Positions 1 to 41,685 of a stretch of DNA of 41,685 nucleotides are shown here, piece after piece. The DNA lies in IMG/VR virus record IMGVR_UViG_3300025875_000053, positions 1-41,685 of that record; one strand, 5' to 3'. Position numbers and translations under genes: made by a program. The stretch is from a virus. Lineage: Duplodnaviria > Caudoviricetes. Numbering within the stretch: position 1 is the stretch's first letter; each line of letters starts with the position of its first letter. The notes under the pieces are model-generated. The model was not told the DNA's origin, searched no databases, and saw only the letters and a program-made list of their open reading frames with translations.

Positions 1-66
1 GCGGCGAGTGTTACGGCCGGTCCGGACGGAGCCGCAGTCTCGTCCGGGCCGACCTTCTCCACTGTC
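1..66 (-). ncRNA. Candidate small RNA A, continuing across the junction to the hairpin at 41513-41548
   Basis: Near-consensus promoter, no convincing ORF, internal hairpin, terminal stem-loop; 5' end GACAGTGGAGAAGGTC resembles candidate B. Confidence 0.4.
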
Positions 67-99
67 TAAGAACTTACTACCTTCTTAGTCCCTTGTCAA
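66..99 (-). promoter_or_regulatory. Housekeeping-sigma promoter with operator half-sites
   Basis: Minus strand TTGACA(99-94)-N17-TAAGTT(76-71); CTAAG half-sites in the spacer and just downstream. Confidence 0.75.
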
Positions 100-452
100 G
101 GGACGTCGCGCGGGCTCGCTGCCGTGATGATCTGCGCGAGCCACGGAGGGATCACGTCGATCTGATCGAGGAAGAGCTTCCCTTCGAGATTCGACAAGAT
201 CCCGTGTTCGTTGCGCTGCCGGACGTAGAGCGTGACGAAGGCCGGCGCTTCCTGATCCTCCGGCGCTCCCGGACCGGTCTGCCACGTCGAGCGCACGGTT
301 ACGCGGTTCACGAGGTACCGCGTCACGCGATCCGGGTACGGCGGATGCCGGCGCACGATCCGCACATCATCGGCCGGGCACTGCGCGGAGAGCGTCACCT
401 CGTACGAGAGCGTCCGCGTCGCCGGGCTCCACGCTGTCTTCGGTCCGTCCAT
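96..452 (-). CDS. Hypothetical protein, 118 aa
   Basis: RBS GAGGAGG before ATG; protein-like composition. Confidence 0.75.
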   Translation of the reverse strand: MDGPKTAWSPATRTLSYEVTLSAQCPADDVRIVRRHPPYPDRVTRYLVNRVTVRSTWQTGPGAPEDQEAPAFVTLYVRQRNEHGILSNLEGKLFLDQIDVIPPWLAQIITAASPRDVP

Positions 453-472
453 CGTTCCTCCTCAGAAACGAA

Positions 473-501
473 GCCGGCCGCCGGGATCTCCGGCGGCCGG
501 C
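473..501. terminator. Stem-loop terminator
   Basis: 12-bp perfect inverted repeat GCCGGCCGCCGG/CCGGCGGCCGGC between genes. Confidence 0.6.
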
Positions 502-508
502 GTTGCTG

Positions 509-943
509 TCAGGCGAAGCAGTCCGGGCAGAGGATGCGCGCGCGAGCCGGAGCGGTACGGTGCCACTCGTTCGAGCACTGCTTCGTGATCGGCTCCCACT
601 CGTCGCTGCCGACGATCCGGAAGATCGAGCGGAACGCGGAGAGATCGAGGATCCCAACTGTCAAGTCACGGCCGAAGCCTTCGTACGTGACAGTCTTCAT
701 GTCCGCGTCAACGCGCTTCACGAGGAACCAACGTCCGTCCTTGAACCGCTCGATCGTGTCCCACATCTTCGGAGCCTTCCGCTTCGCGTTCTCCGCGAGC
801 GCCTCCCCGTGCTCCTTCGCGATCGCCGCGTGGTACTCCTTCGCGACTCGCTCGCAGTCTGCCGTGGAGCAGTCCGAGAGCGCGATCCCGTGGAGTTCGA
901 GCCACGCTTCGATCTGCTTCGCGCTGTCCGGGTTGATCGCCAT
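509..943 (-). CDS. Hypothetical protein, 144 aa, C-terminal CPDC motif
   Basis: RBS GGAAGGA; preceded by operator/promoter at 989-1010. Confidence 0.8.
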   Translation of the reverse strand: MAINPDSAKQIEAWLELHGIALSDCSTADCERVAKEYHAAIAKEHGEALAENAKRKAPKMWDTIERFKDGRWFLVKRVDADMKTVTYEGFGRDLTVGILDLSAFRSIFRIVGSDEWEPITKQCSNEWHRTAPARARILCPDCFA

Positions 944-988
944 GATCTAGGTCCTTCCGCTTCCCGCCGGTCTCTCCGGCGATGAGTA

Positions 989-1010
989 AAGCTTACCACG
1001 AACTTAGTAA
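989..1010 (-). promoter_or_regulatory. Repeated operator plus extended -10 promoter
   Basis: Minus strand TTACTAAGTTCGTGGTAAGCTT (TG-n-TAAGCT); identical 22-mer at 7172 and 8322. Confidence 0.8.
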
Positions 1011-1053
1011 CTATGGGAAGGCCGGGGACCGAAATCCCCGGCCGGCTTCCGGA

Positions 1054-1323
1054 TCAGAATCGACGGGACGTCCGGCGGAGCGCCTGAATCTTCGTCGTCG
1101 CGTTCCGCTCCCGGATCATCTCGGCAGGCTGCGAAGGCTGCGCGTCCGGTCCGCGACGTCCCATCCGGTGAGTGATCCACGCGGCCGGCGTGTACGTCGG
1201 CGCTCCGTGATCCGCGATCATCTCGCGCCGCAACTTCGGGGAGTGGCACTGCTCCTGCGCGCCGTTCATGATGTCTTGGAGCGTCCCGACTGCTTCGCGC
1301 TTCTCGTTCCTCGTCATCGTCAT
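1054..1323 (-). CDS. Hypothetical protein, about 89 aa, probably leaderless
   Basis: ATG lies 6 nt after -10 TAGACT; ORF track gives 1054..1329. Confidence 0.7.
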   Translation of the reverse strand: MTMTRNEKREAVGTLQDIMNGAQEQCHSPKLRREMIADHGAPTYTPAAWITHRMGRRGPDAQPSQPAEMIRERNATTKIQALRRTSRRF

Positions 1324-1329
1324 ATCCAT

Positions 1330-1358
1330 AGTCTACTAAGAACTTAGTAAGTCCACAA
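1330..1358 (-). promoter_or_regulatory. Promoter containing a perfect palindromic operator
   Basis: TTGTGG-N17-TAGACT; TACTAAG-AA-CTTAGTA at 1334-1349. Confidence 0.75.
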
Positions 1359-1384
1359 GTCCCTACGTGTGAGGAATCCCACCC

Positions 1385-1414
1385 TTGACAGACTTACTAA
1401 GAACCGGGTAAGTT
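1385..1414 (+). promoter_or_regulatory. Promoter with operator half-site, driving candidate small RNA B
   Basis: TTGACA-N18-TAAGTT with TTACTAAGAAC in the spacer. Confidence 0.7.
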
Positions 1415-1417
1415 AAG

Positions 1418-1493
1418 GACAGTGGGAAAGGTCTGCGATCACCGCGCTCCGGGCAAACGGAAACCCGGCCGCGCGATGCGACCGGGTTCCGGT
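1418..1493 (+). ncRNA. Candidate small RNA B
   Basis: Follows the promoter, starts GACAGTGGGAAAGGTC, ends in hairpin AACCCGG...CCGGGTT; opposite strand to flanking genes. Confidence 0.4.
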
Positions 1494-2006
1494 TCAGAGA
1501 CAGGCGATGAGCGCCGGGACGAACACGCCTAGCGCGATATGCCACGACTGATCGAGAGCCCATCCTCCCGTGCCGAGAGACGGGTTGTCTCCGACGAGTT
1601 CCGGCGCTCCTCCCCATCCGTCCTCGTCGTGTGCCACGAGGCGGACGTTCGCGCGGGGAACGCCGAGACGGAGGAAGTTCTCCTTGCCGGGGAACATGCG
1701 CGCGATCCGGAACATGATCCCGAACTCCCGCCGGTCTGCGAGGTAATGCGTCACGCCGGAGAACAGGAGAGCCGCCATGCCGGCGAACGTGTTCACCTCC
1801 GCTCCGGTCACCGCGAGCACGGCCGCGAGGAACACGGCCTGCGTGATGACGTACGTCGCGACGTGGAACAGGCAGGCTCGCCGGCCTTCGTTCCCGGCCT
1901 TCCCCTTGTGCGCCGCCTGATGATCGGTTTGGATCCAGTAGTCTCCGACGTGATGCGCCGCGTAGAGCGCGAGCCCGATTCCTGCGAACGTTCCGATATC
2001 TGCCAT
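1494..2006 (-). CDS. DUF3307-like membrane protein
   Basis: Motifs AHHVGDYWIQTDHQA, THYLADRR, LDQSWH; ATG 6 nt after TAAGCT (leaderless). Confidence 0.8.
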   Translation of the reverse strand: MADIGTFAGIGLALYAAHHVGDYWIQTDHQAAHKGKAGNEGRRACLFHVATYVITQAVFLAAVLAVTGAEVNTFAGMAALLFSGVTHYLADRREFGIMFRIARMFPGKENFLRLGVPRANVRLVAHDEDGWGGAPELVGDNPSLGTGGWALDQSWHIALGVFVPALIACL

Positions 2007-2031
2007 GCATGAAGCTTACTACAAACACACT

Positions 2032-2065
2032 AAGCCGGGCTGTCGTGTAGCTGACAGCCCGGCTT
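2032..2065. terminator. Stem-loop terminator
   Basis: 13-bp inverted repeat AAGCCGGGCTGTC/GACAGCCCGGCTT. Confidence 0.6.
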
Positions 2066-2077
2066 GTGTTCTGCGTC

Positions 2078-2557
2078 TCAGCGAATGTTCACGTTCTGCG
2101 AGATCGAGATCCCGCCGAAGACGAACCGCTTCACGAGGAGGAGCGCGATCACGACGACGACGAGTCCGCCGAAGACGAATCCCCACGGGATCGCGGCGGC
2201 AGCGGTGAACGCGGCTGTGAGCGCGTTCAGCACGAAGACAGCGAGGATGGACAGAACGGCGAGCGTCGCGCCGACGAGAGCGCAACCCTTCGCCCATCCC
2301 GGCATCGGTTCCGGGAGCGGCTTCGCGAGCGCGATCTTCACGCCGTACCCTCCGCCTGCGCGCGAGTGGAACTGTGCGAGCGCGGAAGCGGAGGCGACGT
2401 ACCCGCGCCGCGAGAGCCGATGCAACTCGCGGAGCGTCGCCTTCTTCGTGCGACGGCGGATGAGGTGAGAGCCGACCGGCTTCGGCATCACGAGCGTCTG
2501 ATCCGGCCGGCGAACCACCTCCGCCGAACGCTTGTGTTCGAGTTCCGGGACGTACAT
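2078..2557 (-). CDS. Membrane protein with two C-terminal TM helices, possibly Spd-like
   Basis: MYVPELEHK..., TAATG coupling to upstream gene, two long hydrophobic stretches. Confidence 0.7.
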   Translation of the reverse strand: MYVPELEHKRSAEVVRRPDQTLVMPKPVGSHLIRRRTKKATLRELHRLSRRGYVASASALAQFHSRAGGGYGVKIALAKPLPEPMPGWAKGCALVGATLAVLSILAVFVLNALTAAFTAAAAIPWGFVFGGLVVVVIALLLVKRFVFGGISISQNVNIR

Positions 2558-3138
2558 TAGATCACTCCCAACGAGACGAGAACGGACAGTACGAAGACGA
2601 CGATGACGAGGTGACCGAAGCGGACGTTCCACAAGGACAGCTTCACGCGACGCTTGTTCCGGCGGTTGCGCATCCGGATCGCGCTGTCTCGCGTGATGCG
2701 GCGCGGGTTCCCCTTGTTCTTCTTCTCGTTGTAAACCGGGAAGAGAAGCCGGATGAAGAACGTCTCGATCGCGCGGAGGAGCCACTTCTTCTTCGGAGCG
2801 GGAAGCCGCAGGACACAGACCGGATCGAGATCAGACCACGCGGCCGAAGGCTTCGGGCGGCCGGCGCGCGTCTTCCATCGGCCGCCGCCTTCCGTGTGCT
2901 CCTTGTGCCGATCCTTGAACGAGACCGTCTCTCCGACGTACGCGAAGTGACGTCCGCTCGTGAAGAGGACGAAGAGACCGATCCACCACGGGAACCCGAA
3001 CGCAGCGTTCACGATGCACGCGAACGCAGCGCCGATCGGGAATGCCCACCACGGAGTATCGATCTTCGCGTGAAGCAGTCCGAGAAGGCTCGCCGGCTTC
3101 CGCGTCCGGTAGACGTAGACTCCGCCTCCGGCTCTTAC
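2557..3138 (-). CDS. Membrane-anchored GIY-YIG-like nuclease, start uncertain
   Basis: GGGVYVY...FAYVGET...RHKEH...IETFFIRLLFPVYN with TM segments; no canonical start near 3138. Confidence 0.6.
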   Translation of the reverse strand, partial: VRAGGGVYVYRTRKPASLLGLLHAKIDTPWWAFPIGAAFACIVNAAFGFPWWIGLFVLFTSGRHFAYVGETVSFKDRHKEHTEGGGRWKTRAGRPKPSAAWSDLDPVCVLRLPAPKKKWLLRAIETFFIRLLFPVYNEKKNKGNPRRITRDSAIRMRNRRNKRRVKLSLWNVRFGHLVIVVFVLSVLVSLGVI

Positions 3139-3323
3139 GGCTTCCCCTTCCGGTTTCCCCGCGCTCCGCTCGTTGCGTGATACCGGTCGCAGAACGCGCA
3201 GCGGTACACCTTGCGCGAGTTCGCCTTCGTGCTCGCGCGGAGCCGACCGATCTCCGCCTTCGCGTCGTCGCGTGACGTGTAGATCACTTTCCCGGTTGCT
3301 AGGCATCGTTCCCTCTCGAACAT
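3135..3323 (-). CDS. Small Zn-binding phage protein, 62 aa
   Basis: C..GK..Y.S and YRCxxCxxYH pattern; RBS GAGGAAGG. Confidence 0.75.
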   Translation of the reverse strand: MFERERCLATGKVIYTSRDDAKAEIGRLRASTKANSRKVYRCAFCDRYHATSGARGNRKGKP

Positions 3324-3358
3324 CGGATGAGCCTTCCTCTTCGGTTTTGATGAGGATG

Positions 3359-3379
3359 ACGTTACCACGAACTTAGTAA
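3359..3379 (-). promoter_or_regulatory. Repeated operator plus extended -10
   Basis: Minus strand TTACTAAGTTCGTGGTAACGT. Confidence 0.75.
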
Positions 3380-3883
3380 CTAGGCTAGTAGCCTGATCTC
3401 TTCGAGCGGTACGCCGTTCAGCGGACGTCCTCCTTGCTCGAAGAGGACATCGAGGCAGCGTTCCGGCAGGAAGGCGAGCACGCGTCCGCGTCCCAACTCC
3501 GGATGCCGAAGCCACTCGATGATGCTGCGTCCGGGCACGATGTCATGCCGGCCGCCGGTCCCCTTCCGGATCGGCGTGGACGTTCCGAAGGCAACCTTGC
3601 CGGCCTTCGTCAACTGTCCGCCACGGATGATCCCTACCGTTTTCCTACCGCTCGCCTTCCGTACCTTCCGTTTGATCCACCTCTTCACGAGGCGCTTCGG
3701 CCCGGAACGCACGAGGCGACGCGTGAACCCGGCAGTCTTGCGGAGCCGGCGCGCGGCCTTCTTCGCCTGCCGCCGCGCGACACGCTTTCCGATGCGCGCG
3801 AACACCTTCGGCATCCGCCGCGCCTTCCGCTTGATCTTGCGCGCCTTCCGCTTGATCCACCTCTTCGCCTGCCGCTTATCCAT
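3380..3883 (-). CDS. Very basic K/R-rich protein with C-terminal Tudor/SH3-like domain
   Basis: Repeated KRWIKRK; C-terminal LRHPELGRGRVL...LDVLFEQGG resembles the PcrA/UvrD C-terminal pattern. Confidence 0.65.
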   Translation of the reverse strand: MDKRQAKRWIKRKARKIKRKARRMPKVFARIGKRVARRQAKKAARRLRKTAGFTRRLVRSGPKRLVKRWIKRKVRKASGRKTVGIIRGGQLTKAGKVAFGTSTPIRKGTGGRHDIVPGRSIIEWLRHPELGRGRVLAFLPERCLDVLFEQGGRPLNGVPLEEIRLLA

Positions 3884-3942
3884 GAAATCAGGGTACGCCG
3901 ATTAGGGTTGTTTTACTAGGTTCATGGTGAGATCATAGGGAG

Positions 3943-5889
3943 ATGAAGAGGACACACATCGTACCGCTAGCCTCGTCGCGCTGCGACGGCTTCGCGTGCC
4001 GATCCTGTCCCCGGCCGTGGCGGTTCTTCGTGACCGGCATGGAGCTTTGGGGGATGGGCGACAACGCGACGTTCTTCCACGACGCAACGGAAGACTACCG
4101 CCGGAAGCCGGTTGAAACGCTGTCCCGCGCGAGGTGGCGACGGGTTGCGTGGAGGTGGGGAGTTGCCGGCGTTCCGACGCTCCTCGTCTCGACATGGGCA
4201 GTCGCGCGCGCAACCGCGTACGCGTGGACGCTCTTCGACGCGGACGCTCCCGGTTGGTCCCGTCTCCCGTGGGGATGGTTCTTGTTCTGCTACGTCGCTG
4301 CCGGCGGGATCGCGGGGATCACGTACGGCGGAACGTCGGTCGCTGCGTGGTGGACGGTTCGCGAAGTGCGGAAGACGTACATCTATCCGGCGGCCGATGT
4401 GCTCGCGCGCGTGACTGGCGTACGCCTGCGGCGGCGCGACAAACTCGCCGCGATCGAACTCCCCGAAGGCTTCGGGCAGGAGATCGAGGACGGTACGGAG
4501 CCGGAGCCGGTCCGCGTCTACATTCCCGAAGTCGTTCTTGACGACGCGATGAAGAAGCGGATCGCGAACAACGTCGGCGCGCGGATCGGTCTCCCGGAGC
4601 CGATCGCGAAGTGGACGGAGAGCGGCGTACCGCAGAGGTACGTGGATCTCTATCCGCAGGCGCTCCCGCCGAAGGCTGTCAAGATCGAAGACCTTCTCGA
4701 AGAGTTGCTCGCAGGCGACATCGATCATCCTCTCGTGGGAGTGATGACGGGTGGCCGGATCTCCCGGATGGACTTCAAGAACGACAGTCCTCACTCTCTC
4801 GGTTCGGCCGGCAGCGGCGCGGGGAAGAGCACGCTCTACAAACTCATCGCAATGCAGCGGCTCCGTCACGGCGGATACGCGATCATCCTTGACTTCAAGA
4901 AGTGGAGTCACCTCCGATGGGCGGGACGTCTGCCGGCCGGACGCGTCCGCATCGAGGACGAGGTTGCCAGGATCTCCGACGTTCTCGCGGCCGTGCTCGA
5001 TGAACTCATCTGGCGTAAGTCCTTCAACCTCGAAGACGAAAAGAAGTTGGACGAACTCCCGACGCTCGACGTCTTCGTTGAGGAGATCAATACGCTTCTC
5101 CCGCTCCTCGTGGACTACTGGACAGCGTTCACGGCGGAGCAGAAGGTACGCGCACGCATCCGCGTCCGGAAGGCGAAGGAGGAGATCAAGGACAGCGGAG
5201 CCGCGCGCGACGAGGTTCCGGATCACCTTCTCGCAGAACTCGAAGAGGCGGAGGAGGCGCTCGTTCAGGCGCTCTCGCTGCCGAAGAAGTCGCCGGCCGT
5301 TCAGGCGATCCGCTACGGCGTGAACCTAGGCCGCGAGTTCCGGATCCACTTCCATTTCATCGGACAGTCCATCGACGCGGCAGCGGCCGGAGGACGGAAC
5401 ACGCGCGAGAGTTTCCGGACGCGTCTCCTCGCGCGGTGGGACGCGAAGACGTGGAAGATGCTCGCGGACGGAATCCCGTTCGTCGCGTGTCCGTCCGGGG
5501 ACGTAGGCATTTGGGCACACGTCCACGGAGGGGAGTACGAGATCGTCCGCGTCCCGTACGTCCCGGACGCGTACGCGGTGGAGTACGTCCTCGGAGGAGC
5601 GCGTCCGTCCCTGCCCATGTTCCACGGAGATCCGGTCCCGACGATCGAGGCGGAGCCGGCGGCGCGGGAACTCGCGCGGACGATGCCGCTCTCGGAGATC
5701 GTCGCGATCCTGCCGTTGAAGGCGGACGGCGACCGGATGACGATCAAGGCGCTCCGGCTCGCTGCCGGCCGACCGGGTTTCCCGGAGCCGGACGGCGAGC
5801 CGGAGCCGGGGAAGGCGGCGCTCTTCTACCCGGACGAGGTGATCGCGTGGTTCCGTGATCGAGAGCGGCTCCCCGCCATCGGCTCCTAG
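3943..5889 (+). CDS. FtsK/SpoIIIE-family DNA translocase, TraB-like
   Basis: N-terminal TM helices, Walker A GSGAGKS, Walker B VFVEE, GREFRIHFHFIGQ, C-terminal HTH-like segment (GFPEP...LFYPDEVIAWF). Confidence 0.8.
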   Translation: MKRTHIVPLASSRCDGFACRSCPRPWRFFVTGMELWGMGDNATFFHDATEDYRRKPVETLSRARWRRVAWRWGVAGVPTLLVSTWAVARATAYAWTLFDADAPGWSRLPWGWFLFCYVAAGGIAGITYGGTSVAAWWTVREVRKTYIYPAADVLARVTGVRLRRRDKLAAIELPEGFGQEIEDGTEPEPVRVYIPEVVLDDAMKKRIANNVGARIGLPEPIAKWTESGVPQRYVDLYPQALPPKAVKIEDLLEELLAGDIDHPLVGVMTGGRISRMDFKNDSPHSLGSAGSGAGKSTLYKLIAMQRLRHGGYAIILDFKKWSHLRWAGRLPAGRVRIEDEVARISDVLAAVLDELIWRKSFNLEDEKKLDELPTLDVFVEEINTLLPLLVDYWTAFTAEQKVRARIRVRKAKEEIKDSGAARDEVPDHLLAELEEAEEALVQALSLPKKSPAVQAIRYGVNLGREFRIHFHFIGQSIDAAAAGGRNTRESFRTRLLARWDAKTWKMLADGIPFVACPSGDVGIWAHVHGGEYEIVRVPYVPDAYAVEYVLGGARPSLPMFHGDPVPTIEAEPAARELARTMPLSEIVAILPLKADGDRMTIKALRLAAGRPGFPEPDGEPEPGKAALFYPDEVIAWFRDRERLPAIGS

Positions 5890-5902
5890 GAGCAGGCACG
5901 GA

Positions 5903-5933
5903 AACGGCCCGGAGAGCGTCTCTCCGGGCCGTT
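5903..5933. terminator. Terminator between convergent traB-like and spd-like units
   Basis: 14-bp perfect inverted repeat AACGGCCCGGAGAG/CTCTCCGGGCCGTT. Confidence 0.7.
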
Positions 5934-6010
5934 CGCTTACTCAGAACTCAGGAGGTAGGGTGGCGACTCGACGGCCGTTATCCTGCGGATACGGGGTCTC
6001 GTGAGGTACC

Positions 6011-6310
6011 TCAGGCCATCAACTCCCCGCGCTCCTTCCGCCTCTTCAAGGCGTACGCGGCGCTCGCCATAGCGGCGCGAGCCGGCGTGTTGTGGATCGC
6101 GCAGCACTCCGGCCCCTGCGGATCGAGCCGGCCGGAGCACGGGCAGAACGCCGGGTTGCACGCCTTCGGCTTGAATGTGCGGCCGTCGCTCATCACCACG
6201 GGTTCGAGGCAGCGGCAGGGGTACGGCTCATCGACTGGCGTTCCCGCGATCAACCACGGGCCGAACCCGGCCGCCTGCGTGGCGGCCGGGCTCTTCTGCT
6301 CTTCGGTCAC
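6011..6310 (-). CDS. Cys-rich hypothetical protein, 99 aa
   Basis: GTGA overlap with upstream gene, RBS AAGGAG; CRC, CNPAFCPC and CC motifs. Confidence 0.65.
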   Translation of the reverse strand: MTEEQKSPAATQAAGFGPWLIAGTPVDEPYPCRCLEPVVMSDGRTFKPKACNPAFCPCSGRLDPQGPECCAIHNTPARAAMASAAYALKRRKERGELMA

Positions 6311-7140
6311 TTGCTCTCCTTCATCGCGGCGCGCACGCGGGCAACGTGAGCGGCCGACTGTCCGACGATCTCCGAGACGCTCTCGTCCGTGGTGGACGCG
6401 TCCTGAGTCATGATCTTGATCGCGCGCTTCGTCCGCTGCCACGGCTTCGCGGTTAGTCCGTCCACGAGGAGGAGTACGTCCTCGTCCGTCCGTCCGTCCG
6501 CGTGGAGACGAACCGCCTTCTCGACGTCCCACGAGGCGACGCGTCCGGCGGACGGCTTCGCCTCCGTCTTCGGTGCGTCCGTCTTCGTCTCCGGCCGGGG
6601 AGCCGGCTTCGGCTTCGGCGCGGCGGCCGGCGCGGCGAGCGGGACGATCGGGAGCGTGTGGCGGATGCCGGCGTGAACCCAACGGGGAGCAGGCGCGGGG
6701 AGCGGCTTCACGAACGGAACGATCGGGAGGAGCGCGGGAGCAACCGTCTTCGTCACGATCTGCGGCGCGGCGGCCGGAACCTCGATCTCCTCCGCCTGCT
6801 TCGCGGTGGACTCGATGAGGATCGCAGCGAGGAAGCAGATCGGCATGGACGCGGCGATGAGGAGCGGATCCATCTTGATCGCGTTCTCCGCGTCCGCGTT
6901 GAAGAGGAGCGAGTACGCAGCGCCGACGAGGAGAGCAACCGCTCCAACCTTCTTGCGGCCGGTCTGCATTGCGCGGATCCCGACGTAAAGGAGACCGTCG
7001 ATTCCGATCGGGTAGACGAGAGAGACGGCAAGCGGGTTCGTCTCGTTGACAACCGAAACGATGTGCTGCGCGCTCGCAGCGAAGGAGGCGAGCGTAACCG
7101 CTCCGGCGGCCGTCGGGCTCTTCAAGAAGTTGACGTTCAT
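6307..7140 (-). CDS. SpdA/DUF2637-like membrane protein with C-terminal HTH
   Basis: SAQHI...YPIGIDGL motif, about 4 TM helices, Pro/Ala linker, C-terminal helix-turn-helix-like segment. Confidence 0.7.
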   Translation of the reverse strand: MNVNFLKSPTAAGAVTLASFAASAQHIVSVVNETNPLAVSLVYPIGIDGLLYVGIRAMQTGRKKVGAVALLVGAAYSLLFNADAENAIKMDPLLIAASMPICFLAAILIESTAKQAEEIEVPAAAPQIVTKTVAPALLPIVPFVKPLPAPAPRWVHAGIRHTLPIVPLAAPAAAPKPKPAPRPETKTDAPKTEAKPSAGRVASWDVEKAVRLHADGRTDEDVLLLVDGLTAKPWQRTKRAIKIMTQDASTTDESVSEIVGQSAAHVARVRAAMKESK

Positions 7141-7171
7141 TCGATGAGTCTTTCCTCGTTTGGTATGAGGA

Positions 7172-7202
7172 AAGCTTACCACGAACTTAGTAAGGACGAC
7201 AA
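7172..7202 (-). promoter_or_regulatory. Repeated operator/promoter
   Basis: TTGTCG-N18-TAAGCT including TTACTAAGTTCGTGGTAAGCTT. Confidence 0.8.
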
Positions 7203-7248
7203 GCGGCCGGACGAATCGAGTTCGTCCGGCTCGCCTGCGGTTCGTCCG

Positions 7249-7587
7249 TCAGTCCACACGTACCGGGAACTCGACGGACTCGTCCGCGTCGATCTGAACG
7301 ATCAGGCGCGAGATCGTCTCGACGTGTGCCAGGAAAACGAGAGTCTCCGTGGCGGCAACGATGGAGTCAAGCCGGTCGTACGCGCGAACGACGATGAAGC
7401 CTTCCCCGATGTGACGCATGATCGGGGAGAGACGCGCGTTCATCTTCGCGATCTCCGGCGTCACGTCCTCGTGCGTCTCGATGCGGATCGGATCCGTCAC
7501 GATGACGTTCCCGGAGTGGAGGCGGATGGAGTCACGCTCGACGTTGTGTCGCATGTCAGAAGATCCAATCGTGAACGGCGTTGTCAT
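7249..7587 (-). CDS. Hypothetical protein, 112 aa
   Basis: Last gene of a leftward operon, followed by hairpin 7206-7230. Confidence 0.65.
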   Translation of the reverse strand: MTTPFTIGSSDMRHNVERDSIRLHSGNVIVTDPIRIETHEDVTPEIAKMNARLSPIMRHIGEGFIVVRAYDRLDSIVAATETLVFLAHVETISRLIVQIDADESVEFPVRVD

Positions 7588-8119
7588 GGGAGAGTCCGCA
7601 GTCTTCCCCGGCTCCGTTGCGCATCACCATGCGGACGCAGGCCATGCCGGAATATCCACCCTCGAACGGGTGACGCTCGATCCCGTCGAAGGTTGTCGTG
7701 TTGTGCGTCTCGCGGATCGTCTTGTGATCCACGGTCCCGACTGCCGGCAGCGGCGCGGCCGGACGGAGCACGCGGCCGACGAACTGTCCGGACCGGTAGC
7801 GGTACCGGCCGCGCGTGACGTTCGGGAGTTCCTGCGTCTTCTCCGCCTCGTCCTCTTCGCCTTCGAGCGGCATACGCGGGTTGTCCCCGTGGAAGTTCAC
7901 GAGCGAGTCGAAGAGCGTCGCGGCATCGGAGCCGAGACCCTTCGAGAGCGAGACGAGACGCGTGATGAGATCCTCCGCGATCGTCTGCCGATCGATGTTC
8001 TCATCGTCCAACTTCACGGACGAGTCGTGAGCGAGCGCCGCGAGGAGATTCCCGATCTCCTGCCGTGCCTGATCCCGCGCCTCCGCGAGATCCCGCTTCG
8101 TGTGTTGGAAGTAGCTCAC
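7556..8119 (-). CDS. Hypothetical protein, 187 aa
   Basis: GTGA overlap with upstream gene; MSYFQHTKRDL... Confidence 0.65.
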   Translation of the reverse strand: MSYFQHTKRDLAEARDQARQEIGNLLAALAHDSSVKLDDENIDRQTIAEDLITRLVSLSKGLGSDAATLFDSLVNFHGDNPRMPLEGEEDEAEKTQELPNVTRGRYRYRSGQFVGRVLRPAAPLPAVGTVDHKTIRETHNTTTFDGIERHPFEGGYSGMACVRMVMRNGAGEDCGLSHDNAVHDWIF

Positions 8120-8316
8120 TGCTTCTTCGCCTCCTTGACGTTCTGTCGGTTGGTCTCGTCCGCGCTCATGATGCAAAGTCCGATCCACATCACGACGCAG
8201 GCGAGCCCGGCGCTCGTGATGAACCAAACCTCCGTGACGAAACCGATGGTTCCGAGAACGGCGGAGAGGATTCCCACGATCATCCGGGCTCGTTCGATGC
8301 GCTGCTTCTTCGTCAT
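8116..8316 (-). CDS. Small two-TM membrane protein, leaderless
   Basis: Two hydrophobic helices; ATG 6 nt after TAAGCT. Confidence 0.75.
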   Translation of the reverse strand: MTKKQRIERARMIVGILSAVLGTIGFVTEVWFITSAGLACVVMWIGLCIMSADETNRQNVKEAKKQ

Positions 8317-8321
8317 GCATG

Positions 8322-8343
8322 AAGCTTACCACGAACTTAGTAA
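8322..8343 (-). promoter_or_regulatory. Repeated operator plus extended -10
   Basis: Exact copy of the 22-mer at 989 and 7172. Confidence 0.8.
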
Positions 8344-8901
8344 CTACGTCGAGAGGGATCCTGCTTCTGTCTTGCCATCAAAGATCAGGCTCCACACGAG
8401 TTCGATCGCGTTGTGAACGAGCACGGCGAGCGCGACGACGAGGATCGCGAGCGGAGGCAGGATGGAGAGCAGGAACGCGACCGTACCGAGCATCACCTTC
8501 GGGAACGTCCGGAGCCATCCCGGCCGGCGCTTCTTCGAGAAGAGCGCCGCCCATCGAACGCCGGTCCACATGAGGAGCCGCCGGTACGCCGGGACGCGGA
8601 GTTCGCGCAGCGCGCGGAGGAACAGTCCGTCCGCGTCCACGCTCGACACGCGGCCGGCTTCGAGGCAGTGAGTGAGCAGGAAATCGTGGAGGATCGCTGC
8701 CTTCGTGAAGGAACCGAAGCGCGGGATCAGCCATACGGCGACGCGGGGAACCGTGGCGAAGTCCGTCACGTAATCCTTCGGGACGATGAACTCGTCCACG
8801 TCTCCGACGTACCGAACCTCCTCTTCGAGGCGGAACAGGGTCGGAGAGATCGGCTCCACGAGCACGCGTCCGCCGCGTGTGTTCTTCGGTGCGAACGGCA
8901 A
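8344..8901 (-). CDS. DUF1353-like protein with C-terminal TM segments
   Basis: VPKDYVTDFATVP, AAILHDFL, ADGLF, LMWTGVR motifs; TTG start after GAAGGGAG (alternative start 8916). Confidence 0.8.
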   Translation of the reverse strand: MPFAPKNTRGGRVLVEPISPTLFRLEEEVRYVGDVDEFIVPKDYVTDFATVPRVAVWLIPRFGSFTKAAILHDFLLTHCLEAGRVSSVDADGLFLRALRELRVPAYRRLLMWTGVRWAALFSKKRRPGWLRTFPKVMLGTVAFLLSILPPLAILVVALAVLVHNAIELVWSLIFDGKTEAGSLST

Positions 8902-8969
8902 GAGAACTCCCTTCAACGGCGAGAGCCGCGTCCCCGATCGGTGGACGCGGCTCCTCGCTTGCGGATGGA

Positions 8970-9326
8970 TCAGGCTTCGACGGTCTCCGAGACGGTCTCG
9001 TCGCCGGCCGTCTCGCCGGTCTCGACGGTCTCGGCGGAGTCGCCGGCCGGGTTCTGCTCCTTGCGCTCCCGCGCGATCTTCTTCTTCACGACGACGGCGA
9101 CCGTCTCGGCGTCACCCTGCACGGAGACGACGGTCCGCTTCTCGTCCTCGGTGCCGATCGCCTCCACCTCCACGATCCGGGCGGAGAAGTCGCCGGCCGC
9201 GTCCTTGATCGCGGCGAGCGCGCTCTTCGAGGCGAAGTTCATCACGGCGAAGTCACCGTAGGCGAAGGCGACGTACTCGTCCGACTCGACGGCGGAAACG
9301 GTGACGAGGTACTTGGAGTTCGACAT
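8970..9326 (-). CDS. Hypothetical protein, 118 aa
   Basis: RBS GAGGAGG; MSNSKYLVTV... Confidence 0.75.
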   Translation of the reverse strand: MSNSKYLVTVSAVESDEYVAFAYGDFAVMNFASKSALAAIKDAAGDFSARIVEVEAIGTEDEKRTVVSVQGDAETVAVVVKKKIARERKEQNPAGDSAETVETGETAGDETVSETVEA

Positions 9327-9423
9327 TCTGTGTGCCTCCTCAGGCATCGGCGTTACGTTCATCGTAACACTCATAAGGCGGACCGGAAACCGGGGTACCC
9401 GGTCCGCCGTGATGAATGTTCGA

Positions 9424-10083
9424 TCAGTTGATGCGGAAGCCTTCGGCGCGAGCGGTAGTCCACCACGCGCGAGCCTTCGCCATCGCCTCCGGCGACTCAT
9501 CGAGCAACTCGAAGTGCCACTTCGCCTTCGGCCGGTCCCCGGCCTTGTCGATGTCCTGCTTCGCCTTCTCCTTCCACGCCGCGAGTTCCGCCGTGAAAGC
9601 GTCGAAGGTCTTCCCCTTCCGCATGTCTGCGGCGGAGTAGCCGGCCCGGATGCGGCCGACACCGAAGGGACGCGGGCTCGCGGAGAGCTTGTTCAGGCTC
9701 CCGATGATGTTCGCCCAACTCACCTTGAAGTTCGGGACGAGGAACGGGAAGTCCTCGATCGTCATGATCTTGTCCTCGAACTCGTCCTCCGTCCCCTGCT
9801 TCTTGGAACGGTACTCGTATTCGAGTTTGCCTCCGTCGAGGATGACGAGATCGATCGTCCACTCCTCGCGGAACTCCGGGAGGTTGTACTCCCGGCGGAG
9901 GTACTCGGAGACCTTCGCCTCCTTGTCGAAGGAGCGCGGAACGAGGATGATCGTCCGGCCTTCGAGCGCGTCGATCGGCGGACGCGGAACGAACACGCCG
10001 CTCGACTTGATGTCTTCCTTCGTCGCGAAGGGATCGTTCTCGTCCACGTTCACGGCGAACGGATCGTCCATGACATCACTCAC
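9424..10083 (-). CDS. Hypothetical protein, 219 aa, possibly ssDNA-binding or recombination accessory
   Basis: Lies downstream of the exonuclease; function inferred only from position. Confidence 0.7.
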   Translation of the reverse strand: MSDVMDDPFAVNVDENDPFATKEDIKSSGVFVPRPPIDALEGRTIILVPRSFDKEAKVSEYLRREYNLPEFREEWTIDLVILDGGKLEYEYRSKKQGTEDEFEDKIMTIEDFPFLVPNFKVSWANIIGSLNKLSASPRPFGVGRIRAGYSAADMRKGKTFDAFTAELAAWKEKAKQDIDKAGDRPKAKWHFELLDESPEAMAKARAWWTTARAEGFRIN

Positions 10084-10189
10084 TGTGTTACCCCTTTACT
10101 GAGTTGCAAGGTCTGTCCCTGCGTGCCCGGCGGCGCTACTTCGATGCTGTCCCGCCGGGACCGTCCGTCTTTCCGGACCGTCATGGAGT

Positions 10190-10351
10190 CTAGCGCGAGT
10201 TGCTCTGTCCGCGTCCCGTGTTGCCGCTCGTGGTGGCGGCGCTGCCGTTGCCCGTGTTCGAGGAACCCTGCGACGCCTGCGAGTTCTCGGAGTTCATCCG
10301 GTCCCACTCCTGCTGGTCGGCGCGAGTCCAACGGTTTCCGCTGCCTGCCAT
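10190..10351 (-). CDS. Small S/G/N/Q-rich peptide, 53 aa (not in ORF track)
   Basis: MAGSGNRWTRADQQEWDRMNSENSQ...; purine-rich RBS; first ORF after promoter 10402-10430. Confidence 0.55.
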   Translation of the reverse strand: MAGSGNRWTRADQQEWDRMNSENSQASQGSSNTGNGSAATTSGNTGRGQSNSR

Positions 10352-10401
10352 CCTGTTTCCTTCCCTCCCGGCTCCGGCTTCCCCGTTGCCTTCTGAGTAA
10401 A

Positions 10402-10430
10402 ACTCTAGTCGGTTCTTAGTGAGTCCGCAA
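10402..10430 (-). promoter_or_regulatory. Promoter with operator half-site
   Basis: TTGCGG-N17-TAGAGT with ACTAAGAAC in the spacer. Confidence 0.6.
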
Positions 10431-10433
10431 CCC

Positions 10434-11534
10434 TCAAACCGGAGAAGTTTCGAGGCGCTTCTTCGCGGCGAGCGCCTCCTCCGCGAGGATCACGTTCCAC
10501 ACGCCGGCCTTCTTGCATTCCGCCACGAGCGCGGAGCCTTCGGCCGGCGTGGAGACGGCAGCGAAGCGCGCGGCGTACTGCTCCGTCGCCGTGACTGCCG
10601 GAGCCTCACGGAGCCACGCACGCGGGTTCTTCGCCTGCTTCCCTCCGCGCCTGTCGAGGACGATCTCACGCGCGAGTTCAGCGGTACGGAGACCGGCCTT
10701 GATGTCCACCTCGTACACGTCCACGGCCGGCGTACCGGAGGGATGCTCGCGCGGCATCCAAAGGACGAAGGCGATATCGAGACTCACCTTCGGCATGTCC
10801 ACCCAACGGCCGGCGCGCGCGTTGATCGGATCGTTCGCGGACTCCCACATAGCTTCCGCGTTCGCGTAGCAGGCGAGTTGCGCTGCGATTTCGAGCCACG
10901 TCCAAAACTTCTTCTGCGTCTTCAAGTCTCCGATGTGGAGACCGCGCGTCCGCAGATCCACGAGCACGGCATCGAGCGTTCCCACGGCATCGAAGCGCGG
11001 GATGACGACGCGCCTTTCCGCGAGACCGGGCACGCGTTCGAGTTCGTTCCGCGCGAGACTCGCCTTGAACAAGGACAAGTGCTGCCGCGCGAACGCGTCC
11101 GGCATGGCGGCCGGCGTGGAGAGGTGATCCGCCTCCACGAGTTCATGCCGCGCGTTGCCGAACTTCGAGCCTTCGTTCCCGCCGGAGAGATCCTTACAGC
11201 GGTTCACGAACTCTTCGATCTCCGCGCGCCGAACGGAGTAGTCCTTCCCCTGAACCGCGACGAGAGTCATCCGCAGATCCCGGAGCACACGATCCGCGTC
11301 CACGTGAACCGCGATCATGATTTGTTCGATCTCCCACACGCGCAAGGAGAACTGATCCGTGATCGCCTTGACGAGGTTCGTGACTCGCTGCCATCCTCCC
11401 GTCTTGTGCGAGCCGTCGAGATTCGGCAGGCGGTACCGGCCGACACTGATGATCCGTTTCCGCTTCGCCATCAAGGCGACTCCCGCGAGATCATCCCCGG
11501 TTGCGAACGGATCGTTCATCAGTCCTGCGCTCAT
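10434..11534 (-). CDS. PD-(D/E)XK exonuclease (RecB/Cas4-like)
   Basis: GNARHELVE, VGTLDAV, IGDLKT, QLACYA motifs. Confidence 0.85.
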   Translation of the reverse strand: MSAGLMNDPFATGDDLAGVALMAKRKRIISVGRYRLPNLDGSHKTGGWQRVTNLVKAITDQFSLRVWEIEQIMIAVHVDADRVLRDLRMTLVAVQGKDYSVRRAEIEEFVNRCKDLSGGNEGSKFGNARHELVEADHLSTPAAMPDAFARQHLSLFKASLARNELERVPGLAERRVVIPRFDAVGTLDAVLVDLRTRGLHIGDLKTQKKFWTWLEIAAQLACYANAEAMWESANDPINARAGRWVDMPKVSLDIAFVLWMPREHPSGTPAVDVYEVDIKAGLRTAELAREIVLDRRGGKQAKNPRAWLREAPAVTATEQYAARFAAVSTPAEGSALVAECKKAGVWNVILAEEALAAKKRLETSPV

Positions 11535-13291
11535 CGCTTCACCTTCCTCACGAGCGGATCGATCCGCTCCGTTGCCTCTACCTTACCGATCCGGTCTGAC
11601 ACTTTTCCCGCGTCTCCGTCCACGTCCACGCGGAGCGAGCGCGCCTTATTGACCAACTTCGGGGAGGGTGCCTTCCTCCGCCACGAAGCGCGCTTGTTCG
11701 AGAGATCGAGCCCGGTATCCGCGCCGAGATCGATCGCGAGGTTCTCCGCCTCATCGAGCGCTTCATCGAGCGTGTGTGGACGCGTCGAGTGGAGCGCTAC
11801 CGCCTTCGGCTTACAGCCATCACAGAGACGATCGCGGCGGACGGGATGAGACTCGTTCGTGTGGACTCCGAGAGAGCAGACGAAGAACGACGCGGAGGGA
11901 TGCTTCGTCGCCCAAAACACGGAGTACGATCCCGGCTTCGGGTACTCCATGAGGAAGACGTACGCGTCCGGTCCGGCCGGGATCACGTGATTGCCGGCCG
12001 ACGTCGTGAGCCACACCTTCGAGCGCGACGCGCGGCCGATCGGATCGAACTCCTTCGCGATCGTCTCGCCACGGTAGAACGCGGGTTCGTCCTCCTCTAC
12101 GCCTTCGCCTGCGTCAAACTCCTCTTCGAGTTCCGCGAGCGTCTTCCCGCTCCGGACCTTCTCGGGATCGAGATCCTTCTCCGAGAGATCCGCCATGCTC
12201 CGGAGATCGTGGATCCCGTTCGCTCCCACGACGTCAAGGAGTAGACAGTCCTGCTCCTCGTGCGGCCGCGACTTGTCCACGCGGAGTCCACGGCCGACGA
12301 TCTGAACGTAGAGCCGCTTCGACTTCGTGGGACGTCCGATGAGGATCGCGTCCACTTCGGGATCGTCGTACCCGACAGTGAGGATCATGCAATTCACGAC
12401 GACGGTTCCGCGCTTGTGGCGCGCGAGGATCGCGTCCCGTTCCGCCTGCGGCAATCCGCCGTGGATCACCTCCGCCGGGATGCCGGCCGCTTCGATGGCG
12501 GCAGCGAAGACGTACGAGGATGCGACCGTGGGGAAGAACGCGAGCGTCTTCCGATCGGAGCAGTGTTCCACGATCGCCTGCGCGACGAGTTCCGGCGCGA
12601 GCGAGTCCGCGAGCGCTTCGCCTAGTTCCCCGTCGCGGTAGTCCGCCTTCGTTGCCTTGACGCTCGCGAGGTTCAAGTCCGGAACCGTGATCGCGATCCC
12701 GCGCGGAGGGATGAGGAACTTCCGCGCGATCATCCATGTCAAAGGCAGGGAGTACGTGATCTCCTGCCACACGTTCGCGATCTTCCCGTCCGACCGGTAC
12801 GGAGTCGCGGTGACTCCTACGGCCTTCGCGGCGAACTCTCCGTCCGCTCGCGGGACAAAGCATCCGAAGTAATCGAGGATCTTCATGTACGACGGAGCCG
12901 CCGCAAGATCGCACTCGTCCACGATGACGCGGCAGACGTCCCGCATTTGCGCGAGCCGCTTCGGGTTCTTCAACGTCATCACGGAAGCCACGACGACATC
13001 GGCCGTCGTCTCGTTGTACCGCGACCCCTTCACGACTCCGATGACGAGATCCGGCGCGATCGCGCGCAGCGCCTTGACGGTCTGCCACGCGAGTTCGTCC
13101 GTGTGGACGAGGATCACGACGCGCTTGTCCGGGTACCGCAGAAGGAGCCGGCGCGACATTTCCGAGAACGTGATCGTCTTCCCGGATCCCGTGGGAAGGA
13201 CGATCATCGCGCGGAGGTTGAAGGGATCCGCGTCGAGCCACGTCTCCGTGCGCTCGATCGCGGTCTCCTGATACGGATAGAGGGTAACCAT
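11531..13291 (-). CDS. SF2 DEAD/DEAH-like helicase
   Basis: LYPYQ, PTGSGKT, IVDEC, TATP, QIVGRGLR. Confidence 0.92.
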   Translation of the reverse strand: MVTLYPYQETAIERTETWLDADPFNLRAMIVLPTGSGKTITFSEMSRRLLLRYPDKRVVILVHTDELAWQTVKALRAIAPDLVIGVVKGSRYNETTADVVVASVMTLKNPKRLAQMRDVCRVIVDECDLAAAPSYMKILDYFGCFVPRADGEFAAKAVGVTATPYRSDGKIANVWQEITYSLPLTWMIARKFLIPPRGIAITVPDLNLASVKATKADYRDGELGEALADSLAPELVAQAIVEHCSDRKTLAFFPTVASSYVFAAAIEAAGIPAEVIHGGLPQAERDAILARHKRGTVVVNCMILTVGYDDPEVDAILIGRPTKSKRLYVQIVGRGLRVDKSRPHEEQDCLLLDVVGANGIHDLRSMADLSEKDLDPEKVRSGKTLAELEEEFDAGEGVEEDEPAFYRGETIAKEFDPIGRASRSKVWLTTSAGNHVIPAGPDAYVFLMEYPKPGSYSVFWATKHPSASFFVCSLGVHTNESHPVRRDRLCDGCKPKAVALHSTRPHTLDEALDEAENLAIDLGADTGLDLSNKRASWRRKAPSPKLVNKARSLRVDVDGDAGKVSDRIGKVEATERIDPLVRKVKR

Positions 13292-13761
13292 CACTCGTCC
13301 CACGGCGGCTTGTCTTCGAGGATCTCCACGCCTCCGAAGAGATCGGAGAGCGCCTCGATCGCGTCATCGAGTTCGGACGTGTGCGTACCGCGACGGACCT
13401 TCACCTCTCCCTTCGGCTCGCGCGGGAACGGGCCAGAGACGGGAGACATCGAGTCCTTCCGCATCGAGACATGCTGCTTCTCCCCGATGCGCTCCGTACC
13501 CATCACTTCCCACCACTCGCCGTTCGGGACGCGAACGAACCATCCCGCCGGGATGAGATCCCACGGCCGCGTGAGCACGAACCCGTGGGGAGCGTTCGGC
13601 CGCCGCGCCGCCGGGAGGAGCGCTTCGAGCGCGTCCACGGCAGCGGACAGCGCGACGACGCTCTCCGGCTCCGGCTCTTCGCCGGTACGCTTCGTGTCTG
13701 CGCGCCACTTCCGGGCAGTCTCGATGACTGCCCGGAGCGCGCTCGCCTGATCGAAGGTCAC
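13291..13761 (-). CDS. Hypothetical protein, 156 aa
   Basis: Translationally coupled on both sides. Confidence 0.75.
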   Translation of the reverse strand: MTFDQASALRAVIETARKWRADTKRTGEEPEPESVVALSAAVDALEALLPAARRPNAPHGFVLTRPWDLIPAGWFVRVPNGEWWEVMGTERIGEKQHVSMRKDSMSPVSGPFPREPKGEVKVRRGTHTSELDDAIEALSDLFGGVEILEDKPPWDE

Positions 13762-13943
13762 TCGTCATCCTCGTTTCGCATGAACGACGGGAGTTCCCCG
13801 TCCGTCTCCGACAGAATGCAGATCGAGCACTTCCCGCCGATGAGCGTCTCCTTCCCCGGCGTACGCTTTCCGCCGAAGTCGTAGCAGTACCAACGGCTCA
13901 TGCCGGCGAACGCGTTCACGCAGAGAGTCTTGATCTCGTCCAT
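13758..13943 (-). CDS. Small Cys-containing protein, 61 aa
   Basis: RBS GGAAGGA; first gene after the leftward promoter. Confidence 0.65.
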   Translation of the reverse strand: MDEIKTLCVNAFAGMSRWYCYDFGGKRTPGKETLIGGKCSICILSETDGELPSFMRNEDDE

Positions 13944-13989
13944 CGGGTGAGTCCTTCCGTCCTGCCGGTACCGTCCGGCTCTGAGTAAG

Positions 13990-14070
13990 ACTCTACCACG
14001 AACTTAGTAAGTCGCGCTACCCGACATGATCGCTTGCCTCCGGGCTCCCCGTAGAGTATCTTCTTAGTAA
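13990..14070. promoter_or_regulatory. Divergent promoter/operator switch region
   Basis: Leftward TTACTAAGTTCGTGGTAGAGT (14010-13990); rightward TTGCCT-N17-TATCTT followed by CTTAGTAA (14063-14070). Confidence 0.7.
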
Positions 14071-14106
14071 GTGTCCGATGTGCGGACGCAGGAGAAAGGG
14101 TGGATC

Positions 14107-14331
14107 ATGGCAACCGCGACCGTCACGGACGATCTGACCACGGGTAAGAAGGACAAGCGCCTCGAAGCCGCGATCACGGCCGGGCTCGATGCGGAGATCA
14201 CGAAGCGCGCCGTCGAGTTGGCCGGCGGCAGGGATCCGAAGATGTTCCGGTCCGCTGCCGCTCGTGACATGCTCGTGCGCGCCGCGATCATCCTCCGCAA
14301 GGAGCGCGCCGCCGCGAGCCGGCAGGCGTAG
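14107..14331 (+). CDS. Ribbon-helix-helix DNA-binding protein (CopG/Arc-like), candidate repressor
   Basis: KRLEAAIT strand, LDAEITKRA helix, RSAAARDML helix; RBS GAAAGGG; alternative GTG at 14071. Confidence 0.6.
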   Translation: MATATVTDDLTTGKKDKRLEAAITAGLDAEITKRAVELAGGRDPKMFRSAAARDMLVRAAIILRKERAAASRQA

Positions 14332-14354
14332 GATCAAGGTCCCTGAAACGGCAA

Positions 14355-14382
14355 ACGGTCCGGCGCGCTACCGCCGGACCGT
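14355..14382 (+). terminator. Stem-loop between the RHH gene and primase
   Basis: 11-bp inverted repeat ACGGTCCGGCG/CGCCGGACCGT. Confidence 0.5.
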
Positions 14383-14403
14383 CATCACCACTAAGGACGC
14401 TAT

Positions 14404-16827
14404 ATGACGCAGACTAACACGGGAGCGGATCGTTACGCACCTAATCTGCCCGGAGAGGATCTGCCGCTCGTGGCAGAGCATCGCCGCGAACTCTTCCGGG
14501 ACAGCGCGATCGATCCGGAGGTTGCGCGCGAGCGCGGGTATATGAGCATCGGCCGCCCGGATCAGGAGACGAACTTCGGCGTGAAGCTGAACGGCCGATG
14601 GTTCGGCGGAGCCGGCGTATCGAGCCGCGACTTCCTCTCTCGTCTCGGGTTCCCGTCGTGGGCGATCCGCGAGAACTACTTCTACACGGGACTTTGGTTG
14701 CCGGCCTACTCCCCGCGCGGACAGATGTACGCCGGGCAGTGGAAGCCACGCAACGCCGTTCCGAACCGCGAAGGCAAGAAGATGAAGTACGCCTCCGCGA
14801 AGGGGAACGCGGTCCGGCTCGACGTGCATCCCCGATGGACGAAGGATCGCGGAGCAGACGATCCGGCTCTCCTGCCGTGGATCAATACCGTCGAGCGGCG
14901 GCTTTGGATCACGGAAGGCGTGAAGAAGGCGGACTCGCTCACCTCGCGCGATGAGGTGACGATCGCGCTCTCCGGCGTCTTCAACTGGCGCAACACGCAC
15001 GGAACGTTGGGCGATTGGGAAGACGTCACCCTTCGCGGCCGTGAGATCGTGATCTGTTTCGACGCGGACACGAACTCGAAGACACAAGTCGCGCAAGCTA
15101 TGGCGCGTCTCGGGAAGTGGCTTGTCCACAAGGGAGCGAAGAAGGTTCACTACTGCGTGGTTCCCTCCGAAGTCACGGCTCCGGACGGGACGATCTCAGG
15201 CGTGAAAGGGGTCGATGACTACTTCGCTGCCGGCGGCAGCGTGAAGGGTCTCGAACGCGTCTTCGCCACGAAGCCGCCACGCGTGGCAGATACAGAGGAC
15301 AAGTTCACGGACGCGCGTCTCGCGGAGACGCTCGCCGTGGAAGTGTTGGACGGCATGTTCTGTTGGGCGGCCGGTCTCGATTGGCTCGCGTACGACGGCC
15401 GGAGGTGGGAAGAGGTACATGAAGTCACCGTTCTCGAAGCCGTCCGGCAGTGGAGCGTGGATCACTTCGCGGCGGCAGCGGACCGTTTGAAGAACAAGGA
15501 CGACGCGACGGCCGCCGCAGACGTGGACGGGTGGCGCGGGATGCTCTCGAAGAACCGCGCGTCCTCCGTGCTCTCGATGGCTCGCGGCATCGTGGAGCGG
15601 AAGGCGGCCGACTTCGACGCGGATCCGGATCTCCTGAACATGCCCTCCGGCGTCTTCAACTTCACCACGGGAGAGGTGATGCCTCACTCGTCGGAGTTCC
15701 TCCACACGAAGATCACGAGCGGTTCGTACCGTCCCGGCTTCACGCATCCCGATTGGGATCGCGCGCTCGAAGTGCTGCCGGCCGACGTGATGGAGTGGTT
15801 CCGCGTTCGCGTCGGACAAGCCATCACGGGACACACGACTCCGGACGGCATCGTTCCGATCATGAAGGGAGGCGGAGAGAACGGGAAGGGTCTGCTCATG
15901 ACGGACGGCATCCTCCCGGCCTTCGGGGACTACGCCTCCCCGGCGTCTCCGAAGTTGTTCGCCTCCGCGAAGAACGAACACAGCACGGAGCGCGCGGAGT
16001 TGCGCGGGCAGCGCCTCGTGATCGCAGAGGAGTTGACGGAGGGACGCTCGATCGACGTAACGTCCTTGAAGCAGATCGCGGACGTTGGCCGGATCAAGGC
16101 GCGGCGCACGCACAAGGACAACATGGAGTTCGAGTCGAGTCACTCGATCTTCGCTACGACGAACTACACGCCGGTAATCGCGGAGACAGATCACGGCACG
16201 TGGCGACGGCTCGCGCTCGTTGTGTTCCCGTTCACGTTCGTCAAGCCGGGACAGCCGATCACGGATCCGGAGAACGAGCGGCGCGGCGATCCGACGTTGA
16301 AGGCGCGCATCAAGGCCGGACGCGGCGGACAGCATGACGCGGCCGTGACATGGGCGATCGAAGGCGCGCTCGCGTGGTATCGGAACATGGAAGCGATCGA
16401 AGCCGCCGTAGAAGCCGGAGAGGAGGCAACAGAGTCCGTCCTCCTGCCTCCCGCGCGCGTCGCGGAGGACACGCTCGCGTGGCGCAAGTCTGCGGATCGG
16501 ATCCTCGGGTTTTGGGAGGAGTGTCTCGTCCCGGACGCGAACGCTATCGTCATGGCTTCCGAACTCACGGACCGCTTCAACGAGTGGCTCGAAGGCGCGG
16601 GACATCACGCGTGGCCGAAGGAGACGTTCGGACCGCGCTTCAAGGATCACGCCGCGACGAAGCAGCACAAGGCACGGTTCGCCGGCCGTAAGCGCCTAGG
16701 GGACGCTGCCGCCTTCGTGGTACGCCGGCCGCAGGCGCACGCGTTCCCCGGCACGGAGAAGCCGATTCCGAAGCAGGTGGACGTGTGGTTCGGCTTCCGG
16801 TACCGCACAGACGCGGATGATGCTTGA
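14404..16827 (+). CDS. Primase-helicase (DUF3854 Toprim plus P4/D5-type SF3 helicase)
   Basis: WITEGVKKAD, ICFDAD, KGVDDY; GGGENGKG, LVIAEE, ATTNYTP, TWRRL. Confidence 0.92.
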   Translation: MTQTNTGADRYAPNLPGEDLPLVAEHRRELFRDSAIDPEVARERGYMSIGRPDQETNFGVKLNGRWFGGAGVSSRDFLSRLGFPSWAIRENYFYTGLWLPAYSPRGQMYAGQWKPRNAVPNREGKKMKYASAKGNAVRLDVHPRWTKDRGADDPALLPWINTVERRLWITEGVKKADSLTSRDEVTIALSGVFNWRNTHGTLGDWEDVTLRGREIVICFDADTNSKTQVAQAMARLGKWLVHKGAKKVHYCVVPSEVTAPDGTISGVKGVDDYFAAGGSVKGLERVFATKPPRVADTEDKFTDARLAETLAVEVLDGMFCWAAGLDWLAYDGRRWEEVHEVTVLEAVRQWSVDHFAAAADRLKNKDDATAAADVDGWRGMLSKNRASSVLSMARGIVERKAADFDADPDLLNMPSGVFNFTTGEVMPHSSEFLHTKITSGSYRPGFTHPDWDRALEVLPADVMEWFRVRVGQAITGHTTPDGIVPIMKGGGENGKGLLMTDGILPAFGDYASPASPKLFASAKNEHSTERAELRGQRLVIAEELTEGRSIDVTSLKQIADVGRIKARRTHKDNMEFESSHSIFATTNYTPVIAETDHGTWRRLALVVFPFTFVKPGQPITDPENERRGDPTLKARIKAGRGGQHDAAVTWAIEGALAWYRNMEAIEAAVEAGEEATESVLLPPARVAEDTLAWRKSADRILGFWEECLVPDANAIVMASELTDRFNEWLEGAGHHAWPKETFGPRFKDHAATKQHKARFAGRKRLGDAAAFVVRRPQAHAFPGTEKPIPKQVDVWFGFRYRTDADDA

Positions 16828-16846
16828 CCAGCGAAAACGCGGGTTC

Positions 16847-16933
16847 GTGTGAGCTGTGTGAGTAGCCTCAGGAAATCTCCTATACGTGTAGTGATTCTGA
16901 GAGTTTTCCTAGGGGTACTCACACAGCTCACAC
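16847..16933. repeat. 87-bp palindromic element 1 (putative origin)
   Basis: 18-bp perfect terminal inverted repeats GTGTGAGCTGTGTGAGTA around an AT-richer core, 20 bp after the primase stop. Confidence 0.8.
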
Positions 16934-16949
16934 ACCCTCCGGAACCTCC

Positions 16950-16990
16950 CTAAGAACTTAGTAGACATCCCCCTCCGAAGTTGGTAAGCT
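16950..16990 (+). promoter_or_regulatory. Operator plus promoter
   Basis: CTAAGAACTTAGTA overlapping TAGACA-N17-TAAGCT with TGG extension. Confidence 0.75.
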
Positions 16991-17039
16991 TTACCCATGC
17001 CCGGCGGAGAAGCCGCCGGAAGACGAAGGACGGTAGATC

Positions 17040-17771
17040 GTGAACACGGAGAACCTCAGCACGGCGAGCGTCAAGGCGATCGAAGCCGGCGGGACGAACA
17101 ACGTCCTGATCGGTCGCGCTCTCGTGAAGCGCGACGTCTTCGAGGAGACGGAGAACGGGATCTTCCGCTTCATGCCGACTGCGGAATACCTGAACTCCGT
17201 CATGCCGGCGGCTCCGACTGCGGACGAGATCGACGCGGAGAAGGCGTACGCGGAGCAGATCGAGCGCGAGGAGAACGCGGCGGACGACGGCTCTCACGAG
17301 CGGTGGGAACTCGCGCAGGCGGAGAAGGCCGATCGTCACATGGAGATCGAGGCGCTCTCGGACGAGTTCATGACGTGTGACGCGGAGCGCGCGGAGGAGA
17401 TCACGGCGCGGCTCGCGGAGTTGGGAGCGGAGGTTCCCGTCCTCCCTATGGACGCGCACACGAAGCAGATCGTGAACCCGGCGCTCACGGCGGAGCAGTC
17501 GTTCGCGGTGGCGATCCGGAATGACGATCTCGACGCGGCGCGGGAGATCCTCGGGAACGCGGCTCCGGCCGTCCGTGATCCCCGCGAGACGCGTTACGCG
17601 CAGATCGAGCGGTGGACGGACGACAACCTCGAAGTGAAGTACGGCATCCTCTCGCGGCGCATCATGCGGCGGACGCTTTTGAAGGCGGACCGTATGCAGG
17701 CGGAGCGGCAGTGTCAGATCGTGGAGAACGAACTCCTCCGGCGTGGCATCAAGCCGAACCGCAACGTCTGA
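17040..17771 (+). CDS. Hypothetical acidic protein, 243 aa
   Basis: RBS GAAGGA; flanked by promoter and hairpin. Confidence 0.8.
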   Translation: MNTENLSTASVKAIEAGGTNNVLIGRALVKRDVFEETENGIFRFMPTAEYLNSVMPAAPTADEIDAEKAYAEQIEREENAADDGSHERWELAQAEKADRHMEIEALSDEFMTCDAERAEEITARLAELGAEVPVLPMDAHTKQIVNPALTAEQSFAVAIRNDDLDAAREILGNAAPAVRDPRETRYAQIERWTDDNLEVKYGILSRRIMRRTLLKADRMQAERQCQIVENELLRRGIKPNRNV

Positions 17772-17777
17772 TCTGAT

Positions 17778-17814
17778 CGGCCCGGACGGCTTCGAGGGGG
17801 AGCCGTCCGGGCCG
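17778..17814 (+). terminator. Stem-loop terminator
   Basis: 14-bp inverted repeat CGGCCCGGACGGCT/AGCCGTCCGGGCCG. Confidence 0.6.
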
Positions 17815-17834
17815 TTCCCGTGGAAGGAGGAAGC

Positions 17835-18227
17835 ATGGCGGACAGTCTCTCGAAGTTCTTCGCAGACATCTATGACAAGTACGAGATCACGCCGGCAGAG
17901 TACCGGGCTCTCTACCGCGCGCAGGGTGGACGTTGCTTCGTCTGCCGCCGCGCGTCCGGGAAGGCGAAGCGTCTCGGCGTGGATCACAACCACCTTACGA
18001 GCGAGGTACGCGCGCTTCTCTGTACCGGCTCGCTGAACGCGAACACGTGCAACCGCCTTATCGCGTTGTACTCGCGTGAGGCTCTGCTTCGCGGCGCGGC
18101 CGTGCTGTCCGATCCGCCTCCGGCGCGTACCGTGCTGGCAGCGATGCGCGGGGAACACGACGGCGATCCGCTCATCCCGTCTCTCGTCGGGAATCCGTCG
18201 TTCCACCTCCACGAGGTTCTGCGATGA
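17835..18227 (+). CDS. Endonuclease VII family (resolvase-like)
   Basis: YEIT..EY...QGGRCFVC, LGVDHNH, VRALLC...CN; RBS AAGGAGG. Confidence 0.88.
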   Translation: MADSLSKFFADIYDKYEITPAEYRALYRAQGGRCFVCRRASGKAKRLGVDHNHLTSEVRALLCTGSLNANTCNRLIALYSREALLRGAAVLSDPPPARTVLAAMRGEHDGDPLIPSLVGNPSFHLHEVLR

Positions 18228-18856
18228 GGACGGCGCGGCTTCCGGAGTTCCCCGGCGAGCACGAGTTCGAGACCGTCATCACGGGCAATCTCGATCCGCG
18301 TCCGGACGATGCTCCCGAAGAGCCGGCTCCGGTGAAGTCGCTCGCGAAGGCGCTCGAATCCGGCGGATGGAAGACGAAGATCGGGTTCTCGCGTGCGTGG
18401 CGACGCGGGCAGCGGACGGGTACGTACCGGAAGGCGGAGTTCTTCGGCGTGTACGCCGGGGAGCACGAGGCTTCACCGTACCGCGTCGTTTCCGTCTACT
18501 GGCGTTTCGCGGACAAGACGGAGGAGTTCGCGTGGTTCCGTGACGTGATGGCTCTCGAAGCCACGGAGCGCGCCTGCGGAACGCCGGCTTCGTGGACGTG
18601 GCAAGACGGCCGCATCGTTCACGGCTTCACGCGTCACCGCGTCAAGGTCACGGACATCAAGGAGTTTGCGAAGGTTCGCGGTTCCGTGCTCCCCGGATGG
18701 TTCGCGGGGATTGCGCGGCGCTTCGCGGAGCAGGCAGCTAAGGCACTCTGCGGCGCGCGCGAGGAGCATCCGGCGCACGAGTGGGAGACCGGAGGCGGAA
18801 CGTTGAAGTCCTGTTCCGGGAAGGCATCGAAACCGAAAGAGGTGGAGGCTCCATGA
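18224..18856 (+). CDS. Hypothetical protein, 210 aa
   Basis: ATGA overlaps on both sides. Confidence 0.75.
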   Translation: MRTARLPEFPGEHEFETVITGNLDPRPDDAPEEPAPVKSLAKALESGGWKTKIGFSRAWRRGQRTGTYRKAEFFGVYAGEHEASPYRVVSVYWRFADKTEEFAWFRDVMALEATERACGTPASWTWQDGRIVHGFTRHRVKVTDIKEFAKVRGSVLPGWFAGIARRFAEQAAKALCGAREEHPAHEWETGGGTLKSCSGKASKPKEVEAP

Positions 18857-19107
18857 GGATCGGCCGGCATGTCGTCTACGAGCGGGAGTTCGATCACGGG
18901 AAGCGTGTTGTGTCCTTCGGGTTCGATCCGTCTCTCGCGGCGCGGCAGAATCTCGGAGAGGCGCTTCACGTGCTCGCGCAGGCGCAGGAGTTCGCGGAGC
19001 GGGACGCAGGGTTCCGGCCGTGCTCTCTCGAACTCGTCGCGACTGTCTCCCACGGGTGGCCGATCGCGCTCTCGTACACGCTTCACTTCGAGGTGACGCC
19101 GGTATGA
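18853..19107 (+). CDS. Hypothetical protein, 84 aa
   Basis: RBS GGAGG, ATGA coupling. Confidence 0.65.
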   Translation: MRIGRHVVYEREFDHGKRVVSFGFDPSLAARQNLGEALHVLAQAQEFAERDAGFRPCSLELVATVSHGWPIALSYTLHFEVTPV

Positions 19108-19220
19108 CGGATCTCGTGTGGCTCATGCTCCGGTACCCGTTCGCGGTGATCGGTGCGGCAGCGCTCCGGTACGCACGAGTGGAGGCGCGGCTTCGAGAGT
19201 TCGTCTACGGGGAGGCGTGA
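19104..19220 (+). CDS. Small hydrophobic protein, 38 aa
   Basis: ATGA coupling, RBS GAGGT. Confidence 0.5.
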   Translation: MTDLVWLMLRYPFAVIGAAALRYARVEARLREFVYGEA

Positions 19221-19289
19221 GTTCCTGCCGGACGCGGTATGCTAGCCGTACCGCGTCCGGCTTTTGGATCCTTATGGAATGGAGGAAAC

Positions 19290-19751
19290 GTGGCGCTCCC
19301 GAACCCGGCGCTCGCCGGACGGAACGGTCGCATATGGAAGCTGTATTGCCGTGGCCGAACGCAAGAATCGCTCGCGGAGGAGTTCGAGTTAACGCAGGCG
19401 CGCATATCGCAGATCATCGCGGAGGTTCGCGACACGATTCCCATTGAGGAACGTGACGCGCTCGTGAAACAGGAGACGGACCTTCTCCGGGATCTGCGCG
19501 CCGACGTCCTTCGCCTATGGGATGAGGACGCTCCGGATCTCGTCTCGAACGGCCGCGTCATCGAAGGCGTGAAGGATCACGGCGGCCGGCTCGCAGCACT
19601 CGCGCGCGCGGAGTCTCTGACGGCGCGGCTTCATCGTGTGCTAGGTCTCGACGCTCCCGCGAAGGTGGATCTCACACTTCCCGGTGAAGTGGCGGCAGCG
19701 CAGAAGGCGGCAGCGGACGCGGCGGCTCACCTCCACGGAGGCACGGAATGA
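19290..19751 (+). CDS. HTH protein, probable terminase small subunit
   Basis: GRTQESLAEEFELTQARISQII HTH; LGLDAP motif; upstream of TerL; RBS GGAGG. Confidence 0.7.
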   Translation: MALPNPALAGRNGRIWKLYCRGRTQESLAEEFELTQARISQIIAEVRDTIPIEERDALVKQETDLLRDLRADVLRLWDEDAPDLVSNGRVIEGVKDHGGRLAALARAESLTARLHRVLGLDAPAKVDLTLPGEVAAAQKAAADAAAHLHGGTE

Positions 19752-20341
19752 TGGCGGAACTCGCGCGGTGGCTCTCGAACCCGCTTGTCCTCGTTGGACT
19801 GTGCGCGATCATCGGAGGCGGGTTGCTCCTCTTCGTGGGATGGGCATTCACGGGGGAGTACGAACGCGGCGGACGGGAAAGCGTGCATCGCCGGCCGCGT
19901 CAAATGAAGCCGTGGCATCGTGAGCCGACCGGGGAGCAGGCGACGCTACCGCAGACGCAGGCTCCCGCGCGGCATCGTCTCGACACCGTACGCGAGGAGA
20001 CGACGAACCTAGGCGCGTACGTGGACACGCGACACACTTCGGCGCGCTCCCGCGTCGTGATGATCGGAGAGGATGGACTCGAACGTGGCGATTACCCCGG
20101 GACGACGCGACGTGTACGACAAGCTGAAAAAGAGCATGGGGAAGAAGAAGGCAGCGAAGATCGCGAACGCCGGCAAGACGAAGGCCGGACGGTCGAAGAT
20201 GGCGAAGAAGGCGGCAGCGACACGGAAGCGGCGCGGCCGGTAGGCGACGCGAATCTCCGTTGGTTCCGGAACACGGTCACGGGGGAAATCGTCATGGTGA
20301 ACGAGCGTGGCGAGCGGATCGATTGGGACAGCGGCGAATGA
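19748..20341 (+). CDS. Membrane-anchored hypothetical protein, 197 aa
   Basis: N-terminal TM helix; ATGA coupling at both ends. Confidence 0.6.
   Translation: MMAELARWLSNPLVLVGLCAIIGGGLLLFVGWAFTGEYERGGRESVHRRPRQMKPWHREPTGEQATLPQTQAPARHRLDTVREETTNLGAYVDTRHTSARSRVVMIGEDGLERGDYPGTTRRVRQAEKEHGEEEGSEDRERRQDEGRTVEDGEEGGSDTEAARPVGDANLRWFRNTVTGEIVMVNERGERIDWDSGE
20085..20243 (+). CDS. Nested small basic protein, 52 aa
   Basis: MAITPGRRDVYDKLKKSMGKKKAAKIANAGKTKAGRSKMAKKAAATRKRRGR in another frame inside 19748..20341. Confidence 0.6.
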   Translation: MAITPGRRDVYDKLKKSMGKKKAAKIANAGKTKAGRSKMAKKAAATRKRRGR

Positions 20342-20439
20342 GGAATCTAGGGCAGTGGATCCGCTGCCGCGTCTTCGGGTTGCATTCGCCTTCGCTCTAC
20401 GCGTTCGGCCGTTGCTACTGCCAGAGGAAGCGCCGATGA
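20338..20439 (+). CDS. Small Cys/His peptide, 33 aa
   Basis: MRNLGQWIRCRVFGLHSPSLYAFGRCYCQRKRR; ATGA overlaps with both neighbours. Confidence 0.55.
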   Translation: MRNLGQWIRCRVFGLHSPSLYAFGRCYCQRKRR

Positions 20440-21986
20440 GGTGGGATGCCGCGTGGCATCGACGGTTGCGGGAGATCATCGCGGATCTCCCGTTCCGTCC
20501 GCAGGCGGAACGCATCGCAGTGCGACGGGAGATCGCGAAGGATCCCGTCGCGTTTTCGATCCTCTACCTCTCGCATCACCTCCGCGACGCGCAGGGACGC
20601 GTGACGTTCTCAGAGGTTCACTACGAGTGGGCACGGATCGCGGAGTCGTGGCGCGGGGAGACCGGACCGCAGGAGAACCGACACGCGTTCATCGCTCCGC
20701 GCGAGACCGGCAAGTCTACGTGGTGGTTCCTCGTGCTCCCGCTATGGGCGGCAGCGAATCACGTGCGCCGCTTCGCCGTAGCCTTCGCGCACGCGGACGC
20801 GCAGGCGACCGGGCACCTTGCCACGTTCAAGCGCGAACTCGACACGAACACGCTCCTCCGCGCCGACTTCCCCGATCTGTGCGAGCCGGCGCGGAAGCAG
20901 GCAGGCGGAACGCTCGCGGACCGTCAAGGGATGCTCCATACGTCGGACGGCTTCGTCTTCGCTGCGCGCGGCGTGGACACTGCGTCTCTCGGCTTGAAGG
21001 TGGGAGAGACGCGTCCCGATCTCCTCGTCTTCGATGACATCGAGCCGGACGAGGCGCGCTATTCCGCCGATCTCGCGAAGAAGCGTCTCGGCACAATCAC
21101 GGACGCTCTTCTTCCGCTGAACATTCGTGCGGCCGTCGTCATGGTGGGAACGGTGACGATGCCGGGCTCCATCATGCATCAACTCGTGCGCGTTGCCGGC
21201 GGCTCCGATGACGAGGAGTTGAAGTGGATCCGCGATGAGCGCATCACTCCGCATCATCACGTGCCGATCCGTGAGAACGGGGACGGAACTCCGCGCTCGA
21301 TGTGGCCGGAGAAGTGGCCGATCGAATGGCTCCTCTCGATTCGGCATACGCGCTCGTACGCGAAGAACTACGCAAACGATCCAATGGGACAAGACGGCGA
21401 CTATTGGACGTCGGACGATTTCACGTATCAGTCGATGGGACCGTTCGCGACTCGATGGATTCTCCAACTCGATCCGGCCGTGACGACGAAGGGAACGAGC
21501 GATTACACGGGATGGGCAGTCGTGGCATACCGTCCGCCGGGACACGCGCTCGACGGACTTCCTCCGATCGCGGCCGGTAAGCCTATGGCCGAAGTCGTCG
21601 CGTCCGGTAAGATCCGCCTGACAGGCGAAGCGCTGCGCGCATGGGTACTCAGGAAGCTAGAAGAGTTCGAGCGCATCAAGGCGGTTCGTGTGGAGGTGAA
21701 TCAAGGCGGGGAGCTTTGGTACACGATCCTTCACGATCTGCCGGCAAAGCTACTCGTTCACACGTCCAACGAGTCGAAGGAGGTTCGCTTCTCCTACGCG
21801 CTCGATCTGTACCAACGGGGTCACGTTCTCCATCGGGAGCGGATGCGTGAACTCGAAGAGCAAATGGTTTCGTTCCCGAAGGCACCGTACGACGATATCG
21901 CGGATGCGGCAGTGTGCGGCGTGTTGTTCTTCCTCAGTGAGGTTCCGCGTCTACGGACGCACGTCGAGACTAGGAGTTACGTCTAA
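20436..21986 (+). CDS. terL: Terminase large subunit
   Basis: APRETGKST, RPDLLVFDDIE, LDPAV, FPKAPYDDIADA. Confidence 0.93.
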   Translation: MRWDAAWHRRLREIIADLPFRPQAERIAVRREIAKDPVAFSILYLSHHLRDAQGRVTFSEVHYEWARIAESWRGETGPQENRHAFIAPRETGKSTWWFLVLPLWAAANHVRRFAVAFAHADAQATGHLATFKRELDTNTLLRADFPDLCEPARKQAGGTLADRQGMLHTSDGFVFAARGVDTASLGLKVGETRPDLLVFDDIEPDEARYSADLAKKRLGTITDALLPLNIRAAVVMVGTVTMPGSIMHQLVRVAGGSDDEELKWIRDERITPHHHVPIRENGDGTPRSMWPEKWPIEWLLSIRHTRSYAKNYANDPMGQDGDYWTSDDFTYQSMGPFATRWILQLDPAVTTKGTSDYTGWAVVAYRPPGHALDGLPPIAAGKPMAEVVASGKIRLTGEALRAWVLRKLEEFERIKAVRVEVNQGGELWYTILHDLPAKLLVHTSNESKEVRFSYALDLYQRGHVLHRERMRELEEQMVSFPKAPYDDIADAAVCGVLFFLSEVPRLRTHVETRSYV

Positions 21987-23692
21987 TGCCGGGTAGCGCG
22001 GATCTGATCGAGGGAATGCGCGGGCTCGATGAAGCCGCGCCGTACTACGAGAAGATGTGGACGTACTTCGCCGGGGATCTGCCGGAGCGATTCGCATCGG
22101 ACCGCTTGAAGCAACTCATCGGCAAGACGGCGCAGGACTACCGGTTCCGGCTCGCGCGCGTTCCCGTCGAGACGCTCGCGAACCGTCTCGGCATCAACTC
22201 GATCGTCTCGTCCCGTGGCGACGCGGTGAATGCGCGCATCGAGGAGATCCGGCAGGCGAACGACATGGAGCTAGTCGAGCCGTTCATCACGGAACGGACG
22301 CTCGCTCTCGGAGACTCCTATCTCCTCGTGTGGCCGATCATAGACGAGGACATCGTTCGGGACGAGGAGGCTCCGGACTTCGACGCGCTCGCGGCCGGCG
22401 TGGAACTCGCGTATCAGTCGCCTCTCTCCTGCCGCGCCTTCTACGATTCGGAGGACGGCCGGCGGCAGCGGTTCACGATCCGGCGGTGGACGGAATCCAC
22501 GGCTCTCGGGAACGTATGGCGCGCGGAGGTTTGGTACGCCGATCGCGTCGAGCCGTTCATCTCGAATCCCGGCTCGAAGGGTCTCGACAAGGAGGAGTGG
22601 CGGGAGTACGCGGAGGACGCGGCCGGCGTGGAGACGGCAGCGACTCCCGACGTGTGGCCGGAGCCGCATGACTTCGGGGAGATCCCGATCTTCCACATGC
22701 GGACAGATATGCCGTACGGCCGTTCCGAGATCGAGGACTTCATCGGCGCGCAGAACATCGTGACGAAGGCAACCGCCACGCAGTCATCGGGCATCGAATC
22801 GAATGGGTGGCGCGAGCGCTACACGATCGCGGAGGACAAGGCGCTTCTCGAACAAAAGGCGGACATCGTTCCGTGGGGAGACGCGGCGGACGCGCCTGCC
22901 GCCGGTCCCGCGCCGCTATCCGGCCGGCGTACCGGTCCGGGCACGGAGCAGAAGTTCCACGGCGTCAAGGGAGTCGGAGAGTTTTCCGCTCCGGATCTCC
23001 GTGTGTTCGAGTCCCCGATCGATCAGTGGATTCGTCTCGGCGCGTCCGCATCCGGTACGCCGCTCACGGAGTTCGATCCTCGCTTCGGCGCGAATATGTC
23101 CGGCGTTGCATGGGATCGCGCGGAGCGGCCGATCCGGAAGAAGGAAGCGGACCGCAAGCGCTTCTTCCTCCGTTTTTGGCGCGAAGTCTACGGGCTCGCG
23201 CTCGCGATCGTCGGAGTTCGCGACGCCGGAGAGATCACGGTCAATTGGGCTCCGCCGGAAGTCGTCTCGGATCCGGAGTGGTGGGCAGTCGCAACCGCGC
23301 GCCGCGATCACGGCGTACCGCAACGTTCGATTCTCCTCGAAGCGAATTACACAGAGGAGCAGATCAAGGCATGGGAGGACGAGAAGGACGACGACGCGGA
23401 GACGCTCGATCGCGCGATTGCGCGTATCGCCACGTTGGGCGACGCCATGCAAAAGTTGGGAGCAGGCGCGACACTTCTCGGCATCCCGCCGGAGCGGATC
23501 GCGACGCTCATCGAACGTCTTCTCGAAGAGGCCGGCTCTCCGGGAAAGCTTGTCCTCGAAGAGAAAGAGCCTCTCGAACTTGAACCCGCCGACGATGACG
23601 AAGAAGCCGACGATGCCGAAGAGGTGCCCGCAGAAGAGACGGTACCGGGACGCGATAGCGGCGGCGCTCGCGCTCGAAGCAATGCGCGATAA
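21986..23692 (+). CDS. Portal protein (SPP1 gp6-like)
   Basis: Follows TerL; LALGDSYLLVW, HDFGEIPIFH, PYGRSE. Confidence 0.88.
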   Translation: MPGSADLIEGMRGLDEAAPYYEKMWTYFAGDLPERFASDRLKQLIGKTAQDYRFRLARVPVETLANRLGINSIVSSRGDAVNARIEEIRQANDMELVEPFITERTLALGDSYLLVWPIIDEDIVRDEEAPDFDALAAGVELAYQSPLSCRAFYDSEDGRRQRFTIRRWTESTALGNVWRAEVWYADRVEPFISNPGSKGLDKEEWREYAEDAAGVETAATPDVWPEPHDFGEIPIFHMRTDMPYGRSEIEDFIGAQNIVTKATATQSSGIESNGWRERYTIAEDKALLEQKADIVPWGDAADAPAAGPAPLSGRRTGPGTEQKFHGVKGVGEFSAPDLRVFESPIDQWIRLGASASGTPLTEFDPRFGANMSGVAWDRAERPIRKKEADRKRFFLRFWREVYGLALAIVGVRDAGEITVNWAPPEVVSDPEWWAVATARRDHGVPQRSILLEANYTEEQIKAWEDEKDDDAETLDRAIARIATLGDAMQKLGAGATLLGIPPERIATLIERLLEEAGSPGKLVLEEKEPLELEPADDDEEADDAEEVPAEETVPGRDSGGARARSNAR

Positions 23693-23762
23693 GGGAGCCG
23701 TCCGATTCTACCGCTGCCCGCACTGCGCGGGTTATCACGTCACGTCTCAGGAGAAGCGATGA
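23613..23762 (+). CDS. Small Zn-binding protein, 49 aa, similar to 3135..3323
   Basis: CPQKRRY...YRCPHCAGYHVTS; overlaps the portal 3' end; ATGA coupling downstream. Confidence 0.6.
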   Translation: MPKRCPQKRRYRDAIAAALALEAMRDKGAVRFYRCPHCAGYHVTSQEKR

Positions 23763-24115
23763 GCATTCGGTACGCGAAGGCGGAGATCGTCCGCGTCGTG
23801 GACGGCGACACCGTTCACACGAACCTTGATATCGGATGGGGAATCATCCTCCGTCCGCGCATCGGCAAGGAGTACAACTTCGGGACGCTGCGCATCGTGT
23901 TTCCCGATGGAAAGGGTTACGACTGCCCGGAGCGCGGGACGGAACTCAATCGGCGCGCGATGCAATACCTCGCGGAGACAGTGAAGCCGGGGCAGATTCT
24001 CCACGTGATTTCCCACGGGATCGCGACGGACGGCCGGCGAACGGCCGCGTCTGTTACCTTCGAGGACGGTCGCGATTGGGCGACGACGCTAGCGGGATGG
24101 GGATACACGAAATGA
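23759..24115 (+). CDS. Thermonuclease (SNase)-like protein
   Basis: IVRVVDGDTV, YDCPE, DGRRTAA motifs. Confidence 0.75.
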   Translation: MSIRYAKAEIVRVVDGDTVHTNLDIGWGIILRPRIGKEYNFGTLRIVFPDGKGYDCPERGTELNRRAMQYLAETVKPGQILHVISHGIATDGRRTAASVTFEDGRDWATTLAGWGYTK

Positions 24116-24399
24116 GCATCGAGATTCGGTTCGGGGACGAAGACTCGCCGGTACACGAGGAAAGCATCAAGGTTCTCGATCAGGACTTCGAGATCCCGCC
24201 GGACGCGCTTCCCGTTCGGATTCAGGTCGGCTCGATGCCGTTGACGGTAGTCGGGTGGATCACGGGAGCGGATGCGCTGCCGGCGCTCCTCCGCGACGTC
24301 GCGCGCGCAAACGAAGAGGCTTTGGAGGAATGGGATGCCGCCACGCCGGAAGCTAGCCGAACGGGCTCCAACGGCGAAGAGGCCGGCATCGACGGGTGA
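24112..24399 (+). CDS. Hypothetical protein, 95 aa
   Basis: ATGA coupling; MSIEIRFG... Confidence 0.6.
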   Translation: MSIEIRFGDEDSPVHEESIKVLDQDFEIPPDALPVRIQVGSMPLTVVGWITGADALPALLRDVARANEEALEEWDAATPEASRTGSNGEEAGIDG

Positions 24400-25336
24400 C
24401 GATACGCCCGACGAGGAGACGCTAGCCTTCGAGGAGGCGGTACGGGAGGACGTCACCGGGCAGGCTGTCCGGGCCGTGGAGGCGCTCATTCGCGCTGTCC
24501 TGACTGCCTTCGAGGGTGCCTTCCTCAGCGCCGGAGAGACGCTCTCAGACCGGCAGGCGGAGCAGGTGGGGAAGGCCGTAGGCGCGCGGATCCGGCGGCA
24601 GCGGTGGGAGCCGATGGAGCCGGCGCTCCGGCAAGCGGCCGTGGAGGCGCATCGTCTCGGCGTTTCCCGTGCTGTGCAACGGATCCCCGGCGAAAAGGCG
24701 AAGGCTCGCGCGCGCAAGACGAAGACTCCGAAGAAGCGCGACGTTCCCGCCATTGACGCGGCGCTTCGTGAGGCGCTGCGTGAAGCGGAAACCGTTGCGA
24801 GACAAGGGATCCGGAACCGCACGGAAGCGGCGGCAGTCGCGGCGAAGATCAGCAAAGGGAAGGCGCGGATCGAGGGACACGCTCGCAGCGTCGCGAACGA
24901 AGGGATCAACGCCGGGACGATCGACGTCGCGCGCACGATGAAACTCCGCGTGATGTGGATCGCGGAGCGGAACGCGTGTCTCGACTGTCTCGCACACGCG
25001 GGTTACGTCGTGGAACCCGGCCGCCTGTTCCCCGGCGTCTCGTTCGATCCGAAGGCGCGCAAGGTGCCTGCGGTTCCGGGCTGTCCGCTCCATCCCAACT
25101 GTCGATGCCAACTCCGCGTGACAGATGAGCCGGCAGGGAAGCCGCCTTCGTCCCGATCGAGTCTGTCGCCGGCAGCGCGTCTCGCGGCGGAAGCGCGCCG
25201 ATCGGTTGTGTACCAATGGACGGAGTACGAATCCGGTCCGGCAATGCAACGCGCGGCGGAGTCTCTCCTCGCTGCCGGAGCCGGCCTTCCTGCTAGTGTG
25301 GAGACACGCGCGCGGCGGATGCTGCGCAAGAAGTGA
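24335..25336 (+). CDS. MuF-like minor capsid/head morphogenesis protein
   Basis: WIAERNACLDC and PLHPNCRC; lies between portal and scaffold. Confidence 0.8.
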   Translation: MPPRRKLAERAPTAKRPASTGDDTPDEETLAFEEAVREDVTGQAVRAVEALIRAVLTAFEGAFLSAGETLSDRQAEQVGKAVGARIRRQRWEPMEPALRQAAVEAHRLGVSRAVQRIPGEKAKARARKTKTPKKRDVPAIDAALREALREAETVARQGIRNRTEAAAVAAKISKGKARIEGHARSVANEGINAGTIDVARTMKLRVMWIAERNACLDCLAHAGYVVEPGRLFPGVSFDPKARKVPAVPGCPLHPNCRCQLRVTDEPAGKPPSSRSSLSPAARLAAEARRSVVYQWTEYESGPAMQRAAESLLAAGAGLPASVETRARRMLRKK

Positions 25337-25351
25337 CGAGGAGGCTAACTC

Positions 25352-25519
25352 GTGGAGGACTTCGCGAAGATCGCGTATGAGGCATACGCGAAGGCGCGGG
25401 ACAATCGAGCCGTGAACGGCGATCCGCTGCCGGCGTACGAACATCTCGACATCAACGTCCGTTCGGCATGGGACGCGGCAGCGCAAGCGGTTCTCGCTGC
25501 TTCGTCGGGTGGCGAGTGA
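25352..25519 (+). CDS. Small hypothetical protein, 55 aa (not in ORF track)
   Basis: MEDFAKIAYEAY...LPAYEHL...AWDAAA; RBS GAGGAGG; TGATG coupling. Confidence 0.65.
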   Translation: MEDFAKIAYEAYAKARDNRAVNGDPLPAYEHLDINVRSAWDAAAQAVLAASSGGE

Positions 25520-26082
25520 TGGCAGACGACGACGCGGACGACAAGACGCAGGACGACGCGGACGAGACCGAAGAGACGACGGAGGACGACAAGGCCGGCG
25601 ACGATTCGGACGATGACGACGACGATTCCGGCGATACCGAAGACGACAAGGGAGCGAAGAAGGATCCCGAACTCGTCAAGGCGATCAAGGCGCGCGACCG
25701 TGCGAAGAACGAGGCGCGGCGGCTCCGGGCGGAACTCGACAAGTCGAAGAAGCCGGACGACGACGAACCGGATCCGGTCGCGGAAGCGAACGTGAAGATC
25801 GTTCGTACGGCGGCTCACGGCATCCTGCGCGGTCTCGGCATCGAGGACAAGGACGATCGCGTCGCCGTGCTCGATCTGCTCCGGCTCGATGATGTGACCG
25901 TGGACAAGGACGGCGCGGACGAGGACGAGATCGAGGAGCGGATCGAGAACCTCCGCTCGATTCTCGGCGCGCAGCGCAAGACAACCGCGCGAGTTCCGCG
26001 TACCGTGAAGGGGAATCGGGAGACGAAGGAAACCAACTCCGATCCCGATAAGAAGCGCTACGCGCGGATTCTCGGGCGGTAG
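25519..26082 (+). CDS. Capsid scaffolding protein
   Basis: Asp-rich N-terminus, coiled coil, directly upstream of the capsid gene. Confidence 0.8.
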   Translation: MADDDADDKTQDDADETEETTEDDKAGDDSDDDDDDSGDTEDDKGAKKDPELVKAIKARDRAKNEARRLRAELDKSKKPDDDEPDPVAEANVKIVRTAAHGILRGLGIEDKDDRVAVLDLLRLDDVTVDKDGADEDEIEERIENLRSILGAQRKTTARVPRTVKGNRETKETNSDPDKKRYARILGR

Positions 26083-26271
26083 CTCGCGGAGTGGTTCCGG
26101 TCCCACCTATCCGGCCGGCGTTGCGAGCCCGGCTCCTATGCGGAGCCGGGCTCCTTCGTGTATCCTCGCAGGCAGGCACGGAGCCGGACGGCTTCCGCCG
26201 GAACACGCATTGCCGGATGGCAAGCGGGACGATCCCCATCCCTCACGCCATACCGAAGGAGTGTGACCGGC

Positions 26272-27264
26272 GTGACCACCAACCGTCAGGATCTCGAAAA
26301 CCTCATCCCGATCGAAACCTCGCAAGAGGTGATTCAGAAGGTCGCGAAGACGTCCGTCATGGAGGCGATCGCGCCGCCGGAGACGATGGCGAGCGACACG
26401 AAGCAGGTCGCGCGGTTCGGCGGGTTCTCCGTCGCGTCGGTCGCGAAGGGTGCCGAATACGGCTTCTCCACGAACACGCAGGATCTCGTGGACCTCATCG
26501 CGCGGAAGATCGGTGGCGCGGCGAAGGTGGCCGAAGAGGACCTCACGGACACGATCACCGGTGAAGGCACGATGCGCCGGTACGAGCAGGAGGCCGGCTC
26601 CGCGCTCGCGAAGACCTTCGACCACGCGTGCATCGGAACCACGGGCGCGATGAACGGAACGACGGTCCCGTTCCAATCCATCTACGCCTGCGTGGCGACG
26701 GCGCAGAGTACGCCGTGGGGAGCGTACGCGGCGGCAGCGAACCGGATCCAGGTCCCGCGCCTCACGGGTGGCAACCCGACTCCGGCCGCGACGTGGCTCG
26801 ACGCGGTGGCGGACTTCCTCGGGCTCTACGAGGAGAGCGACTTCTACGACGAGGCGAACACGTTCATGATCGCGTCGCCGCAGATCAAGCGCACGTTCCG
26901 CAAGATCCGCAACGGCGACGGCGAGCCGCTCTTCATCGACGGCAACCGTACCGGCGCGGGACCGTCCCTCTTCGGTGCGACGGACTTCCGGTTCTCCACG
27001 GGCGCGCGCACGCACGCGACGATGACGGACACTCCCACGGGGAACCCGCTCATCATCATCGGCAACCGCAACGCGTTGAAGCGCGGGCTCGCGCGGACGT
27101 CGGCCGGCATGGTCCCCGGCAATCCCGGCGTTCAGTGGCAGCGCGCGGCGCAGGGCATCGGCTTCCTCTCGGACGAAGCCATCATGAAGGCGATGATGCG
27201 CCGCGCCTTCGTCTGCACGGTCCCGCAGGCGATCGCGGTTCTCGAAATCACGCCGGGTTCCTGA
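26272..27264 (+). CDS. Major capsid protein (HK97 fold)
   Basis: LIP.E.SQEVI, LIARKIG...VAEEDL, LAKTFDHACIG; RBS GAAGGAG. Confidence 0.9.
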   Translation: MTTNRQDLENLIPIETSQEVIQKVAKTSVMEAIAPPETMASDTKQVARFGGFSVASVAKGAEYGFSTNTQDLVDLIARKIGGAAKVAEEDLTDTITGEGTMRRYEQEAGSALAKTFDHACIGTTGAMNGTTVPFQSIYACVATAQSTPWGAYAAAANRIQVPRLTGGNPTPAATWLDAVADFLGLYEESDFYDEANTFMIASPQIKRTFRKIRNGDGEPLFIDGNRTGAGPSLFGATDFRFSTGARTHATMTDTPTGNPLIIIGNRNALKRGLARTSAGMVPGNPGVQWQRAAQGIGFLSDEAIMKAMMRRAFVCTVPQAIAVLEITPGS

Positions 27265-27270
27265 TCGACT

Positions 27271-27303
27271 CCGGCCGTCCGGTTCCCCGTGCCGGACGGC
27301 CGG
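27271..27303 (+). terminator. Stem-loop after the capsid gene
   Basis: 12-bp inverted repeat CCGGCCGTCCGG/CCGGACGGCCGG. Confidence 0.6.
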
Positions 27304-27344
27304 TCCCCGTCTTTCCACTCGCAAACGCTCGAAAGGATCCGATC

Positions 27345-27617
27345 ATGTCGGACGAGACGAAGAACCTCGAAGGTCAGTCGTTCCGGAACGAGGCGCTCAC
27401 CGGTTCCGGCTCCATCACGTCGGACGGGACGTACGCCGATCCGCTGCCGGATCCCACGGAGGTACGCGGGATCTCGGAGCGTCGGACGTCCGGCGGCCGG
27501 CTCATCGCGGAGCCGCCGTCCTCGGAGGTGGCGGACGCGTTGAACCCGGACAAGGCGAAGCAGTCCACGCCGGCCGCGAAGGCGGCTCCCGCGAAGCAGA
27601 CGCGCGCGAACTCCTGA
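27345..27617 (+). CDS. Hypothetical virion-associated protein, 90 aa
   Basis: RBS GAAAGGA; followed by hairpin 27624-27660. Confidence 0.7.
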   Translation: MSDETKNLEGQSFRNEALTGSGSITSDGTYADPLPDPTEVRGISERRTSGGRLIAEPPSSEVADALNPDKAKQSTPAAKAAPAKQTRANS

Positions 27618-27687
27618 GAACTCCGCCGGGGACGAACGGTAGCCTCCTCCGTCCCCGGCGGCTCTCTCACGAAAGGAAGGTGATCGC

Positions 27688-28125
27688 ATGGCATGGGCAA
27701 CCGTCGAGCAAGTCCGGAACGTAACAGGGAAGGACTTCACGGAGGAGACGATCGCGCTCGCTTCGTCCATCATCGACACCTTCTCCGGCGCGGACGAGGA
27801 ACTCCCGGAGGACGCGATCTCCGGCGTGGATCGTCGGCACCTTCGGCGCGCTACCGCGTGGCAATGCTTCTTCGCGGTGAAGCCGGGACTCGTGGAGGAG
27901 CGCGAGAACGCGTCCACGGTCACGAGCGATACGCAGAGCATCACGCGCGAGGATCGCGCCGACGTCTTCCTTCATCCGCTTGCGCGGCGCGAACTCGCGT
28001 CGCTCTCGTGGATCGGCACGCGGACGGTTCTCGTTCCCCGCGTTGACGTCCGCTCGCAGGAACGGAACTTCCTCAACGAGCGCAGCGATCCGGCCGGCTT
28101 CGGTGGCGAAGGCGCGATACCGTGA
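27688..28125 (+). CDS. Head-to-tail adaptor
   Basis: MAWATVEQV start, size and synteny. Confidence 0.75.
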   Translation: MAWATVEQVRNVTGKDFTEETIALASSIIDTFSGADEELPEDAISGVDRRHLRRATAWQCFFAVKPGLVEERENASTVTSDTQSITREDRADVFLHPLARRELASLSWIGTRTVLVPRVDVRSQERNFLNERSDPAGFGGEGAIP

Positions 28126-28454
28126 TTGCGACTCCCACGACAACCGTGACGATTCTCGGCAGCGGCGAAGAGGAGTCCGAGTATGGCGACGTTCTCGACT
28201 CCGAAACGCCGGCCGGCTCCGGCATCCCCTGTTCCATTGTGGAAGGCCGGCAAATCGTCTCGACGGAATCGGATCCGCAGGCGCGCGCGATTCTGTACTA
28301 CACGGGCAGGGTTCCGAACGGAACGGTAGTCGATGAAACGAATCGACTCCGGGACGAGAAGACGGGAGAGACGTACGTCATCGATCACGTCACCCGTCCG
28401 CACAATCCGGTGATGAGTCCGGACGTAAGGCTTGATCTTCGACGCGTCCAGTAG
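28122..28454 (+). CDS. Head-to-tail stopper
   Basis: Beta-rich 110 aa, SEYGD, synteny. Confidence 0.7.
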   Translation: MIATPTTTVTILGSGEEESEYGDVLDSETPAGSGIPCSIVEGRQIVSTESDPQARAILYYTGRVPNGTVVDETNRLRDEKTGETYVIDHVTRPHNPVMSPDVRLDLRRVQ

Positions 28455-28523
28455 GGTACGCTCGACACGTCCTGACAAGGGACGCGGGACGGATGGACTA
28501 ACCCGACAAGGGGAGGTGGACGA

Positions 28524-28832
28524 ATGGCAGCACGGACGCGTGTCGTAATGAACGGTCCCGGACTCGTCCAACTCCGCCGCGTCGTGGACGCGGAAGCCGT
28601 TCACCCGATCACGGATCTCGTCGCAGAAGACGCGCGCCGCTACGTTCCTGTTCTCTCGGGAGACCTTCTCTCCACGATCGAGGCGGAACATCTCGAAGGC
28701 GAAGGCCGGGTTCACTGCGGAGACATCGGGCGCGGGATCGACTATCACCTCTATCAAGAGTTCGGAACCTCCAAGATGGAGGCGCAACCGTACATGCGGC
28801 CGGCTCTCTTCAAAACACGGGTGATCGCATGA
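28524..28832 (+). CDS. HK97 gp10-like neck protein
   Basis: VPVLSGDL..I and YQEFGTSKMEAQPYMRPA. Confidence 0.85.
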   Translation: MAARTRVVMNGPGLVQLRRVVDAEAVHPITDLVAEDARRYVPVLSGDLLSTIEAEHLEGEGRVHCGDIGRGIDYHLYQEFGTSKMEAQPYMRPALFKTRVIA

Positions 28833-29290
28833 CGGCTCCCAACCTCCACCACCCGACAAGCGAGTCTGTCGCCGTAGCGTGGCTTAAAACGTGGTTTCCG
28901 GTAGGCGTGGCGACGACGCTCCCGAAGCCGGGCACGTGGAGCGTTCTCTCCGGCGACATTCAAGGCTTCGGAACCGTGGCGATCGTAGGCGGCAGGATCG
29001 CGGCCGGCTTCGGCCGGATGCCCGTCGTCTCTCTCGGAACATGGGCGGCCGTTCCTGGCAGCGATCGGCCGCAGTGGAACGCATCGAACCAACTCGCGGA
29101 GAAGATCGTCCGCGTCTGCCTCACTCCGACGTTCGCTCCCGTATTCGTCCGTCAGTCTGCCGGGTACGAACGCGCACTCGTCCACGGAGTACGTCTCGTC
29201 TCCGAACCGAGACGCATCCCGGATCCGGACGCGTCCACGGCACATTACGAGACAGAGTTCGTCCTCGTGTGGACGGCCGAACCGGACTAA
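28829..29290 (+). CDS. Tail terminator
   Basis: Size and synteny before the tail tube gene. Confidence 0.7.
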   Translation: MTAPNLHHPTSESVAVAWLKTWFPVGVATTLPKPGTWSVLSGDIQGFGTVAIVGGRIAAGFGRMPVVSLGTWAAVPGSDRPQWNASNQLAEKIVRVCLTPTFAPVFVRQSAGYERALVHGVRLVSEPRRIPDPDASTAHYETEFVLVWTAEPD

Positions 29291-29304
29291 CCGAAGGAGA
29301 CGCA

Positions 29305-29463
29305 ATGCGAACCATCCGTACCACGATCCGTCCGGACGAGACGATCGAAGTCGAGGAGGACGAGTTCGCGGACTTGTCCGCGCAGGGACTCGTGAAGGAA
29401 GAGATCACGGCGGAGGCTCCGAAGCCGAAGCCGGCGACGCAGGGAGGAACGTCGAATGCCTAG
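29305..29463 (+). CDS. Small hypothetical protein, 52 aa
   Basis: RBS GAAGGAG; MRTIRTTIRPDETIEV. Confidence 0.7.
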   Translation: MRTIRTTIRPDETIEVEEDEFADLSAQGLVKEEITAEAPKPKPATQGGTSNA

Positions 29464-30031
29464 CGCATCGAACATCATCGCCGGAGCGGCGGAACTCTTC
29501 CGCGCAGAGTTCGGCGCGACGGAGCCGGCCGATACCGCCGTGGCCGATCCGATCGCGGCTCCGTTCGCGAGTCTCGGCGGAACGGACGACGGGGTAACGC
29601 TGAACGTCGCGCACGAATGGATGAATCTGCGCATGGATCAGATCATCGATTCGGCCGGCAAGCGGAAGACGGGACGGACGATCACCGTCGCGACGAACCT
29701 CGTGGAGGGGACGCTCGAAAACCTCCTCCTCGCGCTCTCGCAGAACGAGGACACGATCGACACCGGAGGGGTCGGCGCAACCGCGTTCCGCGCCTTCGAC
29801 GTCGAGGGGGACGATTCCGGCGCGGAGCCGGATTACTCGTCCATCATCCTCCGGGGACGCGCGCCTCTCGGCAAGCGCCGCCTGTTCATCCTGCGGAAGG
29901 CGCTCTCCGTCGAGGACGTCGAAGCCGCGTACAAGAAGGACGATCAGTGGCTCATCCCGGTCACGTTCGAGTGCCATTGGGTGTCCACGTCGATCCGGCC
30001 GTTCCGCGTGGTGGAGTCGGCCGCAGTGTGA
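29456..30031 (+). CDS. Major tail (tube) protein
   Basis: LGGTDDGVTL, TNLVEGTLENL, AYKKDDQWLIPVTF; precedes the chaperone. Confidence 0.85.
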   Translation: MPSASNIIAGAAELFRAEFGATEPADTAVADPIAAPFASLGGTDDGVTLNVAHEWMNLRMDQIIDSAGKRKTGRTITVATNLVEGTLENLLLALSQNEDTIDTGGVGATAFRAFDVEGDDSGAEPDYSSIILRGRAPLGKRRLFILRKALSVEDVEAAYKKDDQWLIPVTFECHWVSTSIRPFRVVESAAV

Positions 30032-30032
30032 C

Positions 30033-30119
30033 GTGTGAGCTGTGTGAGTACCCCTAGGAAAACTCTCTACGCGTAGGGTTCTATAGGGATTTTCCTGAGG
30101 CTACTCACACAGCTCACAC
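30033..30119. repeat. 87-bp palindromic element 2
   Basis: Same 18-bp terminal inverted repeats as 16847-16933; inner arms in inverted order. Confidence 0.8.
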
Positions 30120-30166
30120 ACTCAGAGTTTCCGCACGTCAACCGCTATATGGAGGAGGCTACCCCC

Positions 30167-30481
30167 ATGTTCAAGATCGACACTCAGCACACGACGGCTC
30201 CGGAGTGGCGCAGCAAGCGCGAGCCGCTCTTCGAGATCGACGGCAAGGAGTACACGGTCCCCGTCGAAGTCGGCGCGGAGATCGGGCTCCGCGCCGCGAA
30301 GATCGTGGAGGAGCGCGGGCAGATTGCCGGCGAACTCTACGCGATCGAGCAGACGATCGGGATGGAGGCGTACGAAGCGCTGTGCGCCGTCGAAGGTCTC
30401 CCGAAGAAGGTTCTCTCCGGCATCATGAGCGTCTGCCGCGAGAAGGTGTTCGGCGGGATGGACGAAGAGGGAAAAGGCTAG
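30167..30481 (+). CDS. Tail assembly chaperone (G)
   Basis: RBS GGAGGAGG; lies between tail tube and tape measure; ends in slippery site. Confidence 0.8.
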   Translation: MFKIDTQHTTAPEWRSKREPLFEIDGKEYTVPVEVGAEIGLRAAKIVEERGQIAGELYAIEQTIGMEAYEALCAVEGLPKKVLSGIMSVCREKVFGGMDEEGKG

Positions 30482-30771
30482 GTGATCGGCTCGCGCAGAT
30501 CGGTTGGATCGTCCATCACGAACGGGACGTTCTCGCTGACTTCCGCGCGATCTATCACCTCGCATGGCGCGACGCGCTCGCGCTGCCGGCTCCGGAGTTC
30601 TTCGCTCTCGCGTCGCGACTCCCCGCGTATCCCGGCGTGATCCGTCTTCGGGCGGAGGAGCAGGAAGCAAAGGTAACGCGCAACGTCAAACCGGGCGCGC
30701 GCCTCGTGGAAAGCGAGCGCGACGCGATCGAGCGAGATCCGCTCCTCGCAGGGTTGATCGAGTTCGGATAA
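30167..30771 (+). CDS. Tail assembly chaperone G-T, -1 frameshift product
   Basis: G GGA AAA at 30469-30475; -1 frame continues ...VLADFRAIYHL...RLPAYPGVIR to 30771. Confidence 0.8.
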
Positions 30772-30780
30772 GGAGCGAGC

Positions 30781-33084
30781 ATGGCGGACGGCTTCAAGAT
30801 CGCAGACGCTTATGTGTCTGTGCTCGCGGACATTGACGAACGGTCCGTAGAGTCGTCCGCCATGACTGCCGGCGATCGAGCCGGCTCCGTGATGGGCACT
30901 TCGACCGTCAAGTCCTTCTCCTCGAAAATGCGTGGCGCGAACGGACAGTTCGTGGCGGCCGGCAGGATCTCCGGCGAAGGAGTCGGAAAGGGAGCAGGCG
31001 ACGGCATCGGAGACGGCGCGTCCGGCAAGCGCGGTCTCATGGGGAAGATCGGTGGACTTCTCGGCGGGGACATGGGCGGAGGGTTGATCGGCTCGATCGG
31101 TGGGATGGGCTCGAAGTTGGGAGCCGTCATGCCGTCCGCGCTCGCGAACCCGTACGTTCTCGCGGCCGTCGCCGTTGCCGGCGCGCTTCTCGCGCCTGCT
31201 CTCATGGCCGGTCTCTCCGGCGCGCTCATTGCGGGAGCCGGTCTCGGAGTCATCGGGATCGGCGCGGCGCTCCTCAAAGATAACCCGGCAGTGAAGAAGG
31301 CCGGGACGTCTCTCGGTAAGTCCTTCAAGGACACGATGGTTAAGGCGGCGCAACCGCTCGTCAAGCCGATCGTGTCTTCTCTCGGCATGATTCAAACGTT
31401 CGTGAAAAAGGAACTAGGTCCGTCCTTTACGCGAATGTTCAAGGACGTCGCTCCCGCGATCGGCCCGTTGACACAAGGAATCCTCGGACTCGTGCGCGGA
31501 GCGCTGCCAGGATTCGAGGCGCTCGTAAAAGCGAGCGGTCCGTTCCTCACGAGTCTCGGACCGGGATTGACAGCGCTAGGCGAAGGTCTCGGGCAATTCA
31601 TGGGGATTATCGCCACGGCCGGTCCGGAGGCGAGTCTCTTCTTCGGGGACATGCTTAAGTTCCTCGGATTCCTGATCGCGATGATTGGGACCAATATCGC
31701 GGCAATGGCGAAGTTCTACGGAGTCGTTCGGAACTTCTTCACGAACATTCCCGGATGGACGTCGGCCGCGATCGGTTGGTTCAAGAACCTAGGCTCCACG
31801 ATCTCCGGATGGGTTTCATCCGTAGGCGCGTGGTTCTCTTCGGCCGGCTCCTCGATCTCCGGATTCTTCTCCGGATTGTGGGGATCGATAACCGGGTTCT
31901 TCTCCGGCGTAGGCGCGTGGTTCGCGGCGCTGCCGGGACGATTCGGCGCGGCGCTCTCGTCTCTATGGGGAACGATCTCGGGATGGGGAACGAGTGTCGG
32001 CGCGTTCTTCTCTGCGCTCCCCGGTCGGATCGGCGCGTTCCTCATGGCGCTTCCCGGCGTGATCGGTAACGCGTTTAAAACGGCGATGCACGCAGCGCTA
32101 TTCGCAGTCGGGTTCGCGATCGGCTCGATCATCGATTTCTTCATCAAGCTTCCCGGCCGCGCGCGCTCCGCCGTCTCGACACTTTGGGGAGCGATCTCCG
32201 GCGCGTTCAACTCCGCGAAGTCGAATGCGATTGCGGCAGGAACCGCGCTCGTGAACGGAGTCATCAACTTCTTCCGGACCGCTCCCGGTAAGGCGCGCGC
32301 CGCGTTCGCCTCGTTGTGGAGTTCGATCTCCGGAGCGTTCTCGTCCGCGAAGTCGAATGCGCAGAATCAGGCGACATCACTCGTTAACAATGTGACGAAC
32401 TTCTTCCGGCAGCTTCCGGGGAAGGCGCGCTCCGCCGTCTCCTCGTTGTGGGGATCGATGTCCGGCGCGTTCTCCTCCGCCGTTTCGGCCGCGCGCTCGA
32501 AGGCGAGCGAACTCGTCAACGGCGCGATCTCGTACCTTCGGGGACTTCCCGGTAAGGCGCGCTCCGCTGTCTCCGGCGTGAAGGGTTCGATCCTCGGAGC
32601 GTTCTCCGGCGCGGGAGGGTGGCTCCGCTCCGCAGGCTCCGCGATCATGTCCGGTCTCGCGGCCGGCATCCGGGCGGCCGTGGGACAAGCGATCTCCGCC
32701 GCAGTCGGCGCGATGAAGTCCGTCCTCTCCGGCGCGAAAGCGGCTCTCGGAATCTCGTCCCCGTCGAAGGTGTTCCGGGATCAAGTCGGCCGATGGCTGC
32801 TCCCCGGTATGTCTCTCGGCGTGAAGCGCTCCATCCCGCTCGCGCGCGCGAAGATGGCAGCGGCCGTCCGCTCGATCGTCCCGCAAGTCCACGCGGCGGC
32901 AGCGGCGGCCGGCATCCGGCCTTCGTCTCCGGGACCGTCCGCCACGACGGCGACCGGTACGACGTACGTCTTCGCGGCCGGCTCCGTCACTCTCGACGCG
33001 TCGAAGATGAAGAGCATCGAGGACGTTGTTAACCTGATCTCGGGTATGCAACGGTCCGCGCGAACCGTCCACGCGGCAGGCTAA
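30781..33084 (+). CDS. Tape measure protein
   Basis: 767 aa, Ala/Gly/Ser-rich, FKIADAYV start, 44-aa repeats, LGISSPSKVF. Confidence 0.92.
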   Translation: MADGFKIADAYVSVLADIDERSVESSAMTAGDRAGSVMGTSTVKSFSSKMRGANGQFVAAGRISGEGVGKGAGDGIGDGASGKRGLMGKIGGLLGGDMGGGLIGSIGGMGSKLGAVMPSALANPYVLAAVAVAGALLAPALMAGLSGALIAGAGLGVIGIGAALLKDNPAVKKAGTSLGKSFKDTMVKAAQPLVKPIVSSLGMIQTFVKKELGPSFTRMFKDVAPAIGPLTQGILGLVRGALPGFEALVKASGPFLTSLGPGLTALGEGLGQFMGIIATAGPEASLFFGDMLKFLGFLIAMIGTNIAAMAKFYGVVRNFFTNIPGWTSAAIGWFKNLGSTISGWVSSVGAWFSSAGSSISGFFSGLWGSITGFFSGVGAWFAALPGRFGAALSSLWGTISGWGTSVGAFFSALPGRIGAFLMALPGVIGNAFKTAMHAALFAVGFAIGSIIDFFIKLPGRARSAVSTLWGAISGAFNSAKSNAIAAGTALVNGVINFFRTAPGKARAAFASLWSSISGAFSSAKSNAQNQATSLVNNVTNFFRQLPGKARSAVSSLWGSMSGAFSSAVSAARSKASELVNGAISYLRGLPGKARSAVSGVKGSILGAFSGAGGWLRSAGSAIMSGLAAGIRAAVGQAISAAVGAMKSVLSGAKAALGISSPSKVFRDQVGRWLLPGMSLGVKRSIPLARAKMAAAVRSIVPQVHAAAAAAGIRPSSPGPSATTATGTTYVFAAGSVTLDASKMKSIEDVVNLISGMQRSARTVHAAG

Positions 33085-33094
33085 GGGAGCAGGA

Positions 33095-33442
33095 ATGGCA
33101 ACGGCATCCGAGAACGCACGAGCGCGCACGCGCGCTGTGAGGGACGCGTACGACGGTCCGGCGACCGTCTCCACTCCGGACGGAGACGTCGCGATCGAGA
33201 GCCTCGTTGCTCACGACGACGGACTCCGCTCGCGCGTGGAGGTTCGCGTCTCGGACGCTGCCGGCGGGGATCCGGATTTCGTGATCGTCAACCCTCCGAC
33301 GCTCGTCCCGGATCCGGCCGGGGAGATCGTGGTTCACGGCGTACGCTGCCGTGAGGATCCGCTCGCGGCCGTCGCGTACGTGATCGCATCGAACGGTGGA
33401 GCGGCAATGAAGCAGAAGAACGCGCGGAGGGGGATCCGATGA
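33095..33442 (+). CDS. Hypothetical tail-region protein, 115 aa
   Basis: Coupled to the following gene; FVIVNPPTLVPDP. Confidence 0.7.
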   Translation: MATASENARARTRAVRDAYDGPATVSTPDGDVAIESLVAHDDGLRSRVEVRVSDAAGGDPDFVIVNPPTLVPDPAGEIVVHGVRCREDPLAAVAYVIASNGGAAMKQKNARRGIR

Positions 33443-36400
33443 CGGTAACGATCGTATTCGGCAAGACGTCGGACGGATACCTCTACTCCTACGACGCGAG
33501 CCAAACGAACTCCCGGAACGGTCCCGCCGATGGAGCAACGGGAGGGAATACCGCGTTCGTCGGCCGGAACAACAATGACGGACAGTACGCGACGTTCCTC
33601 TCCTATCTCGGCTACGACTATCCGGCGATCCCTGCGTCCGACGTCGTTACCGCTGCCGCCGTTCGCGTCTACGTGTATAACCAACTCTCTGCCTCGTTCG
33701 CGCAGGATCTCGTGTGGCGCGGGTTCGCGTGGAGCGGCTCCGGCTTGACGGTTGCCGACTGGCGCAACCCGACACAGATCGCAGCGCTCCGCCATGATGG
33801 ACTCGTCCACATGCTGTCCGGCGCAACGGGGAAGACGGTTCAGGCTTCCTCGGATGAGTTGCTCGCAGCGATGCGGCCGGCGACGTCGATGGAACACCTT
33901 CTCCACACGAACTACAACCTTGCCGGCGCGGCTCCGACGCGGGACGAGGCGATCGCGCTTGCGACTACGGAGCAGGCGGGAACGGCGTTCGATCCGATGC
34001 TCGTTTATACGAGCGTCACGCGGAATACGCTCTTCGGCGTTCTCGGCGCGCAAGTGGAACTCTCGGACGGGTGGGCATGGCTCGAATCGAATGGAGCCGC
34101 GACTCCGACGATCACGCTTAAGTACCGCCCATTCGGCTCCGCCACGGTAACGCAGATCGCGACGATTCCGATCGGCGCGGCCGTGAACCAATTCGCCGTG
34201 CCTGCCGGGTATCAGGCGCTCGCGCTCGTGGCGGATCCGGCCGGCAACCTCTGCGTTCTCGGACGCTACTCGCAGGCGGAGAACTCGCTCGCGCTCCTCG
34301 CGTTTCAGCGCGGAGGCGGAGTCACGTGGACAGTCAAGCCGATGCGCTCCACGTCGATGCCGACGTACGGCGCGGCGATCAATCAAGTCGTCGCACTCTG
34401 GCACCCGTTCGGCTCCGGCTCGATCCTCGCGTTCGTCGGACACATCGGATCGGCCGGCGATTCCGTCGTACACAACGAAACGCAACACGCGATCTTCGAC
34501 TTCGCGCCGCTCCTCGCGAACACGGGGAACGGGCTCCGGGGATCCGGGAACTCGCTGCCTGCTCTCGGCGTAGTCGCGCCGCCGTCCGGATACTTCAACG
34601 CGTGGCACAACGAGACCGGAACGGGGATGGACGTAGCGTCTCCGTCACAGATCCCGCCGGGCTCCGCCGATCAGGCGTACTTCTACTCCTTCGGCGGAGA
34701 TCAGAATCTCGGAGACAACCGCGCGCTCTCGGAAGGGTGGTACATCCTCAACGCTGCTTCGACTGGGTTCCAATGGACGAAGACAGTGAGCACGAACGGA
34801 TACGGCCGGAAGGACGCGGCCGGGAAGGTTCGCGTCGTTCCCGTTTCCTCGCAGGCGGCAGCGTTCATTTCGGCGGACAGCGATTCGTCATGGGGAATCT
34901 CGATCAAAGTCAAGAACCATACGGGGACGGACTCGACTCTCATCGGCGCGGAGAACCTTTCCGGTCTCGGGATCCCGTCGATGCCGGACGGTCCCGCGAT
35001 CGCGCAAACGGCCGCATGGGATGCTGTCTACAACGAGATCGAGAATGCGATCCACGTCTATTACGTGGACGCGGCGGATGCCGGCCGCGTGCGCCGTACC
35101 GTCTTCGACTTGAACACGATGAACGGTCGGCTCAATGAGACGCTCGTTTACGACGACGCAGGCGCGGGAACCGTTAAGGCGATCCGCGTTCAGCGGAACT
35201 CCGGCGTAGGACAAACGACGCTCGTGACAATCGCGATCGACACTGCCGGCGTACTCACGACGCAGTACGTTGTGGACACGTTCAATATCGCGCCGACTGC
35301 TCCGACGCTTGTCACTCGCGCGAACTTCGACGCGGCGCAGGCCGCTAACTTCGATTGGGATTTCAACGATCCGAACGGCGATCCGCAGTACGCATATCAG
35401 CTTGAAATCTCGCGGATCTCCGATGAGGTAGTGGTTCTCGATACGGGGAAGACGCTCTCCGCCGTATCGAACCGGACCGTTGCCGGGAACACGATCGCGA
35501 ACGGGTTCGATTACCGATGGCGCGTGAAGGCATGGGATCCGTCCGACGTCGAATCCCCGTGGAGCACGTACGGCACCTTCACCGCTTCGGCCGGAGGAAC
35601 CGTCACGATCACGGCTCCGGCCGTGAACAACCCGCTCGACGTCATCACGGACGATATCCCGATCGCGTGGAGCGTCGCCGGTACCGTTCAGGCGGCTTAC
35701 CGCGTGTGGCTCTACCGTGGCGCGACTCTCGTCTCCGATACGAATTGGATCGCGTCCGGCGCGACGACGGCGACCGTTGCGGGAATGCTCTCGGATCAGG
35801 CGCACGAGATCCGCGTTCAGGTTCGCAACGCGCAGGCGGTAGTGACGAACATAGCGACGCGGACGCTCACGCCTTCGTACTCCACGCCGGAGAAGCCGAT
35901 CGTCTCCGTCACGCCGCAACCCGAAGACGGCTTCGCGCTCGTGACGATCGACAATCCGACTCCCGGCGCTCCGGCTCTCGGCATTCCGGAAGCCGGCTTC
36001 GAGACCGGCGTCTCCGGTTGGCAGGCGGGACCGAACGCGGCCGTTGCGGCGGAGGCCGGCATCGTTCACCGGGGAGTCGGCGCGCTGCGCATCACGTCCA
36101 CGCTGAACGGGCAGGATCCCGTTTACGCGCGCGACTACCCGAACCAACGGGACGTGATCGCGGGACAGCGCTATACGGCGCGCATGTGGGTTTACGCGTC
36201 GATTCAGTGCAACGTCTCCGCAACTATCGATTGGTCAACCGCAGCGTTCGCGTACCTCTCCTCCTCCTCGTTCGGGACGCTCGTTCCCGCTGCCACGTGG
36301 ACGCAGATTCAGGTGACCGGTACCGCTCCGGCGACGGCCGCGAAGGCTGTCTATGGGCCGTCGATCGCGGGAGGCGTGGCGGCCGGGACGTACGTCATCC

Positions 36401-36588
36401 TTGACGAGGTGACGCTAGGCAACGCGTCGGACCGTCCGGAGACCGCAGAGAATCAGATCCTCCGCCGGATCGCGGGAACGGACGACGCGTTCGAGATCCT
36501 CGGAACGGCGGATCCGGATGGATCGTTCCGGGACTACACTGCTACCGCAGGCATCACGTACGAATACCGCGTGAGGGGGAACGCGTAA
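33439..36588 (+). CDS. Large minor tail protein with FN3/Ig-like and carbohydrate-binding-like domains
   Basis: FDWDFNDPNGDPQYAYQL, YRWRVKAWD, GFETGVSGW...YTARMWV. Confidence 0.8.
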   Translation: MTVTIVFGKTSDGYLYSYDASQTNSRNGPADGATGGNTAFVGRNNNDGQYATFLSYLGYDYPAIPASDVVTAAAVRVYVYNQLSASFAQDLVWRGFAWSGSGLTVADWRNPTQIAALRHDGLVHMLSGATGKTVQASSDELLAAMRPATSMEHLLHTNYNLAGAAPTRDEAIALATTEQAGTAFDPMLVYTSVTRNTLFGVLGAQVELSDGWAWLESNGAATPTITLKYRPFGSATVTQIATIPIGAAVNQFAVPAGYQALALVADPAGNLCVLGRYSQAENSLALLAFQRGGGVTWTVKPMRSTSMPTYGAAINQVVALWHPFGSGSILAFVGHIGSAGDSVVHNETQHAIFDFAPLLANTGNGLRGSGNSLPALGVVAPPSGYFNAWHNETGTGMDVASPSQIPPGSADQAYFYSFGGDQNLGDNRALSEGWYILNAASTGFQWTKTVSTNGYGRKDAAGKVRVVPVSSQAAAFISADSDSSWGISIKVKNHTGTDSTLIGAENLSGLGIPSMPDGPAIAQTAAWDAVYNEIENAIHVYYVDAADAGRVRRTVFDLNTMNGRLNETLVYDDAGAGTVKAIRVQRNSGVGQTTLVTIAIDTAGVLTTQYVVDTFNIAPTAPTLVTRANFDAAQAANFDWDFNDPNGDPQYAYQLEISRISDEVVVLDTGKTLSAVSNRTVAGNTIANGFDYRWRVKAWDPSDVESPWSTYGTFTASAGGTVTITAPAVNNPLDVITDDIPIAWSVAGTVQAAYRVWLYRGATLVSDTNWIASGATTATVAGMLSDQAHEIRVQVRNAQAVVTNIATRTLTPSYSTPEKPIVSVTPQPEDGFALVTIDNPTPGAPALGIPEAGFETGVSGWQAGPNAAVAAEAGIVHRGVGALRITSTLNGQDPVYARDYPNQRDVIAGQRYTARMWVYASIQCNVSATIDWSTAAFAYLSSSSFGTLVPAATWTQIQVTGTAPATAAKAVYGPSIAGGVAAGTYVILDEVTLGNASDRPETAENQILRRIAGTDDAFEILGTADPDGSFRDYTATAGITYEYRVRGNA

Positions 36589-37022
36589 TGCCGTTCACGG
36601 ATTCCGATCCCACGGAGGCGACGCTCCCGATTCGGGGAGTGTGGCTCCACGATCCCGACGATCCCGAAGGGACGCTCCGGCAATTCCGGTACGGTGCGAA
36701 TCAGCGAGGGGACTCGTTCGATCCGATGCAATCCGGAACGTACTACGTCGGCCGCGAGGATCCCGTCTTCGACTTCGGAGAGGGGAGCGGCTTCTCCGTC
36801 GATGTGACGATTGACGTTCCCCACGGTCCCGATTACGTGGAGGTTCTCCGGGAACTCCGCGCCTATGCGGCATCGAAGAAGAACCTCTTCTTCCGGGACA
36901 ACCGCGCGCGCGCTGTCTACGGAACGATGAGCAACTTCAAGACGTCCGATCAGTCGTGGGGATCGACGGTTTCCTTCACGTTCACGAAGGCGTACCGGGC
37001 CGTCGAAACGGTTGTGATCTAA
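36588..37022 (+). CDS. Minor tail protein (distal-tail-like)
   Basis: TAATG coupling, synteny. Confidence 0.65.
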   Translation: MPFTDSDPTEATLPIRGVWLHDPDDPEGTLRQFRYGANQRGDSFDPMQSGTYYVGREDPVFDFGEGSGFSVDVTIDVPHGPDYVEVLRELRAYAASKKNLFFRDNRARAVYGTMSNFKTSDQSWGSTVSFTFTKAYRAVETVVI

Positions 37023-38158
37023 TGCAGAAGTTCGCGCCGCCGTCCGGTGACCTGAACCCGAACTCGCACACGGAGGCGGAGGTTCTCGCGGTTCTCCGTG
37101 GCGACTTCGGTTTCCGGCGGTTCGGCTTCCGGTACGAACTCCTCACGTCCGCGAACGTGTACGTGATGGATCTCGACAACGTGACCGGATGCACGGTCGA
37201 AATGAATTGGCTCGCAGACATCAAGCGGACGGCGCGCTTCCGTCTCCGCGAGAACGGGGAGATCGACTTCCTCTCCGATCGGATCCGGCCGTTCATTCGC
37301 ACGTGGCTTCCGCCGTACGGTCCCAACGATTACGTCGAGCATCCGCAAGGAGTCTTCCTCCTCGCGTCGCCGGACCGGAACTCCGATGAGCAGAACCGCG
37401 TGACGCGCGACGTGATGGCGTACGATCCGCTCCTCGTGCTGGCAGATGACAAGGTACTCACGCGGTACACGATCGCGGCCGGCGCGAAGTACACGGACAC
37501 GATCTCGACGCTTCTCGGCTCCATGCCGAAGAACGTCGCGCCGTCAACGCGTACGCTGCCGGCCGCTATGGAGTGGGAGCCGGGAACCTCGAAGTTGAAG
37601 ATCATCAACGAGTTGTTCTCCGCGATCAATTACGAGGCGCTCTCCTTCGATGAGAACGGAACCGCGATCGGCGTAGCCTACCGGTCTCCGGTCACGCGGA
37701 CGGAGGAGTTCACGTACGGAGCAGGCGTGGCCGGTCTCGTTGTGCCGAACGTGGATCAGGAACTCGACTTGACGAATATCCCGAACGCGTGGAGTCTCGT
37801 CGTCTCCGATCCCGACAAGCCGGCTCTCGTGGCGACGTACACGAACTCCGATCCCGCGTCTCCGACGTCCACGGTTCGCCGGCAACGGACAATCGTGGAC
37901 TTCCGGCAGGAGGAGGACGCGGCCGATCTCGCGACGCTTCAAGCGAAGGTGGCGCGGCTCGCGTTCGAGGCTTCTCAGGTTTACGAGGCGCTCGACTTCA
38001 CGACGGCTTTGATGCCGGTCCACTCCGGGAACGATGTCTATCGCGTCGTGTACCCGTCTCTCGCGGTGAACACGAAGTACACGGAGCAGACGTGGAGCCT
38101 CGAACTCCGCGCAGGCGCTACGATGAAGCATCGCGCGCGAAGGGTGGTAACCGTCTAA
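37022..38158 (+). CDS. Minor tail/baseplate hub protein
   Basis: ADIKRTARF, PQGVFLLASP, KLKIINELFSAINY; synteny. Confidence 0.75.
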   Translation: MQKFAPPSGDLNPNSHTEAEVLAVLRGDFGFRRFGFRYELLTSANVYVMDLDNVTGCTVEMNWLADIKRTARFRLRENGEIDFLSDRIRPFIRTWLPPYGPNDYVEHPQGVFLLASPDRNSDEQNRVTRDVMAYDPLLVLADDKVLTRYTIAAGAKYTDTISTLLGSMPKNVAPSTRTLPAAMEWEPGTSKLKIINELFSAINYEALSFDENGTAIGVAYRSPVTRTEEFTYGAGVAGLVVPNVDQELDLTNIPNAWSLVVSDPDKPALVATYTNSDPASPTSTVRRQRTIVDFRQEEDAADLATLQAKVARLAFEASQVYEALDFTTALMPVHSGNDVYRVVYPSLAVNTKYTEQTWSLELRAGATMKHRARRVVTV

Positions 38159-39039
38159 TGGAGCCGATGACGTTTCTCGACGGAATCTCCGGTTACGTCC
38201 GGACGTCCACCGATGGGAGCGCGGACAAGGGGATCCGGCTCGCTGTCATCGATCCCGCGTACGATCCGTTCGATCCGCCGTACCCGGACGGGATCCCGCT
38301 CCCGCGCGTCACGTTCGAGGGGGAGGCGACGCTTTCCGGGAAGCACTACGCCGTGGCTTCCGGATACGTCCCGCAACCCGGCGCGCGCGTCTATATGGTC
38401 CCGATCGGGAAGACGTGGCTCATCGCCGGAGCAGTCACGCACTATTCCGCACAAGGCTTCTACGCGGATCCGGCGGCCGGTACGGTCGGCGTGGAGTTCG
38501 GAGACGGATCGTACTACGACATCGATTCCGGTCTCGTCATCCTTGGAGACGGAGACTTTCGCGGGGATCTGTCTATCGGCGGAATCGGGAAGAGCGTCGA
38601 TGTCATCAAGACGGGAAACACGTCGCGAGCAAACAACACGATGGCGGACGATCCGACCCTCTTCGCGGATCTCGATATCGGTACTTGGTTCGTTGACTTC
38701 GATATCATTTGGGGAGGCGTAACCGGAGACCTTAAGACAGCGTGGAACGTTACGGGAACGACTGCCTCGTATTCGTTGAAAACGTGCCTAGGTCCCGGTC
38801 CCGGCGTGGAGTTGCAATCGCGAGACAATACGCAAATGCGTCACTCCGTCCATCAATACGGAACGGAGATCACGTACGGAGCGAACTCGAATACGCTCTA
38901 CTACGGCTTGAAAGAGTACGGTCTCATCCGGTTCACGACTGCCGGCCGCGTCGCGTTCCGTTGGGCACAAGAGACGACGGACGCGACGGCTTCCATCGTT
39001 GTCGGAGGATCCACGCTGCGAGCAAGGAGAATCGCGTAA
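38158..39039 (+). CDS. Minor tail protein/fibre
   Basis: PRVTFEGE...YVPQPGARV N-terminus; C-terminal FRWAQ...GSTLRARRIA. Confidence 0.7.
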   Translation: MEPMTFLDGISGYVRTSTDGSADKGIRLAVIDPAYDPFDPPYPDGIPLPRVTFEGEATLSGKHYAVASGYVPQPGARVYMVPIGKTWLIAGAVTHYSAQGFYADPAAGTVGVEFGDGSYYDIDSGLVILGDGDFRGDLSIGGIGKSVDVIKTGNTSRANNTMADDPTLFADLDIGTWFVDFDIIWGGVTGDLKTAWNVTGTTASYSLKTCLGPGPGVELQSRDNTQMRHSVHQYGTEITYGANSNTLYYGLKEYGLIRFTTAGRVAFRWAQETTDATASIVVGGSTLRARRIA

Positions 39040-39419
39040 TGACGAGTCCGGTTAAGGGAATGGCGACGGCGGAGGAAGTCGCGGCGCTTGCGACTCGATT
39101 GACTGCGATTGAGCAGACTCTCGCGCAGAAGATGCCCGGCTTCGAGCAAGTCGGGACGCGCGTCGCGGAATTGTCAACGGCGTTCCAATCCGCGAACTCT
39201 CGGCTCTCCGCGCTCGAAGTCGCCGTGAAGGCGCTCGCGGAGGCTCCGGTCTCCGGCGGCGCGGAGGAAGTGGCGGCGCTGCGATCGGCCGTCGAGACGC
39301 TAAGCACGCGACTAGGGGTAGTGGAGCAGACGCGCGCACGTGGCGGCCGGCTCTCCAATCGGCTAGCCTCTATTGAGGCAAAGCTCGATACGATCGCAGG
39401 GGGAGGCGAACCTCAGTAA
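39039..39419 (+). CDS. Coiled-coil protein, 126 aa
   Basis: Heptad repeats; RBS AAGGAG; TAATG coupling. Confidence 0.7.
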   Translation: MTSPVKGMATAEEVAALATRLTAIEQTLAQKMPGFEQVGTRVAELSTAFQSANSRLSALEVAVKALAEAPVSGGAEEVAALRSAVETLSTRLGVVEQTRARGGRLSNRLASIEAKLDTIAGGGEPQ

Positions 39420-40291
39420 TGGCTATGGCAGGAGTAATCCTCAAAACGCCGGAGTTCAAACTTCCGGAACCGAATCTGAACGCGGACGTCCCGGACACGC
39501 TTTGGTGGCTCTGGCTTCACACGCGCCGCTACGTTGGTCCGGATCTGCGTCTCGGCGGGATCATCGCGTGGAAGAAAGGCTTCCACGCGCCGGGTTCGTG
39601 GAACGCGAAGAACTTCCCGACGAACTACTCCATCCGCGACAAGGTGAACAAGTCCGGTCTCGGATGGACGAAGAGTTCCGCGCTCGATCTCACCTTCACG
39701 AGTGCGCAGCGCGGAGACTACCGGAACATCGATACGATCTCTTCGCGACTCATGGCGAGCATGTTGGATCCGAAGGATCCCCGGCTCGATCTGTTCCTCT
39801 ATGAGTTCTACGGGCAGATCGACAACGATCGCGTCGTGGAGGGTTACAACGAGTTCAAAGAGGATCACGTCTCCTCGGACGATTCTCACCTCTGGCACAT
39901 TCACGAGAGCGCGATCCGGTCGCTCCTCGGGAATTGGTGGGGAGCATGGGCGACGTACACCGTCCACGTCGGGATGCCGCTCTCCGCGTGGCGTGCGACG
40001 CTGCCGGCGAGCGCGCCGAAGCCTCCCGCGCCGAAGCCGGTCCCCGTTCCGGCCGGGCTCGCCACGTACGCTCCCGGCTCGCGGACGCTGCGCGAAGGCG
40101 TGAAGCCGGGGACGGACGTCGTGTTTGTTCAGAAGTTCATCGGGGAGAAGCGCGCCGGAAAGGCGGACGGCATCCCCGGTCCGAAGTTCACGGCCGGCGT
40201 GAAGTGGTATCAGGGGATGCGGTTCGGGTGGAAGAACCCGGACGGCATTCTCGAAAAGGGTGGACAGACGTGGCGCGCTATGGGGCACTGA
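39419..40291 (+). CDS. Endolysin (M15-like Zn peptidase plus peptidoglycan-binding domain)
   Basis: GFH...SALDL...SHLWHIH; Pro-rich linker; GTDVVFVQ...ADGIPGPKFTAGVKWYQ. Confidence 0.82.
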   Translation: MAMAGVILKTPEFKLPEPNLNADVPDTLWWLWLHTRRYVGPDLRLGGIIAWKKGFHAPGSWNAKNFPTNYSIRDKVNKSGLGWTKSSALDLTFTSAQRGDYRNIDTISSRLMASMLDPKDPRLDLFLYEFYGQIDNDRVVEGYNEFKEDHVSSDDSHLWHIHESAIRSLLGNWWGAWATYTVHVGMPLSAWRATLPASAPKPPAPKPVPVPAGLATYAPGSRTLREGVKPGTDVVFVQKFIGEKRAGKADGIPGPKFTAGVKWYQGMRFGWKNPDGILEKGGQTWRAMGH

Positions 40292-40295
40292 TTCT

Positions 40296-40643
40296 GTGAG
40301 CCTCTTCGTGTCAGCGATGCGGGAGGGTGGGCCGTGGCTCATCCTCCTCTTCGTTGTGCTGTCCGGGATAACCGGTCTCCTCTTCGCATTCTCCCGTGGG
40401 ATCCTCGTTCGTGGTGGAGAAGTAGAGCGGATCGAGCGCCGGATCGAGAAGGACACGGATCGCACGCTCGCGCTCTACTTGAAGCAGATTGACATTCTGA
40501 CGACGGCGGCCGGCAAGAAAGACGAGACGATCGCCACACAGAATCGACAGATCGAAAAGCTACTCGACACGAACGAAGTCGCAACGCAGGCGCTTGACAA
40601 AATCGTCAAGGAGGCGGAGAAGCGTGGATTTTTTCAAGCGTAA
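40296..40643 (+). CDS. Membrane protein with coiled coil (lysis cassette)
   Basis: N-terminal TM helix after the lysin; start uncertain (alternative 40317). Confidence 0.7.
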   Translation: MSLFVSAMREGGPWLILLFVVLSGITGLLFAFSRGILVRGGEVERIERRIEKDTDRTLALYLKQIDILTTAAGKKDETIATQNRQIEKLLDTNEVATQALDKIVKEAEKRGFFQA

Positions 40644-40860
40644 GAGGAAGGAGTACGAGCATCACCTTCCGCCACCTCCTCCGCCGGAACTCGTGGAGAA
40701 GGTTCAGGCGGTATCGGATACGGCGGAGATTCAGCTTGAAACGGCCGCCGCTCGCGAATCGGACATCGAGGATCGGTCCGCGAAGTCGGGTAAGATCAAG
40801 CGAGACAATGCGCTAGGTCCCCGTTTCTGGCAGGCAGTAGGAGAGCACAGAGGTACATGA
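40624..40860 (+). CDS. Hypothetical protein, 78 aa (lysis cassette)
   Basis: RBS AAGGAGG; MDFFKRKRK... Confidence 0.65.
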   Translation: MDFFKRKRKEYEHHLPPPPPPELVEKVQAVSDTAEIQLETAAARESDIEDRSAKSGKIKRDNALGPRFWQAVGEHRGT

Positions 40861-40861
40861 C

Positions 40862-41215
40862 ATGAGAGCGTTCCTCGAATCCCCTTTTTGGGAGTACCTC
40901 ACAATCGCGGCAGTCATCATCGGACTCGTCGCGGCCGTCGCCTTCGTGGTTCGGTATCAGTACGAAGTCGGCTTCTCATGGTGGAGGCAACCGAACGGGA
41001 AGCCGAACCACTTCGGCCGCTTCCTGATGATCCGGAAGATCCTGCTCTCGGCTCTCTTCGTGATCGTCATCCTGAACCGCCTCTTCCCGGAGTGGCCGGC
41101 GAAGGAGGCAGTCACGGCGCTTCTCATGGTTGCATTCGCGGTTCAGACGTTCGTACCGTATCGTTTGCTCATCAGTGCGCAGAAGGCGCACGAGGCGCAG
41201 GAGGTAGAGAAATGA
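40862..41215 (+). CDS. Holin-like three-TM membrane protein
   Basis: Three hydrophobic helices, lysis cassette position. Confidence 0.7.
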   Translation: MRAFLESPFWEYLTIAAVIIGLVAAVAFVVRYQYEVGFSWWRQPNGKPNHFGRFLMIRKILLSALFVIVILNRLFPEWPAKEAVTALLMVAFAVQTFVPYRLLISAQKAHEAQEVEK

Positions 41216-41457
41216 CGGGAACGCAGTACGGGAACGACGGAGCCGGGAAGCTGCCCTTCGACGGCGCGATCGGCAACCTCGTGAACGGAGCCGTCTTCAC
41301 GGCTCTCGGGTACGTCGTGGAGGCGGTGGGATCCTTCGACATCACGGCGCTTCCGGATCAGATCGAGCCGCTCGTTGCCGGCGCGATCGCGACCGGTCTC
41401 GGGCTCCTGACGACGAAGGTTCTCCCGCGCTTCCGGAGCCGCTCGCGCGCCGCCTGA
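41212..41457 (+). CDS. Holin-like two-TM protein, 81 aa
   Basis: RBS GGAGG, ATGA coupling, basic C-terminus. Confidence 0.7.
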   Translation: MTGTQYGNDGAGKLPFDGAIGNLVNGAVFTALGYVVEAVGSFDITALPDQIEPLVAGAIATGLGLLTTKVLPRFRSRSRAA

Positions 41458-41512
41458 GAGCGCCCCTCCCGGCCGCAGTCCGGGCATCCTAAGAAGTACC
41501 CATAGACACACT

Positions 41513-41548
41513 GAACGGCCCGGACGATGAGCCTCGTCCGGGCCGTTC
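41513..41548. terminator. Terminator ending the late operon
   Basis: 15-bp inverted repeat GAACGGCCCGGACGA/TCGTCCGGGCCGTTC. Confidence 0.7.
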
Positions 41549-41558
41549 GGCCGCTCTC

Positions 41559-41685
41559 GCGGCGAGTGTTACGGCCGGTCCGGACGGAGCCGCAGTCTCG
41601 TCCGGGCCGACCTTCTCCACTGTCTAAGAACTTACTACCTTCTTAGTCCCTTGTCAAGGGACGTCGCGCGGGCTCGCTGCCGTGA
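41559..41685 (+). repeat. Terminal direct repeat, right copy
   Basis: Identical to 1-127. Confidence 0.9.

What the first reader, a model, noticed from the sequence alone, without database searches (positions are those of the whole stretch)
1494..8901. Tailed phage carrying a TraB/Spd-type conjugation module and no integrase: compact conjugative phage-plasmid
Seen: a 648-aa FtsK/SpoIIIE ATPase (3943-5889) with N-terminal TM helices, Walker A/B, a GRE..IHF..IGQ motif and a C-terminal HTH-like segment. It is the only + strand protein gene in the left arm and converges on an SpdA/DUF2637-like gene (6307-7140), among several membrane proteins. The virion module looks intact and I recognised no integrase, XRE repressor or ParAB. 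Established: Streptomyces plasmids and AICEs transfer dsDNA with a single TraB translocase and spread through mycelium with Spd proteins. Larger Streptomyces plasmid-phages such as pZL12 are precedent, so the concept is not unique. Inference: this 41.5-kb element persists as a plasmid and moves both in virions and hypha-to-hypha, bypassing receptors.
Basis: partly seen in the sequence, partly recalled or inferred. Interest (0 to 1): 0.9.

Follow-up and report, generated by a model that had tools for sequence, protein, structure and literature searches.

The report
Plasmid-type DNA pump in integrase-free actinophages
An uncultured family of integrase-free tailed phages, likely of filamentous soil actinomycetes, carries a plasmid-derived membrane DNA pump with a Spd-like membrane protein and a membrane-anchored nuclease-fold protein, which would let phage DNA pass into neighbouring hyphal compartments without virus particles; that function, and any life as a plasmid, are untested.

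Summary
The genes are real. The window is a complete circular siphophage. No integrase, ParA/ParB, GntR or protelomerase was found. ORF 3943-5889 has an FtsK/TcpA fold. It is not pSVH1-type TraB but belongs to the pRL2-11 family of Streptomyces linear plasmids. 6307-7140 is DUF2637-like (SpdB-type, not SpdA), and weak on its own. It occurs in 24 of 35 pump-carrying phage records and is fused to the pump in two. The nuclease-bearing pumps form one integrase-free clade; a sister clade has integrases and no nuclease. The plasmid lifestyle is unsupported: no close copy in 72,556 plasmids, no partition genes, no TraR, no clt. A candidate ribbon-helix-helix repressor keeps latency possible. Best reading (0.42): a lytic phage pumps replicated DNA across septa or hyphal contacts. 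Conjugative phage-plasmid: 0.25. Precedents: pZL12, pSLE1, Spd homologues in phiC31/VWB, FtsK in P1312. This scan has reported similar modules on other DNA at least five times. An identical copy of one sister-clade pump is annotated in Actinoplanes missouriensis 431, a possible test host.

The parts
3943..5889 (+). pRL2-11-family FtsK/TcpA-fold ATPase (predicted membrane-anchored dsDNA translocase, C-terminal HTH-like domain)
3905..3942 (+). Own predicted promoter of the ATPase, a degenerate copy of the phage's repeated early promoter motif with a -10-like box just before the ATG
   Evidence: similar -10 box 5-7 nt before the start in relatives; inference
5903..5937 (.). G+C hairpin after the ATPase stop, predicted bidirectional terminator
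   Evidence: sequence, (same in G001)
2557..3306 (-). GIY-YIG-fold nuclease with C-terminal transmembrane anchor; invariant Y, Y, G, R, H, E, N; fused to the ATPase C-terminus in L114 and L118
6307..7140 (-). DUF2637-like (SpdB-type) protein: three predicted TM helices, Pro/Ala linker, C-terminal HTH-like region
6011..6310 (-). 99-aa Cys-rich protein between Spd-like gene and ATPase, conserved in 5 of 15 genomes compared
2078..2557 (-). 159-aa two-TM membrane protein downstream of the nuclease gene; similar two-TM genes follow the nuclease gene in several relatives
1494..2006 (-). DUF3307-like / phrog_2470 membrane protein; not conserved next to the pump
8344..8901 (-). DUF1353 membrane protein; not conserved next to the pump
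14071..14331 (+). Ribbon-helix-helix-like protein, candidate repressor of the repeated early promoters
   Evidence: features 0.93, MetJ/RHH sets; role is inference
14404..16827 (+). P4-type primase-helicase (replication protein)
16847..16933 (.). 87-bp imperfect palindrome after the primase gene, predicted replication origin (copy 1)
30033..30119 (.). Second copy of the palindrome between tail tube and tail chaperone genes; also duplicated there in G001 and G005
982..14071 (.). Eight intergenic copies of TTA[C/G]TAA (Markov expectation 0.1), most inside a longer repeated early-promoter motif
20307..41457 (+). Siphovirus virion and lysis module (TerL, portal, capsid, neck, tail, holin)

Best explanation
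This integrase-free tailed phage carries a conserved cassette of a pRL2-11-family FtsK-fold ATPase, a DUF2637-like membrane protein and a membrane-anchored GIY-YIG-fold protein, and likely uses it during lytic infection to pump replicated phage DNA into neighbouring compartments or touching hyphae of a filamentous actinomycete host. Shown: gene content, family assignment, fold, conservation, fusion of nuclease and pump in two relatives, and failure to find an integrase. Inferred: the ATPase forms a membrane hexamer as FtsK and TraB do; the Spd-like protein forms or assists the septal channel, as SpdB2 does for pSVH1; the nuclease cuts replicating or concatemeric DNA at the membrane to give the pump a substrate, a job that an excised circle would make unnecessary in the integrase-bearing sister clade; the host is filamentous; the phage is mainly virulent or in a transient carrier state rather than a stable plasmid.
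For: Fold: TcpA/FtsK. Family: the phage-ATPase profile scores pRL2-11 and two Streptomyces linear-plasmid homologues over nearly full length at E 1e-68 to 1e-79, against >0.5 for pSVH1/pSG5/pSN22/pFP11 TraB; SH-aLRT 98-99 for phage + pRL2-11 apart from TraB, FtsK and EccC. In pRL2 the gene follows a DUF2637 gene in a GntR-spd-tra-like layout. The cassette persists across genomes with unrelated virion modules and two different replication modules. GIY-YIG: top 8 VIA-align hits are all GIY-YIG nucleases (I-TevI Z 9.3, rmsd 2.6, 81 aligned; UvrC Z 8.8). It is present in 14 of 15 genomes and in 10 of 21 further records (the 22nd record searched, G013, repeats the first set), and is fused to the pump in L114 and L118. 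All 11 near-complete nuclease-bearing virus records lack PF00589, PF00239 and PF07508 hits. Lytic-type layout: helicase, exonuclease, primase-helicase, endonuclease VII and many small genes behind repeated promoters. No partition genes or TraR. The pump has its own promoter-like and terminator-like sequence. PMC4447253 (passages) shows SpdB2 forms pores and is needed for intramycelial spread, and suggests that SpdB2 homologues on actinophages might help spread phage DNA.
Against: No transfer, expression or host was observed. I found no paper testing pRL2-11 itself (listing only). No clt-like repeat stands out (that scan also failed to single out the known clt in the pSVH1 control). The TM anchor of this copy is weakly hydrophobic. 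The window's own DUF2637 score is below cut-off, and its profile does not score pSVH1 SpdB2 (E 0.78; pIJ101 SpdB E 0.003). The nuclease/integrase exclusion is one contrast between two clades, not many independent events. The RHH-like gene and eight operator-like repeats fit a repressed, latent state. Small conjugative Streptomyces plasmids also lack ParAB, so its absence does not exclude a plasmid. Absence from isolates may only mean the host is rarely cultured.
Confidence: 0.42

Rival explanations
1. Conjugative phage-plasmid: the genome persists as a circular plasmid, replicating from the primase-linked origin and silenced by the RHH protein, and moves between mycelia by the pump.
For: Circular assembly with no junction in the source run: two unitigs of 28,344 and 13,159 nt cover the circle at depth 107-116 and break only at the two palindromes. 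No integrase found. RHH-like gene and repeated operator-like sites. The closest full-length primase in PLSDB (39%) is on a 98.8-kb Streptomyces plasmid with a terminase gene. pZL12 and pSLE1 are precedents.
Against: 0 close copies in 72,556 plasmids (best 27-29%). One hit in GTDB contigs, a 39-kb contig in a MAG. In two samples of 401 genomes, 6 and 3 had hits, and only that same contig scored as the phage clade. No ParA in 30 records, no ParB or GntR in 5. Lytic phages also assemble as circles, and contigs drop rare junctions.
Confidence: 0.25
2. Repurposed membrane machine for host takeover or exclusion: pump plus tethered nuclease grab and degrade host DNA or incoming competitor DNA at the membrane, rather than exporting the phage genome.
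For: An intact-looking GIY-YIG nuclease with a membrane anchor or direct fusion to the pump. HerA-nuclease complexes appear among the fold matches. No clt found.
Against: The Spd-like gene is kept with the pump in both phage clades and in plasmids, including the clade with no nuclease, which points to a transfer module.
Confidence: 0.15
3. SpoIIIE-like segregation inside one colony: the pump moves phage genomes into branching tips or spore compartments so that the phage is carried in dormant spores (pseudolysogeny), with no transfer between individuals.
For: FtsK/SpoIIIE fold; WhiB genes in relatives; no integrase or ParAB to ensure inheritance; Bacillus phages also carry FtsK/SpoIIIE-like genes.
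Against: Closest kin are plasmid transfer-region genes, not chromosomal FtsK. No developmental regulation was examined.
Confidence: 0.13
4. A passenger: a recently captured plasmid fragment with no role in the phage.
For: The pump is the only inverted gene in the left arm, with its own promoter and terminator.
Against: Kept at 30-83% identity across at least 24 phage records, in fixed position and under purifying selection.
Confidence: 0.03

Closest known systems
pRL2-10/pRL2-11 region of Streptomyces linear plasmid pRL2 (NC_007927) and homologues on other Streptomyces linear plasmids
   Same: Same ATPase family over nearly full length (E 1e-68 to 1e-79); DUF2637 gene adjacent.
   Different: Here it is in a tailed phage, inverted and monocistronic, with no GntR regulator and with a membrane-anchored GIY-YIG gene; that nuclease profile found nothing in the plasmid stretches tested.
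Streptomyces plasmid-phages pZL12/phiZL12 and pSLE1
   Same: Virion genes and a transfer ATPase on one replicon.
   Different: pSLE1 is 86 kb with ParA, ParB and two integrases, and its transfer ATPase scores only E 6e-5 against the phage profile. The pZL12 paper was not held; I know it through citing passages. pFP4, a roughly 39-kb plasmid-phage, is recalled from memory, so small size is probably not new.
TraB/SpdB2 system of pSVH1, pSG5, pFP11, SLP2
   Same: Single FtsK-like ATPase with N-terminal membrane region and C-terminal HTH-like domain, plus an Spd-type membrane protein.
   Different: Separate clade; no TraR, no clt found; extra nuclease.
Spd homologues in phiC31 and VWB; FtsK genes in Thermobifida phage P1312, Streptomyces phage Dagobah and Bacillus phages such as BtCS33
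   Same: Phage-borne Spd or FtsK-like genes, untested. Dagobah's 309-aa protein is the same family (E 1e-58).
   Different: P1312 and BtCS33 have integrases; Dagobah's copy lacks the membrane and HTH regions; none is described with the three-part cassette.
TcpA coupling protein of pCW3
   Same: Best structural match.
   Different: TcpA works with a type IV-like apparatus and relaxase (own knowledge); none was seen here.

Membership tests
FtsK/SpoIIIE-HerA translocase superfamily | RecA-type motor fold with Walker A/B, arginine finger and glutamine sensor | tested here: met
Canonical TraB (pSVH1/pSG5/pSN22/SLP2) | Groups with characterised TraB proteins | tested here: not met
   Profile E>0.5 for pSVH1, pSG5, pSN22, pFP11; separate clades (quick trees with long branches; pSN22 was mis-cut and corrected)
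Canonical TraB (pSVH1/pSG5/pSN22/SLP2) | N-terminal membrane anchor | tested here: inconclusive
   Weak in the window copy, clearer in relatives
Canonical TraB (pSVH1/pSG5/pSN22/SLP2) | C-terminal wHTH binding 8-bp clt repeats | tested here: inconclusive
   HTH lead 0.84; no clt found, but the scan also missed the pSVH1 control
Canonical TraB (pSVH1/pSG5/pSN22/SLP2) | Kil-Kor control by a GntR-type TraR | tested here: not met
   No PF00392 match in the window; 0 of 5 over cut-off
pRL2-11 family | Full-length profile match and shared clade with pRL2-11 | tested here: met
DUF2637 / SpdB-type spread protein | Pfam PF10935 above cut-off | tested here: inconclusive
   Window 15.4 bits (cut-off 22.8); 2 of 13 relatives pass and 7 of 18; pRL2-10 itself scores 22.0
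SpdA | Similarity to pSVH1 or pIJ101 SpdA-type proteins | tested here: not met
   Window-family profile E 0.33 for pIJ101 SpdA and no hit to the pSVH1 candidates
GIY-YIG nuclease | Fold and catalytic Tyr/Arg/Glu/Asn set | tested here: met
   activity not tested; residue roles are from my own knowledge of the family
Phage-plasmid | Complete virion module | tested here: met
Phage-plasmid | No integrase | tested here: met
Phage-plasmid | Partition or stability genes | tested here: not met
   PF13614 0 of 30, PF02195 0 of 5; other stability systems not searched
Phage-plasmid | Found as an extrachromosomal replicon in cultured hosts | tested here: inconclusive
   Not found in PLSDB or GTDB isolates searched; the host may be uncultured
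Phage-plasmid | Stable carriage and virion-independent transfer | not testable with these tools
   Needs culture
AICE | Integrase plus Rep plus FtsK-type Tra (PMC3218068) | tested here: not met
   No integrase in the window; the sister phage clade has integrase and Tra

The most novel reading that the evidence does not exclude
A widespread family of virulent actinophages has turned a plasmid conjugation pump into a virion-free, cell-to-cell movement system: a membrane-tethered or pump-fused GIY-YIG nuclease cuts replicating phage DNA and the translocase pushes it through septa or into touching hyphae, a bacterial counterpart of plant-virus movement proteins.
Probability: 0.3. Interest if true: 0.85.

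Novelty: new variant of a known kind. Interest (0 to 1): 0.58.

Why it matters
How phages spread inside septate, multinucleoid actinomycete mycelia is poorly understood, and the idea that Spd homologues help spread phage DNA has been suggested (PMC4447253); I found no test of it in searches. A whole integrase-free phage family keeps a pump, an Spd-like protein and a tethered nuclease, so selection for it is strong. If it moves DNA across septa or between hyphae, the phage bypasses receptors and surface defences. It also adds a nuclease-coupled variant to the single-protein TraB paradigm. A protein identical to one sister-clade proviral pump is annotated in Actinoplanes missouriensis 431, so the pump/Spd part may be testable in a cultured strain.

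Tried and rejected
The single ATPase had no match in 50,697 phage records. A distant member found only Dagobah (E 1e-7) and weak Bacillus FtsK-like genes. The endolysin had no phage match, so the host genus was not assigned; only the holin and endonuclease VII matched the G830 provirus weakly. Two metagenome-contig scans found nothing. The full-library profile search never ran, so the family's full range is unknown. The palindromes as clt: rejected, because their repeat unit follows primase similarity (G002/G006: primase 75%, ATPase 40%, same repeat) and not the ATPase. The palindromes as protelomerase sites: no PF16684 match in 0 of 5. Clustered 8-mer scan for clt: no signal above background, control not informative. 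Complex prediction of ATPase residues 185-645 with a nuclease fragment lacking its C-terminal anchor gave no answer (score 0.00); not used as evidence. Foldseek alone was weak for the nuclease (UvrC GIY-YIG domain first, E 0.6) and the PDB sequence search found nothing. Runs X2-X4 held only 5-9% of words and are relatives at about 90% identity; they say nothing on expression or habitat. Loose ends at 80% likeness come from other organisms. DUF3307 (1494-2006) and DUF1353 (8344-8901) genes are not conserved with the pump, so I do not count them in the module. Rows left out: L015 and L121 (near-duplicates of L014, L120) from the record tallies; G004, G011, G013 from both trees; L105 (no Walker A match), L119 (gene cut by contig end), L102, L106, L112 from the second tree; P0084 from the first.

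Full report
Genome. The window is a 41,685-nt virus record with a 127-nt terminal repeat, 64% G+C, rated complete. In the likely source run, two unitigs (28,344 and 13,159 nt, depth 107 and 116) cover the circle without differences and break only at two palindromes; no joints were listed in the second lay, and none of the 15 joints shown in the first lay had support from this run. Contigs drop rare variants, so this is weak evidence against integration. The right arm holds a siphovirus virion and lysis module. The left arm holds helicase, exonuclease and many small genes on the minus strand, followed by a P4-type primase-helicase and endonuclease VII on the plus strand. The closest cultured terminases are from Microbacterium and Streptomyces phages at 43-50%. 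The host is actinobacterial by inference; a filamentous host is inferred, not shown.

The ATPase. ORF 3943-5889 has no FtsK Pfam hit alone. Its family profile hits EccC, TcpA and FtsK, and the model (mean pLDDT 81.7) matches TcpA and FtsK motors at E about 1e-12 to 1e-13. It has 84 database matches including itself, many on 39-43-kb contigs. Among plasmids, 46 records match at about 27%, 44 of them Streptomyces, annotated pRL2-11 or DUF87. Profiles of the phage proteins score pRL2-11 and two linear-plasmid homologues at E 1e-68 to 1e-79, chromosomal FtsK and EccC at 1e-6 to 1e-14, pIJ101 Tra at 1e-4 to 1e-7, and pSVH1, pSG5, pSN22 and pFP11 TraB at E>0.5. Two quick trees group the phage proteins with pRL2-11 (SH-aLRT 98-99), apart from TraB, FtsK and EccC; deep branches are long and uncertain. 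In pRL2 the gene follows a DUF2637 gene, downstream of a divergent GntR gene, the layout seen for spd-tra in pSVH1, pSG5, pFP11 and SLP2. It therefore looks like a plasmid transfer pump but is not a canonical TraB. I found no functional test of pRL2-11 (listing only).

The partners. 6307-7140 has three hydrophobic segments and scores DUF2637 at E=0.018; homologues or positional equivalents pass the cut-off in 2 of 13 and 7 of 18. It is better called SpdB-type than SpdA. It has a GIY-YIG signature with invariant Tyr, Gly, Arg, His, Glu and Asn and a C-terminal hydrophobic anchor. Its model matches I-TevI (Z 9.3) and UvrC (Z 8.8), and the top eight rows are all GIY-YIG nucleases. It is present in 14 of 15 genomes of the first set (G013, with a short atypical ATPase, lacks it) and 10 of 21 further records. 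In L114 and L118 it is fused behind the pump's C-terminal domain. No match was found in the plasmid and cellular stretches I held.

Distribution and lifestyle. A broader profile found 35 viral loci. Of the 21 new records, 10 have the nuclease and no integrase hit, 9 have an integrase (8 tyrosine, 1 serine) and no nuclease hit, 2 incomplete records have neither, and none has both. In the first set 0 of 14 records had PF00589 or PF00239, and the G014 contig had neither. The tree shows one nuclease clade (21 rows, SH 98) and one mainly integrase-bearing clade (10 rows, SH 100; 8 with integrase), with the ninth integrase-bearing record beside Dagobah. The exclusion is therefore essentially one evolutionary contrast. 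In the integrase clade a multi-TM gene, often DUF2637, lies just upstream of the pump. Two of these records are proviruses; proteins identical to their pumps are annotated in Actinoplanes missouriensis 431 and Micromonospora sp. A200. The pump thus does not imply a plasmid. The nuclease clade was found in no isolate: one GTDB hit, a 39-kb contig in a Labedaea MAG; 6 of 401 and 3 of 401 sampled genomes had matches, all but that contig far weaker (two of the six are unpublished genomes, used only in this count). ParA was found in 0 of 30 records, ParB in 0 of 5, GntR over cut-off in 0 of 5, protelomerase in 0 of 5. Against a purely lytic reading, 14071-14331 resembles ribbon-helix-helix proteins, and TTA[C/G]TAA occurs eight times, all intergenic, against 0.1 expected; these may be operators or simply a conserved strong promoter. 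A degenerate copy precedes the pump.

Mechanism. Shown: content, fold, family, conservation, fusion. Inferred from TraB/SpdB2 biology (PMC4447253, passages): a membrane pump with an Spd-type channel moves double-stranded DNA across septa or hyphal contacts. Inferred here: the tethered nuclease prepares replicating DNA for the pump in phages that have no excised-circle stage. I put lytic intramycelial or contact spread at 0.42, conjugative phage-plasmid at 0.25, host-DNA degradation or exclusion at 0.15, segregation into spores at 0.13, passenger at 0.03.

Literature seen. Passages only: PMC4447253, PMC4487206, PMC3218068, PMC3583192, PMC4569894, PMC10117723. Search listing only: PMC7650747 on Dagobah (63). 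Not held: the pZL12 paper (59). pFP4's size is recalled. Searches showed no paper on this family or on a nuclease-coupled pump; the library lacks most subscription journals, and no supplements were read. Earlier notes of this scan describe TraB/DUF2637 modules in other actinophages; a sequence look-up and a pRL2/GIY-YIG word look-up returned nothing.

Verdict. A real, conserved cassette and a new variant of a known kind. Phage plus conjugation pump has precedents and recurs in this scan. What is new is the pRL2-11-type pump, its pairing and fusion with a membrane-anchored GIY-YIG nuclease in an integrase-free family, and a possibly testable sister prophage. Interest 0.58.

Noticed in passing
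window 16847-16933 and 30033-30119; G001 27182-27273 and 41136-41225; G005 33188-33318 and 5000-5086: A long palindrome follows the primase or replication gene in 7 of 11 genomes scanned; three of them carry a second copy between the tail tube and tail chaperone genes (95% identical in G005). Candidate duplicated or two-part origin, reminiscent of P4 ori1/crr (recalled); the repeat unit follows the primase.
   Followed up: partly
window 982-14071: Repeated early promoter-like motif with a quasi-palindromic core; every relative has its own over-represented motif. RHH-like gene at 14071-14331 is the candidate regulator.
   Followed up: partly
L114:9974-12070, L118:4620-7094: Pump-GIY-YIG fusion proteins.
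   Followed up: partly
L134:248-3069, L130:8415-11176, L122-L124, L128, L131, L132: Integrase-bearing phages and proviruses with a membrane gene directly upstream of a pRL2-11-type pump: AICE-like conjugative prophage candidates.
   Followed up: partly
L079:43826-44755 (phage Dagobah); L003:11631-12452; L004:11624-12454; L135:3437: ATPase-only members of the pRL2-11 family; on two linear plasmids they directly follow the full-length gene. Dagobah is a cultured S. coelicolor phage in which it is annotated hypothetical.
   Followed up: partly
L100 (NZ_CP041606): A 98.8-kb linear Streptomyces 'plasmid' has the same helicase-HTH-primase layout, a terminase and a tyrosine recombinase: probable phage-plasmid.
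   Followed up: no
window 3380-3883: 167-aa extremely Lys/Arg-rich ORF divergent from the pump, shared only with G001 (78%).
   Followed up: no
window 31800-32610: 132-nt period repeats in the tape measure gene.
   Followed up: no
G002, G005, G006, G007, G009, G012, G014: The left-arm core (pump, nuclease, helicase, exonuclease, endonuclease VII) is joined to several unrelated virion modules and two replication modules.
   Followed up: partly
L003:8568-9413; L092:2677-4441: Replication-relaxation or replication-initiation genes lie next to FtsK-like genes in a Streptomyces linear plasmid and in Bacillus phage BtCS33.
   Followed up: no

Follow-up and report, generated by a model that had tools for sequence, protein, structure and literature searches.

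Two palindromes of one design

What purpose is served by two 87-bp palindromes in a tailed-phage genome, one lying beside the primase gene and the other among the tail genes? The window, by which we mean the whole 41,685-nucleotide stretch that was analysed (IMG/VR record IMGVR_UViG_3300025875_000053), is circular as judged by its end repeat, and we refer to its two palindromes as E1 and E2. The features at the two sites are as follows:

16847..16933, no strand assigned: E1, an 87-bp palindrome and the probable primary origin
16847-53 and 16856-62, mirrored at 16918-24 and 16927-33: GTGTGAG boxes of E1
16871-75 and 16904-09: inner boxes of E1, GGAAA and TTTTCC
16880..16891, minus strand: off-centre core of E1, near-palindromic and CG-centred, opposite to the usual family polarity
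29456..30031, plus strand: tail tube protein gene (weak match to Pfam Phage_TTP_17, E 0.005, and position in the virion operon), directly 5' of E2
30033..30119, no strand assigned: E2, the second 87-bp copy, flanked by the tail tube and tail assembly chaperone genes
30033-39, 30042-48, 30104-10 and 30113-19: boxes of E2, with inner boxes at 30057-62 and 30090-95
30067..30076, minus strand: off-centre core of E2, likewise opposite to the usual family polarity
30149..30481, plus strand: probable tail assembly chaperone gene, named from its position before the tape measure gene

The original prediction had described two 87-bp palindromes with inverted arms and a co-oriented core, and this description was confirmed. 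The terminal inverted repeats of both elements are 18 bp long and perfect, and every arm contains two GTGTGAG heptamers 9 bp apart from start to start. E2 is largely the reverse complement of E1, with 70 of 87 positions matching when inverted vs 60 of 87 when compared directly, and the two elements have exact inverted tracts of 29 and 35 bp in common. The centre of the core is found at position 39-40 of 87 on the plus strand in both. The placement also proved correct: E1 starts 20 bp past the primase stop (16827) and E2 starts 2 bp past the tail tube stop (30031). The product of 30149..30481 had no family match.

Eight of the ten GTGTGAG/CTCACAC heptamers in the window lie inside E1 or E2. A detector for the architecture gave exactly two matches in the real window, and 1 of 100 shuffled windows matched. 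Folding z-scores for the two elements were −8.4 to −9.7, and none of 200 shuffles folded equally well. The AT content of the centre is 62% in E1 and 57% in E2, vs 36% genome-wide; the mean for the family described below is only 52–53%. Contigs from a public sequencing run were identical to both elements; this run is probably the source sample and is not independent. Two other runs, X2 and X3, contained relatives in fragments only and do not bear on E1 or E2. No match to the exact 18-mer was found in the viral contigs scanned, nor to E1 among 50,697 phage records. The GC skew turns near ~14 kb, close to a switch in gene strand, and does not locate an origin. One further feature lies about 20 bp 3' of E1:

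16951..16990, plus strand: operator-like palindrome with promoter-like hexamers (TAGACA-17-TAAGCT)

It was spotted by eye, was not flagged by a sigma-70 scan and is kept in the related genome G001.

The palindrome accompanies a primase-helicase gene

The gene preceding E1 encodes the following:

14404..16827, plus strand: primase-helicase of the P4 family, 807 aa, with the Pfam domains DUF3854, D5_N, SF3 helicase (DUF5906) and Pox_D5
16489..16824, plus strand: C-terminal winged-helix domain, predicted to be origin-binding (model pLDDT 85.7)

The protein scored above the cut-off for TIGR01613 and gave profile matches to ASFV C962R, poxvirus D5 and 7OLA. Its C-terminus is predicted from the structural model to be a winged helix of the RFX/P4 type: the model aligned to the RFX-DBD 1DP7 with a VIA Z of 9.0 and to the P4 origin-binding domain 1KA8 with a VIA Z of 7.1, a value in the range which the tool rates as middling (rmsd 2.7, 80 aligned). 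A Foldseek search with the C-terminal model returned no match at E ≤ 0.001.

We found an E1-type element adjoining this primase-helicase in 34 of the 38 whole records examined; it was not found in G023, G025, OscarSo and LuckyBarnes. The architecture of the family is a palindrome of ~85 bp with two plus two short repeats at 9-bp spacing and an off-centre core. The repeat word differs from genome to genome and clusters on the primase tree. Five shuffles of each automatically scanned genome gave 0 matches, and the element of G047 was called by eye. The degenerate pattern also matched three records without this primase (L030, L031 and L033), which were left out of all counts. Across 78 elements the complementarity of the arms was 0.94–1.0 at the two boxes, which were themselves part of the detection rule, 0.68–0.79 at the inner box and ~0.2–0.4 at the centre. 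When compared with plasmids, the element of G007 matched only itself. No paper listed in the literature searches, which covered few subscription papers, describes the element in its title or abstract.

As at origins of the SaPI/P4 type, the adjacent gene combines a primase, an SF3 helicase and a C-terminal winged helix (predicted), and at least two opposed iterons per side are found beside the rep gene (34/38 records). Because E1 belongs to this primase-linked family, and the predicted winged helix resembles the P4 origin-binding domain, E1 is likely to be an origin. The 807-aa primase-helicase is likely, by analogy, to be the initiator which binds both E1 and E2. The origin reading of the original prediction is thus supported: E1 is one of a family of iteron palindromes linked to this primase, and E2 is conserved with the same repeat word.

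Alternatively, the palindromes could work as RNA hairpins which terminate or stabilise transcripts of the primase and tail tube genes: E1 and E2 each follow closely on a stop codon, and their single strands give strong predicted folds. However, 7 records have the first copy 5' of the primase. In the large relatives that copy lies within a long open reading frame, which fits a DNA site better than a terminator, and one of the second-copy sites is directly 5' of the capsid gene. In addition, the symmetry is confined to discrete boxes, no U-tract terminator was called at E1 or E2, and a search of Rfam with the element gave 0 matches. We consider hairpins very unlikely to be the main function, but hairpin action may occur as a side effect even if the elements are origins.

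A second copy is found in the virion operon of half of the near-complete relatives

The junction at which E2 lies was found to be occupied in G001, G004, G026, L249 and L250 (for the last two, the first copies fall outside the sequence at hand) and empty in G030; E2 is kept in close relatives. Among 29 near-complete genomes, 15 have exactly two copies and 14 have one; another 5 records, chosen from the GTAC clade, all have two, and three copies were seen in no genome. The second copy is always within the virion operon, where three different junctions are used, and in 18/18 near-complete two-copy genomes it lies 32–50% of the circle away from the first (13,186 bp or 32% in the case of E1 and E2). 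It always carries the repeat word of the resident genome, and a single junction can hold different words matching different primases: TGCAAG in G004 vs GTGTGA in G000 and, at one junction, GGTTAC in G055 vs the word of the TAGAC clade. The primase tree forces at least four changes in copy-number state, and related phages appear to have gained the second copy independently at three places. Copy number did not track terminase class or endonuclease VII. No second copy was found to accompany the primase elements of Frankia (L118) and Labedaea (L114) in those possibly incomplete assemblies. Some two-copy elements come from cultured Streptomyces strains (pS1D4-14.2 and the contigs behind L123 and L126); these have close relatives with one copy.

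These counts bear on the suggestion of the original prediction that E1 and E2 form an obligatory replicon of the P4 type, an ori and a crr both needed in cis. P4 needs its crr in cis, and this site is not known to be a copy of ori. The P4-family primase-helicase, its P4-like winged helix and the use of the same boxes at both sites favour this reading, but for the family as a whole it is weakened because 14/29 near-complete relatives have a single copy with the homologous junction empty. This junction is ≤46 bp in 9/10 large single-copy genomes, relaxed scans did not turn up a degenerate second copy (scores outside the origin were ≤19/24 at best), and E2 reproduces E1 in full. We therefore regard an obligatory two-site replicon as improbable.

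E2 could also be an origin duplicate which is neutral or selfish, its likeness to E1 kept solely by gene conversion. The exact 29- and 35-bp tracts would fit such a history, as would the copies of G004, which are 98% identical direct repeats, and the similarity of the inner sequence within a genome, which equals or exceeds that to the best orthologous second copy in 8/10 genomes of ~40 kb. Against this, the number of copies never exceeds two, and the second lies only in the virion operon, where it occupies one of three distinct junctions. Within the large GTAC clade the two copies have drifted apart over their inner 52 bp (0.48–0.69 alike) and not at their boxes (23–24 of 24), which suggests selection on binding. 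A neutral duplicate seems, if anything, slightly less probable than a P4-type pair.

Orientation of the core and of the intervening segment

The core motif was learned with orientation left free and was scored by leave-one-out. The core of E1 scored 11.7 on the minus strand and −9.5 on the plus strand, and that of E2 14.3 and −3.3 respectively. Core polarity was the same as the local direction of transcription in 63 of the 78 elements, a bias left unexplained by a purely symmetric origin, and close relatives have the core in both orientations. The core score was positive in 16/16 second copies scored; retention therefore extends beyond the boxes. The combination of inverted arms with a co-oriented core is likely to have come about by flips between the arms of an individual element together with exchange between copies.

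Inverted copies might also be recombination sites at which the 13-kb head module is flipped, whether as a switch or for amplification in the manner of the 2-micron plasmid. The 35-bp exact inverted match would permit a crossover invisible to 31-mer contigs, and one hybrid 31-mer was found, at a depth of 1 vs ~110, which is also compatible with a read error. An inversion would, however, split a co-directional operon. The orientation of the segment is the same in G000, G001 and G004; the closest relative is colinear (G000 and G001) and another relative, G004, has its copies as direct repeats. No tyrosine or serine recombinase (PF00589, PF00239) was matched at E ≤ 0.1 in the phage genome, host enzymes being outside the search, and no protelomerase (PF16684) was matched in the genome; as positive controls, the three profiles matched 14, 13 and 1 of 14 genomes. 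Inversion, as put forward in the original prediction, is not supported, and we rate it below even the RNA hairpins.

The remaining proposal, that E1 and E2 are clt sites for loading a TraB-like translocase, rests on the following gene and on an SpdA-like gene which is also present in the genome:

3943-5889: TraB-like P-loop protein, kin of Streptomyces plasmid proteins

Homologs of this protein were detected in only 3/15 two-copy genomes, in 3/14 one-copy genomes and in 0/28 further records, a scan which a distant TraB would escape, and the element follows the primase instead. This proposal was not supported and has, in our judgement, almost no likelihood of being correct.

Two other candidates were rejected. 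A MITE-like element was set aside as there was no target-site duplication at the flanks and there were only 1 or 2 copies, one of them always beside the primase. A protelomerase (telRL) site was set aside given the lack of a PF16684 match and the circularity of the record.

A probable second origin, or possibly a site which only binds the initiator

We put the probability at roughly 0.55 that E1 is the origin for the phage's own primase-helicase and E2 a complete but optional second origin, probably lytic. A putative second origin for lytic growth is the best-fitting version of the proposal that two origins serve two modes of replication. As inferred from SaPI Rep and pRN1, winged helices would bind the two pairs of boxes, one SF3 hexamer would be loaded per side with opening of the centre, and the primase would then start two forks. 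With symmetric loading of hexamers, the orientation of an element would matter little. E2 would fire once the primase-helicase had become abundant, after induction, and, with the protein bound, E2 may in addition hold up forks arriving from E1, aiding a switch to concatemer synthesis as proposed for SPP1 oriR.

Alternatively, E2 may bind the primase-helicase and never fire, acting as a fork barrier for a theta-to-rolling-circle switch or as a titration or pairing site which keeps down the copy number of the plasmid-like prophage. This is possible, although we lean against it. The placement of the second copy at 32–50% of the circle, the better conservation of the boxes than of the inner sequence and the SPP1 oriR model (PMC6316719, PMC3485210) are consistent with it, and the window contains genes of recombination type (endonuclease VII, an exonuclease and an SF2 helicase). 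The second copies, however, keep the inner box, the spacing and the core, which is beyond the needs of binding alone, and recombination genes are also found in single-copy relatives, with an endonuclease VII homolog detected in only 3/15 two-copy genomes. The protein encoded at 9424-10083 was considered as a candidate annealing protein, but its predicted model (pLDDT 43.7) was unusable. Present evidence fits either firing at E2 or blocking or titration there.

A fuller scenario, which is more tentative again, is a developmental switch run with two origins and one enzyme: E1 would maintain a plasmid-like prophage and E2, turned on by late transcription, would convert circle replication to packageable concatemers, having been gained at least three times and re-copied whenever the primase was exchanged.

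Across a broad group of actinomycete phages and phage-plasmids, the family provides a compact and easily spotted candidate origin, and its many distinct repeat words are possible compatible replicons for Streptomyces tools. It also offers a case in which a putative second origin has been repeatedly gained within the virion operon and has stayed matched to its initiator.

Comparison with known systems

With P4 alpha, the phage shares a P4-family primase-helicase (TIGR01613), a winged helix aligned to 1KA8 and two iteron-bearing sites, but in the phage the second site duplicates the first in full and is missing from 14/29 near-complete relatives.

SaPI origins (PMC9371898; bioRxiv 10.64898/2026.10.17.759575) are ~300 bp long with 6–12 iterons and a marked AT-rich centre. 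As for SaPI Rep/PriRep5, the element is directly 3' of a pri-rep gene, has at least two opposed iterons per side and is paired with an SF3 helicase and C-terminal winged helix, here with a profile match to 7OLA. The phage element differs in that its 4 boxes fit within ~85 bp, its centre is mildly AT-rich with a conserved off-centre core, and there is a second copy.

The origin of the Sulfolobus plasmid pRN1 is a ~100-bp stem-loop which was shown to be required and movable (PMC4234260). It resembles E1 in being an inverted repeat of ~100 bp with a ~20-bp stem just 3' of a gene for a primase, SF3 helicase and winged helix, and in having relatives which differ in sequence and keep the shape, but it is single-copy, reportedly without iterons and served by an archaeo-eukaryotic primase.

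The actinomycete replicon pWTY27, a Streptomyces plasmid, is bidirectional and its RepA protects IR2, a ~105-bp inverted repeat of short repeats; it differs in its separate RepA and prim-pol RepB, its 300-bp iteron field and its non-phage nature, and mention of a second copy was not found (PMC3583192).

For the Bacillus phage SPP1, two papers (PMC6316719, PMC3485210) place oriL and oriR ~13 kb apart with oriR in the late region, and present fork stalling at oriR leading to concatemer synthesis as proposed and not proven. The likeness is of two similar sites ~13 kb apart, one at the initiator gene and the other in the late virion region. The differences are that the phage has one primase-SF3 helicase fusion and a compact 87-bp palindrome, and that half of its relatives are without the second site; no families for a separate origin-binding protein, loader or DnaB-type helicase of the SPP1 type were found among the scanned ORFs. 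Since two-copy elements are found in cultured Streptomyces strains and have close relatives with one copy, the question raised by SPP1 oriR is directly testable and, if the two-origin switch is true, one- and two-copy relatives would provide a natural test of the oriR idea.

A palindrome family beside the primase-helicase gene

We found the original description of the two palindromes, E1 (16847-16933, 3' of the primase-helicase gene) and E2 (30033-30119, between tail tube and chaperone genes), to be correct in all particulars checked: the coordinates, the length of 87 bp, the 18-bp arms, the 9-bp spacing of the heptamers, the exchange of inner arms and the core (an off-centre motif) at equal offset on the + strand of both. 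This architecture is far above chance expectation. In relatives, the DNA 3' of the primase gene holds similar palindromes with different repeat words (the box sequence of the arms). A sequence-free detector (2 + 2 hexamers, 8-10 bp spacing, 76-99 bp span) was run on 38 records: the window, two annotated phages (one as 50,000 of 50,774 bp) and 35 fetched records, these being 34 of 59 primase loci, picked mainly for completeness, plus G030. An element adjoins the primase in 34 of the 38; that of G047 was found by eye, and a strict scan supplied the true site in G037, since the gene there runs across the contig end. None was found in G023 (gene cut), G025 or the annotated phages OscarSo and LuckyBarnes (where similarity was only partial). 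In a set of 78 elements the symmetry lies in a pair of outer boxes plus an inner box, around a centre that does not pair; the outer boxes belonged to the detection rule, whereas the inner box and core did not.

In 7 records the element precedes the primase gene, and in large relatives it falls within a long fused reading frame, which points to a DNA site; that these palindromes act as RNA hairpins is very improbable. The perfect inverted repeat of the first element of relative G004 (L006:12380-12510) reaches 44 bp, exceeding other relatives. GTGTGA-type palindrome patterns also occur in L033:10001-10092, L030 and L031, records without this primase family, and may represent this design paired with a different initiator.

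The window's primase protein combines primase, SF3 helicase and Pox_D5 domains with a predicted C-terminal winged helix, which in structure best matches RFX domains and the origin-binding domain of P4; Foldseek alone on the C-terminal model stayed below threshold. E1 is very probably a replication origin.

A second copy in the virion operon

As the original prediction had proposed looking for, a second copy is conserved: the closest relative has E1 and E2 at the same places, and E2 occurs in three more loci. Among 29 near-complete element-bearing genomes, two copies occur in 15 and a single copy in 14; each of 5 partial records shows one, and no record examined has three. The original replicon reading is supported as to an origin role, given the primase-linked family and the winged helix, and weakened as to an obligatory P4-like ori and crr pair. 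Further GTAC-clade records carry two copies in 5 of 5, and the clade (G007, G008, G011, G016, G049 and other 76-99 kb relatives) has exactly two in 10 of 10 checked, 42-48 kb apart. An obligatory bipartite replicon of E1 and E2 is improbable.

The second copy is always intergenic within the virion operon, at the tail tube/chaperone junction in 3 genomes, protease/capsid in 7 and a tail-region junction in 5, and the copies are separated by 32-50% of the circle (18 of 18 genomes). The corresponding junction is empty in single-copy large genomes (≤ 46 bp in 9 of 10) and in single-copy G030 (41 bp), and lacks an element in G034 and G048. The primase tree (32 rows, leaving out G023, G025, G030, G037 and both annotated phages) forces at least 4 changes of copy state. 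Because of these changes and the three different sites, the simplest reading, with a root that is midpoint only, is that the second copy was gained at least three times.

The second copy always bears the resident repeat word, even at junctions common to different primase branches (G004 and the window phage; G055 and the TAGAC clade). The copies in G004 are 98% alike, indicating recent copying, as a neutral duplicate might be; in the large clade the inner parts are 0.48-0.69 alike with boxes intact, indicating long separate maintenance, and we consider neutrality unlikely.

Orientation of arms and core

With motif orientation left free during learning, 44 of 50 elements (one ambiguous) have a core that follows local transcription, as do 19 of 28 further elements. 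In the window's own group (n = 8) the core agrees with transcription in 3 elements; in the other 5 (one weak), both window copies among them, it opposes transcription. By marker comparison, the window's E1 appears inverted as a whole relative to that of relative G001, the inner part of G001 E2 is inverted relative to G026 while outer markers agree, and inversion in the window's E2 is confined to the centre. Since breakpoints differ among elements, we infer local inversions between the arms of one element, probably by template switching. These in-place inversions suggest that orientation is not essential, but the core-polarity bias elsewhere in the family counts against a fully symmetric origin.

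The original prediction also named inversion sites as an alternative. Contigs from the probable source run end at the 35-mer common to E1 and E2, as expected, with one hybrid 31-mer at depth 1 versus about 110; nothing indicates that an inverted form is common, as judged through the 29-bp arm, which the contig test covers, as distinct from the 35-bp arm. Inversion sites are highly unlikely.

Genome and lifestyle

The window is an entire virus record, classed complete, whose end repeat measures 127 nt; it has 64% G+C and a virion operon of siphovirus type. Relatives of its primase are mostly from actinomycete phages, plasmids and prophages. Two genes are relevant to transfer, their TraB and SpdA labels being tentative and based on weak matches:

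3943-5889, P-loop protein, TraB/FtsK-like, related to Streptomyces plasmid proteins
6307-7182, SpdA-like gene, weak DUF2637 match

The TraB-like gene is common to G001-G005. Searches of the genome for an integrase, resolvase or protelomerase were negative, and no ParA appeared among the ORFs scanned. Given the P-loop and weak DUF2637 proteins, it is reasonable to infer a plasmid-like prophage capable of TraB-type transfer, and the presence of these genes in a tailed phage in which no integrase was detected suggests a small conjugative phage-plasmid. TraB loading sites (clt) had been offered for the palindromes as well; the elements follow the primase, and we give clt sites almost no credence.

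A motif of about 20 bp, the ACCACGAACTTAGTAA family, is repeated in the early region (about 990, 3360, 7173, 8323 and 13990), with variants at 1337, 1398 and 16951. Several copies directly precede genes on the minus strand and finish, on that strand, with an extended -10-like word; we read them as a probable set of operators/promoters. G005 has a similar motif. A 219-aa protein (9424-10083, minus strand) adjoining the exonuclease, kept in G001-G003 and with no family match, is by position a candidate single-strand binding or annealing protein. The tape measure gene has internal repeats of 132-bp period (31800-32610), and a strong hairpin resembling a terminator, T tail included (19227-19261), lies at the start of a small HTH regulator gene before the terminase region.

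Discussion

We propose, with a probability of about 0.55, that the primase-helicase binds both elements, that replication would start at E1, and that E2 would be a full second origin, dispensable for basic replication and serving lytic growth, perhaps also stalling forks. SPP1 oriR has been proposed to stall forks (in parts of PMC6316719 and PMC3485210), and by that analogy E2 could be a barrier or titration site only, a less likely alternative; firing at E2 is favoured over pure blocking because second copies retain the inner box and core.

A literature search at title/abstract level returned no description of an E1/E2-type element, and the portion of PMC4487206 covered gave no origin data. 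The present window contributes a comparison among relatives, which shows empty sites, flips in place and, apparently, a second copy gained repeatedly and matched anew to whichever primase is resident. As far as the relevant portions of these sources go, SaPI origins match E1 and a primase-helicase with a C-terminal winged helix (PMC9371898; bioRxiv 10.64898/2026.10.17.759575), and the arrangement of E1 matches the pRN1 origin beside its primase-helicase (PMC4234260) and pWTY27 IR2 (PMC3583192). Family-wide, elements of the present type are not an obligatory pair of the P4 ori and crr kind. E1 and E2 would operate like a SaPI/pRN1-type origin laid out in two sites as in SPP1, but the pair does not belong to the SPP1 system, the proteins of which differ.
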